Assembly (NCBI GenBank): GCA_002269645.1
Contig: NIVC01000224.1
Span: 277,127-341,126 of the forward strand
DNA from: Macrostomum lignano
Lineage: Eukaryota
Length of the DNA stretch: 64,000 nucleotides
Reading direction: 5' to 3'
The notes under the pieces are model-generated. The model did not search any database. It saw only the letters and a program-made list of their open reading frames with translations, and was not told the origin of the DNA. Shown one piece after another: positions 1 through 64,000 of this stretch. Each line of letters opens with the position of its first letter. Position 1 is the first letter of the stretch. The translations under genes were made by a program, and so were the position numbers.

Positions 1-425
1 TGGGCAGGCCCAGTCTGGCTCAGCAAATGAGAGAGCAGTAAAGAGAGAAGTGAAAGTCAGAGGGACGAAACTAAGCCTAGGGGGCAGGCCCAGTCTAGCT
101 CAGCCAATAAGAGAGCAGTAAAGAGAGAAGTGAAAGTCAGAGGGACGAAACTCAGCCTAGGGCAGGCCCAGTCTAGCTCAGCCAATGAGAGAGCAGTAAA
201 GAGAGAAGTGAAAGTCAGAGGGACGAAACTCAGCCTAGGACAGGCCCAGTCTAGCTCAGCCAATGAGAGAGCAGTAAAGAGAGAAGTGAAAGTCAGAGGG
301 ACGAAACTAAGCCTAGGGGGCAGGCCCAGTCTAGCTCAGCCAATAAGAGAGCAGTAAAGAGAGAAGTGAAAGTCAAAGGGAGGAAACTCAGCCTAGGGGC
401 AGGCCCAGTCTAGCTCAGACAATGA
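1..425. repeat. 78-80 bp tandem repeat, about 5.4 copies (POLR3E intron, truncated by window edge)
   Basis: Unit gggcaggcccagtctagctcagccaatgagagagcagtaaagagagaagtgaaagtcagagggacgaaactcagccta. Confidence 0.95.
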
Positions 426-636
426 GAGAACAATAAGGAGAGAGACCAATTTTAGACGGGACAGAACATACGACGGATCCAGCCAGTGTAAATTGTGGCA
501 GACCAAAGGTAAGACACAAAAGTCTGCAACTTTGATGCAAAAGCAACAGTGGATTAAATAAATCAAGACTCTGATTTCGTCAAACTCTTAGTCATCAAGT
601 AAGAGTCTAAGCACATGAAAAAAATGAAAAACTTAC

Positions 637-1234
637 CACCAGCCTCCCTAGCTTCTCCACCAGTTTTAGGCACTGGTTCTCTCGTATCCATAGCAACCGG
701 CTCGTTCTCGCTGTTGCTATTAACAACGCCTAAAAGAAATTCGTCATTACTACGAAGAGGCTGATCCTCGTCAACTGACAGCCACTGGCATCCAGTCCAG
801 GGTTCCTGTTCGAGCAGCCGCTGGCAGACTCGGTAGCTCTGCTCCCTACGCTGACGAGCTTCCGGAGTCTCCTGTCGAGCGAAGCGCAGAGTGACGGCTC
901 TGGCAGCGTCTGCATCGTCGCCAGCTGCACCAGCATTCGACTGCTGCTCGGTCGAAGATTTTGCTGCCGCCGAGTCCAGATGCTCCAACACAGGCTGCAT
1001 TACTAGTCTAGCGGTAGACGAGATCGGGCAAAGAGTCAATCTGTTGTCATGGAAACGGGCCACAACGAAACGATTTTGCTGTTGCTGTTGCTGACCAGCT
1101 TTGGGCATTGAGCGGAGCAGCTGACGGTCAAACTGACCGCGTGGAAACTGCTCTGGGGCCAGCTGGCCCAGTTCTTGGCCTCGGTGGCGCTCGTAGTTGG
1201 GCGACTTCGTGTCCACTGCGAGTGACAGCTCGGC
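637..1234 (-). CDS. POLR3E: RPC5 exon 4 (Sin_N domain); gene continues beyond the left edge of the window
   Basis: AELSLAVDTKSPNYERHRGQELG ~ human VELEMAIDTLNPNYCRSKGEQIA; VTLRFARQETPEARQRREQSY...EEPW-like ~ ITVRFSRPESEQARQRRVQSY...EEPW. Donor gtaagt at 636. Confidence 0.92.
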
Positions 1235-1270
1235 CTTTTGGTTGATTGATTAATTGGCTGGTTGAGTGTT

Positions 1271-1312
1271 GACTGACTGACTGACTGACTGACTGACTGA
1301 CTGACTGACTGA
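1271..1312. repeat. (GACT)n microsatellite near the POLR3E intron 3 acceptor
   Basis: Direct reading. Confidence 0.95.
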
Positions 1313-1962
1313 ATAATTAATTAATTGATTAAATCAAAGATGAATTGACTTTTAACAATTAAAATAGGGGGCTAATTTTTTCAACAAAATCATACATTAG
1401 ATTTTGCATTTTAAAATTACATTGCCTGCAATGCCTCTATAGCCAAATGGCAGATTTTTTCAATATTTTCTTTTGCTTTAAATTAAAGTCAAGAGATTTA
1501 AAAGGCAAAGCAATAATACAATAGCTCACTAATGTAGGCTTAGCCTTACATATAAATAGAAATAAAACCTTTCTATTAAGAAAAATATATGCATTTAAGA
1601 TAAGCAGCTACAATTTGAATGTCTTGATTGCCATGCTTTTTTTATTGCCTATACTTTAAGCACCCAAGATTGCTTTCTGGTGCCCTAGTTTATGATGCCG
1701 AAATAATAAAGTCATCTTAAAGCAATATAATAAATGTTTTACAAAAGTTTTAATAATTTTAAAAAATCTATTTATTTTAATTGCATTTGCTGAACATCCA
1801 TATTGTATATAATACTGCACTTAAAATGTGTGCTAAAAAGACTTAGCTAAGACTTAGGCACCAAAAAGTGTGGATAACAATGTTTTCATAAATATTTATA
1901 AAGAATATATATTGTTATTGTTAGCAATAAAAATACAATTAGATTAATAGACAAAAACTTAC

Positions 1963-2040
1963 ACATTGTGCCTTTGGTTTATATTTGCAATCAATTATAG
2001 ATGATGGCTTCAATGGATTATCCTTTGGCCTGTTTGGAAA
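1963..2040 (-). CDS. POLR3E: RPC5 exon 3 (FPNRPKDNPLKPSSIIDCKYKPKAQC)
   Basis: gattttcag| ... |gtaagt, 78 nt. Aligns to human YPVRPASMTYDDIPHLSAKIKPKQQK. Confidence 0.88.
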
Positions 2041-2136
2041 CTGAAAATCAGTATAAAGGAATGCATTTTTGAAGGTAGGAAAGTTTAATTTATATTAAAT
2101 TAAAAAAGCCTAAAGAAAGTTAAAATTTTATCTTAC

Positions 2137-2187
2137 CTCAAATAAAAGTAAATCATGTATAGCTTGCTTTGACAAGTAGACAGGAAT
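2137..2187 (-). CDS. POLR3E: RPC5 exon 2 (IPVYLSKQAIHDLLLFE)
   Basis: ttttaatttcag| ... |gtaaga, 51 nt. Aligns to human IDVYLAKSLAEKLYLFQ. Confidence 0.88.
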
Positions 2188-2294
2188 CTGAAATTAAAAT
2201 AGACAAATATATATATATATATATATTCAGTTTCCATAATGGCATATCAAAAAATGCTTAGGGAGACATACATAGCATGTTAATAAAAATATAG

Positions 2295-3400
2295 GGACTT
2301 CTTCAAGTTTATGTTGATAAAATACTTCCGATTTTTCAATTTTTCTAAAACTTGCATTGGAGACTTATGGGGCACCCAAAATTATAAAAATGCAAAAAAA
2401 GTGTAGAAAATTACCTGTACAGTTGATGCAATCACGATTTACTCGATTCCCTATTCTCTTAATGATGTTTGGTGAGAAAAAGTTTCCACAAATACATTTT
2501 TGAAAGTGTATCCACTAGACTTTTAATCTAATAGCACATATGCTAGAACTTCATTAGGCCAATTAAAGATGAGTAATAATATCTACAAATTAATATGCAA
2601 TTGTCTTTTACGTTGGCTGATAATAGTTTTTCAATTTAGTTATAATGCATAGACAGTGTGATGTCACTGTTTGCTTTTTTTAAAAACTGTCATGACCGGC
2701 TCAATCTTTGCACTATGGTCTTTTCACTGCACCCAGCCAAAGCAATATTCGCAACTTTAAAGCATTTCACTCCTCAAAACCAATTACTGTACAAGGCTAG
2801 ATTACTAATTCTATTGTATTAAGGAAGTAACAGCACCTGATTTTGGTAAGCAAATTCATTTAGATAAAGTTATAGAATTCAACCAACTTCTGACATAATT
2901 ATGTTGACTCTTTGGTGGATTCTCTCTTTTCTCGTGTCGTGGAGTTACAACCTCTCCCCCCTATTAGAATTGGAATTTGTCAGCACAATCTTGAATAGGT
3001 CTCCATGCCTCTATTCAAGTTTATGTTGATAAAATCAATCCCCATGAAGAATCTCCCCACCCTAAAACCCCCTATTCCCCATGCCCTGGTAGTTGGTTTT
3101 AAGCTATAACCCCCCCCTCCCTATTAGAATTGGAATTTATCAACACAATCTTGAATAGGTCTTCATGCCTCTATTCAAGTTTATGTTGATAAAATCAATC
3201 CCCATGAAGAATCTCCCCACCCTAAAACCCCCCATTCCCCATGCCCCGGTGGTTGGTTTTAAGCTACATATAATTGGGTTAAAGCTACCTAAAAATGGAG
3301 CTCAAATTTGAAATCAGCACCATCAAAAACCCCTATAGAGACAAAATTATGATCCTATCAAAATTGAAACTATTTTATCAACATAAACTTGAAGAAGTCC
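2295..3400. mobile_element. Non-autonomous DNA transposon (MITE-like) with 30-bp perfect TIRs and 8-bp TSD; Merlin-like termini
   Basis: GGACTTCTTCAAGTTTATGTTGATAAAATA at 2295-2324, its exact reverse complement at 3371-3400; AAATATAG directly flanks both sides (2287-2294, 3401-3408). Lies in POLR3E intron 1. Confidence 0.85.
2957..3268. repeat. 160-bp tandem duplication inside the TIR element
   Basis: ctattagaattgg at 2961 and 3121. Each copy carries ttcaagtttatgttgataaaat, also found in the TIR. Confidence 0.9.
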
Positions 3401-3586
3401 AAATATAGGAGTTTGAACTAGGCAACTTTGTTTCAAACTGCCCAAGTGATAATATATTTATACAACCTTTTGAACTAGGACTATCTGGCTTACAAGCCAA
3501 CTTGCTATGGCTATTATGAAATAGTTTCTTGCATTATTTAATTGGTTTACAAAGTGATAGATAGTTTAGTTTTAAAATGTATTTAC

Positions 3587-3604
3587 CTCCTTCACTACCG
3601 ACAT
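3587..3604 (-). CDS. POLR3E: RNA polymerase III subunit RPC5, coding exon 1 (MSVVKE)
   Basis: ATG TCG GTA GTG AAG GAG|gtaaat, phase 0. Matches the end of the human N-terminus DPVVQE and joins the next exon in frame. An AG acceptor lies 17 nt upstream of the ATG. Confidence 0.7.
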
Positions 3605-5058
3605 CGAACCTCAATGAAAAGCTTAAGAAAAGCATAAACTGAAAATTAGGCTAGCAATGTCCTGAGGCAATGAAGAACAAATAACAGGAACGATAGAGTC
3701 ATCAAATAATTAAAAATCAGGTGAACTTAAGTGTTATAAAGTAACTTTGTGCACGACCTACCAAAAGTTTCCTTGAAAATTTCGTTAGTTAGAAATTTTC
3801 AGATTTGCGTTAGTAAAACAAATATTTGTTTCTTAAACAATACAAAAATAAGATAAAAATTGTTTTTTATAGTAGTAACAATAAAACTAGTTTAATTGTA
3901 TTTTTAGTTTTAAATAATCACAAACAATATTACAAAAACGTTTAACTTTCAATCAAACATCGAACCTGCTTGCTTTGAACATATATAATTTTTTTCGGTC
4001 CGCTTTAATTAAGTTTGTCTTCTTTCAAGAAAGAATTTGCTAAATTATTCTCATTCTCTTTTCTTCATAGAAATGGAGGCTATTATTCTGTTTCTGATTA
4101 AAATACAGGTTGCTGGTCGTGTGGATGCGAAAAGAGAACCACGATTTTAGACACAATATTCTCTATTTCTTTATTCTACTGGTTGAGATATCAGAGTGAT
4201 GCATTCTTTTCAATTGCTCCATTCCACTCTATACTGATCCTTTTTGGTGACCTAGTAAGGGATCTAACATCCAAAGATCACACAGCTTCTTGAGCTTCCA
4301 CTTTTGGACTACTGTTACAACAATTCTTAGTTGCATAAAAATGATTAGGTGTACTCGATCTTCGAATGTCAAACTTATTTGTATATGGGACTTATTTTAA
4401 CCGCATTTTTTATTTGAGCAATAATAAGAAAGCTGTTAATGAAACGCATGCATACGCACATGAATTGCTAAAAAGCAGCAGGCCAGCCAATCTTATTCAT
4501 AAGGCAACAAAAAAACTGCGGACGGAGTAAAAAATTAATAACACATTTTTGCAATTTTGGATTTTGGAATTTAAAAAGAAAAAAGTGCAATCTTTACATC
4601 AGAAGACAGCTCACGAGTCTATAGGATTGCGTGCAACTAGTACAAAAAAACAAAAAGGCAAATGCCTCAAGCATCACCGATATGGAGAATGCAAACATTC
4701 TTAAATTACTAGACGTCTTGGATCGATCCAAGTACATAAATTCAAATAAGCTTCAAGCGCGCTACGTTACTTTTGTAATTTGATTTAAAACAATATGTGA
4801 ACCGGTCAAAGCTGCAAGCATTATAACAATTTCAAGAATGGCCGTTTAAACTTACACGTACATTTGTCACCAAGGTAAATTTGTAACAAACATATTTCAA
4901 CTAAATAATGATTCTGCAACGAATGTAAACAATTACCGTACTTCCTGATTCTAGTTCGTTATCTAGAATTTAAATTACGACTTGATTCTAAGATATCGAT
5001 GACGGGGAATTTTTGCTTTATAAAGTCTAAAGATTCAATTAGTCATTAAAATTAAAAA

Positions 5059-5622
5059 TCAAGCGCCACTTTGACTGTCAAACACTCGCTTATGAGCGGT
5101 CACTTTAGGCAGAATCTGATCAATACGATCAACGCCGAGCACCGTCATGAGGCTCTTAACGAGCTCTTCAAACACCGGAAAAAATTGGTCGTATTCTTCT
5201 AGTCGATCGAACGCTAGTTGGACATCCTCGTGACTGAAAATCTCTTGGATTTTATCGTTGACAGCCAACCTTTCGAGTTGCATCAGCCGGTCAACAGCGC
5301 TGACCACAGCTTCCATGGGAGTTTGTTCAACAAATCCCAGGGACTCTTTAATACTGTTCATAGCGTTGCGACAGACGCCCAACTCTGTGTAGATTGAATT
5401 CATTTTCGTGCAAACTCCCGACAACTGAGCAACGTCGAATAGCCTACGGAAATGATCCACCATGCCGAGGAGCATCGAATGAGGCGGCTGCTGCTGGGAA
5501 CCGGAAGCTCCAGCTGAATCACTGCTAGCGACACCATTCAAGTCTGTTGGAGCTAGCTCATAATTCTCGTCCGATGCCATTCGATCAATTGCGGCGATCA
5601 AGCTGACCGTGTCTGGGGCGGC
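5059..5622 (-). CDS. CEP70: CEP70-like exon 4 (conserved C-terminal domain), stop at 5059
   Basis: ctctgctccag|GCC. HFRRLFDVAQLSGVCTKMNSIYTELG...LEEYDQFFPVF ~ human [26 protein letters not shown]...LEEHEEFFPAF. The four exons sum to 2046 nt, in frame. Confidence 0.9.
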   Translation of the reverse strand, partial: AAPDTVSLIAAIDRMASDENYELAPTDLNGVASSDSAGASGSQQQPPHSMLLGMVDHFRRLFDVAQLSGVCTKMNSIYTELGVCRNAMNSIKESLGFVEQTPMEAVVSAVDRLMQLERLAVNDKIQEIFSHEDVQLAFDRLEEYDQFFPVFEELVKSLMTVLGVDRIDQILPKVTAHKRVFDSQSGA

Positions 5623-5669
5623 CTGGAGCAGAGGTAGTTATATAGGGGGTTTAGAAGCGAATATTCAGG

Positions 5670-6015
5670 TGGGTTTAGGGGCGGATATCCATGTGGGTTT
5701 AGGGGCGGATATCCATGTAGGTTTAGGGGCGGATATCCATGTAGGTTTAGGGGCGGATATCCATGTAGGTTTAGGGGCGGATATCCATGTAGGTTTAGGG
5801 GCGGATATCCATGGGGTTTAGGGGCCGATATCGAGATGGGTTTAGAAGCGGATATAGCGAGGTTTAGGGGCGGATATCCAGTTGGCTTTAAGGGTGGATA
5901 TCCAGGTGGGTTTAGGTGCGGATATCCAGGTGGGTTTAGGGTCAGGGGTTTTAGGGGTGGATACGAGTATTTAGGTGGGTTTAGGTGTGGATATCCAGGG
6001 GGTTTAAGGGCGGAT
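5670..6015. repeat. 24-bp minisatellite (CEP70 intron 3)
   Basis: Unit ggtttaggggcggatatccatgta; degenerates to the right. Confidence 0.92.
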
Positions 6016-6116
6016 ATCGATAAGTCAGATGTCTTTATAGAATCTTTATAGTATTAAAACATGCAAAAATATTTACAGTACAGTGTACTGTACAGCAGGT
6101 TCAATAAAAAACCCAC

Positions 6117-6850
6117 CTGTAGTTTTTCCACAGCCGACCAAGGATACAGTTGCATAAACAGGCGCTCCAAGGACTGCTGCAACTCTGGCAGCCGGATCAG
6201 CTGATCTCTCCACTGCTCCAGCACCGGAACCAGAAGGTTAACGCGATCTTTACTCTTCTGCGACTGATTGACAGATTGTTGCTGTTGATGTTGCTGAAGA
6301 AGATGCTGGGACGCTTCATCATCGAGTACAATGGCCTGTATCTTGGCCACTATAGGATGCGCGATGCCGTATGCATCCGATATGCTCACCAAATCTGTCA
6401 GAGCCTCGCGCAGCTGTTTCAGATCTTCGATGCCCAGCAGTCTGGCTGAGTCCTTGAGGTGTTTCTGGCACACCGACAATGGCAGCAGGTCGATGTCTTC
6501 CACTCGGGTGCTGAAATCTCGACCAGCTGCCGCCGTTGATGCCTCCTTGCCGATGTCGATGTTGTGCCGGCGAAGAAGTCGCTCGCATCGTTGCAGTTTC
6601 GACATCAGCAGTACGTGGTCACTGTTGGTTGGCCGGGACTCCAGCTCGGTGCACAGCAGGTCGCGCTCGCTCTCCATGGACTGCAGCTGGTCCGTGAGGC
6701 TGGCGATCTGCCGGTTCAGCTGCTCGATGGTGACGCGGTAGCCTCGGCCCGGGACTGCCTGCAGGAGGTCCTCGGAGCCTCCGTCTGCTGCTGCTGCTGC
6801 TGCTGAGGTTGGCGCGGCCGCCGATTCTGAGCCGGCTTCTTCAGGGATGC
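6117..6850 (-). CDS. CEP70: CEP70-like exon 3
   Basis: aatcaag|GC ATC (phase 1) ... CAG|gtgggt (phase 0). Open coiled-coil frame throughout. Confidence 0.83.
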
Positions 6851-6851
6851 C

Positions 6852-6852
<1 letters not shown>

Positions 6853-6885
<33 letters not shown>

Positions 6886-7035
6886 AGCTTGATTGATTGA
6901 TTGGGTGGTTGATTAATTTATTAATTGATTGATGGCTTGATTGGTTGATTGATTGATTGGTTGATTGATTGATTGATTGACTGATTGATTGATTGATTGA
7001 TTGATTGACTGATTGATTGATTAATTGATTGACTA
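6853..7035. repeat. (TTGA)n microsatellite filling CEP70 intron 2
   Basis: Direct reading. Confidence 0.95.
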
Positions 7036-7089
7036 TCACATTAACGCATTCTAAACAGACCAGCTGTCATATCACTAAAAGCAGCTCAC

Positions 7090-7468
7090 CGCAGGCCTGC
7101 AGTTCCAGCCGCATCCGATGCAGCTGAGTCTCGTAGCTGTCAATAATATCCAGCATCCGGTTGTCTATCGGGGAGTTTTTTGTCGGCTTGCGCTGCTTTA
7201 AACTGCGAAAAATTTCCAACTGCCGTTTGTGCCGTTCGGCTTCAGTCCGCTCGGAGTCCTGTAGCTTCCGGCGTAGGCGGCTGATCTCCGCCGCCTGTGA
7301 CTCCACCCGCGACTCCAGAGCTTTGGCACGGCTATTGGCTACCGACTTGGAGTTGAGCAGTTCTGCTTCGCGATTCGATGATGAAGCATTCGAAACTGAG
7401 GCGGGTAGCAACAGCGAGTCCGGCACTGAGTCAAGGAAGTTCGAGGAGCGAGCCGAGTCCAACGAGGA
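7090..7468 (-). CDS. CEP70: CEP70-like exon 2
   Basis: ctaatcttcag| ... G|gtgagc. QLEIFRSLKQRK...DNRMLDIIDSYETQLHRM ~ human QNRVFAYLCKR...DRQLLCLIDYYESKIRKI. Confidence 0.87.
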
Positions 7469-7544
7469 CTGAAGATTAGAGGAAAAATATTTTTGAATGA
7501 TTTTTTATGCCCTTACAATCTCAATTACCGTCTAGCCCAGAAAT

Positions 7545-10500
7545 CCAACCCTATTTCCACCCGGGAAGCTTCCATCAATCTATTGAAATCCGCCCCTATT
7601 TCCACCCAGGAAGCTTCCATCAACCCATGGAAATCCGCCCCTATTTCCACTCAGGAAGCTTCCATCAACCCATGGAAATCCGCCCCTATTTCCACCCAGG
7701 AAGCTTCCATCAATCTATGGAAATCCGCCCCTATTTCCACCCAGGAAGCTTCCATCAATCTATGGAAATCCGCCCCTATTTCCACCCAGGAAGCTTCCAT
7801 CAACCCATGGAAATCCACCCCTATTTCCACCCAGGAAGCTTCCATCAACCCATGGAAATCCGCCCCTATTTCCACCCAGGAAGCTTCCATCAACCCATGG
7901 AAATCCGCCCCTATTTCCACCCAGGAAGCTTCCATCAACCCATGGAAATCCGCCCCTATTTCCACCCAGGAAGCTTCCATCAACCCATGGAAATCCGCCC
8001 CTATTTCCACTCAGGAAGCTTCCATCAACCCATGGAAATCCGCCCCTATTTCCACCCAGGAAGCTTCCATCAACACATGGAAATCCGCCCCTATTTCCAC
8101 CCAGGAAGCTTCCATCAACCCATGGAAATCCACCCCTATTTCCACTCAGGAAGCTTCCATCAACCCATGGAAATCCGCCCCTATTTCCACTCAGGAAGCT
8201 TCCATCAACCCATGGAAATCCGCCCCTATTTCCACCCAGGAAGCTTCCATCAACCCATGGAAATCCGCCCCTATTTCCACTCAGGAAGCTTCCATCAACC
8301 CATGGAAATCCGCCCCTATTTCCACCCAGGAAGCTTCCATCAACACATGGAAATCCGCCCCTATTTCCACCCAGGAAGCTTCCATCAATCTATGGAAACC
8401 CGCCCCTATTTCCACCCAGGAAGCTTCCATCAATCTATGGAAACCCGCCCCTATTTCCACCCAGGAAGCTTCCATCAACCCATGGAAATCCGCCCCTATT
8501 TCCACTCAGGAAGCTTCTACCAATCTATGGAAATCCGCCCCTATTTCCACCCAGGAAGCTTCTATCAATCTATGGAAATCCGCCCCTATTTCCACCCAGG
8601 AAGCTTCCATCAATCCATGGAAATCCGCTCCTATTTCCACTTGGGAAGCTTTCATCAATCTATTGAAATCCGCCCCTATTTCCATCCAGGAAGCTTCTAT
8701 CAATCCATGGAAATCCGCCCCTATTTCCACTCAGGAAGCTTCCATCAACCCATGGAAATCCGCCCCTATTTCCACCCAGGAAGCTTCCATCAACCCATGG
8801 AAATCCGCCCCTATTTCCACTCAGGAAGCTTCCATCAACCCATGGAAATCCGCCCCTATTTCCACCCAGGAAGCTTCTATTAATCTATGGAAATCCGCCC
8901 TTATTTCCACCCAGGAAGCTTCCATCAATCCATGGAAATCCGCTCCTATTTCCACTCAGGAAGCTTCCATCAATCCATGGAAATCCGCCCCTATTTCCAC
9001 TTGGGAAGCTTTCATCAATCCATGGAAAAATGCCCCTAGTTCCACTCAGGAAGCTTCCATCAACCCATGGAAATCCGCCCCTATTTCCACCCAGGAAGCT
9101 TCCATCAACCCATGGAAATCCGCCCCTATTTCCACCCAGGAAGCTTCTATCAATCTATGGAAACCCGCCCCTATTTCCACTCAGGAAGCTTCCATCAACC
9201 CATGGAAATCCGCCCCTATTTCCACCCAGGAAGCTTCCATCAACCCATGGAAATCCGCCCCTATTTCCACCCAGGAAGCTTCCATCAACCCATGGAAATC
9301 CGCCCCTATTTCCACTCAGGAAGCTTCCATCAACCCATGGAAATCCGCCCCTATTTCCACCCAGGAAGCTTCCATCAACACATGGAAATCCGCCCCTATT
9401 TCCACCCAGGAAGCTTCCATCAACCCATGGAAATCCACCCCTATTTCCACTCAGGAAGCTTCCATCAACCCATGGAAATCCGCCCCTATTTCCACTCAGG
9501 AAGCTTCCATCAACCCATGGAAATCCGCCCCTATTTCCACCCAGGAAGCTTCCATCAACCCATGGAAATCCGCCCCTATTTCCACTCAGGAAGCTTCCAT
9601 CAACCCATGGAAATCCGCCCCTATTTCCACCCAGGAAGCTTCCATCAACACATGGAAATCCGCCCCTATTTCCACCCAGGAAGCTTCTATCAATCTATGG
9701 AAACCCGCCCCTATTTCCACCCAGGAAGCTTCCATCAATCTATGGAAACCCGCCCCTATTTCCACCCAGGAAGCTTCCATCAATCCATGGAAATCCGCCC
9801 CTATTTCCACTCAGGAAGCTTCCATCAACCCATGGAAATCCGCCCCTATTTCCACTCAGGAAGCTTCTACCAATCTATGGAAATCCGCCCCTATTTCCAC
9901 CCAGGAAGCTTCTATCAATCTATGGAAATCCGCCCCTATTTCCACCCAGGAAGCTTCCATCAATCTATGGAAACCCGCCCCTATTTCCACCCAGGAAGCT
10001 TCCATCAACCCATGGAAATCCGCCCCTATTTCCACTCAGGAAGCTTCTACCAATCTATGGAAATCCGCCCCTATTTCCACCCAGGAAGCTTCTATCAATC
10101 TATGGAAATCCGCCCCTATTTCCACCCAGGAAGCTTCCATCAATCCATGGAAATCCGCTCCTATTTCCACTTGGGAAGCTTTCATCAATCTATTGAAATC
10201 CGCCCCTATTTCCATCCAGGAAGCTTCTATCAATCCATGGAAATCCGCCCCTATTTCCACTCAGGAAGCTTCCATCAACCCATGGAAATCCGCCCCTATT
10301 TCCACCCAGGAAGCTTCCATCAACCCATGGAAATCCGCCCCTATTTCCACTCAGGAAGCTTCCATCAACCCATGGAAATCCGCCCCTATTTCCACCCAGG
10401 AAGCTTCTATTAATCTATGGAAATCCGCCCTTATTTCCACCCAGGAAGCTTCCATCAATCCATGGAAATCCGCTCCTATTTCCACTCAGGAAGCTTCCAT

Positions 10501-10725
10501 CAATCCATGGAAATCCGCCCCTATTTCCACTTGGGAAGCTTTCATCAATCCATGGAAAAATGCCCCTAGTTCCACTCAGGAAGCTTCCATCAACCCTTGG
10601 AAATTCGCCACTAGTTCCACTCAGGAAGCTTCCATCAATCCATGGAAATCCGCCCCTATTTCCACCCAGGAAGCTTCCATCAATCTATGGAAATCCGGCC
10701 CTATTTCCACTCAGGAAGCTAGGAA
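7545..10725. repeat. 45-bp minisatellite, about 70 copies (CEP70 intron 1)
   Basis: Unit ccaggaagcttccatcaacccatggaaatccgcccctatttccac. Confidence 0.97.
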
Positions 10726-10803
10726 ATCCTAGGAAATATCAAACACCTCTAACACAGCTACTTTTTCTTAGAAATCAGCCCCTTGAAACTAATTCTCATT
10801 TAC

Positions 10804-11172
10804 CTGTTGCAATGAGGCCAGCTTCTCTCTATACAGCTGCATCTTTTCTTGGCTGTATCTCAAGTCAGCCCGAGCATGCCGCTCAGCCTCTTCCAGTCGG
10901 TCAATGCTAGCTTGCCTCTGGTCTGATTCGTTGCACAGATCCAGCAGCCAAGTTCGAGCCAAGCGTGACAGGTTGATCGGCATGCAGACACCTTTGAGAG
11001 TCCAAGACAGTCGTTCATTCCATGGCAGTTCGATGCCCTGGCGATTGCTGAGCAGTCTCAGAGCTCGCTGCCACAGCTGGCACTCATCATCGAGTTGTTC
11101 GCCAAGATTGCCGGCTGTTGCTGGTGCTCCATTGACGCTCATATTTGTCTGTAAAGGCCGGTTGCATGCCAT
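10804..11172 (-). CDS. CEP70: Centrosomal protein CEP70-like, exon 1
   Basis: ATG at 11172; coiled-coil ORF ending CAG|gtaaat, phase 0. Confidence 0.8.
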
Positions 11173-11325
11173 TTTAGAGTTCAGTTACTGATTCGCAATA
11201 TTATTTAAAGTTGTACTGCTATAAAACTTTTAGGCGTTAACCAGATTTTTACATTTAGCCATAGACAGAATCTGGGAACAATAAAAACTTCCATTTCTGG
11301 GTCAACAGACGACTAATTGACCTAA

Positions 11326-13540
11326 TTGACGCCTAACTTAGTAGAGTTGGCGCTTAATTTAGTAGAATTGGCGCTTGATTTAGTAGAGTTGGCGCTTAAT
11401 TTAGAAGAATTGGCGCTTAATTTAGTAAAATTGGCGCTTGATTTAGTAAATTTGGCGCTTAATTTAGTAGAATTGGCGCTTAATTTAGTAGAATTGGCGC
11501 TTAATTTAGTAGAATTGGCGCTTAATTTAGTAGAATTGGCGCTTAATTTAGTAGAATTGGCGCTTAATTTAGTAGAATTGGCGCTTAATTTAGTAGAATT
11601 GGCGCTTAATTTAGTAGAATTGGCGCTTAATTTAGTAGAATTGGCGCTTAATTTAGTAGAATTGGCGCTTAATTTAGTAGAACTGGCGCTTAATTTAGTA
11701 GAACTGGCGCTTAATTTAGTAGAATTGGCGCTTAATTTAGTAGAACTGGCGCTTAATTTAGTAGAACTGGCGCTTAATTTAGTAGAATTGGCGCTTAATT
11801 TAGTATAATTGGCGCTTAATTTAGTAGAACTGGCGCTTGATTTAGTAGAATTGGCGCTTAATTTAGTAGAATTGGCGCTTGATTTAGTAGAACTGGCGCT
11901 TAATTTAGTAGAATTGGCGCTTAATTTAGTAGAATTGGCGCTTGATTTAGTAGAATTGGCGCCTAATTTAGTAGAATTGGCGCTTAATTTAGTAGAATTG
12001 GCGCTTAATTTAGTAGAATTGGCGCTTAATTAAGTAGAATTGGCGCTTAATTTAGTAGAATTAGCGCTTAATTTAGTAGAATTGGCGCTTAATTTAGTAG
12101 AATTGGCGCTTAATTTAGTAGAATTGGCGCTTGATTTAGTAGTATTAGCGCCTAATTTAGTAGAATTTGCGCATAATTTAGTAGAATTGGCGCCTAATTT
12201 AGTATAATTGGCGCTTAATTTAGTATAATTGGCGCTTAATTTAGTAGAACTGGCGCTTAATTTAGTAGAATTGGCGCTTAATTTAGTAGAACTGGCGCTT
12301 AATTTAGTAGAATTGGCGCTTAATTTAGTAGAATTGGCGCTTGATTTAGTAGAGTTGGCGCTTAATTTAGTAGAATTGGCGCTTGATTTAGTAGAACTGG
12401 CGCTTAATTTAGTAGAATTGGCGCTTAATTTAGTAGAATTGGCGCTTAATTTAGTAGAATTGGCGCCTAATTTAGTAGAATTGGCGCTTAATTTAGTAGA
12501 ATTGGCGCTTAATTTAGTAGAATTGGCGCTTAATTTAGTAGAATTAGCGCTTAATTTAGTAGAATTGGCGCTTAATTTAGTAGAATTGGCGCTTAATTTA
12601 GTAGAATTGGCGCTTGATTTAGTAGAATTAGCGCCTAATTTAGTAGAATTTGCGCATAATTTAGTAGAATTGGCGCCTAATTTAGTAGAACTGGCGCTTA
12701 ATTTAGTAGAATTGGCGCTTAATTTAGTAGAACTGGCGCTTAATTTAGTAGAATTGGCGCTTAATTTAGTAGATTTGGCGCTTAATTTAGTAGAATTGGC
12801 GCTTAATTTAGAAGAATTGGCGCTTAATTTAGTAGAATTGGCGCTTAATTTAGAAGAATTGGCGCTTAATTTAGTAGAATTGGCGCTTAATTTAGTAGAT
12901 TTGGCGCTTAATTTAGTAGAGTTGGCGCTTAATTTAGTAGAATTGGCGCTTAATTTAGTAGAATTGGCGCTTAATTTAGTAGAACTGGCGCTTAATTTAG
13001 TAGAATTGGCGCTTAATTTAGTAGAATTGGCGCTTGATTTAGTAGAGTTGGCGCTTAATTTAGTAGAATTGGCGCTTGATTTAGTAGAATTGGCGCTTAA
13101 TTTAGTAGAATTGGCGCTTAATTTAGTAGAATTGGCGCCTAATTTAGTAGAATTGGCGCTTAATTTAGTAGAATTGGCGCTTGATTTAGTAGAATTGGCG
13201 CTTGATTTAGTAGAATTGGCGCTTAATTTAGTAGAATTGGCGCTTGATTTAGAAGAATTGGCGCTTGATTTAGTAGAATTGGCGCTTGATTTAGTAGAAC
13301 TGGCGCTTAATTTAGTAGAGTTGGCGCTTAATTTAGTAGAGTTGGCGCTTAATTTAGTAGAACTGGCGCTTAATTTAGTAGAACTAACGCTTAATTTAGT
13401 AGAGTTGGCGCTTAATTTAGTAGAATTGGCGCTTAATTTAGTAGAACTGGCGCTTAATTTAGTAGATTTGACGCCTAATTTAGTAGAATTGGCGCTTAAA
13501 TTAGTAGAATTGGCGCCTAATTTAGTAAAATTGACTAGAT
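11326..13540. repeat. 21-bp minisatellite, about 105 copies, upstream of CEP70
   Basis: Unit ttggcgcttaatttagtagaa. Confidence 0.97.
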
Positions 13541-14204
13541 GAGGTGCTAAGAAGGAAAGACAGGTAGAGTATCAACTTACAGTTGTGTGGCGCACCAAGT
13601 GTACAGTGAGACTGAGTAGCTTCTTGGTTGGCAATGGGGATTAACCAGTGTAGTTAAATTTAAAGGATTTTACTTTATTTCACGCCTTGCATTCAGACAG
13701 CAAGAAGACTTAATGACAATGAGCTTCACCTTGTGAATTTTTGAGCCTGAGTCACTGAAGAAATGAGTCTACAAGCTCATAAACGAGTCGGGCAGTGGTG
13801 GGACAGGTCATGGACTCATGGGTCTTACCTTTTCTCTGTTGGTCGCAGTCCTGTCTTTCTTTCCTTAACCAACCGCATGGGGCCTGGCTGGATGGATAGA
13901 AAGGAACGCATAGCCATAAGGGCTAAGAGGGAGGGTAAGAGAGGTGTTGGAGTGTGTGTACACTCCCGGGAATGTATGTACATTGCGTTTTTGTACACTC
14001 AACCCCCCCCCTCGTTTTTCACCCATCTGCCCTCTCTGTCTGAGCTATGATTTTACATGATACCGGTTAGGTGTAGTGTGTTTTGTAGTGTGTAGTGTAA
14101 AAACTGTGTAATTAATTGCTTTGCTATGCTAATTAGCTTTCTTAACCGTTTTCTTTTAAGTCTCATTTTCTCATTTTTACTAAGTAAGTTAGTAAGTTGA
14201 TGAT

Positions 14205-14480
14205 TGAGTGCATGAGTTCATGGGTCAGTTTATGGGTGAGTTAATGAGTGAGTTAATGAGGAATTTTATGAGTGAGTTCATGAATTAAGCTTATGAGTGA
14301 GTTCTTGAGTAAGTTTATGAGTGAGTTTCTGAGAATTTTATGAATGAGGTAATGAATAAGTTTATGAGTGAGTTTCTGAGTAAGTTTACGAATTAGTTAA
14401 TGAATATTTTTTTAGTGAGTTCATAAGGAATTTTATAAGTGGGAGTTAAGTGAGTTGGCGCTTGAGTGTGTGAGTTTATC
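14205..14480. repeat. Degenerate atgagtgagtt-type low-complexity repeat
   Basis: Imperfect short repeats upstream of the protocadherin. Confidence 0.7.
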
Positions 14481-14870
14481 GGTGTGTTAGTTGAAGTAAA
14501 ATTACCTACAAACTACTGCGGACAAGTAGTGTACTAAGTAAATAGCAATAAATCTACACTCCCGTTTATTATGGGACGCCAATTTAGACTAATCTCTCCT
14601 CACCGTCCAATTGGGTAGCTTGCGTTTGGCTGTCAATAAAAAATCGTCCACAGATCGGGCTGCAATTGGGTGCCCAGTGTAAGCAGCCAATGCTGCGCAT
14701 TCTTCATCAAGGCAAGATCAACTGTGTTGCCTGAAATCATTTAAGAAGCAACTAATACAGAAGGAAATACGAAACAAGCATCTGTATCATATTGTCATGC
14801 TTTGAAGTTTGCTTAAGTTTTTACCCAAGGAACATTTTGATGCAGTGATTAATCGCACTTTCACAATACA

Positions 14871-17729
14871 ATGACAAGGCAGTTTCTACTAACAGTCTTT
14901 GTTCTTGCAGTCGCTGTTTGTGCATCGTACTGCTTGCAATCTACTTTCGATGCGACAATTGACGAAGACATACCGCAGGATTCTGAGCTGCCCGACTCGA
15001 GAATACTACTGCACAACAATGGCATCGATTCGAACTCTTATCAACTGCTGCCGCACCCCTACGTGACATTCGACAAGGAATCCGGTTTACTAAAAGCCAA
15101 GAAGACACTCGATCGAGATGTTATGTGTCAAAATGATAAACTTTGCTGCGAAAATGACAGATTAATCTGTCAGTTGGACCTGACATTTATTAGCCACCGG
15201 ACAACCCCGCTGCAGAGAAAAGTTCTCCGCGTCGGGCTAAGAGATCGAAACGATCATACTCCGCGCTTCGAGACGGCTTCAAAGGCGTTCTTCATTCCGG
15301 AGGACACTCAGCCTGGACACTTGGAACGGTTGCCAGTGGCAACGGACTTGGACTCGGACGAGAATGCGGTGCAGCGGTACATTCTCATGCCAGACAGCTC
15401 GCCGTTCGGTCTAAAACACGAGAGCTCGCGCAGTCGCGGCAGTCGAGCAAACGGTCAGCTCTGGTTGGAGCTGAAGACGCCGCTTGACCGAGAGACCACA
15501 GCCTCGTACGAATTCGTTTTGACAGCGATCGATTCCGGAGAGCAGAAAGGCAGCACGCGGATCATTGTCAACGTGACAGATCGCAACGATATTTATCCGC
15601 ATTTCGAGCGCAGCAGCTCCAGAGGCCAGACAATACGATTGCTTGAGAGTAGGAAACCCAACGCTATCGTTGCTCGAGTTGTTGCTAAGGACGAAGACGA
15701 AGGTGTCAATGCTGAGATTCTGTACGAGTTGGACCCGCATCAGGCCGATCTGAGCGCCATCCAGCGACACTTCCGGGTCGATTCTACTCGAAGCACCGGA
15801 AATGTTGTGCTAATACGCCAGCTGGACTATGAAGAGGCAACAGAGTACAAGCTGGCTATTATTGCTCGAAATAGAGTGCCATACAGTACTCGCAACCGAC
15901 TCTCAACTGCTACCGTGACTATCATTGTGCTTGACGATAATGACGAAACTCCTGTAGTCAGCGTGCACTACTTGACAGACGAAGGTCAGCACATGGCCAG
16001 CATAGTGGAGAACCAAGCGGAATCAATGACGGTAGCAATAATAACTCCAGCTGACCGAGACAAGGGACTCAACGGCCAGGTTACGTGTGAAATTCTTGAC
16101 ACCAAAGATCGGGAACACTTCACTTTGAAGAAAATTTTGCCAGGAGTCGAGTACTACTTGCGCACTAAAACTGGACATGGACTGGATCGCGAAGAGTTTC
16201 TGAGAAACCCATCTATCAACCCATCGGTAACCGAGGTCCAGATCAAAGTGCGGATAATGTGCAGCGATCACGGTACGCCGCAGAGAAGTGCAAACACGAG
16301 TGTCAATATCCGCATTCTGGACCTCAACGATAACAGTCCAATGCTCAAGGTGCACGCTGTGCTCGGGAAAAGCTCGCTAAGCGACGCTAAAACAGTCGAA
16401 ATCGCTGAGAACCTGTCGCCAAATACAGTTTTCGCGACAGTAAGCGCGCTGGATCCGGACTATCGGGAAAACGGCACAGTGGTGTTCTCAATGGACCAAC
16501 AGAATTTGTATCCGTTTGAGGCTTTCGGTATCTATAATAATGGCCATATTTTCATCCGGCGGGCGCTGGATCGAGAAACGCTCAACCTACCTGGCGACCT
16601 TTTTCAAATAGTTGTAGTTGCTCGAGACAAAGGCACGCCGGCCAGGTCCAACTCGATTAACCTGGAGATTCGTCTCAAAGACGTGAACGACAACAAGCCC
16701 CAGATGGAGCAGCGCATGACTTTCACGGTGTTTGAGAACAACTCGACTGGATATCCTATCGGCGAGATTAACGTCACCGATCCCGACAAGGTTGGCCAAC
16801 TGTCCTTGACGTTGCAGCCTCTGAGATTGCTGGATCGACTGCCGTTTCAAGTACTTGAAGAGCACGGCAGGTTTTATCTGCAGGCTACTGACAGCTTGGA
16901 CAGCGAGAGGGTGAGTGAGTTCCAGTTCCTGCTGGTGGCCAGGGATGCCGGTCACGGTTCGGCTGGACACACGGTCACCAGCACGGTGACCGTAGTTGTT
17001 CAGGACGTCAATGACCACTCGCCGCAGATTGTGTACCCCTGCAATGGTAAAGCGCGTCGGTATAACCACACAGTCTCTTGGAAAGAGGGCATCGGACACA
17101 CGGTGGTGAAAGTTAATGCCAAGGACGATGATCATGACAAAATGACTAACGGGCGCCTTCAATTCAGCATGCTACGAAACAGCCTGTTAAAGATTGACGA
17201 AGACACTGGCGAGGTGCAAGTGGCCGTGAAAATGGACTACAGAAGCATCGGGCCAAAGCTTGTCACCGTGGTGGCCAAGGATCATGGCAAGCCGAAGAGT
17301 CTGAGCTCCACCTGCGAATTCTTCATCCTCGTTGACGACTCGGTGCCGTACAGTCGAGTGGTAGACAGCGGAGGTGGGAGCAGAACGCGCAATCCGTTAA
17401 ACGGTGTCAGACGCGACGGTGACGTCATCAATCGCGGCTCCCTGCTGACTGACTCGAGCGTTCTAGCCGCGATAGCGGTCTTTGTCTGCCTCCTTCTGCT
17501 GGCCACTCTGCTGTTGTTTCTGTACGCCAGGCACTGGCACAGGACGCCGGAGTTTCTGCCGGACCTGCTCGAGCCGTGTCTGGGGCCGGTGCAGCCTGCG
17601 GCGACAATCAAGCACAGCGCCGAGGCTGGCGAGGAGATTCAACAGGCGTCCTCGACGCTACAGCCAGGCTCGCGGAGGCTGCTGTCTACTGGAGGGACTT
17701 TCGGCAAGGCGGGAGGCGACCTGACTGAG
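14871..17729 (+). CDS. Protocadherin, exon 1: signal peptide, 7 cadherin repeats, transmembrane helix
   Basis: Hydrophobic N-terminus; six DxND linkers plus LDRE/AxDxD motifs; C-x5-C in EC1; TM SVLAAIAVFVCLLLLATLLLFLYA; donor GAG|gtaagg, phase 0. Confidence 0.95.
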
Positions 17730-18069
17730 GTAAGGCGTTGCCGTGTTGCCGTGAAAGCGCGTTGATAAGTTGCTGGATGGTCTTTTAGGGTGAGCTAAAG
17801 GAAAGATCGTAGGCAGAATGGATGAATAGAAACTTATGTAAACCAGATGTTTCTGCCTAGCAGGTGTTTTAGACTTCGAACAGAAAGAGACACTCTGGAG
17901 ACCCAAAATGAAAAGTTCCAATCCGATACGAACAACTGAGAAAGAGACTGCCACAGATGGCTAAATAGAACCTTAGTTTGTTTAATCAATGTCCTATTTT
18001 CGCGCAAATTTAAACTACAAGTAGCTGACGAGCTTGAGTGGCACCTGTCTAGCATTATCCGAGAGACTT

Positions 18070-18335
18070 TCTCATCTAACAGACGTTACTGTCTAACAGA
18101 TGTCAATTCCTGTCTAACAGATGGCGACTTCTGTCTAACAGATGTCAAATCCTGTCTAACAGATGTCGATTTCTGTCTAAGAGATGTCAACTTCTGTCTA
18201 ACAGATGTCAATACCTGTCTAACAGATGTCAATTCCTGTCTAACAGATGTCTATTCCTGTCTAACAGATGTCAATCCCTGTCTAACAGATGTCAATTCCT
18301 GTCTAACAGATGTCAATTCCTGTCTAACAGATGTC
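18070..18335. repeat. 21-bp minisatellite
   Basis: Unit cctgtctaacagatgtcaatt. Confidence 0.92.
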
Positions 18336-19034
18336 CATGTGTATATTTTACGTGTATAATAGGCCGTTGTGCATATGATGTCATAGGGCCCATGCACAGA
18401 GAGTGCAGGCTATCAAGTGTTTTGAGCCTAATTCTATACAAATACTTATAAGCATACCTACCTATCAATGAGCCTTAAAAGCTTTTCATTGTTTCCTAAC
18501 AAAGTCGGGGACCCACCCACGTGCTTCTCTCTTGATCAGTTTTTATCCCGAAGTTCTGCGACTTAGGGTGAAGAGGGGTAAAACACTCCAATCTTAATAT
18601 TAATAGCCATTTCATATATGAAATAATCAACTTCAGTATTTTAGCTCGTAATCAACCGCATAAAGGCGGTGAATCTTCGGCATATGAAGCCCACTGTTAG
18701 TTATAATCGGGGAAAAACGAAAGAATTTCGCTAAAAGGAGAAGAGACCAGCTGTTGCTTTTTGCACAGTGTGTGTGTGTTGAAGATTCCAAATAAATTCA
18801 AATATGGGGGTGCAGGGGTTGGCGGGAACTGAAGATTGCTAACAACTTATAGAGAGGAACAGGGAGAGAGAGAGGGGGAAAAGTGGAAAGAAAGTGACGG
18901 AGCGGATCTGTGAGAGTTGGTGAATCACAGGAAAGTTTTCTGGGCGGAACTGGCGGGATTTTCCCGTCATGGACGACTTAATGTAGATATCTGGCTGAGA
19001 AAATAAAAAAGGAAATCTAGCTGAATTTAGGAAA

Positions 19035-19710
19035 AGAGGGAGAGGGAGAGGGAGGGGAAGAGAGGGAGAGGGAGAGAGGGAGAGGGAGAGAGGGAGAGGG
19101 AGAGAGGAAAAGAGGGAGAGGGAGAGAGAGAGAGGGAGAGGGAGATACAGAGGGAGAGAGGGAGATGGAGAGAGGAAGAGATGGGGGCGGCGACCCCCTT
19201 TGTCCCCTCTTGTGTTCCTTACTTGCCTGGCAGCCTCTCAACAATTGACGTGGGAATCCAGTCTTAGGGACGGTTAAAGAGGTCACCTGCCCTCCCCCTG
19301 GGGTCAAATTTAGGTGCCACTGATCTCCACTGACTGCTCAGTTTAGAAATTAACTCTACATAGATAATCTATAGAATTAACAAAATTTATGGCAGAGATA
19401 ATGCTGATTATTCGTAGATGTTTCACTAATATCTTTCTTGAATTTCGATTATGGAAACCTTTTGATGTAGAACAGAATCCGGCCCGTGAAGCCTCTCTAT
19501 CCGGCTTTCGAGTCCTTTGAAATTTTCGAGTCTTCCCGCTCAAGATTTGCATCTATTCTCAGCTCCTTTCTCTTCTCTCTGCCCTTTTCTCTCCCCGCCC
19601 CTCTCTACCCTCCTTTCTCCTCTCTTCTCTCTCCCCTCTTCTCTCTCCTCTCGCCTCTCCCCCTCTTCTATATCTCCTCTCTCTTCCATTCCTTCTCCTT
19701 TTCTCTCTCA
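19035..19710. repeat. GA-rich tract (19035-19185) and CT-rich tract (19560-19710)
   Basis: Purine-only and pyrimidine-only low-complexity tracts of opposite polarity. Confidence 0.85.
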
Positions 19711-20155
19711 TCTGGCCGGCAGCAATGATCTACGAGCGAATTCTTTATCTGACCCTTGGAGTAAATTTTCTGTCAACCTCTGATGTAGCAACTACGATGA
19801 TATAGGAGTCCTCAGCTCCAGAATCTCCCTTTAAGACTCCATGGTCACTTCACATTCGCAGCAAGGTCCAGCTGATTCGAAATTCTCCAAAGCTTCTTTG
19901 CGAGAAAGAGCACTTTTATGACACCTTAAATCAAAACTGGGCTGCTGCATTGGTCCCGCTTTTAAAAGAGGAGTTTTTACAATGCAGAAAATGATATTTT
20001 GGATTCCGACTTTCCATCTGTTTTGTTCTAGGATGACTCTCGGTGCGAGAGTCTGTGGGAGACGGCTGATGGCTCGTATAAATACTTATGCTCCAGCGCT
20101 TTCTGGGCAATGATGTGAAGTTGTAAAAGTTACACCGCGTTACTGGGCAGAGACC

Positions 20156-20798
<643 letters not shown>

Positions 20799-21239
20799 CT
20801 ACATGTCCATGTGGTGCACTAAACGCCACTCACTATAAGTTCCAGTCATTATTATCGATAAAAATCGGATGAAACGAGCAGAACTCACCGCAGTAAGTTT
20901 ATGACTGCAGGATTCGTGTTAATTATTCACGCACCTACGCTCAAATTGATTGGGGTGGGGCAGGTGCAAGGAGCTGGGAGATGTGGGGTGGAAAAAAAGC
21001 CAACAAAGAGGGCTGGCACGAACCGTTTCTTTAGTTAAATATGCATGTATAATATAGAGATGCTGGTAGTTTCTCTGTTACTTTTTTAGCCTCGTTTTTG
21101 TTGTTTTTGCAAGCCGAAACCTTATTGTAGCGGGTCTCTGACATAATTTGAGTCTCTGAGCTGTTGCTAACTAAACAAATTAATGCAGCCGCTAATTCTG
21201 TATTGAGCATGCTTTGATGAGGGTAGCTTCTCAAGTGAA

Positions 21240-21780
21240 TTTATCGACTGTTATTACAATTTGATTACAGTAGCTGGTGCCACCTGTTGAAGGTCCAGAA
21301 GCTCCGCGTGAGTGAAGGCCAGTGACCAATGAATTTAGAGCTGATGCAGACACATGCGGTCGACGTGCTGATGAAATTTGGAGGCTTGGCAAGGCTGTAC
21401 TGAGGCACCGTGCTGATTGGCGCTTATGGGAAAAATCCGACCCTTTGGCAGAATCGTCGAATATCTCGAAGGTCCGGTGGGCTGGCGACTTGATTCTTGT
21501 TTGAATGGGCAGATGTGCAACCGACAGCTCAGCCGCAGCTATTGCGCAGCGCATCTGAAGGTTGCGTACGGCTGTCAGCCCAAGGACTGGGGGGTCGCCA
21601 CACACAGCCTCAATTACCCCAGCTAATGCTGGCATCCATTTTACAGCTGGGTGAACTGAAGCAATGCAGAGTTAAGTATCTTGCTCAAGGACACAAATTG
21701 TTCCGAGTTGGTCAAGAATCGAACCCCGGACCTTTCAGTCGTGAGTCCGACGCTCTAACCACTAGGCTGCAACCCCTCCC
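21240..21780 (-). mobile_element. tRNA-derived SINE with CORE/Meta-like central domain (3' end approximate)
   Basis: On the minus strand: A box (TAGTGGTTAGAGC), B box GGTTCGATTC (21716-21725), then TGTGTCCTTGAGCAAGATACTTAACTCTGCATTGCTTCAGTTCACCCAGCTGTAAAATGG, resembling the MIR core TGTGTGACCTTGGGCAAGTTACTTAACC...CTCAGTTTCCTCATCTGTAAAATGG. Confidence 0.8.
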
Positions 21781-22214
21781 CACTAAGTGAGCCCACTGAG
21801 CCAGTCAATGAGTACAATTGGATCATAATAGCCTATAACTTTATATTCAGAAGCGTACTGTAAAAGTTTTATCCAAAAGCTTTTATCCTAAAACTAATGC
21901 AAAGCTACTCATGCAAATTCAAAGTCAAAAGCAAACAGACTCGAAGTCACAAGCAATTTACCTTGCTGTTCACCCCCCCCCATAAATGTGGAGGGAAGTC
22001 AATCCATCAAACTCCTAGTTTGGGAATAGGACTCTGCCCCCTCTCTTTAAGTTTAGTGTTAATTAATTCATCAATGTGCTCAGCGAAACCTACTCATAAA
22101 GCCTATTACTAAGGTTCCTAGGTGGATCCTTCTAGAGGCTCATAGAGGTCTATTCGCGCTTTTTAAGAGTCATGTTTCATGTTTCAGAGTAAAAGTCAAT
22201 TAATCAACTTTCAG

Positions 22215-22314
22215 GTTCAGCAGCAGCAACAGCAGCAGCTGTCTATTTACCAGTCGATGTCTCCACCCAGAAGACAGATTTATGGCGGCGTAGGAGCCAG
22301 CAGTGCCGCATCAG
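22215..22314 (+). CDS. Protocadherin cytoplasmic exon 2 (VQQQQQQQLSIYQSMSPPRRQIYGG...)
   Basis: caactttcag| ... G|gtgagc. Phase 0 in and phase 1 out, bridging exon 1 to the last exon. Confidence 0.72.
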
Positions 22315-22449
22315 GTGAGCCTCATTTTGAGCATCGGGAATTGCTTGTTTGATAATGCGATTGTTACCATTTTTAGTTGGCGTCTGCATTCTACTCTGTG
22401 GATGTCTATTCGATGATCAATGTGCTTGAGTGACACTGAATTGTCACTC

Positions 22450-22812
22450 GACTATTAACTACTGTCACTCCCTTATTGAATACTGTTACTCCCCGATCGA
22501 ATACTGTCACTCCCTTTTCGAATACTGTCACTCCCTTATCAAATACTGTCACTTCTTTATCGAATACTGTCACTTCTTTATCGAATACTGTCACTTCTTT
22601 ATCGAATACTGTCACTCCCTTATTGAATACTGTTACTCCCTTATCTAATACTGTCACTCCCTTTTCGAATACTGTCACTCCCTTATCGAATACAGTCACT
22701 CCCTTATTGAATACTGTCACTCCCTTTTCGAATACTGTCACTCCCTTATCGAATACAGTCACTCCCTTATTGAATACTGTCACTCCCTTTTCGAATACTG
22801 TCACTCCCTTAT
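22450..22812. repeat. 21-bp minisatellite
   Basis: Unit cgaatactgtcactcccttat. Confidence 0.93.
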
Positions 22813-23396
22813 ATAATTCTGGCACCCCACTATAGATTTTATCTGCCTGTCTCTCCGATCTTCATTTACTGATTTCACTCAAAAAAGCCATCTTCTGTCA
22901 CTCTTAAGTCTTCTTTCAGTAGCCCATAACTTTCTGCAACTCCAAAATCTTAATTTGTCACTCCAAGATTAAAATTTACCACTCCGAAATTTCTGCAGCC
23001 AAATTTTGGTGCAAGTTAGACAAAAATGCCATTATGATGACTGTTAAAATTTCGGCTGTATCAATTATACAGACCAGGCCGCTAAATCTAACTGCATTTT
23101 CATTGGTCGACTGGGTATTTCTATGGCGCATGAACTTTGAAATGCTCTGGAAGTTAATAGAGGAGAGAATTTCGAACGAGAACGTTTAGTCTTCATCATC
23201 AGACACGGGTGTCCTCGATTCCTGCCAAACGATAAATAGGGAAATTTATTGTATGCATAATGCCCCCCCAGGCAACCACTTTTAGTCCCAGCTGAAATTC
23301 CCGTAAACTTCACCCCGAAGTTAAAATAAACAATTCATTCCAGGACAAGGCAGCACTTCCCATTCATCCGTCCGTCCATCTGTCTGTCTGAATGTC

Positions 23397-24180
<784 letters not shown>

Positions 24181-24257
24181 CATCTATTCATCTATCCGCC
24201 CCAATAATCCATCCTGAGCAACTTGAGTTCTTATTTCCGTAGTTATTTTATTTTCAG

Positions 24258-24380
24258 CAGGTCCCACAGTGGTTGGAGGATCAGAGATTGATGAAGAAGC
24301 TGTTTGCCTCCTCGCGGTCCCAGGGGGCTGGAGTGTGAGCAGCGCTGCCTATCACAGAATATGCCTTCAATCTTTATCAA
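24258..24380 (+). CDS. Possible optional symmetric (phase 1-1) protocadherin exon
   Basis: Strong ttttattttcag|cag acceptor; 123-nt open frame; weaker donor A|gtgcgc. No homology support. Confidence 0.35.
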
Positions 24381-25124
24381 GTGCGCTTCACCACAGGAGA
24401 GCTGTCTGGGGCAGGGCACACAATATATGAGCAGCTCAAGCCAGGTGGCAAATTCTTGTCCTTGGCACCTTCATCCGCTTCCTCGGGACATGCAGTTTTT
24501 CTTTCTTCAAGTTTTTTATTTGCCTCCCCTCCCCAGTTGAGCTCAACCCCCCGCCCCCCCCCACAGCAGTCGGGGGCCATTTTCCAGGCTCCGACTGAAT
24601 GAGAGGTTTGACATTTCAGCTGACAGCTGACGACATCAGAACGGCAGTCTGGGCTGCCCCCACCCCCAAAAACCTATTGTCAGTTCGCTTGACAATAGAA
24701 ATAGAAAAAAACACTCCTGAATCTGTGATGGTAGGGACAGTCAAAGCAAGTACGTTTTTCACCGTGCGACAAAGGCATTTAATATTTCCCGCGCCACAAA
24801 TTGTGTCCCAAACTGTGTTTATATTCAGTTTTTTTAATAAACATAATTTTCCAATTCCATAGTTATCGAAAGAGAGGGGGAACCTGAGTAAAACAAAAAA
24901 ACGATTAGAATTATTTTTAACAAAAAATACCGGTCTCCAGAGAGTTTCAATAAATGCCGCCAGCTTTCAAACGGGAAGGTTTCTCTTTGTTTCTCATATT
25001 GGAAAGCTGACAATTATGTCAGGTCGTGACTCTGTTTTAATAATTATAAGCTCTAATTAAAATTAACACTGAACTCAGCGCCCAGTGCTTTAATTAAACG
25101 GCTTTTATACTTGTGGCGCCGCTG

Positions 25125-26070
25125 GTTGTAGCGCGTTTTTTGTGGCGCCGTAGCGCCGTTTTGTTTCTTTTAGCGCCGATTCTTTGTGGCGCCGATTCTT
25201 TGTGGCGCCGATTCTTTGTGGCGCCGATTCTTTGTGGCGCCGATTCTTTGTGGCGCCGATTCTTTGTGGCGCCGATTCTTTGTGGCGCCGATTCTTTGTG
25301 GCGCCAATTCTTTGTGGCGCCGATTCTTTGTGGCGCCGATTCTTTGCGGCGCCGATTCTTTGTGGCGCCGATTCTTTGTGGCGCCGAATCTTTGTGGCGC
25401 CCATTCTTTGTGGCGCCGATTCTTTGTGGCGCCCATTCTTTGTGGCGCCGATTCTTTGTGGCGCCGATTCTTTGTGGCGCCGATTCTTTGTGGCGCCCAT
25501 TCTTTGTGGCGCCGATTCTTTGTGGCGCCGATTCTTTGTGGCGCCGATTCTTTGTGGCGCCGATTCTTTGTGGCGCCGATTCTTTGTGGCGCCGATTCTT
25601 TGTGGCGCCGATTCTTTGTGGCGCCGATTCTTTGTGGCGCCGATTCTTTGTGGCGCCGATTCTTTGTGGCGCCAATTCTTTGTGGCGCCGATTCTCTGTA
25701 GCGCCGATTCTCTGTAGCGCCGATTCTTTGTGGCGCCGATTCTTTGTGGCGCCGATTCTTTGTGGCGCCGATTCTCTGTAGCGCCGATTCTTTGCGGCGC
25801 CGATTCTTTGTGGCGCCGATTCTCTGTAGCGCCGATTCTTTGCGGCGCCGATTCTTTGCGGCGCCGATTCTTTGTGGCGCCGATTCTTTGTTGTGCCAAT
25901 TCTTTGTGCGCCGATTCTTTGTGGCGCCGATTCTTTGTGGCGCCGATTCTTTGTGGCGCATTCTTTGTGGCGCCGATTCTTTGTGGCGCCGATTCTTTGT
26001 GGCGCCGATTCTTTGTGGCGCTGATTCATTGGGGCGCCGATTCTTTGTGGCGCTGATTCTTTGTGGCGCT
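25125..26070. repeat. 16-bp minisatellite
   Basis: Unit gtggcgccgattcttt. Confidence 0.96.
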
Positions 26071-26904
26071 ATTTAAGGAATGCCTTCAAGCGTTCGAGAC
26101 GTCTCGTCCCACACCGTCAAGCCAGTCCGAGTCCTTCGCCACCCACTTATGTCGAAATTTCTTATTGACAGAAACCGACAAGCGAAAGAAAAATTTAGTA
26201 GACCAGAACAGCGAGAATGTTGTTCCCAGCTTGCGCCCGAATGATTTCTAATAGCGGCGCGTTCATGGACTGCTACAAACTAAACAAGGTCTATGGATTG
26301 GAAAGCGCTTATCAGAGTGGATAGATCTCTCATTTAGTAGTCCTTGGTTCTTCAATTTTCATTCCAGTCGAACCGTCATCCAAGAATCTGGGATGCAGAG
26401 CCAGGGGGGAAGGGAAGGGGGCTTGGCAAGAACACGGGTTGTTTTCTTCTGGCGAATTTCTAAATTCCTCCTCCTCTTTTGCGACGAAAGAAAATTGCAG
26501 GAAATCCAGCTGGCTGCACAGTTTCAGGGTGACAGGGACTGCCAAGAGGATTAGCTGGACTGAAAAAAGCCGAATCGAAACTCTGCTGACAGAAGATTGA
26601 ATTGAATCATAGAGCCAGAGAAATTTCCTACAAAAAGAGACTGAGGCTCCTTTTCGGTTCCAATAGCACCTTCGGTCGAGGGAATTAACGGATAGAGAAT
26701 AGCGAAGTTGAGAAAGCTTTCAATGGTTTCAGAGGCTTGAGTTCCTCTTTTCAAATTAGGCTCGCTCGATTCAAGGGGATCTACGTAATATATAGATTAC
26801 GTAGACTTCATAACTTCAACTTCATACAACTTCACAAGCTGGAAACTTCACAAATTTTAAACTCCACAAACTTTAAACTTCACAACATTGAAACTTCAAA
26901 AGCT

Positions 26905-27470
26905 CGAAACATCCCAAGCTCGAAACTTCACAAGCTCGAATCCTCTTCACAAGCTCGAATCTTCACAAGCTCGAATCTTCACAAGCTCGAATCTTCACAA
27001 GCTCGAATCTTCACAAGCTCGAATCCTCTTCACAAGCTCGAATCCTCTTCACAAGCTCGAATCTTCACAAGCTCGAATCTTCACAAGCTCGAATCTTCAC
27101 AAGCTCGAATCCTCTTCACAAGCTCGAATCCTCTTCACAAGCTCGAATCTTCACAAGCTCGAATCCTCTTCACAAGCTCGAATCTTCACAAGCTCGAATC
27201 CTCTTCACAAGCTCGAATCCTCTTCACAAGCTCGAATCTTCACAAGCTCGAATCTTCACAAGCTCAAATCTTCACAAGCTCGAATCTTCACAAGCTCGAA
27301 TCCTCTTCACAAGCTCGAATCTTCACAAGCTCGAAACTTCACAAGCTCGAATCTTCACAAGCTCGAATCTTCACAAGCTCGAAATTTCACAAGCTCGAAA
27401 TTTCACAAGCTCGAAACTTCACAAACCTGAAACTTCACAAGCTCGAAACTTCACAAGCTCGAAACTTCAA
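26905..27470. repeat. 16/19-bp mixed minisatellite
   Basis: Units cacaagctcgaatctt and cacaagctcgaatcctctt. Confidence 0.94.
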
Positions 27471-27620
27471 AAGCTTTAGCGAACATTTACTTTGGCTAGT
27501 GCACAACATAAACAAATTTAACAGTGTTAAAGTTTCCAACCTTCAGTCGAACTAAAGATTTTTTAAAAGTTTTTAAATGGTGCTGCGTTACAATTCGAAT
27601 GATGTGCATAGACTTCTAAA

Positions 27621-27686
27621 ACTAGCGTCTGGACTAGAGCAGACTCTCCTGCCAGAGGTCCTGGGTTCGATTCGGCGCGCGGCTAA
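27621..27686 (+). pseudogene. Degenerate tRNA-like fragment or SINE head
   Basis: A-box-like TAGCGTCTGGACTAGAGC and B box GGTTCGATTC (27664-27673). T and anticodon stems do not pair, so not a functional tRNA. Confidence 0.45.
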
Positions 27687-27755
27687 ATTGACACCGAGAA
27701 TCGCATTAAAATTGATATTTTTTCTCTATGCACCGCTGCCTCATCATCCCCGCAG

Positions 27756-28129
27756 ACTATTATCACTTCAAGGATGATCAGCCCAGCGAGCAGCTGCTCA
27801 AAACATTCGAGCTGAAGCACTTCGGTCCCGACGTTGTCTACCGAGCATTGCAGCAGGAACCGCCTGCTTCTGCGACAGCCGCCGCCGCCGCGGTGACACG
27901 ATCGCCGTGCAGTCGCTCCAGTCGTCATCAGCCCTACCAGACGCTGATGTACCATCGGCAGAATTCTCAGGCTAGGAGAGCTACGCTGCGCCACCAGCCG
28001 GTCAGCTGCTTTACTGACGCTACCGACGATGCCGATGCGGTGTTCTATCAGCCCGGTAGGAAGTCGCTGCACCGGTCGGAGTCCGACCTGCCCGCTGCTA
28101 ACTCTGGACGAACGTCACAGAGACGTCAA

Positions 28130-28160
<31 letters not shown>

Positions 28161-28282
28161 AACAGCACCAGAAGACGTCTTCTTCAGCGTTTCATCAACC
28201 AAGTAGAAGCCTTCGCACCATCGATGGCAGTTGGGGCACCCCGCTCAAGCCTTACCCGTCAGTGCAGGCCAGCTATGTGTGA
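27756..28282 (+). CDS. Protocadherin last exon; C-terminus ...QASYV*
   Basis: catccccgcag|AC, phase 1; GC-rich coding-like composition with polyQ; ends in an S-x-V class I PDZ-binding motif. Confidence 0.72.
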
Positions 28283-28440
28283 GCCGAGCGCGCGTTTAGA
28301 CAATGGTGCTTTCCGGATTGTAGCGAGCGTAAATCATATTAAAAACATTGAATTTTTAGGCAGTAAATTTTTTGTTGGTTAATAAGCTTTCCCTCTGAAA
28401 ATAACTTTGACTGAACTTCTAAACCATATTAAATTTTTAC

Positions 28441-30597
28441 CCCAGTCCCCGCGTAGCCACCAACCCCCTCAAACACCCCAGCCACCGCGTAGCCACCAAC
28501 CCCCTCAAACACCCCAGTCCCCGCGTAGCCACCAACCCCCTCAAACACCCCAGTCCCCGCGTAGACACCAACCCCCTCAAACACCCCAGTCACCGCGTAG
28601 CCACCAACCCCCTCAAACACCCCAGTCCCCGCGTAGCCTCCAACTCCCTCAAACACCCCAGTCCCCGCGTAGCCACCAACCCCCTCAAACACCCCAGTCC
28701 TTGCGTAGCCACCAACCCCCTCAAACACCCCAGCCCTTGCGTAGCCACCAACCCCCTCAAACACCCCAGTACTTGCGTAGCCACCAACCCCCTCAAACAC
28801 CCCAGTCCCCGCGTAGACACCAACCCCCTCAAACACCCCAGTCCCCGCGTAGCCACCAACCCCCTCAAACACTCCAGTCCCCGCGTAGCCACCAACCCCC
28901 TCAAACACCCCAGTCCCCGCGTAGCCACCAACCCCCTCAAACACCCCAGTCCCCGCGTAGACACCAACCCCCTCAAACACCCCAGTCCCCGCGTAGCCAC
29001 CAACCCCCTCAAACACCCCAGCCCTTGCGTAGCCACCAACCCCCTCAAACACCCCAGTCCCCGAGTAGCCACCAACCCCCTCAAACACCCCAGCCCTTGC
29101 GTAGCCACCAACCCCCTCAAACACCCCAGTCACCGCGTAGCCACCGACCCCCTCAAACACCCCAGTCCCCGCGTAGCCACCAACCCCCTCAAACACCCCA
29201 GTCCCCGCGTAGCCACCAACCCCCTCAAACACCCCAGTCCCCGCGTAGCCACCAACCCCCTCAAACACCCCAGTCCCCGCGTAGCCACCAACCCCCTCAA
29301 ACACCCCAGTCCCCGCGTAGACACCAACCCCCTCAAACACCCCAGTCACCGCGTAGCCACCAACCCCCTCAAACACCCCAGTCCCCGCGTAGCCTCCAAC
29401 TCCCTCAAACACCCCAGTCCCCGCGTAGCCACCAACCCCCTCAAACACCCCAGTCCTTGCGTAGCCACCAACCCCCTCAAACACCCCAGCCCTTGCGTAG
29501 CCACCAACCCCCTCAAACACCCCAGTCCCCGCGTAGACACCAACCCCCTCAAACACCCCAGTACTTGCGTAGCCACCAACCCCCTCAAACACCCCAGTCA
29601 CCGCGTAGCCACCAACCCCCTCAAACACCCCAGTCCCCGCGTAGCCACCAACCCCCTCAAACACCCCAGTCCCCGCGTAGCCACCAACCCCCTCAAACAC
29701 CCCAGTCCCCGCGTAGCCACCAACCCTCTCAAACACCCCAGTCCCCGCGTAGCCACCAACCCCTCAAACACCCCAGTCCCCGCGTAGCCACCAACCCCCT
29801 CAAACACCCCAGTCCCCGCGTAGCCACCACCCCCTCAAACACCCCAGTCACCGCGTAGCCACCAACCCCCTCAAACACCCCAGTCCCCGCGTAGCCTCCA
29901 ACTCCCTCAAACACCCCAGTCCCCGCGTAGCCACCAACCCCCTCAAACACCCCAGTCCTTGCGTAGCCACCAACCCCCTCAAACACCCCAGCCCTTGCGT
30001 AGCCACCAACCCCCTCAAACACCCCAGTACTTGCGTAGCCACCAACCCCCTCAAACACCCCAGTCCCCGCGTAGACACCAACCCCCTCAAACACCCCAGT
30101 ACTTGCGTAGCCACCAACCCCCTCAAACACCCCAGTCCCCGCGTAGACACCAACCCCCTCAAACACTCCAGTCCCCGCGTAGCCACCAACCCCCTCAAAC
30201 ACCCCAGCCCTTGCGTAGCCACCAACCCCCTCAAACACCCCAGTACTTGCGTAGCCACCAACCCCCTCAAACACCCCAGCCCTTGCGTAGCCACCAACCC
30301 CCTCAAACACCCCAGTCCCCGCGTAGCCACCAACCCCCTCAGACACCCCAGTCCCCGCGTAGCCACCAACCCCCTCAAACACCCCAGTACTTGCGTAGCC
30401 ACCAACCCCCTCAAACACCCCAGCCCTTGCGTAGCCACCAACCCCCTCAAACACCCCAGTCCCCGCGTAGCCACCAACCCCCTCAAACACCCCAGTCCCC
30501 GCGTAGCCACCAACCCCCTCAAACACCCCAGCCCTTGCGTAGCCACCAACCCCCTCAAACACCCCAGTCCCCGCGTAGCCACCAACCCCCTCAGACA
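28441..30597. repeat. 36-bp C-rich minisatellite, about 60 copies
   Basis: Unit cccagtccccgcgtagccaccaaccccctcaaacac. Confidence 0.97.
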
Positions 30598-31678
30598 CTA
30601 GAGTCCTCTGAACAACTTAGGCAGTCACATCGCCCGTCGGTTAAAGTTACGCAGGCATTCAAAGAAGAGCATTGAGCACTTCACACATGCGCCAATATTT
30701 CTTTCTACAGCACAATCAAAAATACGATCATGTTACTACGTGTACAGCTTGCAAAATTGTTTAACCTGCACATTCACTGGTTTAAAAAGTGTTGTTAAAA
30801 TTATGTTAATTAGTTAAGCTGCATCGAAAAAACTACTTTCTGTAACTATATTATTATACTATAATATAATTGGTTACTTAAATTCTCTGCTCCTTTCTGC
30901 ACTTTTTTTCTAAAAGTACACACTTCACTTTAACACATTGTATTTCATTGTTTGTCACAAAGTTTTTTTTCTTACATTTGAAATTAAATCAAATTAGGTT
31001 GTCAGAACGTAAATTGAATTTGCTGACTGAAATATAAACTTTTTTTTATTTATGTAATACTTATAATTCTTTAGTGCAAGTTATGATACATCGGGAAATA
31101 CCCGATTTGAGAGATTTGGGATCAAATGAAAATCTTCAAGTGTAAATTAAAAGATACAGAACTTTGCACTTTGCATCGTCCGAAACATCCATAAACATCA
31201 ATACAAACCTTTGGAAACATCGTCCCACAGTTCTGAGACAACACGCTCCTTGGTTGCAAGAATTTAACTTAATACAAAATACAGTGAAATATTCAAAGTT
31301 GAGAGTTGAAACGCAATGAGATGAAGTTCAATCATGAAGTTTCCATGCACCACACACCATGCAGTTTCTCATTCTGTTGAGAAATAAAAAAATTTTATAA
31401 TTCTTCTGCGCAGAACTTGCGCAGCGCAGAAGGCTGAGTGAAAGTTCCGAACTTATAAACCGCAGTCGTATAGTTGTTAGCCCTCCACTCGAAAGCTCTT
31501 TTAAACTGCTGACTTTCAAAAACTGTGTCTCTACTATGTGCGATCTTGCAGTTGGGAAAAATTCTTTTCCAAGTGTCAGTTCGAAATTTGATTTTTTTCA
31601 ATGCATTCAGAAATGAATTTCTGAAGATTTTTGAAGCACTGATGCAAAATCTTTCTTTAGGCTCATCCATATCTAAAA

Positions 31679-32330
31679 TGAGTCATGCCTGTCTATAATG
31701 AGTCATGCCTGTCTATAATGAGTCATGCCTGTCTATAATTAGTCATGCCTGTCTATAATGAGTCATGCTTGTCTATAATTAGTCATGCCTGTCTATAATG
31801 AGTCATGCCTGTCTATAATGAATCATGCCTGTCTATAATGAGTCATACCTGTCTATAATGAGTCATGCCTGTCTATAATGAGTCATGCCTGTCTATAATG
31901 AGTCATGTCTGTCTATAATGAGTCATGCCTGTCTATAATGAGTCATGCCTGTCTATAATGAGTCATGCCTGTCTATATTGAGTCATGCCTGTCTATAATG
32001 AGTCATGCCTGTCTATAATGATTCATGCCTGTCTATAATGAATCATGCTTGTCTATAATGAGTCATACCTGTCTATAATGAGTCATGCCTGTCTATAATG
32101 AGTCATGCCTGTCTATAATGAGTCATGCTTGTCTATAATGAGTCATGCTTGTTATGAGCCATGCTTGTCTATAATGACTCACGCATGTCTATAATGAGTC
32201 ATGCTTATCTATAGTGAGTCATGACAGTCTATAAGAAGTCATCACTGTCTATAACGAGTCATGACTGTCTATATTGAGTCATGCATGTCTATAATGAGTT
32301 ATGCTAGTCTACGAGTATAATGAGTCATGC
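31679..32330. repeat. 20-bp minisatellite containing ATGAGTCAT
   Basis: Unit agtcatgcctgtctataatg. Confidence 0.95.
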
Positions 32331-32344
32331 AGGTCATACTAATT

Positions 32345-32730
32345 GGTCATACAGGTAGATACCATACTAATGAGTCGTGGGTGCCACACTAATGAGTCAT
32401 GGGAGCCATACTAATGAGTCAAGGGTGCTATACATATGAGTCATGGGTGCCATACTAATGAGTCATGGGAGCCATACTTATGAGTAATGGGTGCCATACC
32501 AATGAGTCATGGGTGCTATACTAAAGAGTCATGGGTGCTATACTAAAGAGTCATGGGTGCTATACTAAAGAGTCATGGGTGCTATACTAAAGAGTCATGG
32601 GTGCTATACTAATGAGTCATGGGTGCCATACTAATGAGTCATGGGTGCCATACTAATGAGTCATGGGTGCCATACTAATGAGTCATGGGTGCCATACTAA
32701 TGAGTCATGGGTGCGCCTTACTAATGAGTT
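32345..32730. repeat. 22-bp minisatellite containing ATGAGTCAT
   Basis: Unit gagtcatgggtgccatactaat. Confidence 0.93.
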
Positions 32731-33862
32731 AGTGGTGGCAGTCACACAGTTACTAGGTCATAAAGAAAATAAGTAGCTTATGTCTAGAAATCCTCCTATA
32801 GATTAGTACAACACAGGCACAGATGCAGTAATTGCAATCGAATTTTGATCAAAGCATACTTTATAATTATCATAAAGCAAACTAGATTAGAACGAAGAAT
32901 GAAGATGACTCTCTCTAAGAAACATTCAAATATTTTCTGAATAATCCATTTCCTCGATTGTGTCTCATCTGCTTTCTCATCCCCTAACTAAGTTAGCCAG
33001 ACTTGTTGCATAGTAAACAGTTACATCACTTTTACATCTGTGTCTTCAATTCTAGACCTCAGTTTTTTGGTTAGAAAATTCTATATGCATGGAACAGTTT
33101 CAATTTTCTTTATGTGCAGCAATCTCAGTCTTAGCATTTCAAACATTTTCGTATTTCAGATTCCGTCAAAATACTTAGTGTACTAAAATATGTGACCTGC
33201 TTTGCTTCTAGAAGGGTTAATGAACTGTAAAGAAATTCTACATTGATTTCAATTAGCTTTAGGTTAATAATGTAGAACACTGGGGCGGGGGGCAAGCTGT
33301 TCGGCTTGTTGGTCACACTTTATTTGCCACTCTTAAGCAACCCGACCATAACGCAGAGCCGCACGGCATGTGTAAAAAGCTCCCTTTCTGCTTTTGCTAT
33401 TCTGTCTGTAATTGAATTATTTTATTCAATGTTTGGGCCCTTTTTTATTGATCGTGATGGCGGAAATGCGACTTCTGATGAATTTGGCAGTCAGTTGGTG
33501 ACTCAACTACTATATTTAAAGACAGGCCCGCTGCACACAGCTGGGAACGGTTAGCTTCAGCTTGAAAACAATTTAGTCGAATATTTCATATAATTGGGTA
33601 GAGAATTTATAAAAACTTCAGCACTTTAAAATTGTTAATTTATTTAATGAGTTTCGTATTGTCATCTTAGTTCGCGATCTACAAGACAGTTACGCTCGTA
33701 CACAGGTCAGTTTTTTAAGCTTCTTTTCCTTATTTTGTTCGCAGTTTAAAAGGTTGCAACTTAGCAACATTCTACTTGTAGTAGAAATATGTGCAAAAAT
33801 TAGTTCAAATTAAAATTAAATATTTAAATTGATTCATTGAAACAATTCCCAATCTCGAAAGT

Positions 33863-34018
33863 TCAACGCGACGATGGAGTCGACGAGTGCGGATGCTGGT
33901 GCTGGTGCAGAGGCTCAGTGTCCTCGGCCACCGCGCCAGCCGGAATGTTCACCTTGTTAGAAACCAGAACGTCAGCTTGAACTGGCGTCATGTCAACGTA
34001 GAGAGCCTCAGCGTTAGA
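33863..34018 (-). CDS. ARMH1: ARMH1 exon 4 with stop
   Basis: tttttttcag|SNAEALYVDMTPVQADVLVSNKVNI ~ human [25 protein letters not shown]. TGA at 33863. Confidence 0.9.
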   Translation of the reverse strand, partial: SNAEALYVDMTPVQADVLVSNKVNIPAGAVAEDTEPLHQHQHPHSSTPSSR

Positions 34019-34463
34019 CTGAAAAAAATTTATTGGTTTAATTCAAGATCACTGAATAGAGCGCATAGCAGAAATCAATACACTTTTCTCTACCCTTCTC
34101 TGGTCCGTCCTGCGCAATCCCAGTTTTTTAGCCCTACTTGAGCCCACTACCCTACGACCAGCACAATGCCACAACCCTCAAACCCCCGGTTTCTCAACCC
34201 TCATGGGCCCACCTCCTTATACCTTCCAACACCAACCCCCCACTTTTCTTACCCCCATTTGGGCCCACCACCTCACACCGCGTCCAACACACCCCAATTT
34301 TCTACCCCATTTGGGCCCACCACCTCACACCGCGTCCAACATCCACCCCCACTTTTCCTAGCACTCCTTGTGCCGACCACCTCATGGACGCCCAGCACAA
34401 CTCACACTGTCAAATTCTTCAACAGGAGCTGAGCCTGCATAGCTTCGTACATGTAACACTCAC

Positions 34464-34808
34464 CATAAACTGATCATAGAGCGCCTGTCCCATAGCCTCG
34501 CGCACGTGCTCATCAACGATAGGCAGTTTCCGACAGAGGAACTCCAGCGCAACAGATGCCTGCCTCTGGCTATCGGCATGGTCCAAGTTGCCCATAGCGA
34601 ACATCAGATGATGGACAGCTCGCAGATAGACAAGTCGATCACAGATTCTATCCGACTGTCTAGCCAATTCGCCGATGCATTTCGCCGCGGCAGCCTGTTG
34701 AACGTAGATTGGCATCGGCGTGCTGCCGGCGTCGCCAGCGTCGCCGACTCCGCCAGACTGTTCCGCCCGGCTGGTGTCGCGATTTGGTCGGAGAAGTGTC
34801 ACTACGGC
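34464..34808 (-). CDS. ARMH1: ARMH1 exon 3
   Basis: QQAAAAKCIGELAR...YLRAVHHLMFAMGNLDHADSQR ~ human QQAAAAKAIGVLAR...[22 protein letters not shown]. aag| acceptor, |gtgagt donor. Confidence 0.9.
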
Positions 34809-34894
34809 CTTGGATTTGGATAAAATGCGGAAAATTGTATCAACTTACATCAGGGAATCAGTTAACGTGGCGCACCCCTGCTTTTCAACTGTTC

Positions 34895-35790
34895 AGAATC
34901 AACAACACCCCATTTCTCTACCCATGAGAATCAACAACACCCCATTTCTCTACAGATGAGAATCAACAACACCCCATTTCTCTACCCATGAGAATCAACA
35001 ACACCCCATTTCTCTAATCATGAGAATCAACAACACACCATTTCTCTACAGATGAGAATCAACAACACCCCATTTCTCTACCCATGATAATCAACAACAC
35101 CCCATTTCTCTACCCACGAGAATCAACAACACCCCATTTCTCTACCCATGAGAATCAACAACACCCCATTTCTCTACCCATGAGAATCAACAACAGCCCA
35201 CTTTTCTACCCACGAGAATCAACAACAGCCCACTTTTCTACCCATGAGAATCAACAACACCCCATTTCTCTACCCATGAGAATCAACAACACCCCATTTC
35301 TCTACCCACGAGAATCAACAACACCCCATTTCTCTACCCATGAGAATCAACAACACCCCATTTCTCTACCCATGAGAATCAACAACACCCCATTTCTCTA
35401 CCCATGAGAATCAACAACAGCCCACTTTTCTACCCATGAGAATCAACAACAGCCCACTTTTCTACCCATGAGAATCAACAACACCCCATTTCTCTACCCA
35501 TGAGAATCAACAACACCCCATTTCTCTACCCACGAGAATCAACAACACCCCATTTCTCTACCCATGAGAATCAACAACACCCCATTTCTCTACCAACGAG
35601 AATCAACAACACCCCATTTCTCTACCCATGAGAATCAACAACACCCCATTTCTCTACCCACGAGAATCAACAACACCCCTTTTCTCTACCCATGAGAATC
35701 AACAACACCCCATTTCTCTACCCATGAGAATCAACAACAGCCCACTTTTCTACCCATGAGAGTCAACCCCCCTTTTTTACCCACGAGAAT
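34895..35790. repeat. 32-bp minisatellite (ARMH1 intron 2)
   Basis: Unit gagaatcaacaacaccccatttctctacccat. Confidence 0.96.
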
Positions 35791-35839
35791 AAACAACACC
35801 CTAACATATTCCAGAGAGATATATTTATTATATCAATAC

Positions 35840-36213
35840 CTGCAGCAAGTCGTCAGCAATATTGTAATGCATGAGCTCCTTAATGAACTCAATAGTAGCC
35901 GACTGCACCTCGAGATGCAGCGTGCTCAACAAATTTGTGAGCCGTTCGACAATGACAGGATTGGCGTGCTTGACAATTGGCTGAACGAATCGCAGAGTCT
36001 GCACGGCCATCTGCTGCGCAGTCGGCGAGGTGCACGGCAGCACAGCGATAAGGCCTTTGTAGACTTGCTCAACAAACCGAGCATTGCCATCGGCCAGAGA
36101 CTGGAGCAGGTAGCGGGCGGAGTCCTGAGTTCGCTCCGATTTTGATTTGGCCAAACATTCGGCCACGGCTCTGATTCCGTAGCTCTCGCAGATGATCTCC
36201 TTGTACTTGGTGC
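35840..36213 (-). CDS. ARMH1: ARMH1 exon 2
   Basis: YKEIICESYGIRAVAECLAKSKSE...VYKGLIAVLPC ~ human [24 protein letters not shown]...VYKGLIALLPC. Confidence 0.92.
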
Positions 36214-36287
36214 CTGAGCGGGGTTGCCGCGTTGAATTTGTGTTGTGATAAATTTTCAGTAGGGTTAACGAGGCCAATTCATCTTTG

Positions 36288-37262
36288 TGGGCGCCCCTGT
36301 CTCTTGTTGGGCGCCCCTGTCTCTCGGTGGTCGCCCCTGTCTCTCGGTGGGCGCCCCTGTCTCTCGGTGGTCGCCTCTGTCTCTCGGTGGGCGCCCCTGT
36401 CTCTCGGTGGTCGCCCCTGTCTCTCGGTGGTCACCCCTGTCTTTCGGTGGGCGCCCCTGTCTCTTGGTTGGGCGCCTAGCTCTGTCTCTCGGTGGGCGCC
36501 CCTGTCTCTCGGTGGTCGCCCCTGTCTCTTGGTGGGCGCCCCTGTCTCTCGGTGGTCGCCCCTGTCTCTCGGTGGGCGCCTCTGTCTCTCGGTGGGCGCC
36601 CCTGTCTCTTGGTGGGCGCCCCTGTCTCTTGGTTGGGCGCCCCTGTCTCTTGGTGGGCGCCCCTGTCTCTCGGTGGTCGCCCCTGTCTCTCGGTGGGCGC
36701 CCCTGTTTCTCGGTGGTCGCCCCTGTCTCTTGGTGGGCGCCCCTGTCTCTCGGTGGTCGCCTCTGTCTCTCGGTGGGCGCCCCTGTCTCTTGGTGGGCGC
36801 CCCTGTCTTTTGGTGGGTGCCCCTGTCTCTTGGTGGGCGCCCCTGTCTCTCGGTTGGGCGCCCCTGTCTCTCGGTGGGCGCCCCTGTCTCTCGGTGGTCG
36901 CCTCTGTCTCTCGGTGGGCGCCCCTGTCTCTTGGTGGGCGCCCCTGTCTTTTGGTGGGTGCCCCTGTCTCTTGGTGGGCGCCCCTGTCTCTCGGTTGGGC
37001 GCCCCTGTCTCTCGGTGGTCGCCCCTGTCTCTTGTTGGGCGCCCCTGTCTCTTGTTGGGCGCCCCTGTCTCTTGGTGGGCGCCCCTGTCTCTCGGTGGAC
37101 GCCCCTGTCTCTCGCTGGGCACCCCTGTCTTTTGGTGGGCGCCCCTGTCTCATGGTTGGGCGCTCCTGTCTCTTGTTGGGCGCCCCTGTCTCTCGGTGGG
37201 CGCCCCTGTCTCTTGGTTGGGCGCCCCTGTCTCTTGTTGGGCGCTCCTGTCTCTTTGTGGGC
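36288..37262. repeat. 20/21-bp minisatellite (ARMH1 intron 1)
   Basis: Unit gggcgcccctgtctctcggt. Confidence 0.96.
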
Positions 37263-37374
37263 ATCCCCTCTCTCTTAGTGTCATGGTGGGTCAAGCAGCA
37301 CAATGGACGAAGTTTCAATCGAAAGTAATCATAAAAATTAAAGAGACTTCTTCAAGTAGCACTTAGCAACGTAC

Positions 37375-37780
37375 CGGCGTTAGCAATGCACTGCAGAATC
37401 CTAATAGCCCAATCTTTGTCCTCCTCTTTAGCCTTCTTGAGTCCCAGCAGCTCCAGCAAGCACATGATGCCGCCATGCTCTAGAAATTCTATCATAAAAT
37501 TGTGACTTGTTGATGCGGATAGGAACAGGTGTATGGTCTCCAGCTGTTCTGTGACGCAGGTGCCAGTCATGTAGGTAAGCTTGAGCCAGACTGACACCCG
37601 GGCCAGAAATAAGCTGGCCATCTGGGCCAGCTCGAACTCCAACTCCGGACCCGACTTCTTCTGGTGCTGGTTGATAAAGTCTCGCAGGATGACCGATCGC
37701 TTAGCTTTGCTCGACTGATCCCACTCCCGCAGCATGTTCATGACATTCATTGTTGCTACTTCTTGCTTTGAGGAACCCAT
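37375..37780 (-). CDS. ARMH1: Armadillo-like helical domain protein 1, exon 1
   Basis: MLREWDQSSKAKRSVILRDFI...PELE.E..Q.ASLFL.R...TYMT ~ human [21 protein letters not shown]...PELEQEFSQGASLFLVR...TYMT. Donor G|gtacgt. Confidence 0.92.
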
Positions 37781-39251
37781 TTTTTCGCTGGCTACAATGA
37801 GCTGAAAACCAGGAAAAATCAATAGTTGTTGAGTTTCAAGCATCTCAACGAAGGAACGAGGCTAAGATTAGTTGAAGCGAATGGCTAGAATTATACTTAA
37901 AAAATTAAAAATAATAAAATAGCGTCGATCTCAGGTGAAGACTGAAGCGGTGAAGTAGATGTGGTGTTTACAGCGAAAGAGATGGTTTGCGCGAACATAA
38001 TAAGTTTGAATTATGTGACAGGAGATCAACCATAGACTGCCTTGTACAGAAATAATTATTGCATGAAGAACAAGGCTATTTTCTTTATATGCCACCTGAG
38101 AAAATTAGGTTACTCTAGCAAAATGATATGAAAGAAACTATCAGCAGGCAATGTTAGCTGCCTCCAACAGTGACGCTTGAAGTGGAATTAAAAACGTGAT
38201 TTACAAACCATGAAGTTATAATCTTTCCATGTAATTTTTTCTTACTTCAAATACAGTCTCACAGAAATCCATGGTGTTTCATAGGGGAGAAGGAAAACTA
38301 TATTATAAAGAAACCCTGTACTGTAAGAGACGCAAATATGCGAGTTTTCGGGCTACCCTGCTACTTTAACTGTAGAGATGCAAACAATGACTGTTAAAAT
38401 ATTTTAAACAGTTTATTAACTATGTCGTTAAACCTCGAATAACTACCGTGCAATCCTAATGTAAATTTTAGAGCTACTTTTAAACTTAAATTATTGATAC
38501 AACTATTGAGTATTGAAATTTGAGGGTAACAATTATTCTACCGTCTACCAGAAAATCACACTCATATCATAGTCATAGCTAAACTAAGAACTCTTAATTA
38601 GTCATTCTCCTAATAAAAGCCATAAATGTAAAATATGGATATGGAAGGATACGTGAAATAAAAGTATTTATATGATTGAACTTGATTCGTAGCTATAAAA
38701 AAACAACAATTTTTAGTCAAAGTTAAAATTTCCCTGTACGCAGAAGAAACAACCCACACATAGAATTTTTGACTGTAAGTTTTCTATATTTATTTTTATT
38801 AATTAAAATACTTAATTATTTAAGCTACGGAATTTTACTTAAAATATGCAAAACATTCTTATTTGCTTTGTTTAACTATTAATAACCCAATAAAAGAATC
38901 GAAGTAGTAAAAGTCTGCCCCAATGTAAATAATTTACTCAAAGCCTGTATTTAAAGAGAAAAAAAGTAATATTTTCACTTTAGAGGACTGTCTGAAACTG
39001 TCTCTTTTTAAACAAAGTCCCTACAACTCTTCTGTGTAAAAAACATATTTCCGAGTTTTATAAATAACGTACCTAATGTCTTAACGACCTACGGAATTTG
39101 GTTAACGCTGAATCACTACACGATTATTTTTTTGTGTAGCAAAGCTAGCACGTTACTTTCTTATTACGAAGGTGTAACTCTCTATACTCTTCAATAATCT
39201 GCTCATTTTTATTTGATTGACAAATACTTAAAAAGGCATTTCAGCGCCAAA

Positions 39252-39371
39252 ATGAATGTTGGACCACAAGCTAGGCCTATGAATCTTGCTTTTGATGAGT
39301 ATGGACGTCCATTCATTATTGTGAAAGATCAGGAAAGGCAAAAACGTCTTACTGGCATTGATGCTCATAAG
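39252..39371 (+). CDS. CCT5: T-complex protein 1 epsilon, exon 1
   Basis: [40 protein letters not shown]|gtatgt. [10 protein letters not shown] is the CCT5 N-terminal signature. Confidence 0.95.
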
Positions 39372-42300
39372 GTATGTTAGCTTGTTAAGCATAACCTATT
39401 TATTGAAACTAGTTTATATACTTATTTAAAGTAAACTTATATACTATTAGAAAATGTTTGCCAAAAAACATAAGACAGACAGAGAGTATGCCCACATTTT
39501 TTATTAAAAAAAAACAAAAGAAATTATGTACTAAGCTAAGGACGTCAATATATATGATTTTATTATGCAATAAATATATTAGGTTCCCTTTTAAGTGCAA
39601 ATTATTAAATAAAAAACTTTTTCTAGTTTTTTGAAATACAATATAATAGCAATGTATATACTTATAATTATAGTTGCAGGTTATTTTGTCTATTGTCAGT
39701 TATTTGTTGGAGGTCTATACTCTATGGTAAGGTGGACAGTTTGTTTGCTCTTGTATAAAATGAAAACAATTTTATACAAGAGCAGACAATAAAGGGATAA
39801 AATAAAAAATTAGATATATATAAAAGTATAAAATTAGTAAAAGTATAAATGCATATATTGGTGCAAAACCAATATTTGTTAGAAATAAGCATATATTTTT
39901 TATCATTTAGACTTAGTGCTATTTTTATTAAGATAAAAGTATTAAGTTTGAATGCTTGTTTTAGTAGAAAGGTTGGGCAAAGGTTATGTTGCCAAAAAGT
40001 ATATTACATAAAAGTTGCAAAATTTTGTAAATTGAAATGCATTTTGTACCAGTAAAAGTGGAGTCTAATCTAAAAGTCTGAAGTTCACAAAGTCTATGAA
40101 TCAAATAAATTCATCTAAGAAGCCTCATTTAGAAGCTCTTACAATAAAGCTACTACAACATTGCAATAGAGCTATTGCAGTTAGCTTGCCCATTGCATAT
40201 AATTGCCAAGCTTCCTGCAATATAGCTGTAAAGTTCTGGCTAAAGACTATCATTGTGCTAGTAGCAGTGCTATATGCTACAATTACAAGTCAAACAGCTG
40301 CATCTGTGTTGCTAGCATATCTAATAGTAGGAAAAAGTTGGTGTTGCTTGTTTATTGTTTTCCCAACTTTGCATGTTAGGATTTAGCAATGTTGCTAGTC
40401 CAGTTGTACTGCATAAATATGGATGGTTATCAGTGCTCAAGATAGCTACAGGCAGATAAGGTAAAGCCATTAGCTTCTAGTAGAAAATATAGGTTGTCTG
40501 GTTAGTTGCATATGTAGAGATAAGTCCTAGATTTCCAATGCAGTAATAGACAGCCTAAGAGTAATAGAAGATGCAGTCTTAGATGAGCACTTTAAGGAGT
40601 AGTTTGCATAGTGCCATCTATACTGTTGTCTCAAAATCAATAAGTATGTCATTGCCATTATTAGGCATTACTGACTTAAGCATTGGTACCATCAGTAATG
40701 CTAGCAGCATTGACAGCCTAGCCCTAGCAATGTTAGCAACATTGGCAGTTGCAGCATTGGTAATATTGGCAGCTACAACATTGGCAGCATTAGTAGTATC
40801 AGCAGTTGCAGCATTGGCAACATCAGCAATACTAGCAGCATTGGCTACCTTGGCAGTGCTAGCAGCATTGGTAGCACTAGTAGCATTGGTAATGTTAGCA
40901 GTATTGGTAGTTGCAGCATTAGTAGTACAAGTAGCATCAACAATATTGGCAGCATCAGCAATGCTAGCAGCGTCAGCAGTGCTAGTAGTATTAGCAGCTG
41001 CAGTGTTGGTAGCAGGACCTTAGCACTTGCTGCAGAACTAATCAAAACTGATGAGTTTTGCCAAGTATGCCTATTCTTCAGTGGATACACCTGGTGTGCA
41101 ATAGACTATGCCTTTTAATTGGCAGTTCATAGCATGGGATGAATAAACATATAATTTCTATGTATAGTATTAGAAATATTATGAAATATTAAAAATATTG
41201 TAACTTTTTTTTGTTTAAATCACAGCAAGAGAACCTTTAAATCTAGAAGCAGCCAGCAAAAGAGGAGTCAACTTGTTCTTTTGTTTGCTTCTGCATTAAA
41301 AAGCTTAAGCAATACTTCTGTCTAGGTTATTAAGGAGCATTGAAAGCCCTAAGATTGGGAGAATTCACTCCAATCTCAGAGAATAAGACCTATAGATTTA
41401 TAATCTAGGAAATTGCCTTAGAAGATAGAACATCTACCCAAGGGTAAGAACTCCAGTCCTAAGATCTAAGATATTTGCCTAAAGGCAGTCAACTTCCAGA
41501 GTGTAAGCTAGGACCCTCTGATCCCTATGCTACACTATTATAACTTCCTGGGAATTCTCTCAATTCTCTCAATTGCAGTGTATATGATCCCTTTTAGAAG
41601 AATAATTAGAAGTATAGAAATAGGGTTTAATGCCAATAGACTGTTATGGCCAAGAAATAAAACATATTACCAATAGATAAGTACATATACTATAGTAGAT
41701 AAGTACATATGCTACCAATATAATGTACATTTATAGGCTACCAGTAATATCTGTGTACATGAAATATTAGTAAAGTATATTTAGTAATAGGAACATTAGG
41801 AAATTGTAGCAGCTTGGTGGTAGCAACAAAATTATAGTAGAGGAAACAGCCCTAGCACAACTTTGGTGATAGTTTTCAAGATTATTATAGACAGAAAACA
41901 CTATTATAACTTTTGGTAATAGCAATTAAGATTTAGAAAAAAGAAGTTAGCCCCTTTGACATGTATAACATATTTATATATATATATGTAGGATTAATCT
42001 GTTTTTTTTAAAAACCTGTTTCTTTCTTTTTTAGAATGTCTATACTACAGTATGGTTTTTTGACTTGGGGTTAAGACTTTATTGAACTCTGTTAATATCA
42101 GCATAAATATATCCATTCTTATCATTCCATAAGAATTCTGGCTACCTTTAGTTGCATATTATAAGCTGATTAAATGTTTTGCGTGATCAAGGTTGGAGCA
42201 TTTTCTTATTATAAAATAAGTGACTACAATCTATTTATGACACTAGATTGATGAAAATTGCTAAAGTAAAGTTGAGAATCACCCAGGTAACAAAGCAAGT

Positions 42301-42634
42301 CATATGCATATTTTGTTTTATCTTTTAACTAGATAAATTTCAATTCTATCTTTAAATTGATAGACCAAAAGTATATTATTATAACTGATAATATAAGAAT
42401 TTTTATATAATGATATATAATAAAATAAATAAAATAGAAACAGTATAATAGCTATTGTATATGCATTATTAAAATGATTAAGTTTTTAATAATTAATGTA
42501 ATTATATCTAATATCCATTTGTTCAATCCTAATAAATGTTTTACAAGTATCAGTTCTATAAATGTTTATATAGTCAGTTTTTTTAAATCCTAACTTTTTA
42601 TAAATTAACCTGTACTAAATAAACAAAATTTTAG

Positions 42635-42851
42635 TCGCACATCCTGGCAGCCAAGTCTGTTGCCAATTGTCTGCGAACATCCCTAGGCCCAAAAGGCCTG
42701 GACAAACTGATGGTCAGTCCAGATGGCGACCTTACTGTTACCAACGATGGCAGAACTATTTTAGAGAAGATGGACGTCGATCATGAGATTGCTAAGCTGA
42801 TGGTGCAGCTCAGCAAATCTCAGGATGACGAGATTGGCGATGGTACCACTG
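42635..42851 (+). CDS. CCT5: CCT5 exon 2
   Basis: [24 protein letters not shown]...[10 protein letters not shown]; |gtgagt. Confidence 0.96.
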
Positions 42852-42904
42852 GTGAGTCGGTCTGCTTTTTAGTGGAGAAGATCTGCTTAAATATTGCTCT
42901 CAGA

Positions 42905-43370
42905 TTAGGAGGGTGAGATTCTCATCCCAGTCTTATCTCTAAGAGGTTTAGATTCTCATTCCAGTCTCATCTCTAGAGGGTGAGATTCTCATTCCAGTCT
43001 CATCTCTAGAGGGTGAGTTTCTCATTCCAGTCTCATCTCTAGAGGGTGAGTTTCTCATTCCAGTCTCATCTCTAGAGGTTTAGATTCTTATTCTAGTCTC
43101 ATCTCTAAGAGGATTAGATTCTTATTCCATTCTCATCTCCAGAGGGTGAGATTCTCATACCAGTCTCATCTCTAGAGGGTGAGATTCTTATTCCAGTTTT
43201 ATCTCTAAAGGGTAAGATTCTCATTCCAGTCTCATTTCTAGCTTAAGGGGTGAGATTCTCATTCCAGTATTATCTCTAGAGGGTGAGATTCTGATTGTAG
43301 TCTCGGCTCTTGGTATGGTTCTCTTTTCAATCTTAACCCATTATAGGGTGAGATTCTCATCATGGTCTGA
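42905..43370. repeat. 33-bp minisatellite (CCT5 intron 2)
   Basis: Unit gagggtgagattctcattccagtctcatctcta. Confidence 0.9.
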
Positions 43371-43467
43371 ATTGGATACTTTAATATGATTATAGTATAA
43401 TAATTATAGTACAGTTAAGCAAGTCAGTGGGATGGAAGATTCTCATAAGCCTTTCAACCTGCCGCAG

Positions 43468-44176
43468 GCGTGGTGGTCTTGGCCGGAGCCCTGCTGGAAC
43501 AAGCTGATGTACTGCTAGACAAGGGCATTCACGCTACACGAATCGCCGAAGGCTACGAGCAAGCCGCCGCCATTGCTATTCGTCATCTGGAGTCCATCGC
43601 TGACAAGTTCGAGTTTAGCCGCGATAATAAAGAGCCACTGATCGAGACCGCCATGACCACCCTGGGCTCGAAGATTATCAACCGGTTGCACCGGAAGTTC
43701 GCCGAGATCGCTGTCGACGCTGTCCTATCCGTGGCCGACTTTGAGCGCAAAGATGTCGACTTTGAATTGATCAAAGTTGAAGGCAAAGTTGGCGGCAAAC
43801 TGGAAGATTCTATGCTAATCCGAGGGGTCTTGGTGGACAAAGACATGTCCCATCCGCAGATGCCCAAGCGCGTGTCCGATGCTCGCATTGCCATCCTGAC
43901 CTGCCCGTTTGAGCCGCCAAAGCCCAAGACTAAGCATTCGCTTCTGGTGCAAACTGTTGAAGACTATGAGAAATTGCGCGAGTATGAACACAATAAATTT
44001 GAAGAGATGGTCGACCAGGTGAAGGCTACTGGCGCTAATCTGGTTATCTGTCAGTGGGGCTTCGACGATGAGGCCAACCATCTGCTGTTGCACAAGCAGC
44101 TGCCCGCCGTTCGCTGGGTTGGCGGCCCAGAGATTGAACTTATTGCTATTGCAACTGGCGGCAGGATTGTGCCCAG
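43468..44176 (+). CDS. CCT5: CCT5 exon 3
   Basis: [13 protein letters not shown]...[15 protein letters not shown]...[13 protein letters not shown]...[23 protein letters not shown]. Confidence 0.97.
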
Positions 44177-44214
44177 GTCAGTTTGGGGGAGAAGATTTGA
44201 TGGTTATGGTTGAT

Positions 44215-44830
44215 CGGCCCGCTACCTCACTTATAATTGGACTGATCCGCCCCCTACCTCACTTATTATTGGATTGATCCGCCCCCTACCTCACTTATTA
44301 TTGGATTGATCCGCCCCCTACCTCACTTATTATTGGATTGATCCGCCCCCTACCTCACTTATTATTGGATTGATCCGCCCCCTACCTCACTTATTATTGG
44401 ATTGATCCGCCCCCTACCTCACTTATTATTGGACTGATCCGCCCCCTACCTCACTTATTATTGGACTGATCCGCCCCCTACCTCACTTATTATTGGACTG
44501 ATCCGCCCCCTACTTCACTTATTATTGGACTGATCCGCCCCCTACCTCACTTATTATTGGACTGATCCGCCCCTTACCTCACTTATTATTGGACTGATCC
44601 ACCCCCTACTTCACTTATTATTGGATTGATCCGCCCCCTTATTCACTTATAATTGGACTGATCCGCCCCCTACCTCACTTATTATTGGACTGATCCACCC
44701 CCTACTTCACTTATTATTGGATTGATCCGCCCCCTTATTCACTTATGAATTTGACTGATCCGCCTCCTACCCCACTTATAATTTGATTGATCCGCCCCCT
44801 ACCTCGCTAATCTAATCCGCCCTCTACTTA
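44215..44830. repeat. 32-bp minisatellite (CCT5 intron 3)
   Basis: Unit gatccgccccctacctcacttattattggatt. Confidence 0.94.
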
Positions 44831-44906
44831 AACTAATGCACCCCTACTCATTGGACTCATCCGCTCCCTATTTCACAAATCCGCCCCCCGGTCACCGCCC
44901 CCGCAG

Positions 44907-45171
44907 ATTCGAGGAGCTGACAGCGGAGAAGCTGGGCCGGGCCGGCTTGGTCCGCGAGTTAAGCTTCGGCACCACTCGCGAGCGCATGCTGGTTATCGAA
45001 GAGTGCGCTAATAGTCGAGCTGTCACAATCTTCATTCGCGGCGGCAATAGTATGATTGTTGAGGAGGCTAAGCGCTCGGTTCACGACGCTCTGTGCGTTG
45101 TTCGCAATCTGGTGCGCGATTCTCGCATCGTGTACGGTGGCGGTGCCGCTGAGCTGGCCTGCTCACAGAAG
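44907..45171 (+). CDS. CCT5: CCT5 exon 4
   Basis: [20 protein letters not shown]...[37 protein letters not shown]. Confidence 0.96.
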
Positions 45172-45214
45172 GTGGGCTTGTTGATTGCTTTTCTTTATTT
45201 AATATAGTCAGATA

Positions 45215-46230
45215 TAAATCCCTAATTTGGGATCTGAATCTCTGATTTGGGATCTGAATCCCTAATTTGGGATCTGAATCCCTAATTTGGGATCTGAATC
45301 CCTGATTTATGATTTGAATCTCTGATTTGGGATTTGAATTTCTAAATCCCTAATTTGGGATTTCGGATTTGAATCTCTGATTTGGGATCTGAATTTCTGA
45401 TTTGGAATCTGAATCCCTGATTTGGGATCTGAATCCCTGATTTGGGATTTGAATCCCTGATTTGGGATCCTAATTTCTGATTTGGGACCCGAATCTTTGA
45501 TTTTTGGGATCCGAATCCCTGATTTTTGGGATCCGAATCTCTGATTTTTGGGATCCGAATCCCAGATTTTTGGTATCCGAATCTCTGATTTTTGGGATCC
45601 GAATCTCTGATTTTTGGGATCCGAATCCCAGATTTTTGGTATCCGAATCTCTGATTTTTGGGATCCGAATCTCTGATTTTTGGGATCCGAATCTCTGATT
45701 TTTGGGATCCGGATCCCTGATTTTTGGTATCCGAATCTCTGATTTTTGGGATCTGAATCCCTAATTTGGGATTTGAATCTCTGATTTGGGATTTGAATTT
45801 CTAAATCCCTAATTTGGGATTTCGGATTTGAATCTCTGATTTGGGATCTGAATTTCTGATTTGGGATCTGAATCCCTGATTTGGGATTTGAATCCCTGAT
45901 TTGGGATTTGAATCCCTGATTTGGGATCCTAATTTCTGATTTGGGACCTGAATCTTTGATTTTTGGGATCCGAATCCCTGATTTTTGGGATCCGAATCTC
46001 TGATTTTTGGGATCTGAATCCCTGATTTTGGGATCCGAATCTCTGATTTTTGGGATCTGAATCCCTGATTTTGGGATCCGAATCTCAGATTTTTGGGATC
46101 CGAATCTCAGATTTTTGGGATCTGAATCCCTGATTTTGGGATCCGCATATGATTTTTGGGATCTGAATCCCTGATTTGAAATTAGATCCCTAATTTCTGA
46201 TTCAGGATTTGAATCTCTGAAAGAGACTGG
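45215..46230. repeat. ~20-22 bp minisatellite with a ~459-bp internal duplication (CCT5 intron 4)
   Basis: Unit gggatc(t/c)gaatc(c/t)ctgattt(tt); marker tctaaatccc at 45341 and 45800. Confidence 0.92.
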
Positions 46231-46389
46231 ATCTGGGATTGGGATCTAAATTTGTGACTTTAATTCACTGAATCTGGGATTTGGAACGGATGATACTGAA
46301 TCAATTTTAAAGTACTGGAATTCCTATATTGTTACTCTACTTGAAGTACTATCTATATACAAACAAAAAGTTTTGCCAAATCTGCGCAG

Positions 46390-46611
46390 GTGATGCAAGT
46401 GGCCGACACGGAGACCCCTGGCCTGGAGCAGTACGCCATGCGGGCCTTCGCCGAAGCCTGCGAGTCCATCGTACTGGCTCTGGCTGACAATTCCGGCTTC
46501 GGGCCAATTGAAACTCTGGGCGAATTGAAGGCTCGCCACGCTACGGAGGACAACCCTAGGCTTGGTGTGGACTGCCTGCAGCGCGGCACTTGCGATATGC
46601 GAGAGCAGAAG
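46390..46611 (+). CDS. CCT5: CCT5 exon 5
   Basis: LEQYAMRAFAEA...LGVDCLQRGTCDMREQK|gtaact. Confidence 0.95.
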
Positions 46612-46679
46612 GTAACTGGCTGGCTGGTTAAGGCTGTTCCTTGACTCAGTGATCCCTGTTCCCTGTTTTTCTTTATCTC

Positions 46680-47090
46680 AACTCTTTTCCTTACCCTCAC
46701 CTTCCCTCACCATCTATCCACTTCTTCCCTTCTTCGTTACCCTCTCACTTAACCTCTCGCTTTCTACCTCTGCCTCACCTTCTCCCTCCCTCGCTCCCAC
46801 CCTCTCTCTGCCTCCCTCATTCTCCCCCTCCCTCACTCCCTCTCCCCCTCCCTCACTCTCAGTCTCACCCTCTCTCCCTCTCTCACCCTCTCCCTCTTCT
46901 CCCTCCCTCTCACCCTCTCCCTCTTCTCCCTCCCTCACCCCTCCCCTCCTTCACTTCCAGCCTCTATCTGCCTCCCTCACTCCCTCTCCCCCTCCCTCAC
47001 TCTCAGTCTCCCTCTTCTCCCTCCCTCACTGTCACCATCTCCCTCTTCCTGACTCACTCTCTCTCACCCACCATCTCACCATCTTCGTAT
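46680..47090. repeat. CT-rich low-complexity tract (CCT5 intron 5)
   Basis: Polypyrimidine tract. Confidence 0.85.
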
Positions 47091-47209
47091 GCTTCATATA
47101 TAAAGTTAATTAAAATACAGTGCCGCCAAAAAGTTGATTTGTTTGTGCTCTCAAACAAACGAACACAAAATTTAATCCTACAATTAAAAATAACCAACAC
47201 AATCCGCAG

Positions 47210-47338
47210 GTAATCGAGACGCTGAGCAGCAAACGTGCTCAGATTATGCTGGCCGTACAGCTGTGCAAGATGATTCTAAAAATTGACGACATCCGTGCTA
47301 TGGAGGACAAGCAAGAGTACAGCTATCCTATGGGCTAA
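47210..47338 (+). CDS. CCT5: CCT5 exon 6 with stop
   Basis: ccgcag|VIETLSSKRAQIMLAVQLCKMILKIDDIR...TAA. The six exons total 1662 nt. Confidence 0.95.
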   Translation, partial: VIETLSSKRAQIMLAVQLCKMILKIDDIRAMEDKQEYSYPMG

Positions 47339-47874
47339 TTGGATTGATTTGAGCTAGGGCAAATTCTGATATACTACTTACTACTACTACTTTTAATAAG
47401 TTTTTGTTTACAATAATTAATATTTTGCTTTTAAACAGTGCCGCCATCTTGACTAAGTGGTATGTTGTTAAACCGTGTTGCTAAGGCATCCCCTGTCCTC
47501 ACAATACTAGCTTGAAAAGTAGCCTTGTTGTTTCATTGTTAGTTATGAGCAGAATAGGGCAAGTCTTAAAGAATATTGAGCAGCTAGATTGAAGGCTAAA
47601 GAATGCAAAATTAACATCTCTGCTATTAATTATTACTTACTCAGTAGTAGCTACAAAATCCACATAAAAATAAATGAATAAATCAAACGTCTCGTCAGCT
47701 TTTTTACTATCTTCAGCTATCCTCCTTTTTGACTTGGATCAAAATTGTTTGACTTTGATTTATTGTGCTATATATTTCTGTATTCTGTATTCTATATTTT
47801 TGTACCCTGAGCATATCTGAGTTCTGAGTAATTATGATACCTAGATATGGACCACTAAAAGCTAGCTAAACCAT

Positions 47875-48455
47875 TTGGCTCCTAGCTATGACCCATTTAG
47901 CTCCTAGCTATGACCCATTTAGCTCCTAGCTATGACACATTTAGCTCCTAGCTATGACCCATTTAGCTCCTAGCTATGACCCATTTAGCTCCTAGCTATG
48001 ACCTATTTAGCTCCTAGCTATGACACATTTAGCTCCTAGCTATGACCCATTTAGCTCCTAGCTATGACCCATTTAGCTCCTAGCTATGAACCATTTAGCT
48101 CCTAGCTATGACCTATTTAGCTCCTAGCTATGAACCATTTAGCCCCTAGCTATAAACCATTTAGCTCCTAGCTATGACCTATTTAGCTCCTAGCTATGAC
48201 CCATTTAGTTCCTAGCTATGACCTATTTAGCTCCTAGCTATGAACCATTTAGCTCTTAGCTATAAACCATTTAGCTCCTAGCTATGACCTATTTAGCTCC
48301 TAGCTATGACCCATTTAGTTCCTAGCTATGACCCATTTAGCTCCTAGCTATGACCAATTAACTCCTAGCTATGAACCATTTAGCTCCTAGCTTTGACCTA
48401 TTTAGCTCCTAATTACAAATAATCGAAATCCTGGCTATGACCCATTTAGCTACTA
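47875..48455. repeat. 22-bp minisatellite between CCT5 and GET4
   Basis: Unit acccatttagctcctagctatg. Confidence 0.95.
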
Positions 48456-48657
48456 GCAGTAGCTTATCTAACTCGTCAAAAACTAATAGCCGTGACCCAA
48501 CCCTGGGCTGCAAATTGTTTTGCTCTATTAAGTAGTAAAAATGTTGCTACAAATTTCGATCAACAAATTTCTTCTGGCGTTTGTGAATAATTGTGAAACT
48601 CACTCAAAATCTTAACGAGATAATCAAATTAGAAGAAGACAGCTGCCAACAGCTTAC

Positions 48658-48980
48658 ATGACTCTGCGACTGCAGGCCAGACTGGCTGATGCCCTGGCTT
48701 CGGGTGAATTTTATGAAGCTCAGCAGCTTTACAGGACGCTCAGTTTCAGATTGACAGCTCGCGGCCAATATGACGAAGCGGCCAGTCTGCTGTACAACGG
48801 CGCCACAGCTTTACTAAACGAAGGTCTGCATGAAAGTGGCGGCGATCTGGCCTGCCAGATGGTGGCAGCGCAGGCCAAATCCACTGCCGAGCCGCCTAGC
48901 GTAGAGTTTGTCAGCCGGGTGTCCGCTCTGTGCAGACTGATGAAGCCGGGCTCGCCAGAGAGGGAAATGCTCACTGCTAA
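48658..48980 (+). CDS. GET4: Golgi-to-ER traffic protein 4 (TRC35), exon 1
   Basis: SGEFYEAQQLYRTLSFR...A.SLLY.GA..LL..G...SGGDL ~ human KGDYYEAHQMYRTLFFR...ARELMYSGA. AA|gtgagt, phase 2. Confidence 0.9.
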
Positions 48981-49034
48981 GTGAGTAGTATTGTTGATTT
49001 CTGATTCTGCTAAAATAGGTTCTGTCACACTTTG

Positions 49035-49650
49035 ATCATCTCTGACCCATTATCATCATCTTATGACCCACTATGCTAGTCATCTCATGACCCATTATTA
49101 TCATCTTATGACCCACTATGCTAGTCATCTCATGACCCATTATTATCATCTCATGACTCACTATGATAGTCATCTCATGACCCACTATGATAGTCATCTC
49201 ATGACCCTCTATGAGAATCATCTCATGACCCACTATGATAGTCATCTTATGACCCGCTATGATAGCCATCTCATGAACCGCCATGATAATCATCTCATGA
49301 CCTACTTTGATAGTCATCTCATGACCCTCTATGATAATCATCTCATGACCCACTATGATAGTCATCTTATGACCCGCTATGATAGTCATCTCATGAACCG
49401 CCATGATAATCATCTCATGACCTACTTTGATAATCATCTCATGAACCGCCATGATAATCATCTCATGACCTACTTTGATAATCATCTCATGACCCACTAT
49501 GATAGTCATCTCATGAACCGCCATGATAATCATCTCATGACCTACTTTGATAGTCATCTCATGACCCACAATGATAGTCATCTCATGAACCGCCATGATA
49601 ATCATCTCATGACCCACTATGGTAGTCATCTCATGACCCACTATGATAGT
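49035..49650. repeat. 24-bp minisatellite (GET4 intron)
   Basis: Unit catctcatgacccactatgatagt. Confidence 0.94.
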
Positions 49651-49782
49651 CAACGAATCCCACTTGTAATTGTCAATCATTACCAAATCAACCACATTCG
49701 CATAACATTACAGTTACAAGTACATTGCATGCGACACTGTTTCCATAAGCTATAATCTGCATAATTCATTAATCCTACTCAG

Positions 49783-50422
49783 ATCCATCGAACTACTGAA
49801 GCCTCATCAAGAATTAAAGCAACAATTGCACCGAGAATTCGGCTTCAATTATTGGATTGAACGAAACTACAGCCTGTCCCAGTATCATTTTGTACGATCT
49901 AGCGATGCCGGCTATCATTTCGGTCGCATGCTAGTGGAGTACAGTGAGTTAGGTTACAAATCCGAGGTCGACTTGTTCCTTGCCCTCACCGTGTTGCAAT
50001 TGTTGTGCTTAAAAAAGCTATCGCCAGCATCCGTGTGCTTCTACACGTACACTCGACATCATCCGAGTCTGCTTAGGACTCAAGCGCCGCCTTATCCGTC
50101 AAATTATCCGTTGTTAAATTTCACCTGGCTATTATTAATGTCTATTCGTTCCAATTGGCCGCTGTCGTGTTTTCAATACCTGTGCCAGGTGTACAGGGCA
50201 CCGCTAGATCGGGATCCAATCTGTGGTGAATATCTCATCAAAATTAGTCAGCTTTTCTTCGGCGTACCAGCTGAGAAGACTGACCAGTCTGGTGGATTCT
50301 TTGGTAGTATTATGCGAATGCTCGCTACTGATGATGCGGCTCTGGATGCTGAGGATGCGGAGGGGTCGGATCCCGGCGCCAACCACAATGCTGTCTCGTT
50401 GAAGGCTGACGATATGGACTGA
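49783..50422 (+). CDS. GET4: GET4 exon 2 with stop
   Basis: ctactcag|A completes Lys; LHREFG...ERNYSLSQYHF...GYKSEVDLF...PLLNFTWLLL...YL.KISQLFFGV. Total 963 nt. Confidence 0.9.
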
Positions 50423-50541
50423 GTGCGAATGCCTAGTTGAACTTGCGCTGTTTAGTTGCTTGGATTCCTTTCTGGGTGAATGCTTGTTTTATAGTTTATT
50501 CTTGACAATACCTCGTATTTCATCTTTGTTGTTTACTCAAA

Positions 50542-51168
50542 GCCAGCCTCCCAGATCCTCAGTTGCTGGGCCAGCCTCCCAGATCCTCAGTTGCTGAGCC
50601 AGCCTCCCAGAGTGTCAGTTGCTGGGCCAGCCTCCCAGATCCTCAGTTGCTGGGCCAGCCTCCCAGAGTGTCAGTTGCTGGGCCAGCCTCCCAGATCCTC
50701 AGTTGCTGGGCCAGCCTCCCAGAGTGTCAGTTGCTGGGCCAGCCTCCCAGATCCTCAGTTGCTGTGCCAGCCTCCCAGATCCTCAGTTGCTAAGTCAGCC
50801 TCCCAAATTCTCAGATGCTAGGCCAGCCTCCCAGATCCTCGGTTGCTGGGCTAGCCTCCCAGGTCCTCACTTGCTGGGCCAGCCTCCCAGATCCTCAGTT
50901 GCTAGGCCAGCCTCCCAGATCCTCAGTTGCTGAGCCAGCCTCCCAGATCCTCAATTGCTAAGTCAGCCTCCCAAATTCTCACTTGCTGGACCAGCCTCCC
51001 AGATCCTCAGTTGCTGGGGCAGCCTCCCAGATCCTCAGTTGCTGGGCCAGTCTCCCAGATCCTCAGTTGCTGGGCCAGCCTCCCAGATCCTCAGTTGCTG
51101 GGCCAGCCTCCCAGGTCCTCACTTGCTGGGCTAGCTTCCCAGGTCCTCGGTTGCTGGACCAGCCTCAG
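50542..51168 (+). repeat. 28-bp minisatellite, left copy
   Basis: Unit gctgggccagcctcccagatcctcagtt. Confidence 0.95.
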
Positions 51169-51819
51169 AACTTACTTATGATGGTTTACTTTTAGTTTTC
51201 ACGATAGAATTTAAGACAAATCGGTTATCTTTAGTTACTGAAAACAGTAACAATTATCATCGAAATTGATACCCAATTCGGAATATTAATATAAAGCGAT
51301 TTTATCTATAAACTCATCTTAAGCAGCATCAGTAATCTTTTTTGTAATAACTATTTAATTTAAGCCTTAGCTGTACTTGTTAGTTTCGTAAATAGATTTA
51401 TTTGTGTATGTTAAGTCTCTTCGACCAGTTTAGGTCTGCCCTGTATTAATGTCAGCGCGTCGAGAGAAGCACGAGAAAAAATGCGTTTTCTTTTCATTTT
51501 AAATGCAGAAATTGTCGACTTGGACAGTTCTGCAATCGCTTTTTTTGCGTTGAGCAGCGGTTTTTGAATAAACTGTTCAGTTATTCCGGTTTTGGAGTTT
51601 CCTTCATGATGCGTGTTCCTCTACCAAATATTTTGCCCAAGCTGTCATTATTTAATGATTTGATCTCCAGCTAAGCTTTGTTTATAATCAGAGTGTAGCT
51701 ATTCAGTGTTCCGAGCTTCGAGTAATTCTAAAACTGCAACTACACCAATTTTCTGAAAATTAAACTAAAAATTGACTATAAACTACACTTAAAAAACGAC
51801 TATAAACTACGAGCGTACA

Positions 51820-52700
51820 CCGAATATCCGCTATAAGCTGCGCCGAGTATCCGCCATAAACTACACCGAATATCCGCCATAAACTACACCGAATATCCGC
51901 CATAAACTACACCGAATATCCGCCATAAACTACACCGAATATCCGCCATAAACTACACCGAATATCCGCCATAAACTACACCGAATATCCGCCATAAACT
52001 ACACCGAATATCCGCCATAAACCACACCGAATATCCGCCATAAACTACACAATATCTATCATAAAATTACACCGAATATCCGCCATAAACCACACCGAAT
52101 ATCCGCCATAAACCACACCGAATATCCGCCATAAACTACACAATATCTATCATAAAATTACACCGAATATCCGCCATAAACCACACCGAATATCCGCCAT
52201 AAACTACACAATATCTATCAAAAATTACACCGAATATCCGCCATAAACTACACCGAATATCCGCCATAAACTACACCGAATATCAGCCATAAACTACACC
52301 GAATATCCGCCATAAACTACACCGAATATCTGCCAAAAACTCCTCCGAATATCCGCCATAAACTACACCAAATGTCATAAACTACGCTGAATATCCGCTA
52401 TAAGCTGCGCCGAATATCCGCCATAAACTACACCGAATATCCGCCATAAACTACACCGAATATCTGCCAAAAACTCCTCCGAATATCCGCCATAAAGTAC
52501 ACCAAATGTCATACACTACGCTGAATATCCGCCATAAGCTGCGCCGAATATCCGCCATAAACTACACCGAATATCCGCCATAAACTACACCGAATATCTG
52601 CCAAAAACTCCTCCGAATATCCGCCATAAACTACACCAAATGTCATAAACTACGCTGAATATCCGCCATAAACTACACCGAATATCCGCCATAAACTGCA
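51820..52700. repeat. 23-bp minisatellite with 134-bp higher-order blocks
   Basis: Unit cataaactacaccgaatatccgc; marker tgccaaaaac at 52331, 52465 and 52599. Confidence 0.94.
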
Positions 52701-54457
52701 CGAAATTCTATAAAGTGCTCCGAAGCTCGAATGGGCACTGAAATTTTCTTATACTCGTAAAATGCCCTAAAGAACTTCTGTGAAAGTAAATGTCCCCTAT
52801 GAATTGTTCCGAGAATCACTTACTGTATATGACAGACTCGTTAATAATTATTCATTAACCAAGTCAAATTGAATTAACAAAAGCTAGTATTTATGCTATT
52901 ATAAATTTAGTTTATCGTGTATTTGAGTCTTGAGAACAAACAGTGTGAGTATGCATAGTAATTTGATAGTTAGTGTCACAAGAAAATTTCTCGATTTCAC
53001 TGTATGATTATATCTTGTACTTCTTTGACTGTTAGAGAAGCAATATGATTAAGCCAGAACAGTATTTTAGTAGCAATTATAATAGATAATAAAAAATCAG
53101 ATGTTTAAAATAAAAAAGTACACAAAAATAATTACAGCAGCTTTTCTAAGAAATAACTTACTTCTCATGGAACGGCGAGACTTAAAAATATTCAAATTGC
53201 ACAAAAGCTTGAAAAATATATATTATTTGTCCTAAAATATTGTATGCTTTGATTAAATATATAAAATATGTTTTATATTCTTATTACTCTGTAAAATGTA
53301 ATATGTGTAGATGTCAATTATTTAACTGTATTTATATACGATACTTAATATGTAATCACAGAGTTAAGGACGCCACTAACAGTTATAAGAATGGATGACA
53401 AAATGACAAATAGTTTAATAGCAGCTTATAAGTCATAATGGAAGATGCAATTCTGATTTCTGATGTTTAAAAGTAAAAATAGTATTTTGTCTATGGCCAA
53501 AAACATGAACAACAACATGGCTATGTCCTCAATATTTCTTTTAAAATCCAGTTTGTACTGGTAAGTGAAGGAGCCAAAGGAGTTGAAGAGTCAAAAGTAC
53601 TGATTATGCAATAACGATTGCGTAATGCGCTCTGCATATAGAGAAATTACAAACAGCTGTTATCAACTCGCCAGTGACTTTTTAAAGGATGTTTTTACCA
53701 AGTAACTTGTATTCCGTGGGATCAGAGAATTTCACAAAAATATGAGTACAAAATAGGCCCATTTTTCCGAGAAGAATACATATATCTGATGCAGTTTTGT
53801 ATCGACGCTAATAGCCTGATTAGCTTAGCCAAAAGACAATACGTCTTTAGCTGTCAGACCTTCAATCTGCATATCCAATTCCAACTAGATTGCACGCATG
53901 ATGGACTAGGGGGCTCAACATTCGAGTAGCAAATACAATTTTTAGCTACAGTACTATTCAGAATTGATCACGTTAGTTGCTATAAACTACTCAAAAACAG
54001 CAAGCATGGTAAATAGTGTGCATAAAAAGTACAATTGCAAAATAGTATATTCGATATTTCAGCAGCTAGGCATGCTTAATTATTTATATTGCACTGAGAT
54101 AGCAGTCAACATATAGCTATGTAGCTACGCTACCTGTAATACATTTCTACTATTGCTTGAAACCTTAATTTTGAGTGCTAATATTTTATATACATATTCA
54201 AATTTTAATTGCAAGTTCATAATAATTTGGTTTTATACATCTATATTTACTACTGTATATTAAGCTTATGTACCCTGAAGATCACTGAACCTCTCAGAAC
54301 GGACCAACCTCAAGCACACAGTTCTGTACTGTCATCTTAGTCCAAGAATAAGAAACTCAACTTTGGAACAACCTTGAATCGAAATTCCTACCTCTAAACT
54401 TCTAATTGGAATATATCGTTCGATTGGAATATAATAGAAGCTGGGTCCGCACCTGCA

Positions 54458-56341
54458 TTATGCAATCAAACACTTTGAACGTTTCCGATGCCTCAACTTT
54501 CTCACCGGCTTGAGCACACAGATTCGTCGCCTAGTGCACACCAGGATTTTGTCCTCGCCCAGCGGCGCTATCCCAGTGATCTCGTCCAGCTCCTGTAGAA
54601 ACTGCAGCCGCTGGACGAAAATGAACTCGCTCCTTCTGATCACCCAGAACAGCCTCTGGCGCTGGTTATCCGTGAAGATAATTCTCTTGTCGCTTGTAGT
54701 GATGATATGCGCCGGTACTGAATCAAAGATCTGAGTTGTTGTCAGCTTTCTGTACACTCCGGTTCTGTCATTCACAATCAGGATGTGACCTTCTGCTGGG
54801 CAGGAGACCCACAGCATCTTGCGCTCGCGTGTCCAGGTGACGTACTGCGGATGCAGATTCTCGAACGTGAACCAGTGCCCCGTGCGGCCCAGGCAGGGGG
54901 TGAAGAACTCCACTTTCTGATCCGACGGCTGCGCCACCACCATGTCGCCGCGTCGACTGTCGACGAAGAAACCGGCAAACAGCGGCTCGTCTCTGCTGCC
55001 ACCGGGCCGTTCGATCCGTTTGACCACCTGACCGTCCAGCTGCAGACAGGCGACCACGGATAACCAGCCAGTTGGGGCTCCCGTAGAGTCTGCAGCTTGC
55101 TGCTGCTGCTGCTGCTGCTGAGCCACTCCGCTGACATAAACCAGACCGTTCACCAGCCGCATGTGATGGCACTGCAGCCTGCCTCCCGGGTTCGAATCTC
55201 CAATCAGCACCGGCAGGTCTTTGATTTGGCCTTCCTGGCTAGAATAGACTAGCAGCGATCTTGAGCAGCTGTTCAGCAGCACCAGCTCCGCCTGGTCAGT
55301 TGAGCCATCCGCGTCAGCCAGCAGTCCGGCCGCACCGATCTCCAGTTCGCCGCGAGTCGATTGGAGCAGATCGGCGCAGGCTCCCATGTCGATCTCCTTC
55401 ATCTTGTAGCTGCTATTTCGCTTCATATTGTGCCTGATGAAGCTCAGATCCAGGGCGTCCTCAGCATCCGAGCTGTCGCTGCCACCGCCGCCACCGCCGC
55501 CGCCGCTGCCGCTTCGAATTTCGTCAAGATCGACATCGTTGAGGTGGTCGTTGACGGTCGGGTAGCGAGCTGCGGCAGCGGACGCGGCGCCGAACTGATG
55601 ATGATGCTGGTGCGCTCCAGCTGTCGCCGCCTCCATTGCGTCCTGCAGTTTCTGCGAGCGACTCTCCGCGTCGTCCAGCCGAGTGATCAACTTGTTGAGA
55701 TTCTCGCGGACCGCCAGCAGCTCGGCCTTGTCGAATTCGCTCATCAGCGACATGCCGGCGCCGCCGCCCAGACCACCGGCTCCGACCTCCTCAGAGCGTC
55801 GGACAAAATCCTCGGCCAGATGGGCCAGGATCTCCTGCTTGCGCTCCAGGCTGCGCTTCCGGCTGCCGCCGCCGCCGCTGCCGCCGCTGAAGACGCCGCT
55901 GCTTCGACCTCTCGGACTGCCGATGCTCGAGGCGACTGCGGCAGCGGCATCGGCTGCGGCAGCAACTGCCGCAGCAGCTCCACCCTCGGTTGAGGCCTCT
56001 CCGCCGCTGCCGCTGCCACGGCTGCCGCCGCCGCCAGGTAACTGCAGCCTGCGACACTGCCTGTCTACAATGTACTTGATGATCGACTGGTGCACATGCG
56101 CCGGCGGCAGGCAGCGCAGACCCCCCGCTGGTAGTCGGGCTTCAACGCGGCATAGCGGACAGGGGAATCTATCTCTGCTAGGCTGCTGGCTGTCCCACTT
56201 CTCCAGGCAGGTGAGGCAGAACACGTGAGAACAGTTGAGCAGTTTGGGCTCGTGCAGACGGCCCAGGTGAATCGGGCAGGTGGTCAGGTCTTCCAGGGAT
56301 TCGATGCTGCCGCTGCTAGAGGACGAACTGGCGCAGCCGGG
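54458..56341 (-). CDS. RING finger, coiled coil and NHL-like beta-propeller protein (TRIM-NHL-like, no B-box), probable E3 ligase with CaaX tail
   Basis: CPIH-x11-CSH-x2-C-x2-C-x14-CPLC RING; coiled coil LLAVRENLNKLITRLDDAESRSQKLQDAME; short beta-strand repeats (FFVD..GDMVVA, MLWVSC..GHILIV, RIIFTDN..RLFWV); ends RKLRHRKRSKCLIA*. Confidence 0.88.
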   Translation of the reverse strand, partial: PGCASSSSSSGSIESLEDLTTCPIHLGRLHEPKLLNCSHVFCLTCLEKWDSQQPSRDRFPCPLCRVEARLPAGGLRCLPPAHVHQSIIKYIVDRQCRRLQLPGGGGSRGSGSGGEASTEGGAAAAVAAAADAAAAVASSIGSPRGRSSGVFSGGSGGGGSRKRSLERKQEILAHLAEDFVRRSEEVGAGGLGGGAGMSLMSEFDKAELLAVRENLNKLITRLDDAESRSQKLQDAMEAATAGAHQHHHQFGAASAAAARYPTVNDHLNDVDLDEIRSGSGGGGGGGGSDSSDAEDALDLSFIRHNMKRNSSYKMKEIDMGACADLLQSTRGELEIGAAGLLADADGSTDQAELVLLNSCSRSLLVYSSQEGQIKDLPVLIGDSNPGGRLQCHHMRLVNGLVYVSGVAQQQQQQQQAADSTGAPTGWLSVVACLQLDGQVVKRIERPGGSRDEPLFAGFFVDSRRGDMVVAQPSDQKVEFFTPCLGRTGHWFTFENLHPQYVTWTRERKMLWVSCPAEGHILIVNDRTGVYRKLTTTQIFDSVPAHIITTSDKRIIFTDNQRQRLFWVIRRSEFIFVQRLQFLQELDEITGIAPLGEDKILVCTRRRICVLKPVRKLRHRKRSKCLIA

Positions 56342-56685
56342 CTGCAAGTAAGACCATTGACGTAAGGGGTTACAGGGTTGATAATATTGAGTTACTATTG
56401 AGTAGCCCAGCGATAATATTGCACTAAGAAATTGGCAAACCAACTGAAACAAGCTACTTAGTTATTCCCGGTTGTAAGTAGTATCTGATATGATACGAGC
56501 CATTTAGTTAATTGTTCTTTGCCTGCTTGTATACTCTTTAATGATCCAAAGATCTCATACTCTCGTAGAAGATAGAGGGATGAGGAATAGAAAATTTGGT
56601 TGTCGTTGAGAAGTTTTTTTCTTTATTGATTTTTATTTATAACTTTGACAGAGATTATATTAGATGTCATCAATTCCCGATACTG

Positions 56686-57705
56686 AAACTGGGGATCTGG
56701 AACTGGGGATCTGGAACTTGGGCTCTGGAACTGGGGATCTGAAACTGGGGATCTGAAACTGGGGATCTGAAACTGGGGATCTGAAACTGGGGATCTGAAA
56801 CTGGGGATCTGAAACTGGGGATCTGAAACTGGGGATCTGAAACTGGGGATCTGGAACTGGGGATCTGAAACTGGGGATCTGAAACTGAGGATCTGGAACT
56901 GGGGATCTGAAACTGGGGATCTGGAACTGGGGATCTGGAACTGGGAATCTGAAACTGGGGATCTGAAACTGGGGATCTGAAACTGGGGATCTGAAACTGG
57001 GGATCTGAAACTGGGGATCTGGAACTGGGGATCTGGAACTGGGGATCTGGAACTGGGGATCTGGAACTGGGGATCTGGAACTGGGAATCTGAAACTGGGG
57101 ATCTGAAACTGGGGATCTAAAACTGGGGATCTGAAACTGGGGATCTGAAACTGGGGATCTGAAACTGGGGATCTGGAACTGGGGATCTGAAACTGGGGAT
57201 CTGAAACTGGGGATCTGGAACTGGGGATCTGGAACTGGGGATCTGGAACTGGGGATCTGGAACTGGGGATCTGGAACTGGGGATCTGAAACTGGGGATCT
57301 GAAACTGGGGATCTGGAACTGGGGATCTGAAACTGGGGATCTGTAACTGGGGACCTGGAACTGGGGATCTGGAACTGGGGATCTGGAACTGGGGATCTGG
57401 AACTGGGAATCTGAAACTGGGAATCTGAAACTGGGGATCTGAAACTGGGGATCTGAAACTGGGGATCTGAAACTGGGGATCTGAAACTGGGGATCTGGAA
57501 CTGGGGATCTGGAACTGGGGATCTGAAACTGGGGATCTGAAACTGGGGATCTGAAACTGGGGATCTGAAACTGGGGATCTGAAACTGGGGATCTGAAACT
57601 GGGGATCTGAAACTGGGAATCTGGAACTAGGGATCTGGAACTGGGGATCTGGAACTAGGGATCTGGAACTGGGGATCTGGAACTGGATCTAACTGGGGAT
57701 CTGGA
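56686..57705. repeat. 14-bp minisatellite (RING gene intron)
   Basis: Unit ctggggatctg(a/g)aa. Confidence 0.96.
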
Positions 57706-58539
57706 TCTAGAAAAGAAATTACTTTTCCTATCTTGGACAGCTGTTGCTAGGAATTTAGGATTTTCGCATGCTCATGCTACTAAATCAGCTTGTAAATAGT
57801 AGTGCACGGAACAAGATTGCAAGGTAGAAATGTGTCCTGCCAGAGGAACCGCAGCACACACACACCATTAATTAGGAATGCAATGTTTTGTATGTATCAG
57901 ACAGCCATATAAAGCATGAACATGCTTGTAATTTAATAGCTACATTCTGCGAGTAAATGAACCCCTTCAAACTCTTATAACGAGGCTATCGTTAGGGCTT
58001 GTTAACTAAAGCCATTAGCCGGAGCTGTTGTGTTGAATGCTTGTCTAATTGGGGAACATAAGAGAGACTATCGACACTGGGAATGTTGCATGAACTCTAT
58101 TCTCAAGGCTCAACTTGGCCTTTTTTCTCACAGTTTTTTTCTTTAGATTGATGAAGAGTTACATGCAGCCTACAAAGAAACCGGTTTTTACCAGCTACCT
58201 ACTACACGTACTAAACAGTTTACATAGTACATAGTAAACTTGAAATGAGATGGTCTGCAGCAAAGAGCATGCGAAACTCTCTCTATGTGTATGTTTTTGG
58301 TACTGAATATAGAAATTATTCTCTACATTTATTGGAGAGACCAAACTCTGTTTACCCGAGCTCTGCACTGCAACTTTGTATTGATTCTTCCCACGAGTCG
58401 ATGCAACAGAAGCGGCAGTGCGTGGACAATATATATTCCACACGTTTCGTTTGATTGAGTTTTCTGTGTGCGTGCGTGTGCCGATTCTGTTTTGTGTATG
58501 ATATTTTCGTTATTTATGTACTTTTGCAACTGAAGTGAG

Positions 58540-59155
58540 ACGAGAGAGAGGAGGGAGAGGGAAAGGAAGAGAAGGGATAGTGAAGGGAGAGAGAAGAGGA
58601 GAGGGAATCAAGAGAATGCAGGAGAGAAGGAGAGAGAAGGGGAGAGGGAAGGGAGAGAAGGAAAGAGAAGGGAGGAGAAGGGCGAGATAGAAGAGAGAGA
58701 AGGAAAGAGAGAAGGGACAGAAGGGAGAGAGAATATGGAGAGAAGGGGAGAGAATGATGAGAAGGGGAGAAGGGGAAAGAGAAGGAAAGAGAGAAGGGAA
58801 ATAAGACGAGAGAGTATTGAGAGAAGGGGAGAAAGAAAGAGAGAAAGGGGAGAGAGAGAGAAGGGAGGGAAGGAGAGAAAAGGGAGAGAGAGAAGGGAGG
58901 GAAGGGATAGAAAAGGGAGAGAGAGAAGGGAGGGAAGGGAGAGAAAAGGAAGAGAGAGAAGGAAGGGAAGGGAGAGAGAAGGGAGGGAAGGGAGAGAAAA
59001 GGGAGAGAGAGAAGGAAGGGAAGGGAGAGAAAAGGAAGAGAGAGAAGGAAGGGAAGGGAGAGAGAAGGGAGGGAAGGGAGAGAAAAGGGAGAGAGAGAAG
59101 GGAGGGAATTGGGAAAGAAGGGACAGGGGGGAGAGAAGAGAGAAAAGGGAGGGAC
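58540..59155. repeat. GA-rich polypurine tract
   Basis: About 600 bp, almost purine-only. Confidence 0.9.
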
Positions 59156-59741
59156 ATGAACACAATGGAGCAATCCAGCTTTACCAGCTCAAATACGACG
59201 TAAATATCAGTGTGCAGCAGTGTTAGCAACTGAAACGCATGCAGTGCTTATAGATTTTTTAAAACTAATTCTAACTGATATAGACAGTATAAAAACAGAA
59301 CCTATAGCTACATGTAATTTTTTACAGGTATAGACAAGCACTTGGCTTGAATTCAGCGATATACTCGCGTAGTTACAATCGAAACAATAGCAAACAAATT
59401 CTACCTAGATATAGAATTGAACTCTAACCCGAAGCCCTGTTCTGCGTGTGCTATAGCTAGAACTGATAAGAATTCCCCTACAAGTCCAACTCTTGTCTCT
59501 CATTTTTGTCTGTTCTAAAAGAAGATTGCAGAAATAAAAAACTAATCTGTGTGTTTGTGTGTGTGTGCGTCTGCATTGCGGTGACCCCGTCAGCCCTTTG
59601 GTATCAGCAAATTTCAATGCACAATGGACTTGCTTTGCTAGACTAAAAGATAAGGTGTTTACTATCGGATAGACTCCAGGTCAAGACTGCAGAAACCCGA
59701 ATGAACTATAACAGGCTTTGGTTAAACAACTTCTGCTTATT

Positions 59742-60400
59742 CAGGTTGGATTGGGGGAATTCTGGTTGGATTGGGGGAATTCAGGTTGGATCAGGGGAAT
59801 TCAGGTTGGATTGGGGGAATTCAGGTTGGATTGGGGGAATTCAGTTTGGATCGGGGGAATTCTAGTTGGATTGGGGGAATTCTGGTTGGATTGGGGGAAT
59901 TCTGGTTGGATCAGGGGAATTCAGGTTGGATTGGGGGAATTCAGTTTGGATCGGGGGAATTCTAGTTGGATTGGGGGAATTCTGGTTGGATCAGGGGAAT
60001 TCAGGTTGGATTGGGGGAATTCAGGTTGGATTGGGGGAATTCAGGTTGAGTTGGAGGAATTCTGGTTGGATCAGGGGAATTCAGGTTGGATTGGGGGAAT
60101 TCAGGTTGGATTGGGGGAATTCAGGTTGAGTTGGAGGAATTTAGATTAAATTTGAGGGGCTTCAGATTGAATCGGAGGGAATTCAGATTGAACCGAGGGA
60201 ATCGAGATTGAACTATGGGAATTCAGATTGAACCCGGGGAGTTCAGATTGAACCCGGGGAGTTCAGATTGAACCGGGGGAATTCAAATTGAACCGAGGGA
60301 ATTCAGATTGAACCGGGGGAATTCAGATGGAACCGGGAGAATTCAGATTGAACCGGGAGAATTAATATTAAACTGGAGGGATCATTCAATTTGAACCGAG
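59742..60400. repeat. Two abutting related 20-bp minisatellites
   Basis: ttgggggaattcaggttgga changes into gaaccgggggaattcagatt at ~60140. Confidence 0.9.
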
Positions 60401-60562
60401 GGAATTAAGAATGAATTTTGATAAATTAAACTACTTGAAGAATTTACCGCAATCCTTTATAGTACCGTTAAGAAGGTTCCGAAGAGTATAAATGAAAATA
60501 CCCCCTTAGCAACCAGATTAACATAGCAGAATAGCAAGCATAGAGTGGTAGCCATCATCTAC

Positions 60563-60628
60563 CTGATCGCAGACGCAGGACGTTGAAGAGCCAGCTGCAT
60601 CATCCGCGGCTTCGCAATCGCTTTCCAT
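60563..60628 (-). CDS. RING-propeller gene, probable first coding exon (MESDCEAADDAAGSSTSCVCDQ)
   Basis: GC-rich ATG-initiated 66 nt ending CAG|gtagat, phase 0; compatible with the cttacttgcag| acceptor at 56342. Confidence 0.6.
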
Positions 60629-60889
60629 GGGTTGTCCAGCGGCGGCAGAAACGTGAAATTGTATTAAATTTTAATTTATTCACCGCCCTCTCTAAATCTG
60701 TGTATAGAGAACTGACCTCTAAAACTACCTTATCCCCCTGTGATCGGGATCCCTGATGGTGAAATTCAAATTAGTACCCAGGTTATATAAGGGAGGGACT
60801 TAAAAATGAAGACAGGGCAACTGAGGACAGCTCGGGGACTGTACTAATCTTTCCCAAGCTCCCAAGAGTTTTTCTTCCCAAATTTATGC

Positions 60890-60925
<36 letters not shown>

Positions 60926-61696
60926 ACGCGTGTACTCAGTTACACCTCTCACCCTCCACTTCTCCTCTCTACCCAACCCCCCCCCCCTGTATTTCAGTTT
61001 GTAGTTAAGGCGAGGGAACTGCGTGTGTTCTCTCCTCTCCTCTCCTCTCCTCTCCTCTCCTCTGTCTCCGCGCTCTGGGTTGGTGGCAATCAAGTAGTAC
61101 AGCTCGTTAGGTCAAACCAATAGTTAGGATCTGCTATACACCAGCGCGTACTATTAGGCCTTGGTAGTAGTGCTGCCTGCCTATTGGCTAATGCCGCATT
61201 GGGGGAGAGACAGACAGAAAGACGGAGTACGCGGCAGGCTTGTGTGTTTCTCCCTTTCTCTCTCTCTCTCTCTATCTCTCTCCCCTCTCCACTGCCCATA
61301 GTCCAGTTGCAGGCGCAGATATACAGGCCCTATACCACACGATGCTGCTACGCATATAAACATTCAGATAGAATGATAGATGAAATGCACACAGCACACT
61401 TAGATGGAGTCTGCCGGGTTGGACCGATCGTGTCCTTAAAACCCCGGTGTGTTTCCGGGGGAGCAGGAATTCTGTGCTGTTTATAGGTTTCCCCAGAGAA
61501 CATTTGAAAATAAAATTGCAGTGGCTACAAGTAACAGCTGGGGCTAAATTATTTTATGTTGCAGGATCTTTTTTTACAGCTGTCTTGGTTTTGTTTACAC
61601 TGCGAACAATTTATTGGTAGGGTAATAAAAGTACATGGCAGTAAATACCTATAAACTTATGGCTTAGTAACTTTATAATCTGGGAGTGTAGCGGGT

Positions 61697-62775
61697 GGCC
61701 CAGCAACTGAGGATCTGGGAGACTGGCCAAGCAACTGAGGATCTGGGAGGCTGGCCCAGCAACTGCATGAGGATCTGGGAGGCTGGCCCAGCAACTGAGG
61801 ATCTGAGAGGCTGGCCTAGCAACTGAGGATCTGGGAGGCTGGCCCAGCAACTGAGGATCTGAGAGGCTGGCCTAGCAACTGAGGATCTGGGAGGCTGGCC
61901 CAGCAACTGAGGATCTGAGAGGCTGGCCTAGCAACTGAGGATCTGGGAGGCTGGCCCAGCAACTGAGGATCTGAGAGGCTGGCCTAGCAACTGAGGATCT
62001 GGGAGGCTGACCCAGCAACTGAGGATCTGGGAGGCTGGCCCAGCAACTGAGGATCTGGGAGGCTGGCCCAGCAACTGACACTCTGGGAGGCTGGCCCAGC
62101 AACTGAGAATCTGGGAGACTGGCCCAGCAACTGAGGATCTGGGAGGCTGGCCTAGCAACTGAGGATCTGGGAGACTGGCCCAGCAACTGCATGAGGATCT
62201 GGGAGGCTGGCCCAGCAACTGAGGATCTGAGAGGCTGGCCTAGCAACTGAGGATCTGGGAGGCTGGCCCAGCAACTGAGGATCTGAGAGGCTGGCCTAGC
62301 AACTGAGGATCTGAGAGGCTGGCCTAGCAACTGAGGATCTGGGAGGCTGGCCAGCAACTGAGGATCTGGGAGGCTGGCCCAGCAACTGAGGATCTGGGAG
62401 ACTGGCCCAGCAACTGAGGATATGGGAGGCTGGCCCAGCAACTGACACTCTGGGAGACTGGCCCAGCAACTGAGGATCTGAGAGGCTGGCCTAGCAACTG
62501 AGGATCTGGGAGGCTGGCCCAGCAACTGAGGATCTGGGAGGCTGGCCCAGCAACTGAGGATCTGGGAGACTGGCCCAGCAACTGAGGATATGGGAGGCTG
62601 GCCCAGCAACTGACACTCTGGGAGACTGGCCCAGCAACTGAGGATATGGGAGGCTGGCCCAGCAACTGACACTCTGGGAGACTGGCCCAGCAGCAACTGA
62701 GGATCTGGGAGGCTGGCCCAGCAACTGAGGATCTGGGAGACTGGCCCAGCAACTGACACTCTGGGAGACTGGCCA
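61697..62775 (-). repeat. 28-bp minisatellite, right copy (inverted relative to 50542-51168)
   Basis: cccagcaactgaggatctgggaggctgg is the reverse complement of the left-array unit, including the shared 'agagtgtcag' variant. Confidence 0.95.
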
Positions 62776-64000
62776 AGCAAAAATGCCTTTGTCAAAAATG
62801 CCTTTCTTCTAGCCTTCAAAGTATGCTCATTAGGCATCGAACCGTGTAAATGCATTGAAGCATATCAGATTGCAGAAGCAAGCACAGAGTAGACTGTACT
62901 TCCCTGTCCTTGACAACCAGAGGAGAGAGAGAGAGTTATGCATTCATGGGAGCTGATAGCAATGCTGGCAGAGGCGTGTAGCCCCCCTCAGCCAGGGCTA
63001 TTCCAGTGCAGCCTCTATTTACACAGCTGTCTACGCATATAAAGAAGTCTTGGCATGCTTGTAAAGTAATGTCAACTCTCCTCAACTGTTTTATTGCACG
63101 TCAGCAGATCACAGTAATGTGTGTCTTGTATTATTCTTCAAGCTATATAGTCTTACGTGTTCGTATATAGAATTATTTTACTGCATATATACTTTTTGGT
63201 TTAAAAGCATTACACTGAGTTGGTCATTTCCGTCTACAGAGGCTAAGTGTCTCGATTTTTTAGCGGTTTGCATAAATAATTTAAAGATTTCCACGCGGTC
63301 CTTTTATACAATACTCATCTGAGACTGTGCAGCATTTGTGATGGGAATCCAGAAAAAAAATCCAACATTTCACCTCCTTTTACGCTTGAATAAATATTCC
63401 GCCTGTAATAAATATCCCCCACTGTTGCAAAACATCGGGGGGGAGAGATCTGTCCCAATCTGCAGATTTCGTCTCTTATGATGGTCCGTGTGTTGAATTC
63501 TTGATGGGAGTTGAGAATTTTGCCATCTCCTAATCCTATCGGCCGTCTGTGACCGATAGGATGGCGATTAGCATGCGTGTCTGCAGGCCGCCAAAGCGCG
63601 GGTTCCGGAACGCAACAGCTGGTTTTGGAATAAAAATGCTCAGCTTCATAACAAAATGCAGCTATGGAAGAGAAGCAAATGGGTAGATAGTGAATTAATC
63701 CCCCAGCTTCATCTGCAAAGAGCAGCTGGAGAAGAGCAAAATGAGCCGGTCCTGTCATGCAAAAAATGAAAACCTCTTACAGTTCAAAATCCACATGTTT
63801 TCTTTGACAGCTCTCTGTCATCAAGTAGAAAGCCAGAGTGCAGTGCAACACGCGACTCGGCTCAAGAAAAAGTCATTTCAAATCAACTGGAAATTTAATC
63901 AGCAAGACGAGCAACGATCTCGTCATCCAATGAGAGCGCCCTACTAATAATAATATTTATTCCTGGCCCAGAGCTATAGTTCAGCCACATCAAAGCTAGG

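What the first reader, a model, noticed from the sequence alone, without database searches (positions are those of the whole stretch)
54458..54520. RING-coiled coil-propeller E3 candidate ending in a K-Ras-like polybasic CaaX tail
Seen: the ORF ends ...ICVLKPVRKLRHRKRSK-CLIA-stop, i.e. a run of basic residues directly before C-a-a-X (X=Ala), with another Cys 16 residues before the CaaX Cys. Established: polybasic plus CaaX is the K-Ras4B plasma-membrane targeting signal, and X=A favours farnesyltransferase. Prenylated ubiquitin-ligase components exist (FBXL2), but canonical TRIM-NHL proteins (Brat, LIN-41/TRIM71, TRIM2/3/32) are soluble and have B-boxes. Inference: a lipid-anchored, B-box-less RING-propeller ligase acting at membranes, possibly a lineage-specific family. 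I do not know of this architecture.
Basis: partly seen in the sequence, partly recalled or inferred. Interest (0 to 1): 0.7.

Follow-up and report, generated by a model that had tools for sequence, protein, structure and literature searches.

The report
Prenyl-tailed RING–propeller ligase family in flatworms
This Macrostomum lignano gene encodes a probable ubiquitin ligase (RING finger plus six-bladed NHL-like propeller) ending in a lipid-attachment (CaaX) signal that recurs in most of a previously undescribed flatworm protein family, so it probably works tethered to membranes.

Summary
On the minus strand, exon 2 (56341..54458) ends ...ICVLKP-VRKLRHRKRSK-CLIA-stop. The gene has two exons (ATG at 60628) and comes from the flatworm Macrostomum lignano.

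The tail is coding, not intron read-through.
- A paralogue with saturated synonymous sites keeps the same codon count to the stop.
- It also keeps 8 of 11 basic residues and the Cys at -4 (CDLM).
- DNA similarity drops to random right after the stop.
- The GTGAGA donor look-alike is not conserved.

The family appears restricted to flatworms, and 12 divergent lineages end in C-x-[ILVF]-[LMAS]. That pattern matches prenyltransferase specificity.

AlphaFold and Foldseek show a confident six-bladed NHL-type propeller with a disordered tail. No B-box is present. The RING is TRIM-like, with an unusual His/Asp second zinc ligand.

The strong polybasic tract occurs only in two M. lignano paralogues. 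The upstream Cys is not conserved. The coiled coil is only two short helices of modest confidence. Trematode and cestode members have non-canonical Cys-rich tails.

Prenylation, membrane localisation and ligase activity remain untested. This is an undescribed combination of known modules and is moderately interesting.

The parts
60563..60628 (-). Exon 1: ATG plus 22 codons (MESDCEAADDAAGSSTSCVCDQ), followed by the donor CAG|GTAGAT
   Evidence: tblastn of P0001 residues 1-22 at 100% identity. Junction read. The near-identical locus L002 has the same structure.
56342..60562 (-). Intron of about 4.2 kb, full of minisatellites, ending in the acceptor ...CTTACTTGCAG|
   Evidence: arrays at 56683-57703, 58537-59148, 59739-60417.
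54458..56341 (-). Exon 2: 627 codons plus the TAA stop. It encodes the RING, linker helices, propeller and tail.
   Evidence: The protein is 99% identical to the transcript-derived GenBank model BOX15_Mlig023823g1.
56147..56278 (-). RING finger, C-x2-H-x11-C-x-H-x2-C-x2-C-x15-C-x2-C-R. The second zinc ligand is His instead of Cys, and the Arg after the last Cys is invariant.
   Evidence: Pfam hits. TRIM-family RINGs are the best PDB matches. Family columns, invariant residues.
55622..55861 (-). Two conserved helices (exon-2 residues 161-191 and 205-240) flanked by disordered Gly/Ala/Ser-rich linkers. This is a possible short coiled coil or helical hairpin.
   Evidence: Full-length AlphaFold model, pLDDT 50-70 in this region. 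Conserved motifs.
54506..55411 (-). Six-bladed NHL-type beta-propeller (24 strands), preceded by a capping helix
   Evidence: AlphaFold pLDDT 86.7 and pTM 0.86. Foldseek top hits are the NHL domains of TRIM71, Thin, Brat, Mei-P26, TRIM2 and NHL-2.
54473..54505 (-). Polybasic linker VRKLRHRKRSK (7 K/R plus His in 11 residues), predicted disordered
   Evidence: Paralogue B has TRKLRRRRRPR with five synonymous codon changes. Charge table.
54461..54472 (-). CaaX box C-L-I-A
   Evidence: Cys at -4 is conserved in most of the family. C-x-I-A motifs score as farnesylated and fully processed in the yeast screens.
54458..54460 (-). TAA stop codon. Paralogue B stops at the same codon position; paralogue C has a linker two residues longer.
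54500..54505 (-). GTGAGA, a splice-donor look-alike at the start of the basic tract, judged not to be a donor
   Evidence: It reads ACGCGT in paralogue B and AGCAGA in paralogue C. No candidate exon lies downstream.

Best explanation
The gene encodes a 649-residue RING-type ubiquitin ligase of a family that appears specific to flatworms.

Its parts, from N to C terminus, are:
- a TRIM-like RING that would recruit an E2;
- a short helical region that may mediate self-association;
- a six-bladed NHL-type propeller that would bind the substrate or another ligand;
- a disordered tail ending in CLIA.

The likely mechanism is as follows. Farnesyltransferase prenylates the tail Cys. The tail is then probably trimmed and carboxymethylated, because the a2 residue is aliphatic. 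The adjacent run of basic residues adds electrostatic attraction to acidic inner-leaflet lipids. This is the two-signal arrangement used by K-Ras4B and by Rho and Rac GTPases. It would place the ligase on the cytoplasmic face of the plasma membrane, where it would ubiquitinate membrane-proximal targets.

Across the family the prenyl signal looks ancestral, mostly of the geranylgeranyl type (X = Leu). The second signal varies by lineage: polybasic in M. lignano paralogues A and B, an adjacent extra Cys in others, and remodelled Cys-rich tails in trematodes and cestodes.

Shown here: gene structure, domain folds, coding status and conservation of the tail. Inferred: prenylation, processing, membrane targeting, E3 activity and the nature of the substrates.
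For: Gene model and coding status.
- The GenBank model that ends at the same stop is transcript-derived.
- Paralogue B keeps the exact codon count to the stop, with synonymous changes in the Arg, Leu and Cys codons.
- DNA identity between the window and paralogue B is 74% in the propeller, 48% in the tail and 22% after the stop.
- Synonymous sites are saturated, yet dN in the propeller is 0.076. The window copy differs from its near-identical copy by 11 synonymous and 3 non-synonymous changes.

CaaX conservation.
- Tails are CLIA, CDLM, CELL, CNFL/CNIL, CVVM, CNIL, CRIL, CNLL, CNVL, CNLS and CSLL, in lineages at most about 40% identical in the propeller.
- a1 is free, a2 is always I/L/V/F, and X is L/M/A/S. 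This matches the published specificities of FTase and GGTase-I.
- CDLM scores 3.48 against the cut-off of 3. C-x-I-A motifs score 3.97-4.99, with high Ras-type scores of 11-15.

Other support.
- The tail is disordered in both models.
- Flatworms encode FTase, and S. mansoni Ras is reported to be farnesylated.
- RING. The Arg after the last Cys and the C-P-I and C-P-x-C motifs are conserved.
- Propeller.
Against: - There is no biochemical or localisation evidence at all.
- CLIA itself could not be retrieved from the yeast dataset because the stored file is cut.
- The polybasic tract is absent from paralogue C and from the other species, so plasma-membrane targeting cannot be generalised to the family.
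- Trematode and cestode members lack a canonical CaaX (CGKL, CSF, FSC, CSWPS), so the anchor is dispensable or replaced in those lineages.
- The second RING zinc ligand is His or Asp rather than Cys, and its effect on activity is unknown.
- The NHL relationship is not significant by sequence (E = 0.1; no Pfam NHL hit).
Confidence: 0.7

Rival explanations
1. The tail is an artefact. The true mRNA splices at the GTGAGA that begins the basic tract, so VRKLRHRKRSKCLIA is translated intron.
For: CCG|GTGAGA fits the 5' splice-site consensus, and the tail is more AT-rich than the rest of the exon.
Against: - The hexamer reads ACGCGT and AGCAGA in the two paralogues, which still continue to a CaaX and a stop.
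- Paralogue B keeps the same frame and length despite saturated synonymous sites.
- Similarity collapses only after the stop.
- The deposited gene models are transcript-derived.
- An uninterrupted, transcript-like contig from another organism also ends in CVVM-stop.
- No coding-like exon lies downstream.
Confidence: 0.03
2. The conserved terminal Cys serves a purpose other than prenylation, for example S-acylation alone, metal or disulfide chemistry, or a C-terminal degron or recognition motif.
For: Trematode and cestode members keep Cys-rich tails that are not canonical CaaX. This suggests the Cys may matter more than the exact box. No modification data exist.
Against: In 12 lineages the Cys sits exactly at -4, a2 is always I/L/V/F and X is limited to L/M/A/S, while a1 varies freely. 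This is the signature of FTase and GGTase-I selectivity, and none of the alternatives predicts it.
Confidence: 0.12
3. The protein is prenylated, but the basic tract acts mainly as a nuclear or nucleolar signal or as an RNA-binding extension. The protein would then work at the nuclear envelope or on endomembranes rather than at the plasma membrane.
For: - Basic tracts next to CaaX boxes can double as nuclear localisation signals, as known for Rac1 (from established knowledge, not tested here).
- The closest structural matches are NHL propellers, several solved in complex with RNA.
- Most family members lack a strong second signal, which by the two-signal rule predicts endomembrane residence (literature cited).
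Against: A net charge of +8 or +9 directly next to a farnesyl-type CaaX is the classical plasma-membrane signal. It is kept in paralogue B through K/R-preserving substitutions.
Confidence: 0.15
4. The RING is catalytically dead, so the protein is a prenylated scaffold or adaptor rather than a ligase.
For: The second zinc ligand is His (or Asp in the parasites) instead of Cys, across the whole family.
Against: - His and Asp can both coordinate zinc.
- The other seven ligands are invariant or nearly so (the first Cys in at least 90% of members).
- The Arg after the last Cys is invariant, and the C-P-I and C-P-x-C motifs are largely conserved.
- All 13 members hit the Pfam RING models zf-C3HC4_4, zf-RING_UBOX and zf-C3HC4 at E-values below 0.1, and the window protein exceeds their curated cut-offs.
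- The RING models at pLDDT about 90.
Confidence: 0.1

Closest known systems
TRIM-NHL proteins (TRIM2, TRIM3, TRIM32/Thin, TRIM71/LIN-41, Mei-P26, NHL-2; Brat lacks the RING)
   Same: The RING is most similar to TRIM RINGs. A helical region follows it. The C-terminal six-bladed propeller has NHL domains as its best structural matches.
   Different: - No B-box.
- The helices are far shorter than a TRIM coiled coil.
- No significant NHL sequence match.
- The second RING ligand is His or Asp.
- There is a C-terminal CaaX. No report of a prenylated TRIM-NHL was found.
NHLRC1 (malin)
   Same: By recollection, malin also has a RING followed directly by an NHL propeller, without a B-box.
   Different: By recollection, malin has no CaaX tail. 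Homology was not shown: the sensitive search with the propeller found only flatworm or unnamed sequences. No direct comparison was made here.
Prenylated F-box receptors FBXL2 and FBXO10
   Same: They are ubiquitin-ligase components targeted to specific membranes by a conserved C-terminal CaaX. FBXL2 adds palmitoyl Cys residues next to the box as a second signal (PMC9988375, PMC11573457).
   Different: Those proteins are substrate receptors of cullin-RING complexes and have no RING of their own. Here the catalytic RING and the substrate-binding propeller sit on the same prenylated polypeptide.
K-Ras4B and Rho/Rac-type C-terminal targeting signals
   Same: A disordered polybasic stretch lies directly before a CaaX box, giving the two-signal membrane-targeting logic (literature cited).
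   Different: The signal is attached to a ligase rather than a GTPase. Within the family the polybasic part is limited to two M. lignano paralogues.

Membership tests
RING-type E3 ubiquitin ligase | Cross-brace RING with eight zinc ligands | tested here: met
   Pfam RING models above their cut-offs. Seven canonical ligands plus His or Asp at ligand 2. Modelled at pLDDT about 90.
RING-type E3 ubiquitin ligase | E2-dependent ubiquitin transfer activity | not testable with these tools
   Only indirect support: the Arg after the last Cys is invariant and the C-P-I and C-P-x-C motifs are conserved.
TRIM (tripartite motif) / TRIM-NHL | B-box zinc finger after the RING | tested here: not met
   No Pfam B-box hit in any of 13 members. 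Only two Cys lie between the RING and the propeller. That region is disordered or helical in the model.
TRIM (tripartite motif) / TRIM-NHL | Long antiparallel coiled coil | tested here: inconclusive
   Two helices of 31 and 36 residues at pLDDT 50-70. No dimer modelling was done.
TRIM (tripartite motif) / TRIM-NHL | NHL-repeat six-bladed propeller | tested here: inconclusive
   Met at fold level: 24 strands, and NHL domains dominate the Foldseek hits at probability 1.00, TM 0.55-0.68. Not met at sequence level: no Pfam NHL hit, and TRIM71 only at E = 0.1.
CaaX prenylated proteins | Cys exactly four residues from the C-terminus, permissive a2 and X residues | tested here: met
   The box is CLIA. 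C-x-I-A motifs score 3.97-4.99 on the Ydj1 scale (cut-off 3) and 11-15 on the Ras scale. CLIA itself is not in the stored part of the dataset.
CaaX prenylated proteins | Flexible, accessible linker before the box | tested here: met
   The last 10 residues have pLDDT below 50 in both models.
CaaX prenylated proteins | Motif conserved in homologues | tested here: met
   Twelve lineages carry a canonical box. The exception is the trematode and cestode clade, plus one monogenean fragment.
CaaX prenylated proteins | Covalent isoprenoid on the Cys | not testable with these tools
   This needs labelling or mass spectrometry. The machinery exists in flatworms.
K-Ras4B-type polybasic second signal | Cluster of at least six Lys/Arg immediately upstream of the CaaX | tested here: met
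   7 K/R plus His in 11 residues. Paralogue B has 8 of 11. Not met in paralogue C or in other species (net charge -1 to +4).

The most novel reading that the evidence does not exclude
Flatworms have a phylum-specific class of ubiquitin ligases in which the catalytic RING, an NHL-type propeller and a prenyl membrane anchor sit on one polypeptide. The membrane 'second signal' has diversified between lineages: polybasic, an adjacent Cys, or remodelled Cys-rich tails in the parasites. This would retarget the same ligase chassis to different membranes. If the propeller binds RNA, as several NHL domains do, this would be a membrane-tethered RNA-binding ligase.
Probability: 0.45. Interest if true: 0.65.

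Novelty: new variant of a known kind. Interest (0 to 1): 0.55.

Why it matters
The lipid-anchored ligase parts found in the literature searched here are F-box receptors of cullin complexes (FBXL2, FBXO10). A self-contained RING-propeller ligase with its own conserved prenyl anchor would be a different way to confine ubiquitination to a membrane.

The family appears limited to flatworms. These include a transgenic regeneration model (M. lignano) and medically important flukes and tapeworms. It therefore offers two things:
- a tractable system for studying how second signals evolve next to a CaaX box;
- a lineage-specific protein whose biology could be explored in parasites.

It also shows that the propeller escapes current Pfam NHL models.

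Tried and rejected
- The bacterial-code ORF start was rejected in favour of a two-exon model.
- Intron read-through at GTGAGA was considered first and rejected on paralogue codon evidence.
- The word-indexed homologue search was weak. The single sequence found only 2 proteins, the domain profile A2 found 4, and the trimmed core profile A4 found none. The family was recovered only by the exhaustive phmmer search.
- Sequence searches of the propeller against PDB and Pfam gave no significant NHL hit.
- Literature searches found nothing for a prenylated TRIM-NHL, a prenylated RING ligase, or the M. lignano gene IDs.
- The CLIA, CVVM, CNIL and CGKL scores could not be read from the yeast CXXX dataset because the stored supplement is cut. 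Neighbouring motifs were used instead.
- The upstream Cys as a palmitoylation site was rejected: it is Tyr in the paralogue and lies inside the last beta-strand.
- The organism behind run SRR33002330 and the other unnamed contigs could not be identified.
Full report
**Observation**

The reported coordinates lie on the minus strand. Window 54520..54458 reads C-V-L-K-P-V-R-K-L-R-H-R-K-R-S-K-C-L-I-A-stop. The mechanical ORF list gives 54458..56452 with a TTG start, but that start is not real. No ATG precedes the RING, and a splice acceptor (CTTACTTGCAG|) ends at 56342.

A homologue search identified the organism as Macrostomum lignano. It returned a 99%-identical annotated protein (P0001, BOX15_Mlig023823g1, 646 aa) and a paralogue at 55% identity (P0002, BOX15_Mlig004309g3).

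Mapping P0001 onto the window gives a two-exon gene. Exon 1 is 60628..60563, with the ATG, 22 codons and the donor CAG|GTAGAT. Exon 2 is 56341..54458. The protein is 649 residues long. Both annotated relatives have the same layout: a short first exon and one large second exon running to the stop.

**Is the tail coding?**

The basic tract begins exactly at CCG|GTGAGA, which looks like a splice donor, so intron read-through was the first rival I tested. The evidence is against it.
- In paralogue B the hexamer reads ACGCGT, and in paralogue C it reads AGCAGA. Both genes still continue to a CaaX box and a stop.
- Paralogue B has exactly the same number of codons from K-P to the stop. Five codons differ synonymously (AGA/CGT, TTG/CTG, AGG/CGA, CGT/CGA, TGT/TGC), and three replacements keep the basic character.
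- Ungapped DNA identity between the window and paralogue B is 74% in the last 150 nt of the propeller, 48% in the 54-nt tail, and 22% (random) in the 150 nt after the stop.
- Synonymous sites between A and B are saturated (pS 0.65-0.82), so the duplication is old. Propeller dN is still only 0.076.
- The window copy and its near-identical copy differ by 11 synonymous and 3 non-synonymous changes. One of the synonymous differences is in the Ile codon of CLIA (ATT in the window, ATA in the other copy).
- The GenBank annotation of this assembly was derived from a genome-guided transcriptome that used poly(A) and trans-splicing evidence (PMC5730564).
- An uninterrupted, transcript-like contig from another organism also ends in ...CCVVM-stop.
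- Nothing downstream of the stop looks like an exon. The region is AT-rich and repetitive.

**The family**

An exhaustive phmmer search with the C-terminal 333 residues found 15 cluster representatives. Every one that carries a name is a flatworm:
- three paralogue groups in M. lignano;
- Trichobilharzia, Opisthorchis/Clonorchis and Fasciolopsis (trematodes);
- Spirometra/Sparganum (cestodes);
- Cichlidogyrus and Protopolystoma (monogeneans).

The rest are unnamed contigs. Two of them come from a single sequencing run, so that organism also has at least two paralogues.

The tails are as follows.

| Lineage | Tail |
|---|---|
| Window gene and P0001 | CLIA |
| M. lignano paralogue B | CDLM |
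| M. lignano paralogue C | CELL |
| Unnamed contigs and database entries | CNFL/CNIL, CCVVM, CNIL, CRIL, CNLL, CNVL, CNLS |
| Protopolystoma | CSLL |

In these 12 lineages, which are at most about 40% identical in the propeller, the pattern is consistent. a1 is free (L, D, E, N, V, R, S). a2 is always I, L, V or F. X is L, M, A or S.

This is the published selectivity pattern of the CaaX prenyltransferases: tolerance at a1, restriction at a2 and X, and X = Leu for GGTase-I (PMC10320760 and PMC11304957). In the yeast FTase dataset:
- CDLM scores 3.48 (cut-off 3), with a Ras-type score of 11.4;
- CELL scores 4.15 and 1.04, as expected for a GGTase-I type box;
- C-x-I-A boxes score 3.97-4.99 and 11-15.

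CLIA itself lies beyond the stored part of the file.

Flatworms encode FTase, and S. mansoni Ras is reported to be farnesylated (PMC6548881).

**Exceptions and second signals**

The trematode and cestode members end in Cys-rich tails that are not canonical...SCLNLCGKL...SCLRLCSF...DCTSIFSC and ...GCCSWPS. One short monogenean sequence, probably a fragment, has no Cys at all.

The strong polybasic tract is confined to M. lignano paralogues A and B, with net charges of +8 and +9. All other members range from -1 to +4. Some lineages instead carry an extra Cys next to the box (CCVVM, CECNFL). This resembles the palmitoyl second signal of FBXL2 (PMC9988375).

**Domains**

All 13 full-length members hit the Pfam RING models zf-C3HC4_4, zf-RING_UBOX and zf-C3HC4, and the window protein exceeds their curated cut-offs. 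None hits the B-box or NHL models. The best solved-structure matches to the RING are from TRIM30, 39, 5, 56, 2 and 3.

The second zinc ligand is unusual. It is His in the Macrostomum-type sequences and Asp in most parasite sequences. The other seven ligands are invariant or nearly so, the Arg after the last Cys is invariant, and the C-P-I and C-P-x-C motifs are largely conserved. From established knowledge of RING-E2 complexes, these features are expected of an active ligase. That is an inference, not a test.

AlphaFold on the 15-sequence domain alignment gave pLDDT 86.7 and pTM 0.86, with 24 strands (six four-stranded blades) and a disordered last 10 residues. Foldseek against the PDB returned, at probability 1.00, the NHL propellers of TRIM71/LIN-41, Thin, Brat, Mei-P26, TRIM2 and NHL-2. 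It also returned other six-bladed NHL-type propellers (virginiamycin B lyase, YncE, Pizza6), with TM 0.5-0.68 and 12-16% identity. By sequence alone, the family profile reaches the TRIM71 NHL domain only at E = 0.1.

The full-length model shows these features, in exon-2 residue numbers.

| Residues | Feature | Confidence |
|---|---|---|
| about 17-80 | RING | pLDDT about 90 |
| 82-99 | Helix after the RING | not assessed separately |
| 96-163 | Disordered Gly/Ala/Ser linker | pLDDT below 50 |
| 161-191 and 205-240 | Two helices | pLDDT 50-70 |
| 228-294 | Second disordered stretch | pLDDT below 50 |
| 290-308 | Capping helix | pLDDT about 90 |
| 311-612 | Six-bladed propeller | mostly pLDDT 85-96 |
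| 618-627 | Tail | pLDDT below 50 |

There is therefore no B-box, and the coiled coil is at best short and unproven.

**Mechanism**

The best-supported reading is a self-contained RING ligase whose propeller binds the target and whose C-terminus is prenylated. For this gene, CLIA predicts farnesylation followed by -LIA removal and methylation. The adjacent basic tract would supply the electrostatic second signal for the plasma membrane, as in K-Ras4B and Rho/Rac GTPases (two-signal literature cited). For most relatives, X = Leu predicts geranylgeranylation, and the lack of a strong second signal predicts endomembranes by default. All steps after 'the motif is conserved' are inferred.

**Comparison with known systems and novelty**

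The protein resembles TRIM-NHL ligases in its RING type and propeller fold. It fails the B-box criterion, so it is not a TRIM.

Its layout recalls malin (RING plus NHL), but that comparison is from memory and no homology was detected.

Its membrane logic parallels FBXL2 and FBXO10. Those are F-box receptors without a RING of their own.

I found no report of a prenylated TRIM-NHL or RING-propeller ligase, and none mentioning these gene IDs. These searches cover only the held library, so they are not exhaustive.

I rate this a new variant of known kinds: an undescribed, apparently flatworm-specific family that combines known modules in a new way. Interest is moderate. The conservation evidence is strong, but function is inferred, and each module is individually familiar.

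Noticed in passing
window 56267-56269 (His codon); family columns in alignment A3: The second zinc ligand of the RING is His (C-P-I-H) in M. lignano and the free-living-type members, and Asp (C-P-I-D) in most trematode and cestode members. It is never Cys. This is a family hallmark whose effect on zinc binding or activity is unknown.
   Followed up: partly
window 50542-51166 and 61696-62780: The same 28-bp minisatellite unit (GCCAGCCTCCCAGATCCTCAGTTGCTGG and its reverse complement) forms arrays on both sides of the gene, in inverted orientation. They lie about 3.3 kb past the stop and about 1 kb upstream of exon 1.
   Followed up: no
whole window, e.g. 7540-10720, 11324-13533, 28439-30598, 56683-57703: The window is dominated by dozens of minisatellite arrays with periods of 4-160 bp, up to 3 kb each. 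Most long 'ORFs' in the mechanical list lie inside them, and three arrays sit in the gene's own intron.
   Followed up: partly
window 49826-50422 (+): This is the last exon of a GET4 homologue (Pfam PF04190, E = 2e-34), convergent with the RING gene. The same neighbour is annotated beside the near-identical copy (L002), so the two copies share synteny.
   Followed up: partly
window 43470-44213 (+): An exon encoding part of a TCP-1/cpn60 chaperonin (PF00118, E = 2.5e-65).
   Followed up: no
window 14871-17765 (+): A 964-aa open frame with six cadherin repeats and a FAT4-like N-terminal cadherin domain. It is probably a large exon of a protocadherin or FAT-like gene.
   Followed up: no
P0009, P0010, P0013, P0014, P0017, P0027 (trematodes and cestodes): Parasite members have a longer propeller with inserts. 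Their tails carry two Cys in the last 8 residues but no canonical CaaX (SCLNLCGKL, SCLRLCSF, DCTSIFSC, GCCSWPS). This suggests the anchor was remodelled or lost in that clade.
   Followed up: partly
L003 and L005 (Logan run SRR33002330): One unidentified organism carries at least two family members, with different tails (CCVVM and CNLL). The DNA just upstream of the called start in L005 encodes the beginning of the RING, so that gene call (P0008) is N-terminally truncated.
   Followed up: partly
window exon 2 compared with P0001: The window copy differs from the annotated near-identical copy mainly by length changes in Gly and Gln runs (two extra Gly, one extra Gln), plus three amino-acid substitutions. 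This is consistent with the duplicated genome blocks reported for M. lignano.
   Followed up: partly
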